64,000 nucleotides of DNA from Macrostomum lignano (Eukaryota), in the NCBI GenBank assembly GCA_002269645.1, contig NIVC01001493.1, positions 1-64,000 on the forward strand. Reading direction: 5' to 3'. Below the pieces are notes generated by a model. The model did not search any database. It worked only from the letters and a program-made list of their open reading frames with translations, and was not told the origin of the DNA. Both the position numbers and the translations under genes were made by a program. Within the stretch, counting starts at the first letter, position 1, and each line of letters starts with the position of its first letter. Shown piece after piece: positions 1 through 64,000 of this stretch.

Positions 1-1335
1 GGGGGGGGGGAATTGCTGACATGTCAAGGCTTACAAGGGACTGCTGAGGTATATTGCAAAGAGATGCTACATGTAGTTTTTTAAAAAAGCTACTGCATTT
101 TTTGGCTCTCCAATGGGGGTGCTGATTGCTAGTAAACTTCCAATAGTTATTGTCATCAACTTTAGTCTTAGTTAGCTTTATTTAATACAATGAAATTTCC
201 CTAATGACTATAAAAAACCATTCTGCTTTTTAGATATATTTAACAAAAAGGCACGTGACTATGACTTTGGTATTTTTATAGTTATATTAGTTATAAAGAT
301 GTCAAATTTTTTAAAGGTAAAAGGCAAGTACTATATACCATTGTCCATTGATGCCCCCCCTCTCACTTTAAAAGAGTAGGGAAGGGCCATAGCCTATGGC
401 CCCCTGCCCTTTTGTTCTAATGCCTATGATCATTACTCATTTGTTATAATCAATTAATTGCTAATCCAAAAGATCTTGGATCCTGGATTTGACATAATAT
501 AGTCTCTTTAGTCTCTATTTATATAAAATATAAAAGTAATAAATAGCTTATACTTAAATAGAAAAATTTAGCACTCTAGGCCTATTTAGAGAAAATATAT
601 TAAAAGTTACTAGAAAAAAGGTAAAGGATAGGCTAGGTACCATTGATGGCCTTTCCTTTTTTGAAAATCAAAGGGCCATAGCCAATGCCCCTACCCTTCT
701 TGTTCCCCTTTTCTAGTACTTATGTATTATGTTAATTACTTAGGAATAGGACTAGCCTTGATATTCAAGCATATTTAGTGTTAACTATAATAATAAGCCT
801 AACCATGTCATTATTTTTATTGTAATTATAATTATAATTAGATTAATAATCTAAGAGCCTAATAAAAAGACAATTTATATAATTTTTTATTCTTTGATTC
901 ATAAAAACTAGCAATAGGCAAAGGTAGAAAAGACAAAGACTATATTTTATAGACTATATTTATAAAGATAAATAAGATAAATAAAAAGAATCCAAACAAT
1001 AAAAAATCAATATAGATTTAAATACTTTTTTATTGCAATGCATTTTTGGTCTGCATTGACCATTTTCAAGCAGTTTATTGGCTAAAGCAAAATTGAAAAA
1101 TGAAAAGGATGCAATAGTATATAATATTGAAAAATTGGCAAGTAAAGCAGAAATTTAAATAGGGTTTTTTTAAATGAGCTTAGTAAAGAAGATTTTTCTA
1201 GAGAATTGTCACAAATATAACAAATATATATATGTACAGATATGTATATTACAAATAAAAAGTTAATTTGTGGTTAAAAGGGCATTGCAACATTTTTTGA
1301 GGCAGAAAAGAAACATGTATATTCCTTAGCCACAT

Positions 1336-1525
1336 TGCAGTCACATTAATTTGGGGCTAAATTGAAATTTTGGCTTGTCTCTGCTTGTGCAAGGCACAGT
1401 AAAGTTATAGTAAATGTGTGTTCGCCTGCTCACCGGTTGGTGGAATGGGCAGTTAAGCCTCTCGTCGGTTGTGACAATGTCGCTTAAAGTACACTATGGT
1501 GGCACACAGCCTTCGTGACGGCTTC
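1336..1525 (+). mobile_element. Degenerate partial copy of tRNA-derived SINE family 2
   Basis: TGCAGTCACATTAATTTGGGGCT...GAATGGGCAGT..GCCTCTCG.CGGTTGTG..AATGTCGCTTAAAGT matches the reverse complement of the SINE copies at 45120-45483 and 63310-63655. Confidence 0.8.
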
Positions 1526-1628
1526 AATCATTAAATTTCTAAATTTCTTCTTGCATGACAGCACAAGTCCAAGTGCTCGATTTGAGTTCGAGTCTTGATA
1601 AAAAGCAGAAAAAAGCCTTTGAAAATTC

Positions 1629-4600
1629 ATGTCTCTCGCTGTTTTATTGCTGCTTGTGCTTGGAACTCAGGCCTACACCCAAGCCTAGCATTCACCAGCT
1701 CTGAGCAGGGCGTCAAAGAGGCCGATTTGACTAGCCAGAATCAGTACATGACATTCGCCAAGAGTCTGTACAAGAATGCCGAAATTCTTGTGCACATTGT
1801 TTGTGAGGGCGATGCTCCTGCAGCTGTGCCAACTGGCGCCAATGCTACTCGCTTCCGGATTGGCTGGCGGCTCCGCCAATCGCCTTGCGCCGAGGAGTAC
1901 ACCGGCGTTGATAAAGATGCTAGGCGAGCGCCTTTGTACTATGAACAGCCGGAGCTGGTGCAGGTAGGGTCACGCGGGATGTTGATCGCAAATAGATCGC
2001 AAATGTGATACTGATCACAATCCATGTTATACTGATCCCAATCTGTGGATACTGATCCAATCTATGGGATACAGATCCAATCTATGGGATACTGATCCCA
2101 ATATTATGGATACTGATCTCAATCCATGAGATACTGATCTCAATCTATAGGATACAGATCCCAATTTATAAGATAGTGATCCCAATCCATGAGGTACTGA
2201 TCCCAATCCATGAGGTACAGATTCCAATCTATGGGATACTGATCCCAATCCATGAGGTACAGATTCCAATCCATGAGATACTGATCCCAATCCATGAGGT
2301 ACAGATTCCAATCTATGGGATACTGATCCCAATCCATGAGGTACAGATTCCAATCCATGAGGTACAGATTCCAATCTATGGGATACTGATCCCAATCCAT
2401 GAGGTACAGATTCCAATCCATGAGATACTGATCCCAATCTATGGGATACTGATCCCAATCCATGAGGTACAGATTCCAATCCATGAGATACTGATCCAAT
2501 TTGTGGGATACTGATCTCATCTATGGGATACAGATCCCAATCTATAGGATACAGATCCCAATCCATGGGATACCGATCCCAATCTATGGGATACTAATCA
2601 CAATCCATGTGATAATGATCCCAATCTATGGATACTGATCCAATCTATGGGATACTGATCCCAATCCATGAGATACTGATCCAAATCCATGAGATACTGA
2701 TCCAAATCCATGAGGTACAGATCCCATTCTATGAGATACAGATCCCAATCTAAGAGATACTGATCCCAAACTTATGGATATTAATCCTAATTCAGGAAAA
2801 TGCATACTCAAATCCAAGTTATTATGATCCGAATTCTTAAATTCCAATTAATAAATTACTGCTACTTCTCCACCACCTTGAATCCAGGTAAAAGAGTTCA
2901 ACTACAAGCAGGTGAAAACCAAGAAATTTCCGGACTGGAACCAGGGCGATGCGGACCAGTGCCTGGTGTGCCACCCGGGCCAGACCACCACCCTGCTATT
3001 GAAAAATGTCGACCAACGTGGCCCATCCATAATTGCCACCAAGTTTAATCGGGACGGCTCTTCGCTAAGCAACTTTACCGACAATGTCTCCTCTGCTGCT
3101 TCTTCGCCTCACTCTTCTGCTTCTGCTGCTTCTGGAAGTTCCGCCAACAAAAAGCCGACAAGCAATGACAGGCGTAAACGCAAAGCTGCAGCCCCATCGG
3201 CTGGAAAAAAAGTTGCTTCAACGAAAGGTGAATGCGTAAATTTGATTTTGGATATCAACTTCTTTTCTCATCTCCATGGTCACTCGTGACTGTCATCTCC
3301 ATGGTCACTCGTGACTCTCATCTCCATGGTCACTCGTGACTCTCATCTCCATGGTCACTCATGACTCTCATCTCCATGGTTACTCATGACTATTTAATCT
3401 GTTATCAAAGATCCTAACTTTCTCATCAAAGATCCCAAATTTCTCATTAAAGATCCCAACTTTCTCATTAAAGATCCCAACTTTCTCATCAAAGATCCCA
3501 ACTTTCTCATCGAACATCCCAACTTTCTCATCGAACATCCCAACTTTCTCATCGAACATCCCAACTTTCTCATCGAACATCCCAACTTTATCATCAAAGA
3601 TCCCAACTTTCTCATCGAACATCCCAACTTTCTCATCAAAGATCGCAACTTTCTCATCAAAAATCGCAACTTTCTCATTAAAGATCGCAACTTTCTCATC
3701 AAAGATCGCAACTTTCTCATCAAAAATCGCAACTTTCTCATTAAAGATCGCAACTTTCTCATCAAAGATCGCAACTTTCTCATCGAAGATCGCAACTTTC
3801 TCATCAAAGATCCTAACTTTCTCATCAAAGATCCCAACTTTCTCATCAAAGATCCTAACTTTCTCATCAAACTTGAAAGTTATAAGCTTAGAAATGCTCG
3901 CCAACCTTCCGCAGCCCCGGCCACCACGCCCGCCCCTCCAGCCGGCAAAGCGGGCCTAATAACTCGCACCTGGGAAGACGGCATCTACCTATTAGTACTG
4001 CACGCCTACGAGTGCGACACCGCTAGTCTGCCAAACAATTTTCAAGTTCGAGCTCGCGTTGAAATTGTCAACAGGTTTGGCTATTTGTCCGCTATTGACT
4101 GGCCCCTGCTGCCGTTCTTCGGCTCAATGTGCCTGCTGTATCTGCTGTTCGGCCTGCTCTGGCTTGGCCTGTGCGCCAAGTATTGGCGAGAAATGCTGCG
4201 CATCCAGTTTTGTATATCCGGCGTTATCTTTCTGGGCATGCTGGAGAAGGCCCTGTTCTATGCCGAATATCAGAGTATTAATAGCACTGGGGTGAGTTTA
4301 GTTTTGTATCAGTTCTCCTTACTCTGACCCGTAATTTATAATATCCATCGTTGGCACCACTCTGACCCATTGCTGACCAAAGCTGACCCATCGTTAGCAC
4401 CACTCTGACCCATTGCTGACCCAAGCTGACCCATCGTTGGCACCACTCTGACCCATTGCTGACCAAAGCTGACCCATCGTTGGCACCACTCTGACCCATT
4501 GCTAACCAAAGCTGACCCATCATAAGCACCACTCTGACCCATTGCTGACCAAAGCTGACCCATCATAAGCACCACTCTAACCCATTGCTGACCCAAGCTG

Positions 4601-7544
4601 ACCCATCATAAGCACCACTCTGACCCATTGCTGACCAAAGCTGACCCATCATAAGCACCACTCTGACCCATTGCTGACCCAAGCTGACCCATCATAAGCA
4701 CCACTCTGACCCATTGCTGACCAAAGCTGACCCATCGTTAGCACCACTCTGACCCATTGCTGACCAAAGCTGACCCATCATAAGCACCACTCTGACCCAT
4801 TGCTGACCCAAGCTGACCCATCATAAGCACCACTCTGACCCATTGCTGACCCAAGCTGACCCATCATAAGCACCACTCTGACCCATTGCTGACCCAAGCT
4901 GACCCATCATAAGCACCACTCTGACCCATTGCTGACCAAAGCTGACCCATCGTTAGCACCACTCTGACCCATTGCTGACCCAAGCTGACCCATCATAAGC
5001 ACCACTCTGACCCATTGCTGATCCAAACTGATCCATTATCGCCAACACTCTGACCCATCAGTGACCCAAGCTGATCCATTATCGCCAACACTCTGACCCA
5101 TCAGTGGCCCAAGCTGATCCATTATCGCCAGCACTCTGACCCATCAGTGGCCCAAGCTGATCCATTATCGCCAACACTCTGACCCATCAGTGACCCAAGC
5201 TGATCCATTGTCGCCAGCACTCTGACCCATCAGTGACCCAAGCTGATCCATTATCGCCAGCACTCTGACCCATCAGTGACCCAAGCTGATCCATTATCGC
5301 CAACACTCTGACCCATCAGTGGCCCAAGCTGATCCATTATCGCCAGCACTCTGACCCATCAGTGGCCCAAGCTGATCCATTATCGCCAACACTCTGACCC
5401 ATCAGTGACCCAAGCTGATCCATTGTCGCCAACACTATGACCCATCAGTGACCCAAGCTGATCCATTATCGCCAGCACTCTGACCCATTATTCATCATGG
5501 GTGACCTGTATGCGGCAGTCAATCACGCATAGATCAATCGCTCAAATCTCGCTCAGGTCAGCGTACGCGGAGCCGTCATGCTAGCTGAGCTGGTGTCCTG
5601 CGTGAAGCGTTCGGTCGCTCGCATGCTGGTCCTGATAGTCTGCCTGGGCTATGGCATTGTGAAACCCCGGCTAGGCCAGCTGCAGCACAAGGTGATTGCA
5701 ATCGGACTCGTTTACTTCATCTTCTCAGCCGTTGAGAGCTCCATCAGAGCCATGCGACCGCGGTTTGATCAGTCGCGTAACGCCTTCTACGCCACCATCC
5801 CCCTGGCCGTGACCGACGCCATCATCTGCTGGTGGATCTTCAGCTCGCTGGTGCAGACAATTCGCAACCTGCGAGTTCGGCGCAACCTGGTGAAGTTGTC
5901 TCTGTACAGGCATTTCACCAATACCTTGGTGTTCTGCGTTGTCTGCTCCGTTGTGTTCATGACCTGGACTGTTAGCAGGCATAAATTCGCGCTCTGCATT
6001 GCCGCCTGGCGAGAGCTTTGGATTGATGACGCATTCTGGCATCTGCTGTTCTCCGTCATACTGTTTGTTATTATCATTCTGTGGCGGCCTTCGCAGAATA
6101 ACCAGCGATACGCGTTCACTCCGCTGCTGGATGCTGGAAATGATAGCGATGAGGATGAGGAGGTGAGGGCGCTGATGACGGATCTAAAATAACCACGTTA
6201 TGAAATATCCCATCAATCTGTAGTTATGAAAAATCCCATAAATCTGTAGTTATGAAATATCCCATCAATCTGTAGTTATGAAATATCCCATAAATCTGTA
6301 GTTATGAAATATCCCATCAATCTGTAGTTATGAAAAATCCCATCAATCTGTAGTTATGAAATATCCCATCAATCTGTAGTTATGAAATATCCCATAAATC
6401 TGTAGTTATGAAATATCCCATCAATCTGTAGTTATGAAATATCCCATAAATCCGTAGTTATGAAATATCCCATCAATCTGTAGTTATGAAACATCCCATA
6501 AATCTGTAGTTATGAAAAATCCCATCAATCTGTAGTTATGAAATATCCCATAAATCTGTAGTTATGAAATATCCCATCAATCTGTAGTTATGAAAATCCC
6601 ATCAATCTGTAGTTATGAAATATCCCATCAATCTGTAGTTATGAAACATCCCATAAAATCTGTAGTTATGAAATATCCCATCAATCTGTAGTTATGAAAT
6701 ATCCCATAAATCTGTAGTTATGAAATATCCCATCAATCTGTAGTTATGAAACATCCCATAAAATCTGTAGTTATGAAATATCCCATCAATCTGTAGTTAT
6801 GAAATATCCCATAAATCTGTAGTTATGAAAAATCCCATAAATCTGTAGTTATGAAATATCCCATTAATCTGTAGTTATGAAATATCCCATCAATCTGTAG
6901 TTATGAAAAATCCCATCAATCTGTAGTTATGAAATATCCCATCAATCTGTAGTTATGAAATATCCCATCAATCTGTAGTTATGAAATATCCCATAAATCT
7001 GTAGTTATGAAATATCCCATCAATCTGTAGTTATGAAACATCCCATAAAATCTGTAGTTATGAAATATCCCATCAATCTGTAGTTATGAAATATCCCATA
7101 AATCTGTAGTTATGAAATATCCCATCAATCTGTAGTTATGAAATATCCCATTAATCTGTAGTTATGAAATATCCATAAAATCTAGTTATGAAATATCCCA
7201 TAAAATCTGTAGTTATGAAATATCCCATACATCAATAGTTATTAAATCTATTAAATTAGAAATTTCTATTTCTAAAACATCCCAGCAATCTAATTTCAAC
7301 CTCCCAATACCAGGTGGTGATGGACAACCTGGCCGAAGGTGTCAAAGCTCGAGGCTCGGGCGCCTCTGCCCAGCAACAGCAGCAGCAGCAGCGATCTCGC
7401 CAGTCTAGCAAAGGCGAGGACAGCCTACGCTGGGTGGAAGAGAACATACCACAGTCTCTGGTTGAGAGCACTCTGCCCTCGCTGCTTCAAGACAGCGACG
7501 AGGAAGTACTGACTACTAAATACGAGATGTCGAAGCTGCTGTAA
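1629..7544 (+). CDS. TMEM87: TMEM87A/B-family (lung seven-TM/GOST) membrane protein, 5 exons
   Basis: Exons 1629-1963, 2912-3227, 3915-4291, 5557-6162 and 7314-7544, with GT-AG introns in compatible phases (0,1,0,0). Motifs GYLSAIDWPLLPFF, YWREMLRIQFCISGVIFLGMLEKA, KRSVARMLVLIVCLGYGIVKPRLG, WRELWIDDAFW, LWRPSQNNQRYAFTPLLD and C-terminal TKYEMSKLL match my recollection of TMEM87. The signal-peptide ATG at 1629 is 1 nt out of frame with the rest of exon 1. Confidence 0.92.
2020..2790. repeat. 21-bp minisatellite (GATCCCAATCYATGRGRTACW) in TMEM87 intron 1
   Basis: Directly visible tandem units; the source of the repetitive ORFs 2027-2566, 2140-2520 and 2176-2514. Confidence 0.95.
3266..3872. 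repeat. Two adjacent minisatellites in TMEM87 intron 2: 25-bp (CTCATCTCCATGGTCACTCGTGACT, ~5 copies) and 21-bp (AAAGATCCCAACTTTCTCATC)
   Basis: Tandem units read directly at 3266-3390 and 3400-3872. Confidence 0.95.
4345..5490. repeat. 43-bp minisatellite (CTGACCCATTGCTGACCAAAGCTGACCCATCATAAGCACCACT) in TMEM87 intron 3
   Basis: Tandem units; a variant subtype takes over at ~5020. Confidence 0.95.
6197..7230. repeat. 26-bp minisatellite (AATCTGTAGTTATGAAATATCCCATC) in TMEM87 intron 4
   Basis: About 39 tandem units filling almost the entire intron. Confidence 0.95.
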
Positions 7545-7694
7545 TTGAAATACTAATTGCGTAACTAGATGTGTGATTTTCTGGGTTTCTTGTGGTGTCA
7601 CTTAGAAGTTGTTTTATTTATTTATAGAACCTGTCTGAAAATTTGAAGTTACGAGGCTATATACATTCTTACGAAATATCCAGATCTGAGGTTA

Positions 7695-8220
7695 AAATCC
7701 AGGTGCCAGGTATAATATTCAGGTGCCCAGGTATAATATCCAGGTGCCAGGTATAGTATTAAGGTGCCTGGTATAATATCCAGGTGCTCAGGTATAATAT
7801 CCAGGTGCCAGGTATAATATCCAGGTGCCAGGTATAATATCCAGGTGCCCAGGTATAAAATCCAGGTGCCAGGTATAATATCCAGGTGCCCAGCTATAGA
7901 ATCCTGGTGCCCAGGTATAAAATCCAGGTGCCCAGGTATAAACTCCAGGTGCCAGGTATAATATCCAGGTGCCCAGCTATAGAATCCTGGTGCCCAGGTA
8001 TAAAATCCAGGTGCCCAGGTATAAACTCCAGGTGCCAGGTATAATATCCAGGTGCCCAGGTATAAAATCCAGGTGCCAGGTATAATATCCAGGTGCCCAG
8101 CTATAGAATCCTGGTGCCCAGGTATAAAATCCAGGTGCCCAGGTATAAACTCCAGGTGCCCAGGTATAAAATCCTGGTGCCCAGGTATAAAATCCAGGTG
8201 CCCAGGTATAAAATCCAAGT
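7695..8220. repeat. 20/21-bp minisatellite (CCAGGTGCC[C]AGGTATAAWAT) 3' of TMEM87
   Basis: Tandem units read directly. Confidence 0.95.
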
Positions 8221-8905
8221 GGCATTTAATTATTGCATCTGAGTATCGAACTAATGATCTATTTCTTGGCTGGAAAAGTTCGCGAGCAACAAGTATCTTA
8301 ATAATATATTTATTAACAATTTTAATTTCACTTTGCTAAGCAACTGATATGGATAAAATGTCTATTCATAAGTTATTATTTACTCAGCCGAAAAAAACTT
8401 TTTTCTGCCCAAGTAGTTTCTTTTGTAGTACCTTTTCGTCTTCAATTTTTTGCACTATTAGTTATCCTGGAGGCTAGAATGTATGCATGGTTTACTTTTC
8501 ATTTTCATTTATTCACCTGTGTTAAATCAATTTTCTGATATAATAAGTGCTAATTTTTATCATTCAAAATACTTCTCGTACTATACCCAATCGATGCGAC
8601 TACTATGAGTAGGAATAAGCGGACTTTTTAATGTTACACTCGTATTGTATTGAAAAAAAATATGTATACACATTTCAATGATGCCTTGGTGAGTAGTATA
8701 TTTTGCGTTTTTTATATAAGTTTCATTCCATGACCAATGCGGTTTGATGTTGTTAATTTAAGTATGCTTTCTGTGTTATTCTTGTATATTAAATATAGTA
8801 ACTAGTAACTTTCTGTCTGTCTACAGGCATCCTCAGGCAGTCGAATGTGAGTAATAATATGAACTATTTCTGCTGGAACAAACTGAGATATTATATTGTA
8901 GCATT

Positions 8906-9148
8906 GTGCCGTATGCAGAAGCTCTGCCTAGGGTAGTCCGGTCTTGAAAAGCTAGTCTGGACTTGGATTTGGTTGTTTAGTTCGGCGATGCAGTTTCAAT
9001 TTCGGCCTGGTTTTCATTTTGTTATTTCTAAAAGATTGATTAAGAGTTATTTTTAGCTACAGAACTAGGGTAGCTAGACCATAGACTATAGACTGAACTA
9101 CCCAAGTCCGGACTAGCTAGTCTGGACTAGGCTTTCTGCATACGGCCC
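8906..9148. mobile_element. MITE with G[G/T]GCCGTATGCAGAA TIRs and 3-bp TSD (ATT), PIF/Harbinger-like
   Basis: Left end GTGCCGTATGCAGAAGC, right end GCTTTCTGCATACGGCCC. Internal inverted CTAGTCYGGAC motifs. ATT at 8903-8905 and 9149-9151. Confidence 0.7.
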
Positions 9149-9529
9149 ATTGTCCCAGCCAGTTGTTGGCCTGGCTAGGGGCAAGCAATTCAATCCTTTT
9201 CATTGTCTATGGCCCAACCTCTGAACTTGGCTGCTCCACAGACCTTTTCTTATGGCCATAAACAATTATCCCAAAGGCTTGGAAAACTCTGTAGTAATGA
9301 TCCACACATTAATTTTGCCTATCTTACTACCTGCGTGTCAGCGGGTAAAATGATGATATTTAAGTGTTTTTTAAAACCCTGATAAGTTCCTCTTTTTAAG
9401 CTTGCCTAGTTCCGCGATGCAGTTTTAATTTCGGCCTGGTTTTCATTTTGTTATTTTTTAAAGAAACCTCTAACAGACCCATTGCAAACGGAGCAAATTT
9501 TTGTCATTGCAACTCTTAGCTACTAACTC

Positions 9530-9720
9530 AAGTAGTCTAGAAAGAGTTGTTATAAATGCGAAATGCGATTATAATTTATAAATTGACGCAGATGCGGTCT
9601 GGACAGAATTCAATTATTGCACGCATCAGATACGAATCTACGGCCCCTGAGTCGCAGACAATGAACCGCCTCAAATTGACTTTTTGGCGACTTCTACCAC
9701 GACATCTCGTTTTTGAGTCG
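9530..9720. repeat. Dispersed repeat, second copy at ~26500-26700
   Basis: AGTTGTTATAAATGCGAAAT..GATT and GATACGAATCTACGGCCCCTGAGTCG...CGCCTCAAATTGACT are shared between the two loci. Confidence 0.8.
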
Positions 9721-11297
9721 TCTAGATTCACTTCTTTCCTATTATTTTTACCTATGCTACCTACAGCGACTCTGTGGTTGACTCTGGGATGCTTCTTGGC
9801 CTCGGTACCGTTTTCATTGGGAGAAACGAGACTGTTGCATTCGATCCGCAGTCTATAGCCTTGCTTATTGAATTTTGAACTGTATTTTTCCTTCTGTTTT
9901 TCTCGGTATAATACCAATATTTTTGCTTTTCTTTGTTGTCAGTTGTTGTTATTTTATTACTACTTGTTTGCTTCTCTGTCTGTAACTAGCTTAAATGTAC
10001 AAGACCCGGAGTTTTTTCTTTTTAGTAACTTGCTGGATTCATTTATTCGGGCTTTTTAAACTCGTGTTTAGTGAATATTTCTGTCTTGTTTCACTGTAGT
10101 TGTGCGGTTCGGTAAAAACACATTCTATTTATTTATGGACAAATATGTGTAGCTTGCTACTCAGCGTCTTAAACTTGACGATATAATAAATATAACCGAC
10201 TCACCGTATCTCAATAGAAAAAGGCAAACCTGTGACTCTCTTCAATACTGTCACTAAACAGAATTATTATTTATATGTTATTGTTTTGTAAAAAATATTA
10301 TTATCTTTGTTATTAAAATGGGGCTATTTATGGGCTTAAGGCTCGTTCACACTGTCGTCAAATGAGCCACCAAATCGCAGTCCAATGTACTAGTTGTAGG
10401 ACCCGGAGGTGGGGTGGGGCAGGCCTAAGGCGGATCCCGGTAGGCTGGAACATTTTGAGGTTTTTATAAGTGTCCATGACTCTGGGATGTGTCCACAGTT
10501 AAAGGGCTCGCGTGTGGTGCGTGACACGCGATGTTGGATAGGGTTGGATCTAGTGTTTTGAGTGGTTAAGAAGACAGGATGAGTTTCTGGCGAACGGTCC
10601 GGTTTCCTTGCAATTTTCGAGTAGAGTAGACTAGAGCTTGAGAGTAGAAAATATTGTACATTTAAGCTTAAGTGAAAAACCGGCTGGCGGAGAAAAGGAG
10701 GGAAGGAAAAGAGGGACAGGGGGACGGCACCGGCCCGCTAGCCAATCACAAGCCGCCGCCGTGGGGAGGGGCTATAAGGCAGAGAGAGAGCGTAGGCCAG
10801 GCCAGGGTTGAGGCGTGAACCCCCAAACCCGGCCTGACCTAGCCGGGCCAATCAGAGCGCGGGATAGACTGCATATAGCACAAAAAAACCAAAGTAGATG
10901 TCAACTTAAGCCCGAAGTTTAGCTCCGGACAAAACCGACTTGCAAGTGAAAACTTTCCAAACTTCCGAGCCATGCAGCTGCGAGCCAGAAACGCCAGTTG
11001 CAGCAAACGCAAATAGTGAGATGAAATTGGCTGTGACACTTTCGAAGCAACAGTTTTGTCCGGGCTTCACTCATTCCGGCTCTTAAGAGCGCCAGTTGAC
11101 CTCCCTTTTTCGTCTGTTTGTTACATCAGGAAAGAAAACTCCTCCAGAGTCTGCATTGGAGTTTTTATCGCGTTATCGAAAAATAACAAATTTATTCTTT
11201 CTATGCAATTTAAAGTTAGTAAATTTTTGTCCTTGACTCCTTGGGTAGCGTTGTGATTTTTTATCATTTAATGTCAGAAACAAGTTCATCTGTCATC

Positions 11298-12992
11298 TCA
11301 GCGAACCAGCTGTGTTTCAATGCATCTGCTGTTGCTGCCTCCTGTGCCGCCGCCGCCGCCGCTTCTGCTGCTGCTACGGTTAGCTTTGGTCAAAGGAAAA
11401 TGCCAGAACAGCAGGCGAGCGAATAGTTCTAGAAATTCAAACGTACTAATGATTGATACTCCGAGCCAGAGGCCGAGAATGCCTCCAATGTCCGACGCCA
11501 GATTTCGGTCCGGATAGGCCCAGCTCTCGCGCATCACACTGCCCATTGTAGAATGGGTATAGATTGTCAGTTTGGCGAACGACTCTCTAAAGGCTGGCTC
11601 TCGGTGCTCGTCGGACATTCGACGCTGAATCTCCACCAAGGTGGTCAAATCGTCGCCCTGTTCAGCGGCAAGTGCGATTGTCCGCTCGACGGCTTCGGCC
11701 AGGGCCTGGCTGGTCTCGTTGCAGGCGCTCGGCCAACGGTTCTGCGTGAAGCGCATCTCGTAGCGCACGTTTTTGCAGCGCAGCGGGCAAACGTCCGGGG
11801 CTAGGCCAGACGTCTTCTTGTGAATCTCGCTGACTACGGAATCGTGACAGGCCCTCCGGTGCTCGGCGGCTTGGTTGCGCTCGATTGCCGCCTCGGCCTC
11901 GGTGGCCGCCTGCTGGTCGATGCTCTCCATGAGGCTCTCCCGGCTAATGCTGTGGCAGAACGGCACGCTCAGATTAGAATTCAGATTGGCTGGCAGCGGC
12001 AGAGCCTCCGAAACGCAGGAACAGTTAGTGCGCAAGTAGGTTTGGTAAGTGTTGACGAGGCAGTCCCTGATAGTGTACCTGTACTCAGTGATTCGGTTAT
12101 ACCTGTCGACAAACTTCACCGTTTGAAAGTTAGCATCAAGCGAGCAGTTTTTCAGCACGACCTCCTCCGTGTAGCCCAGCTGTACATAGGTGCTGGTGTC
12201 TCTCTGCACGTAGAAGCCTTCCAGTAGTTCGGGCCGAGTGCCCGGTTCGTGGATGACCGCGCGGAATCCTTCGGAGTAGCTAAGTGACTCCTCACCTGTA
12301 ATAAAATTCTTCACGTCGCCGACGTACATGATGACGTTTAGGCCGCCGTCTCGCTCGCCGCCGACAATGAGGTGCCGCTCGGTTGGCGCAAACGTGTAAC
12401 AGCTGAAATAGTTCGGGTCTACGTAGAGGCTGAAGTTTCTATACGAGCAGCTGTCTCCGGCAAAGTCGCAGTGCAGAATCATCTCCTGCCGTTGCTTAGT
12501 AATGTTCAACTCACGTAGGTAGGACTTTATCGAGTGCATCACGTCGGCGTTAATGCTGATATTTGTGTCGGCGTTCTCTCCCGGATCCCAGAAGGTGCGA
12601 ATATGATGCAGCAGCTCGTGAGTGCTAATGTTCAAACTAGGAACCGGCGGATTCTGCTGATAGCGCAATCGGCTGAAGTGACTCGTAGCGCAGATTGTCA
12701 CGTCGGGGAAGACAAATTTTGTACCGTAAACGCTGGTCTCCGTGTTGACTGGCCGCTCCAAGTAGCGACTGAACAAGGCGAACAAGTGAGCGGTGAAGCC
12801 GGCTCCGGCTGCTAGGATGATAAACAGCCAAGCCGCTCTGTGCAGCGCGCCTTCGCCGTTTTCCACAATCTTGTGAAAGCCGTGCGCTGAGGTGCTGTCG
12901 CAGAATTGTCTAATCAGCTTCCTTCTACCGCCGACAATGCTGTCGGGTGTGGTTCGGTTTTCTCGGCTTCGTCTGGCTTGGATTTCTGGCAT
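11298..12992 (-). CDS. DEG/ENaC-family sodium channel subunit, FaNaC-like, intronless (~564 aa from first ATG)
   Basis: N-terminal STSAHGFHKIV (HG motif), TM1, FPDVTIC, cysteine-rich extracellular domain, and SDIGGILGLWLGVSIISTFEF (TM2 with GxS filter). The ORF track starts at TTG 13058; the first in-frame ATG is at 12992. Confidence 0.93.
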   Translation of the reverse strand: MPEIQARRSRENRTTPDSIVGGRRKLIRQFCDSTSAHGFHKIVENGEGALHRAAWLFIILAAGAGFTAHLFALFSRYLERPVNTETSVYGTKFVFPDVTICATSHFSRLRYQQNPPVPSLNISTHELLHHIRTFWDPGENADTNISINADVMHSIKSYLRELNITKQRQEMILHCDFAGDSCSYRNFSLYVDPNYFSCYTFAPTERHLIVGGERDGGLNVIMYVGDVKNFITGEESLSYSEGFRAVIHEPGTRPELLEGFYVQRDTSTYVQLGYTEEVVLKNCSLDANFQTVKFVDRYNRITEYRYTIRDCLVNTYQTYLRTNCSCVSEALPLPANLNSNLSVPFCHSISRESLMESIDQQAATEAEAAIERNQAAEHRRACHDSVVSEIHKKTSGLAPDVCPLRCKNVRYEMRFTQNRWPSACNETSQALAEAVERTIALAAEQGDDLTTLVEIQRRMSDEHREPAFRESFAKLTIYTHSTMGSVMRESWAYPDRNLASDIGGILGLWLGVSIISTFEFLELFARLLFWHFPLTKANRSSSRSGGGGGTGGSNSRCIETQLVR

Positions 12993-13989
12993 TGCTTCTG
13001 CACTCCTGTAGCTGACTGTCGGCAGGGAAGAAGTCGCCTTTCCAAAATCAAAACTCAAATCGAACCAATTTATTAAGCTCCAGTAGATTAATGGCTAAAT
13101 CTATATAGCTATTCGTCCATTGGCTCTGACTTTGAGCACCAATAGCTGCGATTAGCATTTTTGATCCTTCGTTTATTCACATAGATTCAGTTCAGAAATA
13201 GCTACTCACGATTTAAATAGGACACTGAGGTTTCTTTCCTCTTTCCTTCTCTGTTAAAGCCTGATAAAGAGATGCTATATCCGCATGCTCAGGGTGGGTG
13301 GCTTTACTGTGCCCAGATGTAGTCTATTGGATGCAATGGACTGTTATTACTCATAACTGGTCTTTAAACTCTTTGGCATGTTTTGGAAAGTAGATAAAAC
13401 ATACAAAAACATACAAAGTATAAAGAGTAACAAGACAATTGTTTAAAATGGTCTTGATAGCTATAGCTATAATGCACAGGCTATTTCTCAAAAACATTAA
13501 TCCTTCATTTCTTCCACATTTGTTAAAAAAGTGTTTTGTGTTATCTTGTCAAGGAACTAAAGCGAAGCAACGTACTGGGGCCGTTTAATATTTTTACGGA
13601 GTATTTTAGTGTCAGTACCAGCGTGTGGATGCCTCAGCAGTATCCTGCAGCGCAGTGTCTGTCTGTCGGCAAAGTTAAAGCAAATACAGCTCTTGTATAG
13701 CTTGACGCTATAAAGTTTATCAGCTGCAGACATCCGATTCTCAATAATTGATTCTCCAAACTCATACTCAAAGCTAGTTTATAGTGCTATATGGCTGATA
13801 TAGAATATAAGCTATCGTAATTCAATTATCCAATGCAGGTGCCACAGTGCTTTCAAGGCAATTTTTCCGTTGCTATGAGGGAGCTATAGCTACTGTGAAG
13901 CTCAGATATTAGTATTTCTGCAAATATTTTATACCCTTCGGTTAAAACCTATTGGAATAAATTAAATTATCAGTTTAAGCACGAGTCAA

Positions 13990-15822
13990 TGAACGCTTTA
14001 TTGAAGGGTATGCAATGGGTGCTGAATCGGATGCAATGGATGCTGAATCGGATGCAATGTGTGCTGAATCGGATGCAATGTGTGCTGAATCGGATTCAAT
14101 GTGTGCTGAATCGGATGCAATGGGTGCTGAATCGGATGCAATGTGTGCTGAATCGGATGCAATGGATGCTGAATCGGATGCAATGTGTGCTGAATCGGAT
14201 GCAATGTGGGATGCAATGTGTGCTGAATCGGATTCAATGTGTGCTGAATCGGATGCAATGGGTGCTGAATCGGATGCAATGTGTGCTGAATCGGATTCAA
14301 TGTGTGCTGAATCGGATGCAATGGGTGCTGAATCGGATGCAATGTGGGATGCAATGTGTGCTGAATCGGATGCAATGGGTGCTGAATCGGATGCAATGTG
14401 TGCTGAATCGGATGCAATGTGTGCTGAATCGGATGCAATGTGTGCTGAATCGGATGCAATGTGGGATGCAATGTGTGCTGAATCGGATGCAATGTGTGCT
14501 GAATCGGATGCGATGTGTGCTGAATCGGATGCAATGTGTGCTGAATCGGATGCAATGTGTGCTGAATCGGATGCAATGTGTGCTGAATCGGATGCAATGT
14601 GTGCTGAATCGGATGCAATGTGTGCTGAATCGGATGCAATGTGTGCTGAATCGGATGCAATGTGTGCTGAATCGGATGCAATGTGTGCTGAATCGGATGC
14701 AATGTGTGCTGAATCGGATGCAATGTGTGCTGAATCGGATGCAATGTGTGCTGAATCGGATGCAATGTGTGCTGAATCGGATGCAATGGATGCTGAATCG
14801 GATGCAATGGGTGCTGAATCGGATGCAATGGATGCTGAATCGGATGCAATGGGTGCTGAATCGGATGCAATGGGTGCTGAATCGGATGCAATGGGTGCTG
14901 AATCGGATGCAATGGGTGCTGAATCGGATGCAATGGGTGCTGAATCGGATGCAATGGGTGCTGAATCGGATGCAATGGATGCTGAATCAGATGCAATGTG
15001 TGCTGAATCGGATGCAATGTGTGCTGAATCAGATGCAATGTGTGCTGAATCAGATGCAATGAGTGCTGAATCGGATGCAATGTGTGCTGAATCAGATGCA
15101 ATGGGTGCTGAATCGGATGCAATGAGTGCTGAATCAGATGCAATGGGTGCTGAATCGGATGCAATGTGTGCTGAATCAGATGCAATGAGTGCTGAATCGG
15201 ATGCAATGGGTGCTGAATCGGATGCAATGGGTGCTGAATCGGATGCAATGGGTGCTGAATCGGATGCAATGGGTGCTGAATCGGATGCAATGTGTGCTGA
15301 ATCGGATGCAATGGATGCTGAATCAGATGCAATGTGTGCTGAATCGGATGCAATGTGTGCTGAATCAGATGCAATGTGTGCTGAATCAGATGCAATGAGT
15401 GCTGAATCGGATGCAATGTGTGCTGAATCAGATGCAATGGGTGCTGAATCGGATGCAATGAGTGCTGAATCAGATGCAATGGGTGCTGAATCGGATGCAA
15501 TGTGTGCTGAATCAGATGCAATGAGTGCTGAATCGGATGCAATGTGTGCTGAATCAGATGCAATGTGTGCTGAATCAGATGCAATGAGTGCTGAATCGGA
15601 TGCAATGTGTGCTGAATCAGATGCAATGAGTGCTGAATCGGATGCAATGGGTGCTGAATCAGATGCAATGAGTGCTGAATCAGATGCAATGTATGCTGAA
15701 TCAGATGCAATGGGTGCTGAATCGGATGCAATGTGTGCTGAATCGGATGCAATGGGTGCTGAATCAGATGCAATGAGTGCTGAATCGGATGCAATGGGTG
15801 CTGAATCAGATGCAATGGGTGC
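13990..15822. repeat. 21-bp minisatellite (ATGTGTGCTGAATCGGATGCA), ~87 copies
   Basis: Tandem array; produces stop-free repetitive ORFs in several frames. Confidence 0.97.
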
Positions 15823-16171
15823 AAATCCTTAATTATGTATGGTTTTCAAGCAAAAAGCATGCGTTTAACGCGATCTGCCGATAAAAAATTTCGACTCACT
15901 TTTACAGCACCATGCAGTGGCCGTGCAATTCCTCCCTGCTCGCTTAGCCAGAATTCTGCCCAATCACCCCTTCATGCTTCGCGTACATTTATGGCTGTAC
16001 AGATGAACGAATTCAGAATTCTCTTGGGTTTCATTTTAAAATTGAGCAATTGCTCTCGCGCTGCGCGGTTGCAATCACGGTTGCAATCAAATTAATTGGC
16101 TAAAGGAGATTTGCTCAAGCTTCCCAGCAGATTTACAGAATTCAGTCCTACTTACATGTAGTAGTAGCTAT

Positions 16172-17333
16172 CAGGGGCGTCGCTATTGGGGGGGGGGGGC
16201 AGGGGGGACATGTCCCTCCCAGTAAAAGCTATGGGGGACATGCCAATGCTTTGTCTCCCCACCCTTATGACCCGTTATGGAAATCAATAATTTTGCTTCA
16301 GGGCGACAAAATATAGCGCTTCGGCGTCAAAATGAGTGCCTGCGGCGCCAAAATGAGTGCCTGCGGCGCCAAAATGAATGCCTGCGGCGCTAAAATAACT
16401 GCCTTCCTGCGGCGCCAAAATGAGTGCCTGCGGCGCCAAAATGAGTGCCTTCCTACGGCGCCAAAATGAGTGCCTTCCTACGGCGCCAAAATGAGTGCCT
16501 GCGGCGCCAAAATGAGTGCCTGCGGCGCCAAAATGAGTGCCTGCGGTGCCAAAATGAATGCCTGCGGCGCTAAAATAACTGCCTTTCTGCGGCGCCAAAA
16601 TGAGTGCCTGCGGCGCCAAAATGAGTGCCTTCCTACGGCGCCAAAATGAGTGCCTGTGGCGCCAAAATGAGTGCCTGCGGCGCCAAAATGAGTGCCTTCC
16701 TACGGCGCCAAAATGAGTGCCTGTGGCGCCAAAATGAGTGCCTGCGGCGCCAAAATGAATGCCTGCGGCGCCAAAATGAGTGCCTGCGGCGCCAAAATGA
16801 GTGCCTGCGGTGCCAAAATGAATGCCTGCGGCGCTAAAATAACTGCCTTTCTGCGGCGCCAAAATGAGTGCCTGCGGCGCCAAAATGAGTGCCTTCCTAC
16901 GGCGCCAAAATGAGTGCCTGTGGCGCCAAAATGAGTGCCTGCGGCGCCAAAATGAGTGCCTTCCTACGGCGCCAAAATGAGTGCCTGTGGCGCCAAAATG
17001 AGTGCCTGCGGCGCCAAAATGAATGCCTGCGGCGCCAAAATGAATGCCTGCGGCGCCAAAATGAGTGCCTGTGGCGCCAAAATGAGTGCCTGCGGCGCCA
17101 AAATGAATGCCTGCGGCGCTAAAATAAGTGCCTTCCTGCGGCGCCAAAATGAGTGCCTTCCTGCGGCGCCAAAATGAGTGCCTGCGGCGCCAAAATGAGT
17201 GCCTGCGGTGCTAAAATGAGCGCTGACAACACCGATTCTGTAAGTAATGTACATGTAGAATTTAGTCATGTACATGCACATGTAGAATTATTAGCTTTGT
17301 CGCCCCACTATAAAATCCATGGCGACGCACCTG
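16172..17333. mobile_element. Non-autonomous DNA transposon (TIR CAGG[G/T]GCGTCGC) carrying an internal 21-bp minisatellite (TGCCTGCGGCGCCAAAATGAG, 16320-17215)
   Basis: Left end CAGGGGCGTCGC at 16172, right end GCGACGCACCTG ending at 17333. Subterminal inverted GGGCGACAAA/TTTGTCGCCC. CTAT flanks both ends. Confidence 0.7.
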
Positions 17334-18360
17334 CTATAGCATGCACTGGTTCAAAATCAAGCCTGCTATGTGCTCTTACAGTAAAGTGCGCTTACTGCGT
17401 AATACATGAGATCCTGATCTTGATATCGACATGTACCATGAAAATCACATGGCTCTAAATTTGTGACGAGTCTATTATTGGGAGAACTTTCTTTCAATGC
17501 TTGATTATGCAAATTATTTGTAGAAGAGATATATACATTATGATTGGTTAGATTTTAGCCGCTGAGATTTCACTATTTTTTGCCATGATTAGCTTTTTGC
17601 TACTATAGGGGCAATTGCTATAAAATGTATGCCAACGCAATTTAGTACGCGGCGCGGCTGCAGATCCTCGCCGGACGCTAGGAACCCATGCCGATCGGTA
17701 GACGAACTGCACTAGCTGACATCACGAAATTTCCTCGCATGTCTGTAAGCGCCTGCAGACAGCTATTAAAGATCGCGCTGTTTCGATGTCATCCAGAGCA
17801 CGACGAAAACTCGCTCGAGGCTACCGCAACCAGGCCAGGTCAAGGACTCCGATAGGCTGTCCATCATGAAAAAATTATTTAACAGGTTTTACCGATCGAA
17901 AATTAATGCTACTAAATTTATATTTTAATTTAATTCATGTACCAAAGGTCAGTTTTGTACAAAATGCATTGAACATAGACAACACCGTAAGTGTGGAAAG
18001 CTATGATTCATTTCTTCTTAGCAACGACATAAAGCAAGCAGTTTGAAACAAAAAAATACATTGACTTGAGTCGATAACTACATGTACAAGAGCCACAGAA
18101 AAGTGTTTAAAGTACATGTACATTAGCATATAATGCGTTTGTTTTCGAATACGTGCTGATTCGCTCATTTCTGCCCTCAACAGCCTAACTGTATTAGTAT
18201 TGTAGCCAATCTAAGCCTGCCATTCTATGGTCCAATTCCATTTGAAGTAAGCTATTGGCTTCATTTCTCGCCCGCTTCTTCTTCACTTGTCTATGGCCTA
18301 AGCACTCGAGACCTGTCATATTAAGTCATGTTGAAGTCATGTTAGAAAGAAAAATCCATC

Positions 18361-19924
18361 GTGTTTTTATTCCTTTACTGTTTGTCGAATATGCTGCGTT
18401 ATTCTTCAATACGCGAAGACGAAATTAGTGGATTGAGCTCAGATGAGCTCGATTTCATCACGCATCTCGATCTTCGGGACCATGTAGACAGAATCGGTCA
18501 ATGGGCAGGGCTGACGGATGAGCAAGAGAGGCTAATTGATGAGGAACTACGCAATCCTACGCCGGAAGATCAGGTTGGAAACCTGTTTCGTGAATTGACC
18601 GAAGAAAAAGAAGCTGGCCTACATGTGGAGCAAGAAAGTAAACGGAAGTCGACGGTTAAGCAAACTGAATTGCATATTCGCAAACTAAAAGAGTTTCTAC
18701 GCGCGGAGAATTTACCTGATCACATCGAGAATATGCCAGTGGGGTATCTCAACTCCTATCTACGCCTGTTCTTCGTTCAGTTAAAAACAGCTGATGGAAA
18801 GCCATATGCTGTAAGTACACTGACATGCTTTCGCGCCTGTGCACCGGTATTTATTAGAGAAGCGAAATCTGAAGCTGATTGGCAACGATGCGTTCTTATC
18901 GTTTGATCGAACGTACAAGGCTATGTTGGTCAAATCGCTTCAGCAAAAAAAGGCTGCAGGGCTGTCCCGGAGGGGACACAGCGGGAAGGCGCGGGCGCCC
19001 ATTCCGCTAAACAAAAAAAAGGCTGTAGGCAGCGGTCCAAAGTACTGTCCAATTGACGACGAAGATTTCAACCGCCTACGCCTCTATTTCGATCGTTCGA
19101 CGCCAACTCGACTGCAATTTGAAGTTCTGTTCAAGATTGTTTATGGCTTTGGTTTTTGCGGCAGGGAGTGGCTGCGAGAGTTGACTAAAGCCGATGTGAA
19201 AATTTACGAGCATGACGGTGTTCGCTATGTGGACCTGCTGAAGACATCTATCGAAAAAACTGTGTCTGATAGTAATCCGTCGACATCTAAGAGCTTTATC
19301 TTAGCCGAGACACCGGATTATCCAGGCTCATGTCCTGTACGGGCGATTGAGTTGTATCTGTGGGTCATTCCAGAAGATGTTGCCTGTCTCTGGCCCAAGC
19401 CTTTGAATCAAGCCGACAAAGACGGTATGTGGTACCACAAGACCCTGGTGCTTGGTAAGAATTGGTAAGATCAGGCTGGTCTCAGTTGCCGTTCCCACAC
19501 AAATCATTGCATTCGAGCGTTGGTAGTGTCAAACCTTATCGAAGATGAAGTCACTAGATCAGACATTCAAGTCGTAACCGGCCACAAAAGAATCGAGAGT
19601 GTGGACCTCTACAACAAGAGAATGAAGTTCTCGAAGAAGGTTGATCTATATCCAACACTTAGTCGTCGACTGGCTCGACTGGCTGTTCCAGGCCGGTCTG
19701 AAACAAGCTTTACCGCATCGAACAGGTCGGTTGTATCGACTGGAGACGTAATCGAGAGATCGGCTACCGACTGCTCGACTAGCTCTGTTGTGCCGACTAC
19801 GAACTCATTCACGAGATCAGCTACCAACTACTCTATTGCAGTCGGCAGTTCACAGAGTGCAAGCTCACTGTTTGGAAATTGCAAGTTTGAAAATTGTACG
19901 GTTAACTTTAATCAATCAAACTAA
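18361..19924 (+). mobile_element. Defective Crypton-type tyrosine recombinase (DUF3504/KCTD1-ZMYM-like) transposon
   Basis: Three ORF pieces join into one protein: ...LRLFFVQLKTADGKPYAVSTL..., FGFCGREWLREL (catalytic R region), CPVRAIELYL, HTNHCIRA (HxxR), VTGHKRIESVDLY (H...Y) and C-terminal FGNCKFENCTVNF. Frameshift near 18840, in-frame TAA at 19466-19468, and an apparent deletion between GKN and AGLS. Confidence 0.85.
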
Positions 19925-20089
19925 GGTCAGGAGGTATACCGCGTGAGAAATCTAAAGACTGTCAATGGACTATATATCTAATGTTTATCTCATGTTAATG
20001 TTAAATATCTCATGTTAATATAGCTCAAAATATACACATAGTTTCTTTGTGAACACTTGGGGCCATAGACAACTTTTGCTGGCGGGCAG

Positions 20090-20412
20090 ACATGGAGGAA
20101 AGAATACGCTCGTAGAATGGAGTGCTAATCTGAGCCAGTTATTTTTATCTCGCTCGATTCTCGCTTTTAACATCCCTTCCCCCCGTTCCTTCCTATTGGC
20201 TGAAAGCATGTTTTGATGCGAGCTCGTACTATGCTGGGACATATACCTTTCAGAGGGGAACGAAAACGAAAACGAGACAAAAAATATACTTTGTCTATGG
20301 CAGTCACGAGCTAATAGGAAAGAACGGGGGGGAAGGGATGTTAAAAGTTAAGATCGAGCGAGATAAAAATAACTGGCTCGGATTAGCACTCCATTCTATT
20401 CTTTCCTCCATG
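20090..20412. repeat. Long imperfect palindrome/hairpin (arms ~20090-20200 and ~20308-20412), MITE-like
   Basis: TAGAATGGAGTGCTAATCTGAGCCAGTTATTTTTATCTCGCTCGAT...TTTTAACATCCCTTCCCCCCGTTC is reverse-complementary to GAACGGGGGGAAGGGATGTTAAAA...ATCGAGCGAGATAAAAATAACTGGCTCGGATTAGCACTCCATTCTA. Confidence 0.85.
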
Positions 20413-21531
20413 GGCAGACGTCGTTGCTTTCACCCTCGTTTCGGCAGGCTTAGGACTGCTACAATATACCAATATTGATGGGCTGCAGAGGGCAGAAACG
20501 AGTTATAACGCCGAGGCGCGTAGCGCGGCGCGTAGCGCCGAGGAGTGTTAGCTCGTTTCTGCCCGATGCGGCCCATCCATATTAGTGTTATGGTTAGCGG
20601 GCGTGAAACCGCGTTTCACGGGCCGCTGAGACTGTCTATGGTAAAATGTCATTTACTCCAATGCATTCAGTCGGTTTCACGGCTCGCTGAAAATGTCAGA
20701 AGAAAGCGGGGTCAAGGGGGCGCTGAGCCCCCTTACGGGGGTGTGGGGGCGGAGCGGAGTCCGAGCAGAGTCCGATTTTACTTAAAAAATACATGAAAAT
20801 ATAGCGTAGCTAGCCTAGTCCGAAATTTCCTCATATTTGGCATTGGAGCATTCCTTCGTGAGTAAGCGGATCACTGGAATATAGACAGATTTCAGTGATT
20901 CGGCTATATATTTTACTTCTATAAATTTTGCAGTTTCATAATTTGTATTCCTGTTTTTGAAAGATAGTTGTTTATTAAATTTGCGTTATAGTGTTACTTG
21001 TGCTTGTATATGCGTGAATATTATAATATTATATTTTCTAAGAAGCTAAGCTTAACAAGCAACTAGGCGTGCCGCGTGCGTCGCGTGTCGTTCATAACTT
21101 TTCATTAATCACATCACGTGCATAATTTATTCCACTTTTAACTGGCATGGCATGCTGCATCCGTTTTGCCTCGTCCTACAGGGTCATTAGGCCCAATATC
21201 AATTAAATTCCAACTTGATAGCTGTTTAATAAGTATGGTTACGGTTAGCTATAATTAAAATACTAAAAGTAAAACTTAAGTTAAAATAAGTTGTCAAATA
21301 TAAAATGAATACGACGTATCTGACTTAATACTTAACTTAACCTGGCCTCCTAATTTATAGGCCTTGTACATGTATATGTTAAATACTTTTTTCTTGCACC
21401 TTCACTACAATTAATGCTACTAAACACTAGGCCTAGCAGCCTAGGCCTACATATACAGTAGGAGCTTCAAATAGTATAGGTAGTTAATATAGTTATAGCA
21501 AGTCTAATCTATATTTAAAATTTCTAACTAT

Positions 21532-22618
21532 ATCGCTTTTGACACTCTAGATAAGACTTTAGACATTCAAAATAAGACTGCATAAGATCGCAAGCAAGGC
21601 CAGGCTAGCCACGGCCAGAGCAAGCCCAGTCTTGGCTGCAGGGATGGCTTGGCCATAGACTAAAAATGGTATATCAAAATGAGAATAAGACGCTCAATAT
21701 GAGACCGGGAGTGAACATAATTTATTTGCTTTTTGGCAGTCACCATACAAACAGCTAAGGAAAAATTAGGCAATAAACAAGAAGCAGAATAGCATATTGA
21801 AATGTTAGCAAAGTCTTACTTTGCTGCGTTAAATTATTTTGACGATAAAAAGTTAAAATCACGCTAATTAGAGTTACAGTTACACTGGAGTAGAGTTAGG
21901 AGAGTAGTTAGAAGGACGTAGGCCCATGTCAGCAATTAATAGTAGTGAGCAACCCAGTACATGAAGTTGCCAAACGTCTTCTCCAGGAAGAGGCGGCGCC
22001 AGAGGAACTCATTCAGGTGAGTCTCGAACAGTGCATCACTCGTGCCATGCATCCTTCAGAATTTGTCCTTGACATGTGCCTACAATCCCTCAATGGTGTT
22101 GGTGTGCACGGTGGGGTCGTTAGGGTCGACAAAGTGCAGACGGTGGTTCACCGACATGTGATTCTGTAGCCCGGCCATAGTAGTCACCAGTTCGGCTGAA
22201 ATAAAAAAAAGAGGTCAAAATAATTTAACGCAGCAAAGTAGGACTTTGCCGAAATGTTTAGTCCATCAGCTAGGATGGTTGATCCATTGTTTACTGCGTC
22301 AATCAGACACTGACGGTCTGCTGCAGGAATCGATGGTGCCATCACAGTGAAATCCAAGGGGTCAGATGCAACCCAAGGGGTGAAGAATGAGAGCTGGCTG
22401 AGGGTCAGGGTTAGAGCGATATCTGAAGGCTTTCACACTCAGTCTCCTATTGAGCTTCTTATTCTCATTTTGACATTCCATTTTTTAGTCTATGGCCAAG
22501 CCATTCCTGCAGCCAAGACTGGGCATGCTCTGGCCATGGCTAGCCTGGCCTTGCTTGCGATTCTATGCAGTCTTATTTTGAATGTCTAAAGTTTTATCTA
22601 GAGCGTCAAAAGTGATAA
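21532..22618 (-). mobile_element. Non-autonomous element with ~190-bp inverted arms (plus an inner ~45-bp IR pair) enclosing a Merlin/IS1595-type transposase C-terminal remnant (21936-22195)
   Basis: Arms at 21532-21720 and 22430-22618. The minus-strand translation HMSVNHRLHFVDPNDPTVHTNTIEGL*AHVKDKF*RMHG...HLNEFLWRR matches the Merlin/IS1595 HxxVNH..FVDP..HTNTIEGxW..K..YLxEFxWR motif, with two premature stops. Confidence 0.8.
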
Positions 22619-24399
22619 AAAATTATTATATTAAAAATAAACATTTAGGGCCTAGTGGCCTAGGCTGGGTTACTAATTATATCAATTAAAGAAAAACAAA
22701 GAGAATTTAATTTTGATTTTTATAGGGCCTATTTAATTTTTAACAGTTAATATTAATAGATAGGGCCTAGGCCTAGTATTTTATCAAATCAAGCTAAGCC
22801 TAAGGCTAGGCCTAATGTCAATAGCCTATTGTTTACTATATTCAGTTTAGGTTATTTAGATAAGTTCCATTTTGTCATTAATAATAATAATAATTATTTA
22901 TTACACCTGCCCCAATTAGGCTAGATATGCAATCAATAGCTCAGCCACAGCTTATTGTGTGATACATCTGAAGGCTGCATATGGTTATTTAGTCCAAGGA
23001 CTAAGGGGTCACCATACACACCATTATCATTAAAATATTATTAAAATAGTTAGATAAATAGGTCTAGGGATATCTATGGTCATCTTTAAGATTATGATTA
23101 GCCAATCAGCCTAGTTATCTGGCCTGACTGTGACCTATATAGAAGTTTTTTATTAGGCCTAGATTTAAAATTGTTTGAATACATTTAGATTCTAGGTTAA
23201 GCCTAATTTTTACATAAAATAATTCTTAGACTTAACCTTAAAAAATAAGCCTTAGTCTTAGATTAGCCCTCAATGCAAATAGCATCTAAAAATTCAAAAT
23301 TGGTGTTCATATTATGAATGGAAACATAATAACTGCTTTAATTTATGTAGTAAGCAATTTTCTTATAGGCAATTCACTCATAGGCAAAATGCACTACAAG
23401 CAAACCTTGTCAAACAAATCTCAATGAGAAACTTTACTTTATTTTTAAACTTTTATATATTTTTAAATTTAATTTTTTTTTAACTAAATATAACTTTAGA
23501 AATATCTTGGATGCAAAATTGTATATAGTTATCTAAAAATATAAGTTAGAGCAAATTATTTTAAAGTATAGGCGTAATAGTAGTATTATAGAGAATTGGT
23601 AAAGAATAATTTAGTCTAAGATAGTACATTCTAAGATACATATGGCTATTTTTAGCTGAGGCTAAGGTTGTGTCCTTAGCTTTTAACTTGTGTAAAAGCA
23701 TATTGATTGGCTAGAAATATATTCAAACTAGAAAAAAACTTAAAACTAAAATTGGTCATTGTGGTAAAGAAGTGATAGGTGGTTTATTTTTGGATAATAG
23801 GAATGGTATCATTTCTTGGCTGGCTTCTTTTGTTTTTTTCTAATGTTGTCAGTCTTTCTATATTAGCTTTGAGATCAGAGCCATTAGAGTCCCTTGTAGA
23901 GTCACAAATTTATTTGGTGCAAATTCTTTATTGATTAGATTATTCTCAATGATAATATTTTGCTTCAATAGCTCTTGTTTTATTTATAGTAGAGAATTGA
24001 TAGTTGTTGCCATTAAGGTGACAAAATAGTCTTGGTTGCACTGGTCAATAATGGCTTGATTTGCAATTTGTGCATCTAGATCAGTGCCATCAGGATATTC
24101 TATCAGTATTTCTAGCTTGGCTAACCAGAGATTAGTGGCAAATGATGACAAGATAAGAGGTAAGACTATTTGCATATCCAGGAGCTTTTTGTTTGGTTTT
24201 AACATTGGTTTACATAGCGATTTCAGTCTTTTGCATTGGGAATAATTTAGATACTACTTGACTACTTTTATTGGCTGAGGCTGGGGTTGTGTCCTCAGCT
24301 TTTAAGTTGTAAAAGCGCATTGATTGGCTGAAAATACATTCAAACTGGATAGAAACTTTCATGGCCAAAATGTGTCACTTCAACTCAGCTTAGCTTAGC

Positions 24400-24795
24400 A
24401 ATCCCCACAATTCCCCTCTTACAATTTTGTACAATTCTCCTCATACAATACCCTCATAATTCCCCCTTTCAATGCCCCACAATTCCCCTCTTACAATTTC
24501 GTACAATTCTCCTAGCTTACAATACCCCATAATTCCCCTCTTTCAATACCCCACAATTCCCCTCTTACAATTTCGTACAATTCTCTTACAATACCCCAAA
24601 ATTCCCCTCTTACAATACCCCATTATTCCCCTTTTACGATATCCCACAATTCCCCGCTTACAATACCACATAATTCTTCACTTACAATACCCCAAGATTC
24701 CCTTTTGAAATTCCGTACAGTTTACCTTTTACAATATCCCATAATTCCCCGCTTACAATTCCTTATAATTCCCCTCTTGTAATACCCAGTGATTC
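24400..24795. repeat. Degenerate ~24-bp minisatellite (TTACAATACCCCATAATTCCCCTC)
   Basis: Tandem units ending just upstream of a splice acceptor at 24808. Confidence 0.85.
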
Positions 24796-24808
24796 CCCGC
24801 CATTCCAG

Positions 24809-27208
24809 GCCTCCGACGCCCCCAGCCAAACAGATTTCTCATTCCCCCCGGGCTTCGATTTGTACTCGCTGTCTGGCATAGCCATTTTCCTTGGCGAGCC
24901 CTACTGCCACCGGGAGCTGCCAACCCCGGCCAGGCCCTCCTCTGCCGGGGCTGCCGCCGCTGGCCACCTGCCAGCGCTGTTAAGGCGTCGCCGGCGTCGC
25001 CGACGGTTGATTAGCGATTCGTCCAGCTCTGACGAGGCCGATGAAGAATGGGCCGGGCGAGCTCTGCGTGGCCTCCAGGGTCTGCCGAAGGTGCAGCGAC
25101 TGGACGAGTGCGCAGCCGCGTCCAGGTAGGAATTGAATTGAATATCTTTTCCCTTGCTTTCCTGTTAAAACTGGCGCCTCAGTGTCTTTTCTTCATCTAC
25201 GCTTCCCCTCCCGTTGAAAGCGTTACCGTGACAAGAATAGCTAAGAGTCATTGCAAACAACTCACTAGTGACTCTAGCGACTCTTGTGACTTTAACGAAT
25301 GGGACTCCCGACTGAAAGGTCGAGGGTTCGATTCTCAACCTACTGGAATAATTTGTATTCTTGAGCAAGACACCTAACTCTTGCATTGCTTGAGTTTACC
25401 CAGCTGTAAAATCGGTGCCAGGGGTCTATGAAATTTGCTAGCCGAAATCTGCTAGCCGAAATCTGCTAGCCGAAACCTGCTAGCCGAGGTTTGCTAGCCG
25501 AAATCTGCTATTCCCTTTCAATTTTAAACCCCTTTCACACATCTGTCCAGTGGTCAGGAGGAAGAGAGAGGCGGAGGTTGGGGTGGCTGTCTCGCTGACG
25601 AAAAGCAGACTAACTTTAAAAGTACACAGTGCCGTTCAGAATTAACTTCGAGACTCGAAACTTTATACACGATTGTGTCAAAATAGTTGAAAATTGGATT
25701 GTGTCCAATTTGAAGAGGATTGGTAAAAGTGGAGCGACGCTATAGAGGATTTAGTGAAATTCTTGCGAAACTGGACAAGCAAATTGTCTCTAGCTAATAA
25801 AACTTCCTGAGTTCGGCTAGCCAAATTGCTGCTTGCCGGTTTTGGTTGGATTCTCGCTAGCAGATTTCGGCTAGCTAAATCCTCGCTAGCAAAATTCCTG
25901 CTAGCAACTTTCGGCCAGCAAAATTCCTGCTAGCAAATCTCGGCTAGCAAAATCCTCGCTAGCAAAATTCCTGCTAGCAAGCTTCGGCTAGCAGATTTCG
26001 GCTAGCAGATTTCGGCTAGCAGATTTCGGCTAGCAGATTTCGGCTAGCAGATTTCGGCTAGCAGATTTCGGCTAGCAGATTTCGGCTAGCAGATTTCGGC
26101 TAGCAGATTTCGGCTAGCAGATTTCGGCTAGCAGATTTCGGCTAGCAAATTTCGGCTAGCAGGTTTTGGCTAGCAAATTTCTCGCTAGCAAACTTCGGCT
26201 AGCAGATTTTCTGCTAGCAAATCTCGTACTCCCGGGTGCCAGCATTAGCTGGGGTAATTGAGGATGGATGTGGCGACTCCCCAGTCCTTAGACTGAACAG
26301 CCGTACGCAGCTGCGGCTGAGCTGTCGGTTGCACATCTGGCCCAAATGGGGCAGGTGGAATCAGTAATAATTACTACGAGTATTATACGACTCAAGCGAC
26401 TTTTGAGTCACAAGCGCAGCATGTGAATTGTAGAATCGTAAAAAAATGCCACGAAAAAATTTGTCGCAAAGATGCGCTATGTTAGCGATAAACTTTCTAC
26501 TAACTCAAGCAGACAAAATTAAAACAGAGTTGTTATAAATGCGAAATCCGATTCTAATTCATAGAGTGCCGCAGATGCGCTTTAGACGCAACTCAGGGAT
26601 TCTACAGCGACTCAGAGATACGAATCTACGGCCCCTGAGTCGTTTTTGAGTGGCAGACAATAAAACGCCTCAAATTGACTCTTTGGCGACTTGTACCGCG
26701 AATTAAGTATTTTTATCACCACTCTACTCACAGTAGGCTGCCACTAATTTCACCCACTGTCTGTCTAATAATGTCAAGATCGATGTTTGCGGCTTCGCCG
26801 CCTCCGCACACCCGTCGTCTGTCCTCGCTGCACCTGCTGACCGCCTCGCGAAGTCCCGGCGGTCGTCGGCATCGCCGCTGTCCGGCCGCCATGTCGCTGG
26901 ACTTCGGCGACGATGATGACGACGAAGAGGGCGAAGATGATTCGGCAACTGCCGAGGCCGCCGCCGATGCCGTGGCTTCGTCGTCTGTCCGACCGGTCGA
27001 CAGCGAGATGGACAGCAGCGTTGTCCAAGTCTTCGGCGACAACGGCGACGATGACTATGGCGTCGACGAAAATTCGTTTAGTTTTGAGATGCAGTTCGAC
27101 CCTCCGGCCAGCGACTTGGGTGGCGGCCAGCGGCACTGTCCCATATCGCCCATTCACCTGTCATCGGGCGGTGATGCCAGCGGTGGCAGCTTTGACTGCG
27201 ATGGCTGA
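24809..27208 (+). CDS. Last two exons (24809-25125, 26779-27208) of an unidentified gene with an acidic/low-complexity C-terminus
   Basis: Acceptor CCATTCCAG, donor CCAG|GTAGG, acceptor TCAAG|A. The phase-2 join gives a continuous ASDAPSQTDFSFPPGFDLYSLSGIAIFLGEPYCHRELP...ASR-SMFAASPP...SFDCDG*. GC-rich, coding-like composition. Upstream exons not found. Confidence 0.55.
25303..26360 (+). mobile_element. 5'-truncated tRNA-derived SINE (family 1) interrupted by a DNA transposon
   Basis: 25303-25421 and 26234-26360 join to match the SINE at 49537-49795 (GACTGAAAGG..GGTTCGATT..CTTGAGCAAGACACCT..TGTAAAAT.GGTGCCAGCATT..GTCCTT.GACTGAACAGCCGTACGCAG). Confidence 0.88.
25422..26233. mobile_element. 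Foldback/MULE-like non-autonomous transposon with 9-bp TSD and inverted subterminal 14-bp repeats
   Basis: TIR GGG..TA.GA.ATTTGCTAGC at both ends. TSD CGGTGCCAG (25413-25421) / GGGTGCCAG (26234-26242). GCTAGCCGAAATCT units at the left end and their reverse complement AGATTTCGGCTAGC at the right end. Confidence 0.85.
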
Positions 27209-27329
27209 GAGGCTGGGGCTTGCCCTGTGGGGGTTGGCCGCGATTCTGCTGGACTCGCTGATTGATTGCAGATGCAGCTGAGGCTGGATTCTGATCTCTT
27301 AAATTTGGTCTGGTCTCCGCCCTGTCCCC

Positions 27330-27900
27330 TTGCCCCTCCTCACCCCTCGCCTCTCATCTCCCCTCCTCTCCTATCTTCTCTCTTCTCCTCTCATCTCTTC
27401 TCTTCTCCTCTCTCCTTTCTCTTTTCCTCTCCTCTCTTCTCGTCTCTTCTCCTCTCCTCTCCTCTCTTCTCTCTTTTCCTTCTCCTCTCATCTCTTCTCT
27501 TCTCCTCTCTCCTTTCTCTTTTCCTCTCCTCTCTTCTCGTCTCTTCTCCTCTCCTCTCCTCTCTTCTCTCTTTTCCTTCTCCTCTCATCTCTTCTCTTCT
27601 CCTCTCTCCTTTCTCTTTTCCTCTCCTCTCATCTCTTCTCTTCTCCTCTCTCCTTTCTCTTTTCCTCTCCTCTCATCTCTTCTCTTCTCCTCTCTCCTTT
27701 CTCTTTTCCTCTCCTCTCTTCTCTTCTCGTCTCTTCTCTCCTCTCCTCTCCTCTCTTCTCTCTTTTCCTTCTCCTCTCATCTCTTCTCTTCTCCTCTCTC
27801 CTTTCTCTTTTCCTCTCCTCTCTTCTCTTCTCGTCTCTTCTCTCCTCTCCTCTCGTCTCCTCTCCTCTCCATCTCTCATTTATCATTCTTTCTCTCTTTT
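27330..27900. repeat. Polypyrimidine (TCTCC/TCTCTT) low-complexity repeat
   Basis: Almost purely C/T on the + strand, with higher-order repetition. Confidence 0.95.
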
Positions 27901-28479
27901 CCTCTACTTTCCCATTTCTAATCTCATATTTGATGTTATGAGATAAAATATCCCATTAACCTCCCGGACAGCAACATCTGGCAGTGGTGCATATTCCGAT
28001 CTCAATCAGTGTTGCAAGCAAGAATCGCACTAGATCTGCCTCCCCTCAGCTCTCTACAAAAATTGTCCACTTGGTTTATACAAAACCCTGCTCATCACTT
28101 TGAACAATCTGCACGATTGAGTATACGAGAGGAAACCCCTCCCAGAACTCTATTTAAAAGCCCTATTGACCTATTGTTTAGCTGTTGCAAATATGTGCTT
28201 GCATTTAAATGAGGCTATTAATCTTTTCTGACTTATAGTTGCATATTTAGTTTTGCAGTCGGTTACAAGCGGAAGTGCTATCAATGTATTTTTAATTCTT
28301 TTACAAATAGAAAGCTAATTGAAATCTGATTTGGATCGCATTTCCTGCCTGCCATGTTTGTCTTCGATGTGCGTTTTTAAGTTAAATAAATTACTACTTT
28401 TAATCTGGTACTGAATTGTTTTTTTCGCCTGGGATTTTCTGAAAACTAACCTTTCAAAACTTGCCCCACTTTGACCTTG

Positions 28480-29455
28480 TACTACCCTCTGGAATCGTCC
28501 CTAAAATACCCTCTGGAATTGCCCCTAAAATACCCTATAGAATCGCCCCTAAACTACCCTATAGAATCGCCCTAAACTACCCTCCTGAATCGCCCCTAAA
28601 CTACCCTATAGAATCGCCCTAAACTACCCTCCTGAATTGCCCCTAAACTACCCTATAGAATCGCCCCTAAACTACGCTATAGAATCGCCTCTAAACTACC
28701 CTATAGAATCGCCCCTAAACTACCCTCCTGAATCGCCCCTAAACTACCCTATAGAATCGCCCCTAAACTACCCTATAGAATCGCCCCTAAACTACGCCAT
28801 AGAATCGCCTCTAAACTACCCTCTGGAATCGCCCCGAAACTACCCTATAAAATCGCCCCTAAACTACCCTATAGAATCGCCCCTAAACTACCCTATAGAA
28901 TCGCCCTAAACTACCCTCCTGAATCGCCCCTAAACTACCCTCCTGAATTGCCCCTAAACTACCCTATAGAATCGCCCCTAAACTACGCTATAGAATCGCC
29001 TCTAAACTACCCTATAGAATCGCCCCTAAACTACCCTCCTGAATCGCCCCTAAACTACCCTATAGAATCGCCCCTAAACTACCCTATAGAATCGCCCCTA
29101 AACTACGCCATAGAATCGCCTCTAAACTACCCTCTGGAATCGCCCCGAAACTACCCTATAAAATCGCCCCTAAACTACGCTATAGAATCGCCCCTAAACT
29201 ACCCTATAGAATCGCCCTAAACTACCCTCCTGAATCGCCCTAAACTACCCTCCTGAATTGCCCTTAAACTACCCTCTGGAATCGCCCCTAAACTACCCTA
29301 TAGAATCGCCCCTAAACTACCCTATAGAATCGCCCCTAAACTACCCTATAGAATTGCCCCTAAACAACCCTCTGGAATCGCATCTAAACTACCCTATAGA
29401 ATCGCCCCTAAACTACGCTATAGAATCACCCTTAAACAACCCTCTGGAATCGCCA
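28480..29455. repeat. 24-bp minisatellite (CCCTATAGAATCGCCCCTAAACTA) with ~311-bp higher-order duplication
   Basis: Tandem units; near-identical ORF translations start at 28637 and 28948. Confidence 0.95.
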
Positions 29456-29831
29456 GAACGGGAATTGATCGCAGACATTCGACAGCTTCCTAACCTCAAT
29501 TAGGTCAATTCCTGTTCAATGGCGGTGTGAAACAAAAGCCAAGACAATCGATGGTATTTCAGAGTTGCTGCTATGCAGGCTAAAACAGCATGGAATAGGA
29601 TTGCAAAGCAAGCGCCCCAGGAGCGGTGCGGTGCTCAGATTTCCGAGTCTTCAATAAAGAGTAGCAGCGGAGAGGAAGATAAACAAAACCATGAGCTTGG
29701 CTCTGAGCTGGTTATCTTATCTTTTGAGACTTTTAGCTATGCCCGCGGCAAAGCAGAGCTGCGTCTTAGCTATATAGCAAGAAGAGAAGAAACGATGCAG
29801 CATACTCTGGGCTTGTGCGACTCACTCAATC

Positions 29832-32800
29832 ATGGGTAATAACCATTCTTCAAAGTCGAAGCAGAAGGTGCAGATATCGTCGGCTTTAGTGGAAGCTTCG
29901 TCTGGGCATCGCGGCGGATCAGGCTCTGATCAGAGGCGCTCGTTGCCTGTTGCCGAGGCAGATTCGATGCAGTATCGACAGCAAGTAGGGACACAGCAGC
30001 AGCAACAACAGTCGCCAAAAGTCCAACCGAGACAGCATCCGCCTCACAGCGCCGGCGCTGCAGGTGTTCGGCACTCGATTGCAACGGCAACAGTTGGCAA
30101 TTCCACAATGTCAGCCGATGTACAGCTGGTTCTCAGCCAGCTGATCGAGAAGAAGCCAAAGTACAGCTTGTTGAAGCAGTTGGACTTTAGCGAGTTGGAC
30201 GAGAGAGCCAGGTTTGTCGTGTTCGAGGCGGCCTGCGACCTGCTGGACCAGGCCAAGACCATCGACAGTCTGCGCGAGGAGCGCCAGATGATGCGCAGCA
30301 ACTTCAATGTTGTGCGCAGGGTGGCTTCTATTGATCACCTGGACAATCCCAGGCATCGCAGGGTCGCTTCTCAGGTAAGGCCGATGTAACTCAAATCTCA
30401 ACTCAACTCAACTCAACTCAAAACCCTAACCTCCCAAATCCCAATCCCTAACCTCTCAAATCCCAATCCCTTACTTCCCAAATCCCAATCCCTAACCTCC
30501 CAAATCCCAATCCCTAACCTCCCAAATCCCAATCCCTAACCTCCCAAATCCCAATCCCTAACCTCCCAAATCCCAATCCCTTACCTCCCAAATCCCAATC
30601 CCTAACCTCCCAAATCCCAATCCCTAACCTCCCAAATCCCAATCCCTAACCTCCCAAATCCCAATCCCTAACCTCCCAAATCCCAATCCCTAACCTCCCA
30701 AATCCCAATCCCTAACCTCCCAAATCCCAATCCCTTACCTCCCAAATCCCAATCCCTAACCTCCCAAATCCCAATCCCTAACCTCCCAAATCCCAATCCC
30801 TAACCTCCCAAATCCCAATCCCTAACCTCCCAAATCCCAATCCCTAACCTCCCAAATCCCAATCCCTTACCTCCCAAATCCCAATCCCTTACCTCCCAAA
30901 TCCCAATCCCTAACCTCCAAAATCCCAATCCCTAACCTCCCAAATCCCAATCCCTAACCTCCCAAATCCCAATCCCTAACCTCCAAAATCCCAATCCCTA
31001 ACCTCCCAAATCCCAATCCCTAACCTCCCAAATCCCAATCCCTAACCTCCCAAATCCCAATCCCTAACCTCCCAAATCCCAATCCCTTACCTCCCAAATC
31101 CCAATCCCTAACCTCCCAAATCCCAATCCCTTACCTCCCAAATCCCAATCCCTAACATCCGAAATCCCAATCGGAATTCCACATCCTTAGGAGCTGGCCA
31201 GCTGCATCCAGCAGGAACTGCAACGCCGACCTCCGCGCCTGACCTCCCCGACAACAGCAGCCGCCGCCGAAGCTGATCCAGCTTCCCCAGCCTCATCGTC
31301 CAGTGGGATGCTAGGTGACCTAATCCGATCCTACCTGCAGCTGGAGCGGCAGTTTGTTGAGCAGATCAGACAGGAGTTGCTGAGCAGACGTGGCCTGTTC
31401 GCCGACGGAGTTCAAGCCTGTCGGGCGGTGCACCGCCTGCTGGCCGACATGCTCGAAGCTGCCGAAGGTTTGCATCGGCGTCGTGTTGAAGAGCTCGTGC
31501 AGACTGTGACCAGCCCCACCGAGGCCAGCGGGACGCAGGTTATTGCTGAAATATTTTGCTTGATTTCTATTGGAGTGCTGACTGAAAACATCCATGTAAA
31601 TGCTAGGTCTAAATGGTGAAGAGATGAGACACCTGTAATAGATGATGACACCTGGGGAAGGGATGAGACACCTGGGAAAGGAAGATGAGACACCTGGGGA
31701 AGGGAGATGAGACACCTGGGTAAGGGAGATGAGACACCTGGGTAAGGGAGATGAGACACCTGCGATAGGTGATGAGACACCTGGGATAGGTGATGAGACA
31801 CCTGGGGAAGGGAGGCAAGACACCTGGAATGGGTGATGAGACACCTGGGATAGGGGATGAGACACCTGGGATAGATGATGAGACACCTGGGATAGGTGAT
31901 GAGACACCTGGGATAGGGGATGAGACACCTGGGATAGGGGATGAGACACCTGGGATAGGTGATGAGACACCTGGGGAAGGGAGGCAAGACACCTGGAATG
32001 GGTGATGAGACACCTGGGATAGGGGATGAGACACCTGGGATAGATGATGAGACACCTGGGATAGGTGATGAGACACCTGGGATAGGGGATGAGACACCTG
32101 GGATAGGGGATGAGACACCTGGGATAGGGGATGAGACACCTGGGATAGGTGATGAGACACCTGGGATAGGTGATGAGACACCTGGGGAAGGGATGAGGCA
32201 CCTGGGAAAGGTGATGAGACACCTGGGGAAGGGATGAGGCACCTGGGAAAGGAAGATGAGACACCTGGGAAGGGAGATGAGACACCTGGGTAAGGGAGAT
32301 AAGACACCTGGGATAGATGATGAGACGCCTGGGATAGGTGATGAGACACCTGGGATAGGGGATGAGACACCTGGGATAGGGGATGAGACACCTGGGATAG
32401 GGGATGAGACACCTGGGATAGGTGATGAGACACCTGGGATAGGTGATGAGACACCTGGGGAAGGGATGAGGCACCTGGGAAAGGTGATGAGACACCTGGG
32501 GAAGGGATGAGGCACCTGGGAAAGGAAGATGAGACACCTGGGAAGGGAGATGAGACACCTGGGTAAGGGAGATAAGACACCTGGGATGGGTGATGAGACA
32601 CCTGGGATAGGTGATGAGACACCTGGGAGAGGTGATGAGACACCTGGGATAGGTGATAAGACACCTGTGATAGATGGTAAGACACCTGGGATGGATGATG
32701 AGACACCTGGGATAGATGATGAGACACCTGGGATAGGTGATAAGACACCTGTGATAGATGGTAAGACACCTGGGATAGATGATGAGACACCTGGGATAGA

Positions 32801-33653
32801 TGATGAGACACCTGGGATAGGTGATAAGACACCTGGGATAGATAATGAGACACCTGTGATAGGTGATGAGACACCTGGGATAGATGATGAGACACCTGGG
32901 ATAGGTGATGAGACACCTGGGATAGATGATGATACACCTGGGATAGGTGATAAGACACCTGTGATAGATGGTAAGACACCTGGGATAGGTGATAAGACAC
33001 CTGTGATAGGTGATGAGACACCTGGGATAGGTGATAAGACACCTGTGACAGGTGGTAAGACACCTTGGGGATGAGACACCTGGGGGAGGGAGATAAGACG
33101 CTTAGGGGAGGGAGATGAGATACCTGGGGTATTGAGGTAGGGTAAATTACCTGGACAAGGGGTGAGATACCTGTTAATAGTAAATTACGTTAGCAATGAC
33201 GCTAAGCTGCGCTGCTAATAGCTATGCTCAATATTTATTTAACAGGTACTTCGAGCCCGTCTGACACTGCCAACGGAGGAGGGCAAAGCCATCCGCGACT
33301 CGGTCAAGAGGCTGCTGTCCCAGTCCAGCAGTCTCTGCCAGATGCCCTGGGACAGCCTGGTGGATCCCAGCCAACACCCGCAGTTCCGTCAGCTTCCAAG
33401 CAGCAGTGCGGCCTTTTTAAACGCTTGCTCTGCCTGGTGCTGGCGGGCCGTCTGCTCCAGCCTCGCCAGGGTGACCATCGTTCCGGCCGAGGAGGGCGCC
33501 CCGTTTCGTCAGGAGTTGCACCGCTGCGAGCTGGGGCTGGGCGTCGGCCGGCCAGTCGCCTGCTGCCTGTGGCCAATGCTGAGGCAGGGCCGCACCGTGA
33601 TCTGCAAGGCTCTGGTGCAGACCGCGCCGGTGCTGGGACCTATTCGCGATTGA
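29832..33653 (+). CDS. MIEAP/SPATA18 C-terminal-domain-like protein with putative N-myristoylation, 3 exons, 432 aa
   Basis: Exons 29832-30374, 31191-31538 and 33246-33653, all phase 0 with GT-AG. N-terminus MGNNHS (MGxxxS). C-terminus ACSAWCWRAV...FRQELH...VACCLWPMLRQGRTVICKALVQT resembles the MIEAP pattern (W...F....H/Y....V.WP.L....V..KG.V). The domain call is from memory. Confidence 0.7.
30420..31170. repeat. 22-bp minisatellite (CCTAACCTCCCAAATCCCAATC) filling intron 1 of the MIEAP-like gene
   Basis: About 33 near-perfect units containing no G. Confidence 0.97.
31620..33125. repeat. 21-bp minisatellite (GATGAGACACCTGGGATAGGT) in intron 2 of the MIEAP-like gene
   Basis: Tandem units with higher-order blocks. 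Confidence 0.95.
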
Positions 33654-34010
33654 TTGATTGATCGATATTGATATTTATTTGATACGGCTGTCTCTGTGCA
33701 CTTTGATAGCCTGTTGTGGCTTTAGGTTTATAGATTGGTTGGTTAAATGATTGTTTGACTGATTAATTGATTGATTTATTTATTGATTGACTGATTGATT
33801 GATTTATTGATTGATTGATTGTTTGATTGATTTATTGATTGATTTATTAATTGATTTATTGATTGATTGATTGTTTGATTGATTTATTGATTGTTTGATT
33901 GATTTATTGATTAACTGATTGATTCATTGATTGATCAATTGTTTGAATGATTTATTGACTAATTGGTTGATTGGTTGATGCATTCAATGGTTTATCAATT
34001 GATTGATTAA
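33650..34010. repeat. Degenerate (ATTG)n microsatellite beginning at the stop codon
   Basis: GAT TGA TTGATTGAT... continues directly from the stop codon. Confidence 0.9.
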
Positions 34011-34679
34011 TAAGATTGCAGACTGGCTCAGTTAGCTAAGGCGTCAGACCCTTTCTCTAAGGTTAAACCGAGGCTGGATTCCAAATCAAATAATTTGAGA
34101 ATCAGGAATCTGAGCTTTCACTTATCCGTCCAGTTGTAGACTTTAGGGGCCAGCGATCCAGCGATGAAATTGGCCAACCGTTTTCGAGTTTCGAGTCATG
34201 AGTGCACTAAGTATTTATTGATTAATTATTAGATTGACACAATATGCAGTAGATATTGAAATTAGTGGTTAATCAATTTCTTAATGTATAGCATCGATAT
34301 TTTGATTAATTGCTTGAGTAATAGGTACATTGATTGAGGTACATTCAACGGGTACATTGATTAATTGAAGAGATTGAAAACTTTAAAGTAAGGGGACAAA
34401 TATGCCGTTGTCTGTGTTTTGTTTGACGCAAATTACTCAACATTTATCATATCTTTTTGTCTTTTTCTCAAGGTTAATTTATCATTAGACTGTAAAAAAA
34501 TGTGCATCATTTTTGTCAATCTTTAAAGTTGAAGTCAGTAGTGTCTGAAAAGTATTGTAAACTTTTTATGTGCCTTTTATATAAGTTTTATTTTAATGTC
34601 TATAACGTATTTGCTGACTAGTTTAAAGGTTTTTGTCACAATTCTAGTACTGTATTGTCTTTTTTAAGTGGTGGGTTAA

Positions 34680-35030
34680 TTGGGTGTGGTGTGGGGTGAG
34701 GCACAGATAATGGGGTGGCGGGTGAGGCGCAAATAATGGGGTGGTGGGTGAGGCGCAAATAATGGGTGGTGGGTGAGGCGCAAATAATGGGGTGGTGGGT
34801 GAGGCGCAACTAATGGGGTGGTGGGTGAGGCGCAGATAGTGGCGTGGTGGGTGAGGCGCAGACATGGGGTGGTGGGTGAGGCACAAATAATGGGGTGGTG
34901 GGTGAGGCACAGATAATGGGGTGGTGGCTGAGGCACAGATAATGGGGTGGTGGCTGAGGCACAGATAATGGGGTGGTGGCTGAGGCACAGATAATGGGGT
35001 AGTGGGTGAGGTGCAGACAGCAAGACGGGG
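34680..35030. repeat. ~26-bp minisatellite (GGGTGAGGCRCARATAATGGGGTGGT)
   Basis: Tandem units read directly. Confidence 0.9.
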
Positions 35031-35528
35031 TGGTGCAAGGCATGTCTAGAATTGCATGAGACTTCCTTCCGACTTTAAATAAAAGTGCAGATGCACTAAA
35101 AGAGGAGTCGCAACTTTTAGGGTAATTATTTAAATTGAAGCTTTAAATTATATTGGTGTCATAATTTAGAAAATTGGATCCGATGAGGTAAAAACCTTTG
35201 CCAAAGCCGACTCCTTTTGCCATCGCCAAAAGACCAATCATTTTGTTGAATAATGGCAATAATTGGATTTTCTTGCAAACCACCTTTAATAGGAGCTCAG
35301 GTGTCGAAAATTTCAGTGCTCTTCTGTCTCCTCTTGCTTTTTTCAATTATTTTTCAACCAAACACCAGAGGCTACTCAAGTTTATTCATTTCCGGTTCGT
35401 TCTCTAATCAAACGCTTCCGCTGTCTGTCCCGTGGAATCTGCCATCGAAGGTTTCCATATAAAGACAAGCTTCATCTCTTTTGGCTCAGAAAGGCTGCAG
35501 CCATCCTCAATCATCGACTTGGTCCGAG

Positions 35529-36719
35529 ATGAGCAACTCAACCGTACGGGAGGTTCCCGTCGAAGGGCAAGCGGCATTCGGGCCTAGCCTGCCCGGCATT
35601 GCCTTCGTACTGCAGGTTTTCTTCTATTACGTCATCTTGGCTAATGGTATTCTAGGCTTGCTAAACAACACCTTGTCGAGCCTGGTGTTCACCATCTACC
35701 GAACCAAGTTCCCGCCCTCCTGTCTGTACTTTATCGTCCTATCCGTGACCGATTTCTTTTGCTGTTGGTTTCTGTGCATCCTGTTCTGGACTGGCGAGTC
35801 GCTGCGACAGATGGGTGGTCGGAGCTTCGATCTGTTCACCTTGAGCCTGTCCAGCTGCAAGAGTCTGCGCTACCTGCAGCAGATCTTCATCAGCACGGGG
35901 GCCTACTCAGTGGTGGTGCTGTCATACGAGCGGGCCGCTTGCCTTGTATCACCAGTTCGATTTCTGAGCTTCTTCACGGTCCGGCGTCGCGTTGCCATGC
36001 TATCGAGCATCGCGCTCTTTGCTGCCGTCCTCTGGACGCAAACTTTTATTGCTTTCGACATTCGGTCTCGATTTGTTAATAGCAGCCTAACGGGTTGCTA
36101 TCCGAGTACCAAAGAGTCTGTAAGCTTCATCTTAGCTTACTCGTACGAGATGATATTCGTGAACTATACTGTGCCGGCTATACTGATTTTGGGTGGCAAC
36201 ATTCTGGCCCTGATTGGATACCGAATGAACCGAATCAAGCAGGCTCAGCAGAGCGAGCTTCCAGCACCTCTGGCGGGTAGCGCAGTCGCGAATCGTCAGG
36301 CGGTTGAGAATGGAGTAAAGGTTACCATGGTGATGCTGTCAATGCAATATCTAATCCTAAACATGCCCTACTCTATCAGTTGGCCTCTATTTAGCTTTCT
36401 AAAGTACTTTAAGTACGAACTAACGGATCCAACGATGTTTTACAACGCCTCCTACCTAAATTCCATCTTCATGGTTTTGTCTACCGTCAACTATTCCGTA
36501 AACTTCTATTTTTATCTGTTCAAAGTGAGGCGATTCAGGCGCTACCTGCTGCGTATCCTCGGCTTTAATCGCTGCGAATTTCGGTGCAACAGACGTAGCA
36601 GCTCCAGCGGAAACGTTAATGCGGCACCTGTGGTTGCTGGGGCCGCCTGTCGATCGGGTGGCTGCGGATCTGGTATCGATCCATTAGCTAGGAGTGGCAA
36701 CTATCGCCCGAGATTTTAG
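35529..36719 (+). CDS. Intronless class A (rhodopsin-like) GPCR, FMRFamide/peptide-receptor-like, 396 aa
   Basis: Seven hydrophobic segments. N-terminal NST glycosylation site, GLLNNTLS in TM1, LSVTD in TM2, SYERAACLVSP (DRY-like), NMPYS in TM6 and NYSVNFYFY in TM7. First ATG at 35529. Confidence 0.88.
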   Translation: MSNSTVREVPVEGQAAFGPSLPGIAFVLQVFFYYVILANGILGLLNNTLSSLVFTIYRTKFPPSCLYFIVLSVTDFFCCWFLCILFWTGESLRQMGGRSFDLFTLSLSSCKSLRYLQQIFISTGAYSVVVLSYERAACLVSPVRFLSFFTVRRRVAMLSSIALFAAVLWTQTFIAFDIRSRFVNSSLTGCYPSTKESVSFILAYSYEMIFVNYTVPAILILGGNILALIGYRMNRIKQAQQSELPAPLAGSAVANRQAVENGVKVTMVMLSMQYLILNMPYSISWPLFSFLKYFKYELTDPTMFYNASYLNSIFMVLSTVNYSVNFYFYLFKVRRFRRYLLRILGFNRCEFRCNRRSSSSGNVNAAPVVAGAACRSGGCGSGIDPLARSGNYRPRF

Positions 36720-36934
36720 ATAGCCGCCATTATCTGGCTTTTCTAGTGCCCGGATGGCCAGGTTCTCGACCGAATTATGAGCTGAAGAAAGTCTTCAAAG
36801 CACGATTTGAATAGAAACCTTTTCTTACAGTGAAACTTAAGAGACTAGAAGTTTTCTGAAGTGTATGCGCACGCAAGTAGTAATTAGTGCACCGGAAAAC
36901 ATATCTTACAACTGAACCGATTTTTACTCCATAA

Positions 36935-37250
36935 AGCCACCTAACGCCCAGCCCCCACAAACCCCCACTCCCGACAGCCACCTCACGCCCAGCCCCCGCA
37001 AACCCCCACTCCCGACAGCCACCTCACGCCCAGCCCCCGCAAACCCCCACTCCCGACAGCCACCTCACGCCCAGCCCCCGCAAACCCCCACTCCCGACAG
37101 CCACCTCACGCCCAGCCCCCGCAAACCCCCACTGCCGACAGCCACCTCACGCTCCCACGCAAATCCCCACTCCCGACAGCCACCTCACGCCCAGCCCCCG
37201 CAAACCCCCACTGCCGACAGCCACCTCACGCCCAGCCCCCGCAAACCCCC
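36935..37250. repeat. 41-bp minisatellite (CCCAGCCCCCGCAAACCCCCACTCCCGACAGCCACCTCACG)
   Basis: About 7 tandem units. Confidence 0.92.
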
Positions 37251-37505
37251 AAAATGTAGCAGTGAATTATTTTAGGCGAGTTCTTAGTTGTCTCGTTGCG
37301 AGTTTGCGTTCGATTTATTTATTATCGTATTTACCTATTTTTTCGTTTTAAAATAGCTAGGCGCATAAATTTAATGTGCGATCGTTAAAGCTTTTCTGTT
37401 ATAGACACGTAACTTTTGTTTGTACTTTTTAGCATAGCTGTTCGAGTTTGCTTAAATGACTTTTGGTTTGGTTTTTGTCTTCAATTTGCGTTTGCTTAGA
37501 ATTAG

Positions 37506-38207
37506 TATACCTTTTTACGTTCTAAACTGCAACCAATTTGGCCACGGCTCAGTCTGACCATAGACATAGAATTTTCCATAGACAGCCACCGCTAGCGGCA
37601 ACCAATTTGGTAAAAACTGCGAGCTATTTTGCCAGCTTGAAGATAGCAGCTGCTCTGATGGCGAATCGTGGGCCGTACCAAAAGAAAAGTCAGCTGGATC
37701 GAGAGCGAATCGTGAGAGCGTACAGGAGTGGCGACGACTGGGGAGAGCTTGGCAGAATGATGGGGATGAAGAAACCGACAGTGAGGAACATCGTGACCAC
37801 GTATGAACGAACTGGTAGAGTTGGCACTCTGCCAAAAGGAGGAGTGAAGAGGATGGCGCTGACGGAGGCTATGGTGGACACCATTGTTCAATTCGTCGAA
37901 GGTCAACCTACTGCCTCTCACGCCTCTCAAGTGCCTGCGCTGGATCAACCATTCCCAGACGTACTTCAATCGGTGCTTGAATGCTGAGGACATAATGTTC
38001 TGACTTCGTGCATATATTTTTAGCATTCTTTATCGTTGTTGTTATGCTATTGAGCTGCTATCTTCAAGCTGGCAAAATAGCTCGCAGTTTTTACCAAATT
38101 GGTTGCCGCTAGCGGTGGCTGTCTATGGAAAATTGCTGCGGCTGCGTCAGGCTGAGCCGTGGCCAAATTGGTTGCAGTTTTTATCAAATAGAACGTAAAA
38201 AGGAATA
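37506..38207 (+). mobile_element. Internally deleted Tc1/IS630-like element; ~140-bp TIRs around an HTH-only ORF (37658-37987, 109 aa)
   Basis: TIR terminus TATACCTTTTTACGTTCTA / TAGAACGTAAAAAGGAATA. The ORF MANRGPYQKKSQLDRERIVRAYRSGDDWGELGRMMGMKKPTVRNIVTTYERTGRVGTLPKGG resembles the N-terminal HTH plus linker of Tc1/IS630 transposases. Confidence 0.78.
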
Positions 38208-38616
38208 TTTATAATTAGTTTAGCTATTGTAAGTTGTTTTCATCACTATTATAATATTCAAAACTATTTTAAAGTCAATTTTTGCACCTGCACTTGCGAA
38301 TTTTGTTTGTCTAAGTAAGAAATGCACCTCCCTATTGCGTCACAAATATAACTAGTAAAGTTTTTTACAAGGATATTTAAAAGGATTTTTACAAGGACAA
38401 GGATAAAGGAAAGTCTAATAAAGTTTTTAGGTTGATGAGATGAAAATTTGGGTTGAGTAGAAATACATAAACAGTTCTGTCAGTTGGTTGTCTTTATCGT
38501 TCAATTCTACCTTTGTCCTAATTATTTGCTTAAAACTTGTTTGGCTAACCGATCAAGCTGTCAATCAATTAACAAATTTCAATCGATCGATCGATCGTCA
38601 CTACTTGCAGCAGCCA

Positions 38617-41600
38617 ATGGCCAGTCCGCCGCCTCGTCAATTTAAATACTGCAGCTGTTTTTTGACGGACAACTATTTCCTGGAAGAGCTGGGCATCCAT
38701 CTGAATCTGCGTAGCCTGACAGATGACAGCTCGAAATTGTCCAACAGCGAGCTGGAACAGCTTATAGCTAAGGCGAGTGAGATTTCAATTGTCAAATTCA
38801 AATTTTGTTATCTTAAATAACATATTTTTTATTTCTCGAATGGCTTACCTATTCAAAATCCCATAGCTCAGGTTTAAATACCTTAAATCCTATGCCATAA
38901 ATACCATATTCTATATCTCAAATTCTATTACTTCTATTATTCCAATCCCATACCCAAAATTCAAAATCCCAAGTCCCATATCCCAAATCCCATACTCCAA
39001 ATCCCATACCCCGACCCCATAATCCAAATCCCATACCCCAATCTCATACCCCAAATTCTATACCCCAAATCCCATAACTCAAACACCATATCCCTAATCC
39101 CATACCTCAGATAGATCCGATACCTCATTTCCCATACCTTACCCCAATCCCATACCCCACATCTCATATTCCAATCACATACCCCTAATCCCATGCCCCA
39201 ATCCCATATCTCAAATCCCATAGACTAATCCCAAAACTAAAAATCCCATACCCCATAACCAAAAAGTCCCATACCCGATAACCAAAAATCCCATACCCCA
39301 TAACCAAAAATCCCATACCCCATAACCAAAAATCCCATACCCGATAACCAAAAATTCCATACCCCATAACCAAAAATCCCATACCCGATAACCAAAAATC
39401 CCATACCCGATAACCAAAAATCCCATACCCCATTACCAAAAATCCCATACCGGATAACCAAAAATCCCATACCCCATAACCAAAAATCCCATACCCGATA
39501 ACCAAAAATCCCATACCCCATAACCAAAAATCCCATACCCGATAACCAAAAATCCCATACCCGATAACCAAAAATCCCATACCCGATAACCAAAAATCCC
39601 ATACCCCATTACCAAAAATCCCATACCGGATAACCAAAAATCCCATACCCCATAACCAAAAATCCCATACCCGATAACAAAAAATCCCATACCCCATTAC
39701 CAAAAATCCCATACCCGATAACCAAAAATCCCATACCCCATAACCAAAAATCCCATACTCGATAACCAAAAATTCCATACCCCATAACCAAAAATCCCAT
39801 ACCCGATAACCAAAAATCCCATACCCGATAACCAAAAATCCCATACCCGATAACCAAAAATCCCATACCCCATTACCAAAAATCCCATACCCGATAACCA
39901 AAAATCCCATACCCGATAACCATAAATCCCATACCCCATAACCAAAAATTCCATACCCGATAACCAAAAATCCCATACCCCATAACCAAAAATCCCATAC
40001 CCGATAACCAAAAATCCCATACCCGATAACCATAAATCCCATACCCCATTACCAAAAATCCCATACCGGATAACCAAAAATCCCATACCCCATAACCAAA
40101 AATCCCATACCCGATAACCAAAAATTCCATACCCCATAACCAAAAATCCCATACCCGATAACCAAAAATCCCATACCCGATAACCAAAAATCCCATACCC
40201 GATAACCAAAAATCCCATACCCGATAACCAAAAATCCCATACCCCATTACCAAAAATCCCATACCGGATAACCAAAAATCCCATACCCCATAACCAAAAA
40301 TCCCATACCCGATAACCAAAAATTCCATACCCCATAACCAAAAATCCCATACCCGATAACCAAAAATCCCATACCCGATAACCAAAAATCCCATACCCCA
40401 TTACCAAAAATCCCATACCCGATAACCAAAAATCCCATACCCGATAACCATAAATCCCATACCCCATAACCAAAAATTCCATACCCGATAACCAAAAATC
40501 CCATACCCCATAACCAAAAATCCCATACCCGATAACCAAAATCCCATATCCCATTACCAAAGATCCCATACCTCATAACCAAAAATCCCATACCCCATAA
40601 CCGAAAATCCCATACCCCATAACCAAAAATCCCATACCCCATAACCGAAAATCCCATACCCCATAACCAAAAATCCCATACCCCATAACCGAAAATCCCA
40701 TACCCCATAACCAAAAATCCCATACCCCATAACCAAAAATCCCACACCCCCACCGCAGTCCTGGCTCGAGCGTCATCCCAGCGCGGACCGAGCTGCCCTG
40801 CAGCAGCAGCTCCGCCGCCTACAAGCGGAGGGGATTTTCTCCCGTTGTGCCGCCGAACTGCTAGCCGAGCAAACCCGTCGCGAGTCCGAGGATGAAGCGA
40901 GCTTTGCTAGGGAGGCTGAGATTGCCAGCCGGCATGTGTACAAGAATCCGGACCTTTTTAGCTATGGCGAGGTGTCGCAGGTAATTGCCGAATAATTAAA
41001 CAATTATAACTTGGGATTTTCGTATTTTCCTTTTCCAATCCAAGCGTGAGTCGCTTGAGTAGCTTGGTTTTACCCTTGGTATGACTCATTATCCTGCCAG
41101 AAAGAGTCAGTAACTATCCGCATTCTGCGCAAATTTGCAATTGGGCATTAAAATACTAATATTTCTACTGTAAGTAAGTAACATGGGTCATTTTTTAATT
41201 GTATGAAGTTTCAACTTATTATATAAAGCGTTTTTGTCTTGCATTGCGCAATTTTTTTTCATTTCAGCGGTCCATGTTTGATCCCAGATTTGTGGCCATT
41301 GTTGAGGCTTGTCGCCATGGCAACAAAGCGACACCTGGAGTGTCTATGGATGATCTGAGACAATACGGATTAAGGCAGGTGTTAGAGGTAAATTCCTTTA
41401 CAAAACGCGACTACAGTTAGAAATTTTTGCCAGACTTGCAAAAAATAAGTGATATTTGTTTAAAATGAATTCAAATACAAAATAGAGTTTAGTTTAGGAT
41501 ATAGTTCAGTTAGTATAGGGTTTAGTTTAGGCCATTGGGTTTAGGATAGGGTTTGGTTTAGGTTTATTTTAGGATAAGGTTTAGTTCAGGATAAGGTTTA

Positions 41601-42506
41601 GTTTAGTGTAGATTCAGTTCAGAAAATAGGTTTTAGATTTAGATTTAAAGTTTGAGTTAGATTAGGGTTCAAAATAGGGTTGAAGCAAAGTTTAGGTTTA
41701 GGTTAGGGTTAAGTTTGGCAGTCAATCTGTAGCTGTCAAATATGCGCACCTATGCAGCAGCCTTCCTTTGAATTCAACAGTTCAGAATGTACATGCAAAT
41801 ACGGTGTCCTATCAGTCAACTCAGTGCTAGAAGTCAGTCTCCCATCTCCATCTCCCAGGACGTGTACTTTCTGCCAGTCTTCTCCCCATCCTTCTGCTCC
41901 GCCCTGCGCTCCGAGTTCAGCCACTTCTCCGACCATTCGCCAGTGAAAACCGGCCGGCCGAACACCATGAACCGGGACGGCCTCCTATTGGACGAGCTCC
42001 GACCAATCAGAGCCTGGCTAGACCGGCTTCGATCCGATTGGCTGCAGCCGCTGGTTGATTGTCTGCTTCCGGAAGCAGCAAACGGGGCTAAATTGGACTC
42101 GCACCGGGCCTTCACAGTTCGCTACCTGCCTGGCAGGGACACCGGCCTCGGCTATCACTATGACAACGCTGAGGCCACTCTAAACGTGTGTCTAACCGAT
42201 TCCAATAGTTACCATGGCAACGCCTTGTACTTTGGCGATCTAGTCGAGCCCAAGCTTGGCGGCGGCTGTCCTTTGATCTCGCCGGAGCGGCTGGAAGCCT
42301 TGCCCGGTGTTGAGCAGCGCCTGGGCTGGGGGCTGCTGCACCCCGGACTGCGGATGCATGGGGTTCGCCGCCTGCTTGAGGGGACCCGTCTGAATCTCAT
42401 CCTGTGGCTGCGGGCCAGCCGCTTGAGGAACCGTCTCTGCCCGCGCTGCTGGCGCCGGCCTGAGTGCACCCGGTTGAGCCAGCGCTACGGTGACGGCATG
42501 ACCTGA
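38617..42506 (+). CDS. OGFOD2: 2-oxoglutarate/Fe(II)-dependent oxygenase domain-containing protein 2, 4 exons
   Basis: Exons 38617-38772, 40759-40980, 41268-41387 and 41859-42506, all phase 0; the first intron is GC-AG. Motifs CSCFLTDN, GRPNTMN, LDSHRAFTVRY, HYDNAEATLNV (HxD), MHG (distal H), RLNLILWLRAS..RN.LCP.C and GDG. Confidence 0.93.
38940..40750. repeat. 22-bp minisatellite (CCCATACCCSATAACCAAAAAT) filling OGFOD2 intron 1
   Basis: Tandem array ending 8 nt before the acceptor at 40758. Confidence 0.97.
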
Positions 42507-42598
42507 ACCCCAGGCTGAACCCCAGACTGAGCCCCAGACTGAACCCGACTGAACCCCAGGCTGAACCCCAGTCTGAACCCCAGTCTGAACCCCAGACT
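42504..42598. repeat. 12-bp tandem repeat (TGAACCCCAGRC) starting at the OGFOD2 stop codon
   Basis: The stop TGA is the first triplet of the first unit. Confidence 0.9.
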
Positions 42599-43055
42599 CC
42601 CTAAGTGAAAATTGTTTTCCATCCTACAAAACCCTATTTAATTTAGCACGAAATAAAACCCTAAAAAACCCTCAAAAAATAATTTTTTTTGAGAAACTTT
42701 TATCATCTCGAGTCGGATAATGTATAATGTACACGAATACGCTTAGATGCTACTTACAATGCGCACAACCAGTAGGCATATGCAGACATTAAAAGCTAAA
42801 TACAAAGCGACTGAAATTCTGCATAATAAGTTTTGTTTCTTGCATCTCGCCCTGCTGGGGAAATAGTAATTTGAGGAAATCAGACTACTCACATTCTCTG
42901 TGATCATCAATACTACTTGGATGATTAGCTTGTTTGGTTTACTTTAAATGTTGCTTGAATTGCGCTTGATGAAGATGATAGCTGGTTTTTTGAAGAGTTC
43001 TCAGCGCTTAATTGTAAGTACTTCACCTAAACTTCCGAACTGCAAAATAAGCAAG

Positions 43056-43679
43056 TATATCTTTTTGCGATCTAGTTTGCCAAAAACTGCAATCAATTTT
43101 GCCAAAACTGCGACCTAGTTTGCCCATAGCAAGCCAAGAATAATTTTTATTGAGAATCAATTCGGAAGTGTGACGAAATAAACTGTAACAGTAACAATAA
43201 ACAGCGAGTTTATAATGGTAGACGTAAGCACAAATGCTCTCAATCATAGCATTGTTAAGGGACCTCCGCTTGGCACCTCCGCGAGGCAGAGGCTCTATAC
43301 GACCGGTTGCGTTGAATTGTCCAACTATGTAAGTCACGGTTCTTCGTGAGATGCCCAACAGCCTACCGAAATCTTGCCAGTCCTCTCCATCCTGATATGC
43401 TTGAATCAATTGCTGCCGGTCCTTCGCTGAAATCCTGTTATAAGGTCCACGCTGGGCCATTCTTTGATCTTGCTATGTATGTCTGTGGTGTTTTCTTTGC
43501 TATGGGCAAACTAGGTCGCAGTTTTGACAAAATTGATTGCAGTTTTCAAAGAGTTGTCTGTGGCTGAAACTCTGGTCATGACTGAGCAGACTTTGCCTAG
43601 ACAGCAAAATTATAAGTGATATTTTTCCGCGGGCAAAATTGATTGCAGTTTTTGGCAAACTAGATCGCAAAAAGGTATA
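43056..43679 (-). mobile_element. Second internally deleted Tc1/IS630-like element with HTH-only ORF (ATG at 43460)
   Basis: TIR termini TATATCTTTTTGCGATCTA / TAGATCGCAAAAAGGTATA. The ORF MAQRGPYNRISAKDRQQLIQAYQDGEDWQDFGRLLGISRRTVTYIVGQFNATGRIEPLPRGG is homologous to 37658-37987. Confidence 0.78.
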
Positions 43680-43975
43680 CTTTTCCGTAGCAACGAGTAT
43701 ACGTCTTACCACAGACAATTGCAGCGTTCAAGGATCGAGGGAAACAAGGTGGGTGTTTCATATAGCAAACAGATATAGCCGCATATGTATAAGTTTTTGG
43801 CTTTTGCCGATTCTATAACTAAAACCTATAACAAAAGGTTGCAGAACTTTTTGATCACCCCTCTTAGTGGATACAAGTGCGGCTAGTGACAAGTGAATTT
43901 CATGTCGTTTGCATGTCGGCTTCCCCGTGTTTTTTTGAGTGTCGCCTCGACTATACGCAAAGAAAAGGAATTTGA

Positions 43976-44500
43976 ATGACTATGCGGCTGTATGAGTGTG
44001 AGCTTGCATTTAAGCAAGTCACAGGTCAACTTACCTCAAGCAAAGTGCTGATTCACTGTGATCCGTCCAAGAAGCTGAAGCTAGAATTTGACGCTCTCAT
44101 TTTCCATAAAACAAAGACCAGAGACAGGCCAATCGCCCACGCTTCTAGAACACTGTCAGCTGCTGAAAAGCAGGAACAGCATGTGAAACCCAGGCAAATC
44201 TAGCTAGTTCAGTAGATGACGGTGTACGTGTACGTGACAGAAACTCTGAAGGATCCGCGGTGTTGAAGCAGATGTCAGGACGGAACTGAAGCCATACTAT
44301 GACAAGAGACATGAACTGGGGTTGTCACTGGTGTACTATACTGCTGCTTGGGATGCGTGTGGTTATTCCTGCAGAGTTTTGCAGACTGGTTCTTACTCGG
44401 GCATTGTGCTCACAAAGTCAAAGGCGAGGATGCACTGCTGGTGGCCCAAAATTGATCAGGACTCTCTCAAGTGTACCTACCACTTCACTGAGACTGAAGC
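43976..44500 (+). pseudogene. Degenerate Ty3/Gypsy pol remnant (RT-RNase H linker and integrase zinc-binding region)
   Basis: CELAFKQV...LTSSKVLIHCDPSKKLKLEFDA...RPIAHASRTLSAAEK and ILLGMRVVIP...TKSKARMHCWWPKIDQD, with deletions and frameshifts. Confidence 0.8.
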
Positions 44501-44599
44501 GCGGTGAATTCCCTTAGAGCAACCTTTCTGCTGCTTATAACTTTCTACGTCAAATAACGAGCTAGGCCACTTAGTCATTAATTGGATTGGGGGATAAGC

Positions 44600-44830
44600 A
44601 AGCATCCCCGATAGCATGCTTCCCCAGATAGCAAGCATTCCCCAGATAGCAAAGCATCCCCCAGATAGCAAGCATTCCCCAGATAGCAAAGCATCCCCCA
44701 GATAGCAAAGCATCCCCCAAATAGCAAAGCATCCCCCAGATAGCAAAGCATCTCCCAGATAGCAAGCACCTCCCACCCCCAAGAGCAAGCATCTCTCAGA
44801 TAGCCAGCATCCCCCAGATAGCAAGCACCC
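44600..44830. repeat. ~19-20-bp minisatellite (CCCAGATAGCAAAGCATCC)
   Basis: Tandem units read directly. Confidence 0.9.
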
Positions 44831-45119
44831 TTAATGTATAATAGCTTCCTTCTACTTGTCCATGCTTGAAAATTCGGTGGCCATATTGGGCACTCACAGG
44901 CAACTAACTTGACTTTTTGGCGAAATTACCCGATCCGCTTGTACATCTAGGCATTGTGGCCTGCATGACGCATTTGTTAGGTCAGCCGCAAGCCAGTTGC
45001 ACTTTAAAATTTATACATTATATAAACAGGGCTTCATCGCGACTTCTGTTATTCGTGAGTTAATTGCGCTAAACATCGTGGCAGATTTTCCGTCTGTGTG
45101 AATTTGCATAAAAAATGAT

Positions 45120-45483
45120 TTTTTTTATTAGAGGCAGGGGGGTTGTGTGCACCCTGGCGCACTTTAAGCGACATAGGCACACAACCGGCGAGAGGCATTA
45201 CTGCCCATTCCGCCGACTCCCCTGAGTAGGCATACAAGCGCGCGGATACGTACGCAGGCACACACTCACACAGGAGTGTACAGCGGCCCTAACTTTATAT
45301 TATCGTTAGGCATGTACACTTCACTGCGCCTTGGGGGGTTGGCTCTCAAGGCCGTTAATTGCACAAGCAGAGCCAAGCCGAGATTCCAATTCAGCCCCAA
45401 ATTAATGTGACTGCACTTGGAATCGAGCCTGGGTCGCTGGCACACCAGAGCAGCTGCGCTACCGCTGGGCTACGGCCCCCCTA
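45120..45483 (-). mobile_element. Full-length tRNA-derived SINE (family 2) with 14-bp TSD
   Basis: Minus strand: GGGGCCGTAGCCCAGCGGTAG (A box) ... GGCTCGATTCC (B box) ... CTAATAAAAAAA tail. TSD GCATAAAAAATGAT at 45106-45119 and 45484-45497. Confidence 0.92.
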
Positions 45484-46617
45484 GCATAAAAAATGATATA
45501 ATCTGATTAAATTTCCACATCCTGCATCTAGCCTTAATGCATTTTCGCCATTTAAATGGTCTGTCATCCACGCGATAATTTTATAGTTTTGGCATTTGCT
45601 TGAATTGCATGCGCTAAACGAGTAAGTGCTTAGAAGTGCAACATTCTCTCTTATGTCGGAACATTCTCTCCTTCCTTCTGGAAGTGGGTAGCGTGCCGGT
45701 GTTCGCCGATATCGCTCCTCAGGTGATGGGGTCGCCAGTCAGTGCGGCGACAGCGAGACCTCAATTACAGCTCAACCGCGCCATGGTCCGCCGGTGGGTC
45801 GTTGCACTTGACCAGCTGGCTCCATCTGCTGCCTGTTAGAGCATGCAAGCGTGTTGGGCCCTGCTCGAGAGGCTCTTTCAACCCGCTTACCAATTTTTGC
45901 TCTCGAACACAGAGTCACGCGAGCTCTCCTTTACTTGTTGGTGTAGTCAAGGTTTTTGACCTGTCCCTGTGCCAAGCCTTCTGGTTGGACTGGTCTACTC
46001 CGCCGTTGCCTTACAAGCAGTACCGGCCCGCTTGTATGCGCTGTGCAGCCTCAGTTTATGTGTTTTACCCGTCTGTTTCTATTGGCTGCCAACCTACCAT
46101 GTCAGCCAAAACTTGAAAATTGGAATGCCAAGCAAAAACAGGCCCCTAATACATCTTCACAGTCCCCACGTATTGCATAGGAGGTATAAAATACTCGGAA
46201 ACTTTTGATTTTACCTGCTTGCTCTTCTATACGAGTTTGCGAGCTCAGTTTTTCATCCACGACCTTGTTTTGATCTTCTATCCCTGCAAATAAATTCTTA
46301 TCTCGATCATCCCGCTTTGAGCTGTGCAAGGTCGTGCTCACCCTTCAGCTCAAACTCGGCTGTGAGCACTAATCGGGCGAATTCAGATCGTTGAGAAGTG
46401 TTGAACTTGCACAGTCGAGGATAGAAAGAAAGGTAGGGGAGAAGACGATTACAGAGGCGCCAAGAAAGCAGGCGGTGGCTTTAAGAGTGTGGTGGGACTC
46501 TATCGGGCGTTAGCTGCGAGGATCTGTGTAATAATAGTCTGAGTAAACTGACTGCGCTTGCATAGATGAGGATTCGTTTATTCAACCGAATCCAGCAGTT
46601 TCCGTTCGAGTTTGAAG

Positions 46618-47137
46618 ATGCGCCTGTGCTGCTGCTTCCGCTGGCGGAACAAATCACTGCTGATGACTTCTGCGGCCTTCGAGAGGCAGCGACTGTGCTG
46701 GCGGCTGTGCGTCGGCTGCGTGGTTTTGCTGCTTGCCTGGAGCCGTGAGTCTGGTGCTGCTTTTCTTATATGAAATAATGATGAGGAATTGCTGTGTGAA
46801 GCTGCCTACTCTGCGAGAGGCCAGTTACCACTGTTTAAAGCAGATTGTCACACATTGTACAAGACTGTAAAACCAACTTATCAAACTGCACACCTAGACT
46901 TAGCTGACTCTTACATGTAGCAAAAAAGTTTCCAAGACTCAAAAAGTGCTGGAAAAGTCAATTCAAAATGAACCTAGGTATCTATTGCAACGAAATTGGA
47001 ATTCATCCTGGCAACAGCGTCAGGTTACTTGCCTGGCATGGTGCGGAAGCAATAGCTTACACTTGCTTGGAACATCTTCTAAGCTTTTCTGTCCCGCCTA
47101 GCCAGCACAACTGCTTGTTGCACCCTCGCACTCTCTC

Positions 47138-47170
<33 letters not shown>

Positions 47171-50100
47171 GTCATGAATTGATTATAAATTGACTCCATG
47201 TGGTGCGCAGGCTTTGTTGAGACAGAGATAAATCCAGACTATGTCAACATTTGGCTCAGAGTTTGTATTTTCTATCTAAGTAAACCACCTTTTGCTCGTA
47301 ATTATTTGTTATACTCATACCAAACTTGACTGAATTGGAAGCAAGGCGTGCATGTTGAGGGTTACATGAATGTAGTTGTCCACCTAATGCATTTAATGGT
47401 TCACCTATAATCAACTGTATCTCCGTTCCCTTTATTCTTTCTCCTATCTGTGCTCCCCAACCAGTCTCCTCGCGTCTTTCCATCGGTGTTTGCTGCAGAC
47501 AAGCTGCGGACCATTTATTGATACAAGGGGACGCAGCTAACTACGGCCAGAATCATGTAGACGCCTGCATCACAATTCGAATAAAGGAAAAGGAAATTCA
47601 ACACCCTAGAGAACAAAAGAAGAAGTAGGTTTTAGGCTACACGTCTGAAAGAGTGAACATCAACATGGGACACAAGTGTGGACACCTAGTTGGCACCGCG
47701 CCTTTATTGCCAGTACTGCACACAGGCACTGAACTCATACACAGCTCACACAGGTGCACAGCAACCTTTGACTTTCCAATGGTCAGGCTGTGAATCGCAA
47801 GACAACTCCACGACCAAATTTCGTGCACACCAAGCCCCGAATTAATGAGGCTGAATCGAACTAAGGATCGTGGTGGGAGAGTCAAACGTTTTCGAAATAT
47901 GACCCGTGAGTCATAGAACTGGCCCACTTCGCTTCTCCCTGAGCAGTTCTTCTGCAGAACGGGCTGGAACTGCGCGATATCCCTGTTTTGCTCCGCGATC
48001 GCGACGCACCCTTCGAGATTCGGGCCGCCCTGCCGAAGGCGTCCGTCTCAGCATCCGGCTGTCCGGCCAACGCGAGTTGCATCGCCTTCGCCACTCGAGC
48101 GTTCGGCAGCTACAGCTACTGGAATGGAGCGCTGCAGCCTGGCCTCGTGCCGAGCTGCGCCTCTGACTGCCGCGTGTTGGCGGACCCGTCCGAGGCCCAC
48201 GCCCTGCTGTTCCACGGCTTCGATCTGCCGAGCAGACGTCGACTGCGTCAGATGCGACAGACTCAGCCGAGTAGTCAGCTGTGGATCTACTACAGCCAGG
48301 AGAGTCCAGTGCACCTACTCACTAACCGGTGCGTTCGCGACTGCCTCATCTCGCCTTGGCTACCGTTTGCTGGTAGCGCTCTGGCGTTCGTCAAAGAGTT
48401 CGCGTTTCCGTCATACCTATTGCGCAACTATCCAGACACAACTGAGGAGGCCGGCTATTTCAATTGGACTGTCACCTACCGGAGGGATTCAACAATTTAC
48501 TTACCCCACTCCAGGCTTGCTCGTGCTACAAACAATCAAGAGTAAGTGAATGCAAGATATTGGTTATAGGGTAACCTGCGACTAAACTGGCCTCTTTTTT
48601 ATCAACCTTAAGCGACATTGTTTCAAAATCGGTGAGAGGCATTGTTTCCGTTGCCGCCGACTCTCCCGAGCAGGCACACAACCCTAGAAGACATTGACTT
48701 GTTGATTCTTAGCAGATCTTGTCTATCTTCTTGGGTTGCTGCGCAAGTACTTGCAAGAACATGCAAGGTCTTCGCTATGATAAATACTTAGGTAAACTTA
48801 CCAGATCTGCGCGACTTGCTACATCGTACAAGATCTTATCTTTTATATCTTTTTATAGCTTCGAATCGCATATTTTCTTAAATTTATTGTCTTATCTTGT
48901 CAAAAAATAAAATATAGTTCAGCTAGAACACTTTAGCCAAATGAATAACAAAACAAATGTACCTCCATCTTAGAAGACCCTGCAAGAACCTAGCAGATTG
49001 AGAAGATTGAGAAGATCAAAACAGAATGTCTTCTAGGGAAGCGACTGCAAAGGCATCAATTGCACGAGCAGATCAGAACCGAGATTCCAACTTAGACCAA
49101 AATGAATATGTATAACTGCACTTGGAATCGAGCCTGGACAGCTGGCACATCAGAGCGCCGCGCTGGACCACTGGGCTACGGCCGCCATCCAGGCAGACTG
49201 ACTTCAGCTCAAGCCCTGGTTTCTCACCAACTGATTTAGTGTAGCATTGCACTGACCTTGTGCAAATCTACAAGCTCTGGTTTCTCACCAACTGATTTAG
49301 TGTAGCATTGCACTGACCTTGTGCAAATCTACAAGCTCTGGTTTCTCACCAACTGATTTAGTGTAGCATTGCACTGACCTTGTGCAAATCTACAAGCCCG
49401 TACACAGATAGAAGAGACAAAGTAGTGGAACTAATTAATATATTGCTTGATTGCTGAGGATTTAGTCAATCAAAAGAAAGAATTTATTCTTAGTTCCCGA
49501 ATCTACCTTAAAGAAGACCTACTTTGCAGTTGTAAGGGGGTTGCAGCCCAGTGGTTAGAGCGTCAGACTCACGACTGAAAGGTTGGAGGTTCGATTCCAG
49601 GTCCCATCCTTGAGCAAGACACCTGACTCTGCAGATGTAAAATGGGTGCCAGCATTAACTGAAGTAACTGAGGGTGTGTGGCGACCCCGCAGTCCTTGGA
49701 CTGAACAGCCGTACGCAGCCTTCAGATGCGCCGCGCAATAGCTGCGGCTGAGCTGTCGGTTGAACATCTGCTAATTAGGGCAGGTATAATCAAATCAAAA
49801 GAAGACCAGTCTGTAGCAGTAAAACTAACAGATTACAGTAAAGCAATTCATAATGCGTCACGTGAAGTGAACCTTTGCAACCCGATACTATTGGATACTT
49901 TAGTCAAAGGTATTCAGCCTGTTTTGTGAATTGGTGATCTAGTTCAGTGCACCTGTATTTTTGGCATAAGTAAAAAGCTTCTAATCAATGATTTGAATCC
50001 TATCGACCGATCACTGAAGTGAAAATTAACTTTTTTCAGATACATAACGCTTCCACCGACGGTGTCCCTGGCTGTGAAGAGGCACCTGAGCTTCATTGTG

Positions 50101-50664
50101 GTGTCGAACTGTCACCCGTTTAATCGACGTCCTGAGATTCTGTCGGAGCTGTCCAAGCATATGGAGCTTCACATCTACGGCAGCTGCGGTGACAGAGTCC
50201 TGCCAGCCAGACAGAGCATAGCTGACCTTTCAAAGCAGTACTATTTCCACCTGAGCTTTGAGAACGCGTTTTGTCGTGATTACATCACGGAGAAGTTCTT
50301 CTCCAACGGGCTGAATGGCCACGCTGTACCAGTGACGTTTGCTGGCTACTCAAGAGAGGACATCGAGGCTGTGGCTCCGCCGCACTCCTTTCTGTATGCC
50401 GGAGACTTTAAATCGCCCATGGCACTGGCCGAGAGATTAAAAAGTTTAGCCGCTAATCCGACAGAGTACAGCGCCTATCACCGATGGAGAAGCTCATACG
50501 GATTTGTTAATCAAGACCAAAATCCGTCTTATAATTTGTTCTGCCAGATTTGCCGCAAACTGCGCGACAGCCACGCCGATTCCGCCATGCATCTGGATTT
50601 GAACAGATTCTATAACTCTGGTCGGCAGTGCAGACCACCAAATTATTACCCGTTTCATCGTTAG
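46618..50664 (+). CDS. Alpha-1,3-fucosyltransferase (GT10 family), 3 exons, ~448 aa
   Basis: Exons 46618-46744, 47947-48541 and 50040-50664 (phases 1 and 2; 1347 nt in total). Type II TM anchor LCVGCVVLLLAWSLLL spans the first junction. Motifs ESPVH, FNWTVTYRRDS, VVSNC and YYFHLSFENAFCRDYITEKF (GT10 signature). Confidence 0.9.
48590..49167 (-). mobile_element. Diverged SINE family 2 copy in FucT intron 2, interrupted by a MITE
   Basis: TTAAGCGACA..GAGAGGCATT..CCGCCGACTC..CAGGCA.ACAA and CTGCACTTGGAATCGAGCCTGG..CTGGGCTACGGCC match 45120-45483. Confidence 0.8.
48682..49038. mobile_element. MITE with CCCTAGAAGACATT TIRs and 2-bp TSD (AA), EnSpm/CMC-like
   Basis: CCCTAGAAGACATT at 48682 and AATGTCTTCTAGGG ending at 49038. 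AA on both sides; removing the insert restores the SINE motif CAAGCG. Confidence 0.8.
49205..49396. repeat. 61-bp unit tandem triplication
   Basis: CTCTGGTTTCTCACCAACTGATTTAGTGTAGCATTGCACTGACCTTGTGCAAATCTACAAG x3. Confidence 0.92.
49537..49795 (+). mobile_element. tRNA-derived SINE (family 1) with CORE/Meta-like central domain
   Basis: A box TGCAGCCCAGTGG, B box GGTTCGATTCC, then CCTTGAGCAAGACACCT...TGTAAAATGGGTGCC; (AATC)-like tail. Confidence 0.85.
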
Positions 50665-50671
50665 TAGCACT

Positions 50672-51520
50672 GGGTTCTCTTTGGGGCTCTCCCCGTATCT
50701 GACTTGGTTCTCTTCGGGGCTCTCCCTGTCTCTGACTTGGTTCTCTTTGGGGCTCTCCCTGTCTCTGACTTGGTTCTCTTCGGGGCTCTCCCTGTCTCTG
50801 ACTTGGTTCTCTTTGGGGCTCTCCCTGTCTCTGACTTGGTTCTCTTTGGGGCTCTCCCCTTCTCTGACTTGGTTCTCTTTGGGGCTCTCCCCGTCTCTGA
50901 CTTAGTTCTCTTTGGGGCTCTCCCCGTCTCTGACTTAGTTCTCTTTGGGGCTCTCCCCGTCTCTGACTTAGTTCTCTTTGGGGCTCTCCCCGTCTCTGAC
51001 TTGGTTCTCTTTGGGGCTCTCCCCGTCTCTGACTTAGTTCTCTTTGGGGCTCTCCCCGTCTCTGACTTGGTTCTCTTTGGGGCTCTCCCCGTCTCTGACT
51101 TGGTTCTCTTTGGGGCTCTCCCCGTCTCTGACTTAGTTCTCTTTGGGGCTCTCCCCGTCTCTGACTTGGTTCTCTTTGGGGCTCTCCCCGTCTCTGACTT
51201 GGTTATTGTTATGTCTTGAATTTAAAATAAGCTGCACAAGTCGTCAAGTGGTGCTGCAAAATAATTACGTACTTCTTACGCTCCAGACCTCTTAAGGTTT
51301 TTCTATATTTTAGCTTGCCACACAGCGGGCTTTAAAACTGGCACTGTCTCTTGACTTCATGCGAGCCCATAGATAAAAGCAAAACGGTCCAAACTGAAAA
51401 CATAAATACAAGTACACAGCCAAGTCACATTAGTTCTCTTTGGGGCTCTCCCTGTCTCTGACTTGGTTCTCTTTGGGGCTCTCCCTGTCTCTGACTTGGT
51501 TCTCTTTGGGGCTCTGACAG
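50672..51520. repeat. 33-bp minisatellite (GGTTCTCTTTGGGGCTCTCCCCGTCTCTGACTT) beginning 8 nt after the FucT stop, with a detached block at 51430-51520
   Basis: Tandem units read directly. Confidence 0.95.
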
Positions 51521-52866
51521 ACAGAACTGACTGACAGAACGATAAGCGCGTGCATTGCCTACCAAATTTTACGGTCTTGTTTTTACTAATAAAGCCCTTT
51601 TTGTTTATATATGCATAAAATTTCAAACATTGCGTACAACATACAAAATGTTGTATTGTGGCAAAGTCGCTAGGCTTGCGTTTCTGTAATGACGAGATAC
51701 AGAGATTTAGCTAATTTGTTCTAATAAATACGAGCGTGTACAACTGCCAAATTTATCTAAACCAAGCGAGACGAAGCTTTACAAAAATGAAGCTCGCGTT
51801 AAAGATTAGATGAGGCATACAGGATCGTGGCTTTTGTGCATGAGCCTGCTAAGCGTTGTTTCTGAACTATTTTCGCTCCGTTTCTCAGTGCCAGTGTGTC
51901 CAGTCTACAAGAATGTTGAATATAAATTAGGAATTCTGCAACTTAGCTATTAGAAAAAAAGGAAATCTATAAAGCATTCAGCATTGCTTTCCTGCCTACT
52001 AAAAGTAGCGTAAAATGTATAATTAGCCTGTTTGTATTATGAATAGCTGGGGCCAGTTTTATGAAGGAAGTACAAGTTTCTCACTATTGATACAGCAGAA
52101 AGAGGAGTGACAAAGGGGATGTCAAAATGGAGCCCGAGACATTCGGTCTGGACTTCTTTACGCCAGTCTCTTTTTTATTTGGAGTCAAATAGCTCCCGTT
52201 ATGCCTAAATGATGGGATTGGCTTTTTTCTGGAGTCTCAAGTTCAAATGAAATCCCCATCTATCTCGTTTCTCCCCATAAAGATCCCCAAATGTTTCAAA
52301 GGTTTTAGGCGAAGTCGATTCGGTTGTCGGTTTCATAAAACAAAACGTTGATTGCAAGTAAATTGATTACAATTGACTACAATTTGTTACAATTGATTGT
52401 ATTGATTACGTATAACCGCACCTCTGAAGTCCGTTAGTTCGATTCTGCTACATTCGCAACCAATCTGAGGCGCATTCTCGCAAATTAGCCTGGATCTTAT
52501 TTACTAAAACATCAGGAGCAGCTAATTAGAGTGCAGCGGTAGGGGCGAGGCTGGTTGCTAGCCATGCCATGCAGTAGCTTTTCATTCGCTATTTTTCGCA
52601 CGGATGCCTGCAACGCAGTCTCGCGGGAAATGGATTATTTTTGCATTGAAGACAGAAAAATGGGTCGGATAGGCGTTGAGTTCGGCAATTATGGGCTAGC
52701 CAGGCATTCTGAATAGTTGGGTAAAACTTCCCCGTGACGAAGCATTAGCGATGCCATTGGCTGGGCTATGCTGCTTCGTGAGCATACAAAAGTCCCGTTT
52801 GGCTATGCCCTCATCCTTACTTTGACTCCATCTATCCGAACACAACGAATAGTTAGCATAGCATTG

Positions 52867-55800
52867 ATGCTACTAATAGTAGTTGCAGTCTTGGCTTTAC
52901 TGCTGCCGGCAGCACGAACTGCCATGTTGGATGCGGTGACCGCTTCCGCTTGCAGGCCCGGCTCAGTGGCTCTGGCGGCAGCAGTCAGTGCGGGAAGCTG
53001 CGAATCTGGCAACCTGCCAGTAGCCGGCTGGGAGACTCGCTTCCTGCGCGCTTTCGCTGCGTTTCACGCCGCAGAGCTGGCGAACGCGGATCCCAGCTTG
53101 GCGTTCGCGAACGCGTCAGGGCCAGCGGGATATCCGGCTTTGGGCCTCGTCTACCGGGACACCTGCTGGCGCGAGGACGTTGCGGCAGAGTTTGTCCGAC
53201 GCCTGGAGCCGCACTGGCTCTATCCGGATGTGTACACTGGCAACTCCAGCGGCCTCTGCCGTCTGACAGGTCAGCCCGGCTCTCGGCCGCTGTACTTCGT
53301 CCTGGGCCTTGTCGGCGGCTGGTACAGCTCGGAGACGCGAACAATGTCCCGCGTAGTGCAGCTTTCCGGCCTGCCGCAGGTGGCCACGGAGGCGAGCAGC
53401 GATCAGTTCAGCGACAAGTCCGAGTTCCCCAACCTGTTCAGGCTGGTGCCGCCGGACTCTTATCAGTCGCGCGTGCTGGCCGACGTTATTCTGCACTTCG
53501 GCTGGACCTACGTTGGGCTGGTCTACGCAGACACCGCCTACGGCAGCGGTCTGGCTTTGAAGCTACGAGAGGCGCTGCAGCCGACCGGAGTCTGTCTGGC
53601 TTTTTCCGTCGCAATGAACAAGTTGGTCACGAAGGATGTTATGCTAGCAAAGCTCAGAGCTGCTCAGGCCATGCGAGTTCTGGTTGTGGTGGAGCAATTG
53701 TACAACCTGCCGAAAGATGTTCTGGAGTACATTGGCAGCAGAGGCATTCTGTTGATTCTGACAGACATCAACTTTACTGGCTTTAAGCACTACAGTAAAT
53801 ACGCGCTCACTGTATCCTTCAAGAGATTTTCTGCGCCAAGTATGATGGAAAAGTACCTGAACTTCACCTACTCTGACTTTCTTCGCTACCCCTATGGTTT
53901 AGAGACTGCCAGAGCGCTTTTCAACTGTTCTGTCTGCACAAAGTGTTGTCAGTTGAACTCAAGCATAAGAGCTGGTTCAGTCTCCAAGTTCAACGCATCG
54001 GCAGTGATAGTTCCCGCTGCCAGAACTATTGATGCTGTACACTCCATCGCTAGAGCGATTAGCCAGGTAGCTACAGGACCAAACTGCTCAGCATATTTTC
54101 GCAATCGATTCGACGAGCCATTAATAAGCTGCATGACAAGCGACAAGTTGCTGTCAGCGTTGCGTTCTCAAAACTTCACCGGGCTGGCTGGAACTGTTGG
54201 CTACGACTCACACGGAGACGGCCTGCCGAACTACGTGGTTGAGCAGCAGGTGTCGGATGCTGATTCTGACACTCGAGTGGTTGCATCCTGGCAGGCTGGC
54301 AGTGGGTTAACTGTGCACTCGGACAGGCTTGCCTGGCCTGCTGTCCCCCAGTCCCGGTGCAGCGAGCCCTGCTCTGCCGGCCAGTACCGCATGGATCTGG
54401 ACATCTGCTGCTGGCTCTGTCGGGACTGTCGAACCAACGAAATTGTATCGAGCAACGGCAGTCTTTGTCTGGCTTGTGAAGCTTTCCAATGGCCGTCGGC
54501 GGACAGACTGAGCTGCAGTCCACTGCCCGTCACCCAGCCTGGCGGAGCTGTCGCGATCTACGCTATCAGCGGAGTCGGTTTCGTCTCTGCCGTCACCTCC
54601 GCAGGCTTTGTTGTCTGGCATCGCGGAGATCAGCTGTTGAAGGCGTCTTCGATAGAGCTGAGCCTATGCAGTCTGGCGGGAATCGCAGTGGGTTACGCCG
54701 ATGCGTTCGCCTTCATGTGGCCTCCGTCAACGCTGCTGTGCAACCTCAAAAACTGGCTGTTCCACCTTAGCCTGACGCTGGCTTACGCCAGCCTGTTTGT
54801 CAAGACCGCCAGAATCTACCGGGTGTTTGCGAATTCAATGAGCGGTAGATCGAAAACCAGGTTCACGAGTCGCGCGTCTGTGCTCGCTGGAACCTTAATT
54901 ATTCTTATGGTTCAGGTGAGTAAATATCGTTCAGATTTTTACGGATATTCAAGCAACAATGATTCATTAATAGTTTTAGCTCCATTTTGCGGGGACTGCC
55001 CTCACACTGCACTCTCTGCCCCAGGTGGCTCATGACTCACTCTCTCGCCCAAACTTTTTATAATTTACTAAGTCTCAATCATCACGCATCACTTCACCTC
55101 CACCCCAAATACGAGTATCTTCGTTGTTTCCCCCATCTGTGGACATCAACCTATCAACTATCGACAATGATTGGACAATACTGTACATTGTGTATAAGCC
55201 GCAAGCCTCTAAGATTCATTAAGACAAAATATGCTTGCCCCTGAGCACTGTAACAAACGCTTTCGGAAGGCAAACGTAGACTTCACACATTTCTCGATGG
55301 TTACCCAGATACGACCGTAGCTATCATTGGTAGTTCCAGTTCGAGCTCTAGGAAAAATAGTGCGCCCTTAACATTTTTCTGAATCCTCTGAGCGCCATTT
55401 GCATTCGCAGGCAGTCATTCTGACGGTGCTGACGTTGCTACAACCGATCGAGGTTATCCAGCTGCAGACGTCTGCTGTTCAGTCGTCAGACAGCTCAAAA
55501 CCGGCTTCAGTTGAAGAGGACTGCAACTTCGTCCTTCAGATGACCGGCTGGGCTCCCCTAGCCTTCAATTTGATTCTGGTCCTAGCCACATCCGGGCTGT
55601 CGTTGCGAACCAGACACCTGCCGGAGAACTTTCACGACACCAAGTGCATCCTGGCGAGCTCAGCGTGCGCCGTGTTCCTCTGGACTGCCTTCGTGCCGGC
55701 CCTGCTGACTGCAGGACAGCTCGCCACGCAGTCCCTGCTCCTCTGCTTTGCTCTTCTATCAACAAACACCCTCGCCCTGGCGGTGCTGTTCGGGCCGAAG

Positions 55801-55917
55801 TTCTACGCGATTCTGGTCGGCTCAAGTAGGCATGGAAACTTCAATTTCTATGGAGGCGCCACTGTGCGCAATTGTGCCACTGCTGATAATGCCACAGAGG
55901 ATCCTGGAGATAAGTAG
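52867..55917 (+). CDS. Class C GPCR, metabotropic-glutamate-receptor-like, 2 exons, ~851 aa
   Basis: Exons 52867-54915 and 55411-55917 (phase 0). Signal peptide; Venus flytrap motifs RDTC, FSDKSEFPNLFRLVPPDSYQ, FGWTYVG and AYG; 9-Cys domain PQSRCSEPC..CCWLCRDC; 7TM with KTARIYRVF, RTRHLPENFHDTK and LFGPKFYAIL. Confidence 0.93.
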
Positions 55918-56477
55918 TGATTTGGCAAAGACTGGAAGCTGGTAACGGCCAGTGGAGTTCCGGTTTTGACCAGTGTAGAAATGTTTAAAGTTTCACCCCT
56001 CCCCGTCTCGCTCAGTCCCAATGCTATGAGACAGACTTAGTAGTCACTTACCGCAGATGAAACCTACAAGGTAAAATGTAGGTGAGTTGATCTTTAAGTT
56101 TTACGTCCAGCTACTCTAGAAGACTCTGTTGTACCTCGAAAATCAATGCCTACACTGAAAAAAATATAACTTGAGAAAAAAATATTGTCTTAGACTGCTT
56201 TGTGTAGATTTTTTCTGGCAAAAAAACGCAAATTCCTGTATAAAAGCAATGAGTTTCTCTATTAAAAACCTCTATAAAGAGTTCTGCACAATCGTTGTAA
56301 GATTGTCTCGGTTGACAGTGATATGATTTTTTGTTGATATCTAATCCAAGATCCCTAAAAGTACAAGTACGCATGGGTTCTTCATTTATAAGAAATTGCT
56401 TTAAAGGTACCTAACTGTAAAGTAGGTAACTTGAAACAAACAATACAATGAAATTACCTATTTTTTTGAGGAAGCAT

Positions 56478-57592
56478 TTTAGCACCAGGGGCTTTAGCAC
56501 CAGGGGCTTTAGCACCAGGGGCTTTAGCACCAGGGGCTTTAGCACCAGGGGCTTTAGCACCAGGGGCTTTAGCACCAGGGGCTTTAGCACCAGGGGCTTT
56601 AGCACCAGGGGCTTTAGCACCAGGGGCTTTAGCACCAGGGGCTTTAGCACCAGGGGCTTTAGCACCAGGGGCTTTAGCACCAGGGGCTTTAGCACCAGGG
56701 GCTTTAGCACCAGTGGCTTTAGCACCAGGGGCTTTAGCACCAGAGGCTTTAGCACCAGGGGCTTTAGCACCAGGGGCTTTAGCACCAGGGGCTTTAGCAC
56801 CAGGGGCTTTAGCACCAGGGGCTTTAGCACCAGGGGCTTTAGCACCAGGGGCTTTAGCACCAGGGGCTTTAGCACCAGGGGCTTTAGCACCAGGGGCTTT
56901 AGCACCAGGGGCTTTAGCACCAGGGGCTTTAGCACCAGGGGCTTTAGCACCAGGGGCTTTAGCACCAGGGGCTTTAGCACCAGGGGCTTTAGCACCAGGG
57001 GCTTTAGCACCAGGGGCTTTAGCACCAGGGGCTTTAGCACCAGGGGCTTTAGCACCAGGGGCTTTAGCACCAGGGGCTTTAGCACCAGGGGCTTTAGCAC
57101 CAGGGGCTTTAGCACCAGGGGCTTTAGCACCAGGGGCTTTAGCACCAGGGGCTTTAGCACCAGGGGCTTTAGCACCAGGGGCTTTAGCACCAGGGGCTTT
57201 AGCACCAGGGGCTTTAGCACCAGGGGCTTTAGCACCAGGGGCTTTAGCACCAGGGGCTTTAGCACCAGGGGCTTTAGCACCAGGGGCTTTAGCACCAGGG
57301 GCGCCAGCACCAGAGGCGCCAGCACCAGGGCGCCAGCACCAGGGGCGCCAGCACCAGGGGCGCCAGCACCAGGGGCGCCAGCACCAGGGGCGCCAGCACC
57401 AGGGGCGCCAGCACCAGGGGCGCCAGCACCAGGGGCGCCAGCACCAGGGGCGCCAGCACCAGGGGCGCCAGCACCAGGGGCGCCAGCACCAGGGGCGCCA
57501 GCACCAGGGGCGCCAGCACCAGGGGCGCCAGCACCAGGGGCGCCAGCACCAGGGGCGCCAGCACCAGGGGCGCCAGCACCAGGGGCGCCAGG
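56478..57592. repeat. Bipartite 15-bp minisatellite: (GCTTTAGCACCAGGG)~55 then (GCGCCAGCACCAGGG)~19
   Basis: Near-perfect arrays with a sharp switch at 57300/57301. Confidence 0.97.
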
Positions 57593-58146
57593 CGTCATAT
57601 AATTTTAGCAGAGAGTTTATGGGTCGAGGGTTTTCCTGTTTTTTTAGAAGATATAAGCTGTCCTCATTTCTTTTCTAGTCCTTGATGTTTCCTTACCCTG
57701 CTGTGTACCTGTACTACACGAGCTATAACATTAATTACTTACACAAAAGTACTTTGGACTTTCCCGTGTACTCTGGTCACGAGAGGAGAAGCTTCCTTTG
57801 ATTAAATACCCTGCAGGGATCAGGATTAGGATGGTGGATTTTTTGTTTAGTCGATACCAAATCCTGAGCGTTAGACTCCTGACAGCTAAATTATCGGTGG
57901 AAATTGGCTTGCACAGAAAGCAACTGAGCTGCTTTCGGCATCGATACGAGCTGGGAAAATAGCTGTGACTGCATATTTGACTCTGCGAAATCGACTTTCA
58001 ACTCACCGTTGCTACGCTCGCATTACTCGATGCTAATACAGATTCGATGTAATGATTTGTTTCGTAATTACTATCTCTGAGGAATTAAAAACCTTAGATC
58101 TCCGTCCTTATTTGAGAATCTGTCTACTTTTTCACGAGCCATTCCT

Positions 58147-58280
58147 TTATCCTTAGGTCACTCTTTTATCCTTAGGTCACTCTTTTATCCTTAGGTCACT
58201 CTATTATCCTTAGGTCACTCTTTTATCCTTAGGTCACTCTTTTATCCTTAGGTCACTCTTTTATCCGTGGGTCACTCCTT
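58147..58280. repeat. 19-bp tandem repeat (TATCCTTAGGTCACTCTTT)
   Basis: About 6-7 units. Confidence 0.9.
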
Positions 58281-58304
58281 TTACAACTCTTTTTATCCGT
58301 GGAT

Positions 58305-58880
58305 TCTACAACAACAACAGAATACGCAGTTAGCGTCACAGGGCGCGCTTCAAGGCCCCCGCCGGTAGGGTGCCTGCAGCGTTAGCAGCAGCTCTTTCTG
58401 CACCGGCTCTGGGCAGTACTACTCGGCGCGGATGATGTGGCCTGCCACCTGGAGTCGCCGACGGCGCAACAGGTCGCTTGGACAGACCAGGCCGGCGCGG
58501 TGATACAAAGCCGCGTTGGTCACTCGCTCGATCGTAGCCGATCTTGAAGGCGGCGAGCAGCAGGCCAGCGTGCGCCGCGTCAACTTGTTGCTCGAGCGAC
58601 TCCGTCACCGTCCAGGTCTCGGCGTTGTACAGCAGGACGGTCTCGATCACCGCCTGAAACAACGCCGCCCTGTGGCGGTCAGGTAAGCCCTCAGACTGCA
58701 TGACTACCTTCACAGGCAAGCCCGCGGCGACACCGCAAATTCTCGCGGACGCGGACGCCGGGAACCAGACCGCCGAGGTAGACGAACTGCTGACAACGCG
58801 GAAGCTCTGTCGCCTGTCCATCAGCGCCTCGGCACAAAATCGCAGCCTCGATGTTCGTCCGGCATGCAGAGCAGGGGATT
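58305..58880 (-). mobile_element. 3' remnant of an RTE-clade non-LTR retrotransposon
   Basis: LPRCQQFVYLGG, FQAVIETVLLYNAETWTVT and (shifted frame) LLRRRRLQVAGHIIRA; 3' (TGT)n tail. Confidence 0.8.
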
Positions 58881-59864
58881 ATGGAAACACGATGGCTCTT
58901 ATTATAAGAAAAAATTAAAAGCTCTGGAAATGTTAATAATGAAAAATCCCGCACAGGTGTCCATAGTCACCTGTTGTCATCTTTTGAAGTTGCCGACTAC
59001 GTCGGGGTGATGACGGAATGCTTGAGAGACCAGCTGAGGATGTTCAGCAGTTGAGGCTTCATCAGCGAAACTCAAAAAATTCGCAATAGGGTACACAAAG
59101 TCACCTGGTGCCACCTGTTGAAGGTCCAGAAGCTCCGCCTGGGTGAAGGCTAGTAGCCAACAAAGTCAGAGCTGATGCAGACGCATGCGGTCGACGTGCT
59201 GATGAAATTTGGAGACTTGGCAAGGCTGCAGTGAGGCGCAGTGCTGATCGGCGCATGCAGGGGTGTACTGAATACACTAGCGCTTATGGAAAAAATCCGA
59301 CCTTCTGGCAGAATCGTTGAATATCTCGACGGTCCGAAGGGCTGGCGACTTGATACTTGTTTGAGAAGGTGCGCGACAAAAACTTAGCCCGTGTGCCTGC
59401 GTTGCTCCGTTCTAGCGCAGCAAAAATGTCTGGGGAATCCTCAGCCCCGGTAGTTCTACTGTCAAGCCATTCTTTCATCTGTCACTTCAAAATCGCTCAA
59501 AGTTCTCGAAAACTGAATGAAAACTGGATTGGGTGGCTTATACTCGTAAACAGGTGGCTTACAGGTTTCGCATCTCGAGTTGGCTTATCAACTTTTTTTC
59601 AATGAGTTTACATGGGGAAATATCCGACATGTTTGCGAACGATCATAGTTCGATCGTTTCAATTGTTTGACAAGAAGTTGACAGCGCCGCTGACAGATTG
59701 AAGCTTATAGTGACGACCGCCTACGCAAAGATTCGTGTCAGAATGGCTCAAGCCTATCAGGTGAACCAGGTGCAAAAAGTCTATATAAGAGAGAGATCTG
59801 TTCCAAGCCAAGCGTTCAATCAGTCCGAGGCAACTTCTAAGCGCGCCAAATCTGTTCAGCAAAA

Positions 59865-60491
59865 ATGTCCGCCGCCTGCAAAACCGCCCTCGTCGCGATC
59901 TTGATGCTCGCCAGTTTAATCTCACTGGGACTCGCCGCCAGTCATGCTGAACTGATGGAGCCGCCGGCTGCTGCAGTGGCCAAGTCCGGCATCCAATTCG
60001 CTAAAAGGATTCGCATGGACAGTGAGTCATACTTGAACTGGGAAGGCCAAACCCCCCCCCCTCCCAATAGAAAGTCAGGACCGAGGTGCAACCATGAGTG
60101 AACGGGGCTGCCTGTGTGTCAGAAAACGATAAAAAATGAAAGATAAGAGCTACAATTTCAATGAAAAAAGGACTATTAGAGACAGAAAGCTAGATAATGT
60201 ACAACGCGCTCGTGGAAAGTAAATAGCAGGAAGGCAGGAAGGCAGTACTAACCCTGGTGCAACGCCTTCGTCTGGTGTTCGTCTGACACGTGATACATCG
60301 TTTGACACCTTTACAATGTTGCCAGCGCCCCCCCCCCTCTCTTCACTCCGATTGCAGCTCACCGAGCATTCGTACCGTTCTGCACCTATCGTTGCGAGAT
60401 GCACTTTGGTAGGGAACGGGGCTGCGTCGGCTACGTCAATCAGAAGGAGGGCAACTGCCTGTGCGCCTGCCCCCGGCCTGCTGGCAACTGA
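59865..60491 (+). CDS. Secreted six-cysteine defensin-like peptide precursor, 2 exons, 96 aa
   Basis: Exon 1 59865-60021 (AAAAATG start, donor A|GTGAGT) and exon 2 60358-60491 (polypyrimidine tract + TTGCAG), phase 1 join. Protein: MSAACKTALVAILMLASLISLGLAASHA-ELMEPPAAAVAKSGIQFAKR-IRMDTHRAFVPFCTYRCEMHFGRERGCVGYVNQKEGNCLCACPRPAGN*. Confidence 0.8.
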
Positions 60492-60849
60492 TTAACCGAT
60501 TCGCCGTTGGCTGACAGCTCACCGGAAAATGCGCTTAAATGCTACGCACCGATTAATAGATATTTTCCGCACATTCCCAATTAGATATTTCTCGGCAAGA
60601 CTGAGAAGTTTTATCATTTACCATTTTAAAAGCAAGTTTGTAAGTTAATCAAATCAGCCAATGGACAGAAATATTCCGGACTAACTATAACCTACTACTG
60701 TACAGTAGAATGACTTGAGTTTAGTTTTTATTATTTTAACATCATCAACAATACAACATTCACTTACAGCGCATATGAAAGTGATTGCAGCTGTGTGATT
60801 GATAGCTGAAGTAGTGAAACTTCTTTGAGAGCTTCTTCACATATATTAA

Positions 60850-62338
60850 CAGAGATTCACAGAGATTCACAGAGATTCAAAGTGATTTACACAGATTCAC
60901 GAGATTTACAGAGATTCACATAGATTCACAGAGATTCACAGGGATTTACAGAGATTCACAGAGATTCAATGTGATTTATAGAGATACACAGAGATTCACA
61001 CAGATTCACAGAGATTCACAAAGATTCACACAGATACACAGAGATTCACAGAGATTCACAGAGATTCACAGAGATACACAGAGATTCACAGATTTTGTAT
61101 TAATAAGCAATGTTGGAAATCCAAACTTCCACTTTCTAAGAACCGCGTTTAGTTGAGAGGAAAATCGTTCTAAAATGAAAGCAGCAATGAAAAGCAACTG
61201 CAGTAAGAAATGACATCTAAGTAGTTACACGCGTAATTAAAGTGCTTAATTTACAAGCAGATTCGGAGCAACGGACGTCATTACCTTGACAACCACGATC
61301 CCTTCCGATCGAATTTCAGTCAGGAATGTAGCTCCGAACTCGTGACCTGTTTGAGGGCATCCTCAAATGAAAGTACAATTAACAATTGAAATTTCCGAAA
61401 GTCTATTGGGTGACACTTAATTAAATAAATGCGTGTGATTCGTTATTGAGTATCGATTAGAAAATAAGAATGTCTAACTAATATGAAAAAAATGTTCAAT
61501 CTATTAGTTACAGTGACAATGCAAATGTGCTTTAGTTATTAGCTGACCTATTTTTGGATTGCTACTGGAGCGACTGTATATAAATATGAATTAGCACCTT
61601 TGCTCCATGCAATGATGTTTTTAAAATGATGTTTCACTGCACGTTTCATAACAGAAATATATTGAATACTTAGCAATATACAGCTTACGTATATACGCTT
61701 GTACATTGTGATGGCTGTGAATCTCTGTGAATCTATGTGAATCTATGTGAATATTTGTGAATCTCTGTGAATCTCTGTGAATCTCTATAAATCACTTTGA
61801 ATCTCTGTAAATCCCTGTGAATCTCCGTGAATCTCTGTGAATCTCTGTGAATATCTATGAATCTCTGTGAATCTCTATAAATCACTTTGAATCTCTGTGA
61901 ATCTCTGTGAATCTCCGTGAATCTCTGTGAATCTCTGTGAATCTCTATAAATCACTTTGAATCTCTGTGAATCTCTGTAAATCCCTGTGAATCTCTGTGA
62001 ATCTCTATAAATCACTTTGAATTTCTGTGAATCTCTGTGAATCTCTATAAATCACTTTGAATCTCTGTGAATCTCTGTGAATCTCTGTGAATCTCTGTAA
62101 ATCTCTATAAATCACTTTGAATCTCTGTGAATCTATTTGAATCTCTGTGAATCTCTGTGAATCTCTGTGAATCTCTGTGAATCTCTATAAATCACTTTGA
62201 ATCTCTGTGAATCTCTGTGAATCTCCATGAATTTTTATGAACCTCTGTGAATCTCTATAAATCACCTTGAATCTCTGTGAATCTCTGTGAATCTCTGTGA
62301 ATCTCTGTAAATCTCTGTGAATCTCTGTGAATCTCTGA
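60850..62338. repeat. Inverted pair of 10-bp minisatellite arrays: (AGAGATTCAC)n 60850-61093 and (GTGAATCTCT)n 61715-62338
   Basis: Same unit and same variant block (AGATTCAAAGTGATTTA) in opposite orientations, ~620 bp apart. Confidence 0.92.
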
Positions 62339-62435
62339 GGTGCTTTTGGTTTTACTTTTAGAGAATTAACGGTAATTAACCTTGAGTCGTCGCTTCCGAT
62401 TGCAATCCCTAGAAAAATATACGCAGTAATTAAAG

Positions 62436-64000
62436 TCACAACTTTGTGCCAAAAGCTTCTACCAAAGTTTCATCATCCTGCTCAAAGTGCTCAAAGTTGT
62501 CCCTGCGGCAACAATCGCAGCAGTTGCAGTCTTTGTCGCCGCCTGTGTCACCATCGTCTTTGTCACGAACTTCTCCCTCTCCATCTTCTTCGCCGTCGCT
62601 CTCGTCATCGATGAGGCGCGTGATCGCCTCTTCGGGATCGAAGTTGGGACGTCGCAGCCTCGTCAACTGGTGCTGCTCGGTGCTGCTGGGCCGGCAGCTC
62701 AGGTCCAGCTGAGTGCAGAAGCTGCTCGGTTCGTAGGCCCGCGAGCGAACCAAGTCAAAGTTGATGCGACCTTTGAAGAACGGCGACCTGGCCAGACCGG
62801 ACAGGGAGACAATTCGCCTTTCCGGCAGCTTCTGCAGCAGCCGTTCGATGGTGTAGCGGCACTCCCAGGTGAGACTGGCCGGCGCCTCGAAGCTGTGCTG
62901 CCGGACCAGCTGGCGCATCTGGCGGCAGGTTGGCGCCGCGTGCAGCGGAAACTGCAACGAATGTCCATCAGCTTTGAAAGAATTTACAGCTGGTGAATTT
63001 GTATGCCAAGGACTACTTAAGTAGAAGGACGCGAAACTATGTTTCTGGGAAAATTTTAGGGAGGCAGGACTTTCCGAAAAAATACACTACGGAGATAGGA
63101 AGTTTCCATTTTTTCAGCACAAAAGTTGTTATTGCTTTCGATAGGAATTCTTAGCTGACTGTGTAACAATATGTGTAACAGAAATGATAAAATAGATTCA
63201 TAAAACCAAAGAGCCGAGCCGTGCACTTCTATTGGTCTTTAGGCCAATAGAATCCTAATTTTCTAAACGGAAAGCTCTATGAATATCAATAGAGCTACTC
63301 GTATAAGATTTTTTTATTAGAGGCAGGGGGGTTGTGTGCACCCTGGCGCACTTTAAGCGACATTGTCACACAACCGGCGAGAGGCATTACTGCCCATTCC
63401 GCCGACTCCCCTGAGCAGGCATACAAGCGCGCGGATACGTACGCAGGCACACACTCACACAGGAGTGTACAGCGGCCCTAACTTTATATTATCGTTAGGC
63501 ATGTACACTTCACTGCGCCTTGGGGGGTTGGCTCTCAAGGCCGTTAATTACACGAGCAGAGCCAAGCCGAGATTCCAATTCAGCCCCAAATTAATGTGAC
63601 TGCACTTGGAATCGAGCCTGGGTCGCTGGCCACCAGAGCCTGCGCTAGACCCCCTTACTCGTATAAGATAGGCAAAGCATATTAAAAGAATAACATTGGG
63701 TCTGTCTCCTATCGAAAGCAATAACAATTTTTGTGCTGAAAAATGATAGCTTCTTATCTCCGTAGAGCTAGAGCAGTCCTTTTTACAAATCCAAGAAATG
63801 TAGTTTCCCGTCCTTCTACTTTCGTAGTCCTTGAGTTTTACAAGTATATTAAATTTATAAAAGTATAGAGGCTTGGCAAGCGCATTTTGTTTAAGTTTAT
63901 GAAGCTCACCTTTCCAGTGACTAGGGCGTAGAACAGGATGCCCAGGGACCACCAATCGACGCTGTGATTGTACGGCCGGCCGCAGAGCATCTCAGGTGCT
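62436..64000 (-). CDS. RSKR: 3' part of an RSK-related (SGK494/RSKR-like) AGC kinase; last exon 62436-62951, penultimate exon 63910->64000 runs off the window
   Basis: [30 protein letters not shown]|GTGAGC splices in phase 0 to TTGCAG|FPLHAAP...[12 protein letters not shown]...SPFFKG (subdomains VIII-XI). Closest recalled match is RSKR (APEVLSGGPYNHAADWWSLG..LATGKFP). Confidence 0.8.
63310..63655 (-). mobile_element. SINE family 2 copy with 14-bp TSD in the kinase intron
   Basis: Near-identical to 45120-45483 apart from a short deletion in the tRNA head. TSD TACTCGTATAAGAT at 63296-63309 and 63656-63669. Confidence 0.92.

What the first reader, a model, noticed from the sequence alone, without database searches (positions are those of the whole stretch)
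59865..60491. Hidden two-exon gene for a secreted 6-Cys defensin/toxin-like peptide with an unusual cysteine framework
Seen: exon 2 is too short for the ORF track, but canonical splice sites join the two exons in phase to give a 96-aa precursor. It has a 28-aa hydrophobic signal peptide ending in SHA, a 20-aa propiece ending in dibasic KR, and a 48-aa mature peptide with C-x3-C-x9-C-x10-C-x-C-x-C. Known: CxxxC plus CxC is the hallmark of cysteine-stabilised alpha-beta defensins, macins and scorpion-type toxins, and C-x8-GNC fits the C(X3-9)GXC gamma-core. Inference: this is an antimicrobial, toxin or signalling peptide of a possibly undescribed family. The usual N-terminal CSab cysteine is absent and an extra C-terminal Cys (CxCxC) is present, implying different disulfide wiring.
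Basis: partly seen in the sequence, partly recalled or inferred. Interest (0 to 1): 0.8.

Follow-up and report, generated by a model that had tools for sequence, protein, structure and literature searches.

The report
Flatworm defensin-like secreted peptide gene
This is a real two-exon gene of the flatworm Macrostomum lignano, already in the public annotation, that encodes a small secreted six-cysteine peptide predicted to fold like an invertebrate defensin; that matters modestly, because flatworms have been reported to lack such peptides.

Summary
Exon 1 (59865-60021) joins exon 2 (60358-60491) through GT/AG sites in phase, giving a 96-aa precursor: signal peptide, propiece ending in KR, then a 48-aa cationic peptide with C-x3-C-x9-C-x10-C-x-C-x-C.

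The gene is not hidden. The window is Macrostomum lignano contig NIVC01001493.1, and the identical protein is GenBank PAA67319.1, from an RNA-seq-derived annotation. UniProt auto-names it [quoted passage not shown].

An old paralogue, Mlig034330, is 38% identical with saturated synonymous sites. It keeps all six cysteines, the KR site, the HFG and GCVGY.N motifs and the phase-1 intron.

AlphaFold2 gives both paralogues a helix carrying CxxxC plus a β-hairpin carrying CxC. The third and last cysteines face each other at the hairpin base.

No statistical test links the family to known defensins or toxins: Pfam, PDB HMM searches, hhalign and Foldseek were all non-significant. No relatives were found outside M. 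lignano.

Best reading: a lineage-restricted, defensin-like host-defence peptide in which the canonical N-terminal disulfide is replaced by a hairpin-base staple. Function is untested. A 2023 survey reported no CSαβ peptides in flatworms, which gives the finding moderate interest.

The parts
59782..59789 (+). TATA box (TATATAAG), 83 nt upstream of the ATG
   Evidence: Read from the sequence; position computed. Identical in all three genomic copies. The paralogue has TATAAAT at -109.
59865..60021 (+). Exon 1 (157 nt): start codon, signal peptide, propiece and the first 4 1/3 codons of the mature peptide
   Evidence: The gene start matches the public gene range.
59865..59948 (+). Signal peptide, residues 1-28 (MSAACKTALVAILMLASLISLGLAASHA)
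   Evidence: Kyte-Doolittle mean above 1.8 over residues ~4-24. Small residues at -3 and -1 (S, A), read from the sequence. SignalP was positive for the paralogue, with cleavage one residue earlier in the alignment, in Irvine et al. S5. The exact cleavage site here is inferred.
59949..60008 (+). Propiece, residues 29-48, ending in the dibasic K47-R48
   Evidence: K47 and R48 are invariant in alignment A1. Cleavage by a proprotein convertase is inferred.
60022..60357 (+). Intron, 336 nt, phase 1, GT...AG, with poly-C runs near both ends
   Evidence: The paralogue has a 228-nt phase-1 intron within one codon of the same position.
60358..60491 (+). Exon 2 (134 nt including TGA): the rest of the mature peptide, with all six cysteines
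   Evidence: Only one synonymous difference among the three genomic copies.
60009..60488 (+). Mature-peptide coding span, interrupted by the intron: IRMDTHRAFVPFCTYRCEMHFGRERGCVGYVNQKEGNCLCACPRPAGN (48 aa, pI 8.7, net charge about +3)
   Evidence: AlphaFold2 gives helix 9-21 and strands 28-32 and 37-41, pLDDT 76.

Best explanation
A small, TATA-driven, two-exon gene of the flatworm Macrostomum lignano encodes a prepropeptide.

Steps shown:
- The gene and its splice exist, and they match a transcriptome-derived public gene model.
- The precursor has a hydrophobic N-terminus and a conserved KR site.
- The six cysteines are conserved across an old duplication.

Steps inferred:
- The signal peptide (about 28 aa) directs the precursor into the secretory pathway. 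A proprotein convertase cuts after K47-R48 and releases a 48-aa, cationic (+3) peptide.
- The peptide folds as a cysteine-stabilised helix packed on a two-stranded β-hairpin. Cys13 and Cys17 on the helix bond to Cys38 and Cys40 on strand 2, the CxxxC/CxC motif of CSαβ defensins.
- The third bond, Cys27-Cys42, staples the base of the hairpin. It replaces the canonical bond between the N-terminal loop and strand 1.
- In Tarr's ten-cysteine array this reads C3-C8, C4-C9, C5-C10. That is the mollusc/nematode eight-cysteine defensin pattern minus the C2-C6 pair.

Most likely role (inference only): a secreted host-defence (antimicrobial) peptide of a family so far seen only in M. lignano.
For: Gene and splice:
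- Searches show the splice sites and frame.
- The protein is identical to PAA67319.1, and the annotated gene range is identical to the finding.
- The Mlig_3_7 annotation was built from RNA-seq and transcript assemblies (PMC5730564).

Conservation:
- Paralogue P0005 was found by phmmer against 1.84 billion representatives (E = 2.7e-4).
- It keeps all six Cys, KR, HFG, GCVGY.N and G.C.C.C, and the phase-1 intron.
- In the mature part pS is 0.64 against pN 0.42. The duplication is therefore old and the protein has been constrained.

Fold:
- Two independent single-sequence AlphaFold2 models have the same topology. They have pLDDT 76 and 82, and the two sequences are 47-49% identical.
- Both hairpins have a 4-residue turn, which puts the third Cys opposite the last Cys.
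- ASABF (2d56) is rank 3 of 350,542 PDB chains for the paralogue model.
- hhalign against eight-Cys CSαβ peptides gives P = 0.002.
- UniProt names the protein by the PROSITE invertebrate-defensin profile.

Host-defence role:
- Net charge about +3 and pI 8.7 in both paralogues.
- The paralogue is scored AMP-like by 54.5% of predictors in Irvine et al. 2023, S5.
Against: - No significant sequence or structure match to any defensin or toxin family. Pfam gave no Defensin_2, Toxin or Macin hit even at E <= 10. PDB phmmer and hmmsearch found nothing relevant. hhalign against Defensin_2 members gave Prob 0.4% and against eight-Cys members 12.9%. Foldseek gave E > 0.8 for everything.
- The canonical C2 cysteine, part of the definition of the CSαβ fold (PMC5116183), is absent.
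- AlphaFold2 on single short Cys-rich sequences may reproduce a memorised motif.
- No expression, induction or activity data were found.
- A net charge of +3 is modest for an antimicrobial peptide.
Confidence: 0.5

Rival explanations
1. The gene and the defensin-like fold are as above, but the peptide is not antimicrobial. It would be a signalling peptide, a reproductive (seminal-fluid or egg-associated) peptide, or an ion-channel-directed toxin or repellent. CSαβ scaffolds have been recruited to each of these roles in other organisms.
For: Sequence alone cannot separate antimicrobial from toxin CSαβ peptides (PMC5116183). The charge is only about +3. The prepropeptide with dibasic processing is equally typical of hormones. 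The family is lineage-restricted and fast-evolving, as are many reproduction-related genes of Macrostomum (PMC7336406 abstract).
Against: There is no KCXN motif at the third Cys, which one search gives as an indicator of K+-channel toxin activity: the sequence is RGCVGY here and AGCVGY in the paralogue. Neither gene ID appears in the supplements of the reproduction-related RNA-seq study, but that is weak evidence because ID schemes differ. M. lignano is not known to be venomous (own knowledge).
Confidence: 0.25
2. A real secreted six-cysteine peptide that is not a CSαβ relative. The CxxxC...CxC pattern and the predicted helix-hairpin would be convergent or a prediction artefact, and the fold, wiring and function would be of an undescribed kind.
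For: All statistical membership tests failed. The defining C2-C6 bond cannot form because C2 is absent. HMM and BLAST searches by Irvine et al. found no CSαβ peptides in 33 flatworm species, including this assembly. There are no homologues outside M. lignano.
Against: Two independent AlphaFold2 models agree on a CSαβ-type topology with cysteines in the right places. ASABF and a plant defensin appear among the Foldseek hits. UniProt names the protein by the PROSITE profile. The gamma-core-like C-x8-GxC is conserved.
Confidence: 0.2
3. Not a functional gene: a chance ORF and splice combination, or a decaying duplicate.
For: The ORFs are very short. No canonical AATAAA or ATTAAA lies within 500 nt downstream. 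The three copies are too similar (about 99% including the intron) to show selection among themselves.
Against: The gene model is transcript-derived. Cysteines, the processing site and the intron phase are conserved across a paralogue with saturated synonymous sites. All six genomic copies of the two paralogue groups have intact reading frames.
Confidence: 0.03

Closest known systems
Eight-cysteine CSαβ defensins of molluscs and nematodes (MGD-1, Cg-Def, ASABF/ABF; Tarr array C2-C6, C3-C8, C4-C9, C5-C10)
   Same: - CxxxC on a helix and CxC on the last strand.
- An extra Cys just after CxC that bonds to a Cys lying between the helix and strand 1 (C5-C10), matching the predicted Cys27-Cys42 staple.
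- A 'C-x-G-Y' stretch after that Cys: RCGGYC in MGD-1, GCVGYV here (sequences recalled, then verified as family members).
- ASABF is the best defensin hit in Foldseek, and hhalign gives P = 0.002.
- Secreted precursors.
   Different: - The C2-C6 pair is absent; V31 sits where C6 would be.
- The last Cys is at +2, not +3, from C9.
- The helix-to-Cys loop is 9 residues rather than 4-6.
- No significant sequence similarity, and hhalign places the third Cys on C6 rather than C5, so the C5/C6 assignment is unsettled.
Arthropod/insect-type six-cysteine defensins (Pfam PF01097 Defensin_2; PROSITE invertebrate defensins profile)
   Same: Six cysteines, nominal pairing 1-4, 2-5, 3-6, the CSH motif, a cationic mature peptide and a prepropeptide with a dibasic site. 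UniProt applies the PROSITE profile name.
   Different: The N-terminal cysteine before the helix is missing and an extra one follows CxC, so the third disulfide is in a different place. There is no PF01097 hit even at E <= 10, although five verified members score 19-63 bits. hhalign gives Prob 0.4%.
Mytilins (mussel CSαβ peptides, e.g. mytilin B)
   Same: A CxCxC run on the last strand, with GxC immediately before its first Cys (GRCYCKC against GNCLCAC). [quoted passage not shown] The spacing from the preceding Cys is similar, 11 against 10.
   Different: Mytilin has eight Cys. Its first CxCxC Cys bonds to an N-terminal Cys, and a fourth C-terminal Cys bonds to C5. If the flatworm peptide were aligned that way, the leftover pair (Cys27-Cys38) would be about four residues apart along the predicted hairpin, which is geometrically implausible. 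Neither flatworm peptide gave a Pfam Myticin-prepro hit.
ASABF-6Cys-alpha (nematode six-cysteine variant)
   Same: A precedent for a CSαβ-family peptide with a non-standard set of six cysteines that lacks C2 (PMC5116183).
   Different: It keeps C3-C6, C8 and C9 and lacks C10, whereas the flatworm peptide keeps a C-terminal extra Cys. There is no detectable sequence relationship.
Short-chain scorpion K+-channel toxins (Pfam Toxin_2)
   Same: A CSH motif on a helix/hairpin scaffold of similar size.
   Different: An N-terminal Cys is present in the toxins. The flatworm peptide has no KCXN or functional-dyad motif and no Pfam hit.

Membership tests
CSαβ (scorpion toxin-like / cis-defensin) superfamily | Cysteine-stabilised helix motif: CxxxC ... 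CxC (Tarr C3, C4, C8, C9) | tested here: met
   C61-x3-C65 and C86-x-C88 in the precursor. Invariant in the paralogue.
CSαβ (scorpion toxin-like / cis-defensin) superfamily | Third disulfide C2-C6, linking a cysteine N-terminal to the helix with strand 1. According to Tarr 2016 this bond 'completes the CSαβ fold'. | tested here: not met
   There is no cysteine between the KR site and CxxxC in either paralogue. The third Cys must pair with the extra C-terminal Cys instead.
CSαβ (scorpion toxin-like / cis-defensin) superfamily | An α-helix followed by an antiparallel β-sheet, with the helix cysteines facing the last strand | tested here: inconclusive
   AlphaFold2 single-sequence models give helix 9-21 with strands 28-32/37-41 (pLDDT 76), and helix 2-19 with strands 25-30/35-40 (pLDDT 82). 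This is a prediction only. Foldseek was not significant, with ASABF at rank 3 at E = 1.5.
CSαβ (scorpion toxin-like / cis-defensin) superfamily | Gamma-core motif (GXC with a C at 3-9 residues) | tested here: met
   C-x8-G-N-C here and C-x8-G-T-C in the paralogue. However, the GXC cysteine is the first of CxCxC (as in mytilin), not C6.
Arthropod defensin (Pfam PF01097 Defensin_2) and related Pfam families (Toxin_2, Toxin_3, Gamma-thionin, Myticin-prepro, Antimicrobial25, Macin) | Score above the family's gathering threshold | tested here: not met
   None of these families hit at E <= 10. Positive controls of ten recalled CSαβ peptides hit their families.
Invertebrate defensins (PROSITE profile PS51378) | Profile score above cut-off | not testable with these tools
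   Only indirect evidence: UniProt/UniRef names P0001, P0002, P0005 and P0007 after this profile. P0006, which differs by three residues, is named 'Uncharacterized'.
Solved CSαβ structures (PDB) | Significant sequence or profile similarity | tested here: not met
   phmmer gave 0 hits at E <= 10. The profile gave only an Rhs protein and oxalyl-CoA decarboxylase at E about 1. hhalign gave Prob 0.4% and 12.9%.
Secreted prepropeptide (general) | N-terminal signal peptide and a dibasic processing site conserved among relatives | tested here: met
   Hydrophobic core at residues ~4-24 with S-H-A at -3..-1. KR is invariant. SignalP was positive for the paralogue in Irvine et al. S5. SignalP was not run here.

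The most novel reading that the evidence does not exclude
This is the first CSαβ-type (cis-defensin) peptide family in Platyhelminthes, overturning the published conclusion that flatworms lack them. It uses a three-disulfide array not described for the superfamily (C3-C8, C4-C9, C5-C10). That would show that the supposedly defining N-terminal C2-C6 bond can be lost if a hairpin-base staple is kept.
Probability: 0.4. Interest if true: 0.55.

Novelty: new variant of a known kind. Interest (0 to 1): 0.4.

Why it matters
Irvine et al. 2023 (PMC10414684) searched 33 flatworm species, including this assembly. They concluded that flatworms encode no CSαβ peptides, and called that absence surprising given how widely the superfamily is distributed.

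If these M. lignano peptides are true CSαβ derivatives:
- The gap would come from divergence beyond HMM reach rather than from gene loss.
- An early-branching, free-living and genetically tractable flatworm would offer a model for studying defensin-type immunity.
- The cysteine array would be a natural experiment on which disulfides the scaffold needs, which is relevant to peptide engineering.

If they are not CSαβ, they are simply one more lineage-specific cysteine-rich secreted peptide.

Tried and rejected
- **Paralogues in the window:** tblastn of the precursor found only the gene itself.
- **Homologues outside M. lignano:** the word-indexed search, full phmmer against 1.84 billion representatives, a search with the paralogue (timed out) and a metagenome scan found nothing beyond the two M. 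lignano paralogue groups. The profile search with A2 returned no candidates at all, not even the query, so it was uninformative (one search was a parameter error).
- **Family assignment:** Pfam gave only noise, YacG and Sha_B_N at E about 0.02. PDB sequence and profile searches found nothing. hhalign was not significant, and neither were two Foldseek PDB searches.
- **Expression data:** neither gene ID occurs in any indexed full text, nor in the stored supplements of five M. lignano papers. In Irvine et al. S5 only the paralogue was found, and that file is truncated.
- **Selection among the three copies:** they are about 99% identical including the intron, so the comparison is uninformative.
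- **Shared promoter motifs between paralogues:** one 9-mer was shared against 0.94 expected by chance, which is nothing.
- **Other readings of the locus:** the minus-strand ORFs and the unspliced 78-aa ORF have no Pfam support, and there is no Rfam family in 58500-62500.
- **Mytilin-type wiring (Cys27-Cys38):** rejected because it does not fit the predicted hairpin register.

Full report
**1. The observation**

- An ATG at 59865, with A at -3, opens a 157-nt exon ending ...ATG GAC A|GTGAGT.
- A 336-nt intron ends in a pyrimidine-rich tract and ...GATTGCAG|CT.
- A 134-nt exon runs from 60358 to the TGA at 60489-60491.
- The join is in phase (291 nt) and gives MSAACKTALVAILMLASLISLGLAASHA / ELMEPPAAAVAKSGIQFAKR / IRMDTHRAFVPFCTYRCEMHFGRERGCVGYVNQKEGNCLCACPRPAGN.
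- A TATATAAG box lies at 59782-59789.
- The exons are 59-61% GC and the intron 49%, and GC3 of the CDS is 70%.

**2. Identity of the locus**

The 96-aa product is identical to GenBank PAA67319.1, 'hypothetical protein BOX15_Mlig020375g2' of Macrostomum lignano. M. lignano belongs to Platyhelminthes, Macrostomorpha.

The gene is recorded on contig NIVC01001493.1 at 59865-60491. The window is therefore the first 64 kb of that contig, and the public gene range equals the finding.

Gene models of this assembly (Mlig_3_7) were derived from RNA-seq and transcript assemblies using StringTie, TACO and TBONE. Transcripts at least 95% identical share a name prefix (PMC5730564). The splice therefore already has transcript support, although I could not inspect reads myself.

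UniProt/UniRef names the protein 'Invertebrate defensins family profile domain-containing protein'. The gene is not hidden, and an automatic defensin label already exists.

**3. Copies and paralogues**

- Two further genomic copies (g1 and g3, loci L003 and L004) are about 99% identical to the window over exons, intron and flanks.
- The only CDS differences are L13F and P33L in the signal and pro regions, plus one synonymous change in exon 2. The mature peptide is identical in all three.
- This fits the known recent polyploidy of the DV1 line and says nothing about selection.
- No second copy lies in the window.

A full phmmer scan of 1.84 billion representative proteins found only one other cluster: P0005, 90 aa, 38% identical, E = 2.7e-4. 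This is M. lignano Mlig034330, again present in three copies.

Its mature part, VFYFHTVFRYCIRRCRQHFGVTAGCVGYLNMPLGTCDCVCSNYP, has exactly the same framework, C-x3-C-x9-C-x10-C-x-C-x-C. The invariant positions are KR, H, F, C..RC..HFG...GCVGY.N...G.C.C.C.

Its gene (L001 5001-5501) also has two exons, split by a 228-nt phase-1 intron. Given a one-residue indel, that intron lies within one codon of the same position.

Synonymous sites between the two groups are saturated (pS 0.64-0.80), while pN in the mature part is 0.42. The duplication is old and the peptide has been maintained.

Nothing was found outside M. lignano.

**4. Anatomy and predicted structure**

- The N-terminus has a basic residue (K6), a hydrophobic core of about 19 residues, and S-H-A at -3..-1.
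- In Irvine et al. (S5), SignalP was positive for the paralogue, with cleavage one alignment column earlier.
- KR is invariant.
- Both mature peptides have pI 8.7 and a net charge of about +3.

AlphaFold2, run on single sequences, gave the following.

| Peptide | pLDDT | Helix | Strands |
|---|---|---|---|
| Window peptide (48 aa) | 76 | 9-21 (holds C13, C17) | 28-32 and 37-41 (hold C38, C40) |
| Paralogue (44 aa) | 82 | 2-19 | 25-30 and 35-40 |

In both models a four-residue turn sets the hairpin register so that the third Cys (C27 / C25) lies directly opposite the last Cys (C42 / C40).

The only wiring compatible with that register is I-IV, II-V, III-VI. This means the classical helix-to-strand pair plus a cross-strand staple at the hairpin base. 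The alternative register (helix to the last two Cys, with C27-C38) would need a bond across about four residues of strand.

**5. Comparison with known families**

In Tarr's ten-cysteine reference array (PMC5116183), C3, C4, C8 and C9 form the cysteine-stabilised helix motif. C2-C6 'completes' the CSαβ fold, and mollusc/nematode peptides add C5-C10.

The flatworm peptide has the helix motif, lacks C2, and has an extra Cys after C9. The most economical description is C3-C8, C4-C9, C5-C10, which is an MGD-1/ASABF-type array minus C2-C6. 'GCVGYV' lines up with 'RCGGYC' of MGD-1, so V31 replaces C6. Mytilins share the CxCxC run and the GxC just before it, but their wiring does not transfer to this hairpin.

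These are resemblances, not proof. Every statistical test failed.

| Test | Result |
|---|---|
| Pfam, both peptides, E <= 10 | No defensin, toxin or macin family; ten control CSαβ peptides hit theirs |
| PDB phmmer and profile search | Nothing relevant |
| hhalign vs five Defensin_2 members | Prob 0.4% |
| hhalign vs eight-Cys peptides | Prob 12.9%, P = 0.002, third Cys aligned to C6 rather than C5 |
| Foldseek vs PDB, window peptide | No defensin in the top 50, all E > 1 |
| Foldseek vs PDB, paralogue | ASABF (2d56) rank 3, E = 1.5, TM 0.44; plant defensin rank 33 |

I therefore file the peptide as 'works like / looks like a CSαβ defensin'. I do not file it as a demonstrated member. One defining feature, the C2-C6 bond, was tested and not met.

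**6. Literature**

No paper in the library describes a Macrostomum defensin.

Irvine et al. 2023 (PMC10414684) searched 33 flatworm species by BLAST and HMM, including Mlig_3_7. They state that flatworms do not encode CSαβ peptides, and they call this absence surprising.

Their algorithmic pipeline nevertheless lists the paralogue BOX15_Mlig034330g2/g3 as flatworm AMP-like peptide no. 149. It was SignalP positive, was called AMP-like by 54.5% of predictors, and was set aside at the 'Same genome' step. The window's gene was not in the stored, truncated part of that file.

So the family has been seen twice by automatic means, once by the PROSITE label and once by AMP predictors. It has not been recognised in print as defensin-like, and it has never been tested.

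**7. Mechanism and rivals**

Best explanation (confidence about 0.5): a secreted, KR-processed, cationic peptide with a cysteine-stabilised helix-hairpin fold that acts in host defence.

| Rival | Confidence |
|---|---|
| Same scaffold, other role (signal, reproductive, toxin). The K-C-x-N toxin indicator is absent, but nothing else discriminates. | 0.25 |
| A convergent or mispredicted fold of an otherwise unknown family | 0.2 |
| Not a functional gene. Effectively excluded by the transcript-derived model and paralogue conservation. | 0.03 |

Function cannot be settled without expression and activity data. I looked for such data in five supplement sets without success.

**8. Surroundings**

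- No other feature overlaps the gene. Minus-strand and unspliced ORFs have no Pfam support, and there is no Rfam match in 58.5-62.5 kb.
- Upstream, no gene is called within 10 kb. Downstream, a protein kinase gene lies on the minus strand from about 62436.
- The gene is followed by a 10-nt satellite array at 60836-61092, and the same unit appears inverted at 61715-62337.

**9. Verdict**

The gene is real and the peptide is defensin-like, but it is already annotated and auto-labelled, and family membership and function are unproven.
- Novelty: a new variant of a known kind, if the fold prediction holds.
- Interest is moderate (0.4). The main value is as a counter-example to the reported absence of CSαβ peptides in flatworms, and as an unusual disulfide array in a transgenesis-capable model.

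Noticed in passing
window 60836-61092 and 61715-62337: A 10-nt satellite (TTCACAGAGA, about 26 copies) starts 345 nt after the peptide gene's stop codon. The same unit recurs as its reverse complement (about 62 copies) some 620 nt further on, forming an inverted pair of arrays. All three genomic copies of the gene carry the start of the first array.
   Followed up: partly
window 1-58300 (e.g. 14010-15822, 31623-33084, 39230-40750, 56478-57586): The window is packed with minisatellites of 10-43-nt units: 52 Tandem Repeats Finder rows at score >= 100. Many of the long 'ORFs' listed mechanically lie inside these arrays.
   Followed up: no
window 11298-13058 (-), 52768-55035 (+), 35481-36719 (+), 5578-6192 (+), 41787-42506 (+): Long uninterrupted ORFs with clear Pfam domains: a DEG/ENaC-type sodium channel (ASC, E = 1e-63); a class C GPCR (ANF_receptor + NCD3G + 7tm_3); a rhodopsin-type GPCR at exactly the gathering score; a GOST seven-transmembrane fragment; and an OGFOD2-like fragment. 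There is no functional link to the peptide gene.
   Followed up: partly
window 62436 to the window end (-): The nearest annotated neighbour is a 492-aa protein kinase gene on the opposite strand (Pkinase / PK_Tyr_Ser-Thr). The same neighbour follows the other two copies of the peptide gene, so the duplicated block extends beyond the gene.
   Followed up: no
protein P0003 (UniRef100_A0A1I8I6D2, 400 aa): An older gene model ('Apple domain-containing protein') contains residues 1-87 of the g1/g3 precursor fused on both sides to unrelated sequence. It looks like a mis-spliced prediction from the earlier assembly. P0004 (56 aa, ENA) sits in the same 90% cluster but looks unrelated.
   Followed up: no
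window 60053-60063 and 60328-60337: Poly-C runs just inside both ends of the intron differ in length among the three genomic copies by 1-3 bases. These are the main differences between the copies in the intron.
   Followed up: no
window 60492-61000: No AATAAA or ATTAAA lies within 500 nt downstream of the stop codon. The polyadenylation signal and the 3' end of the transcript were not identified.
   Followed up: partly
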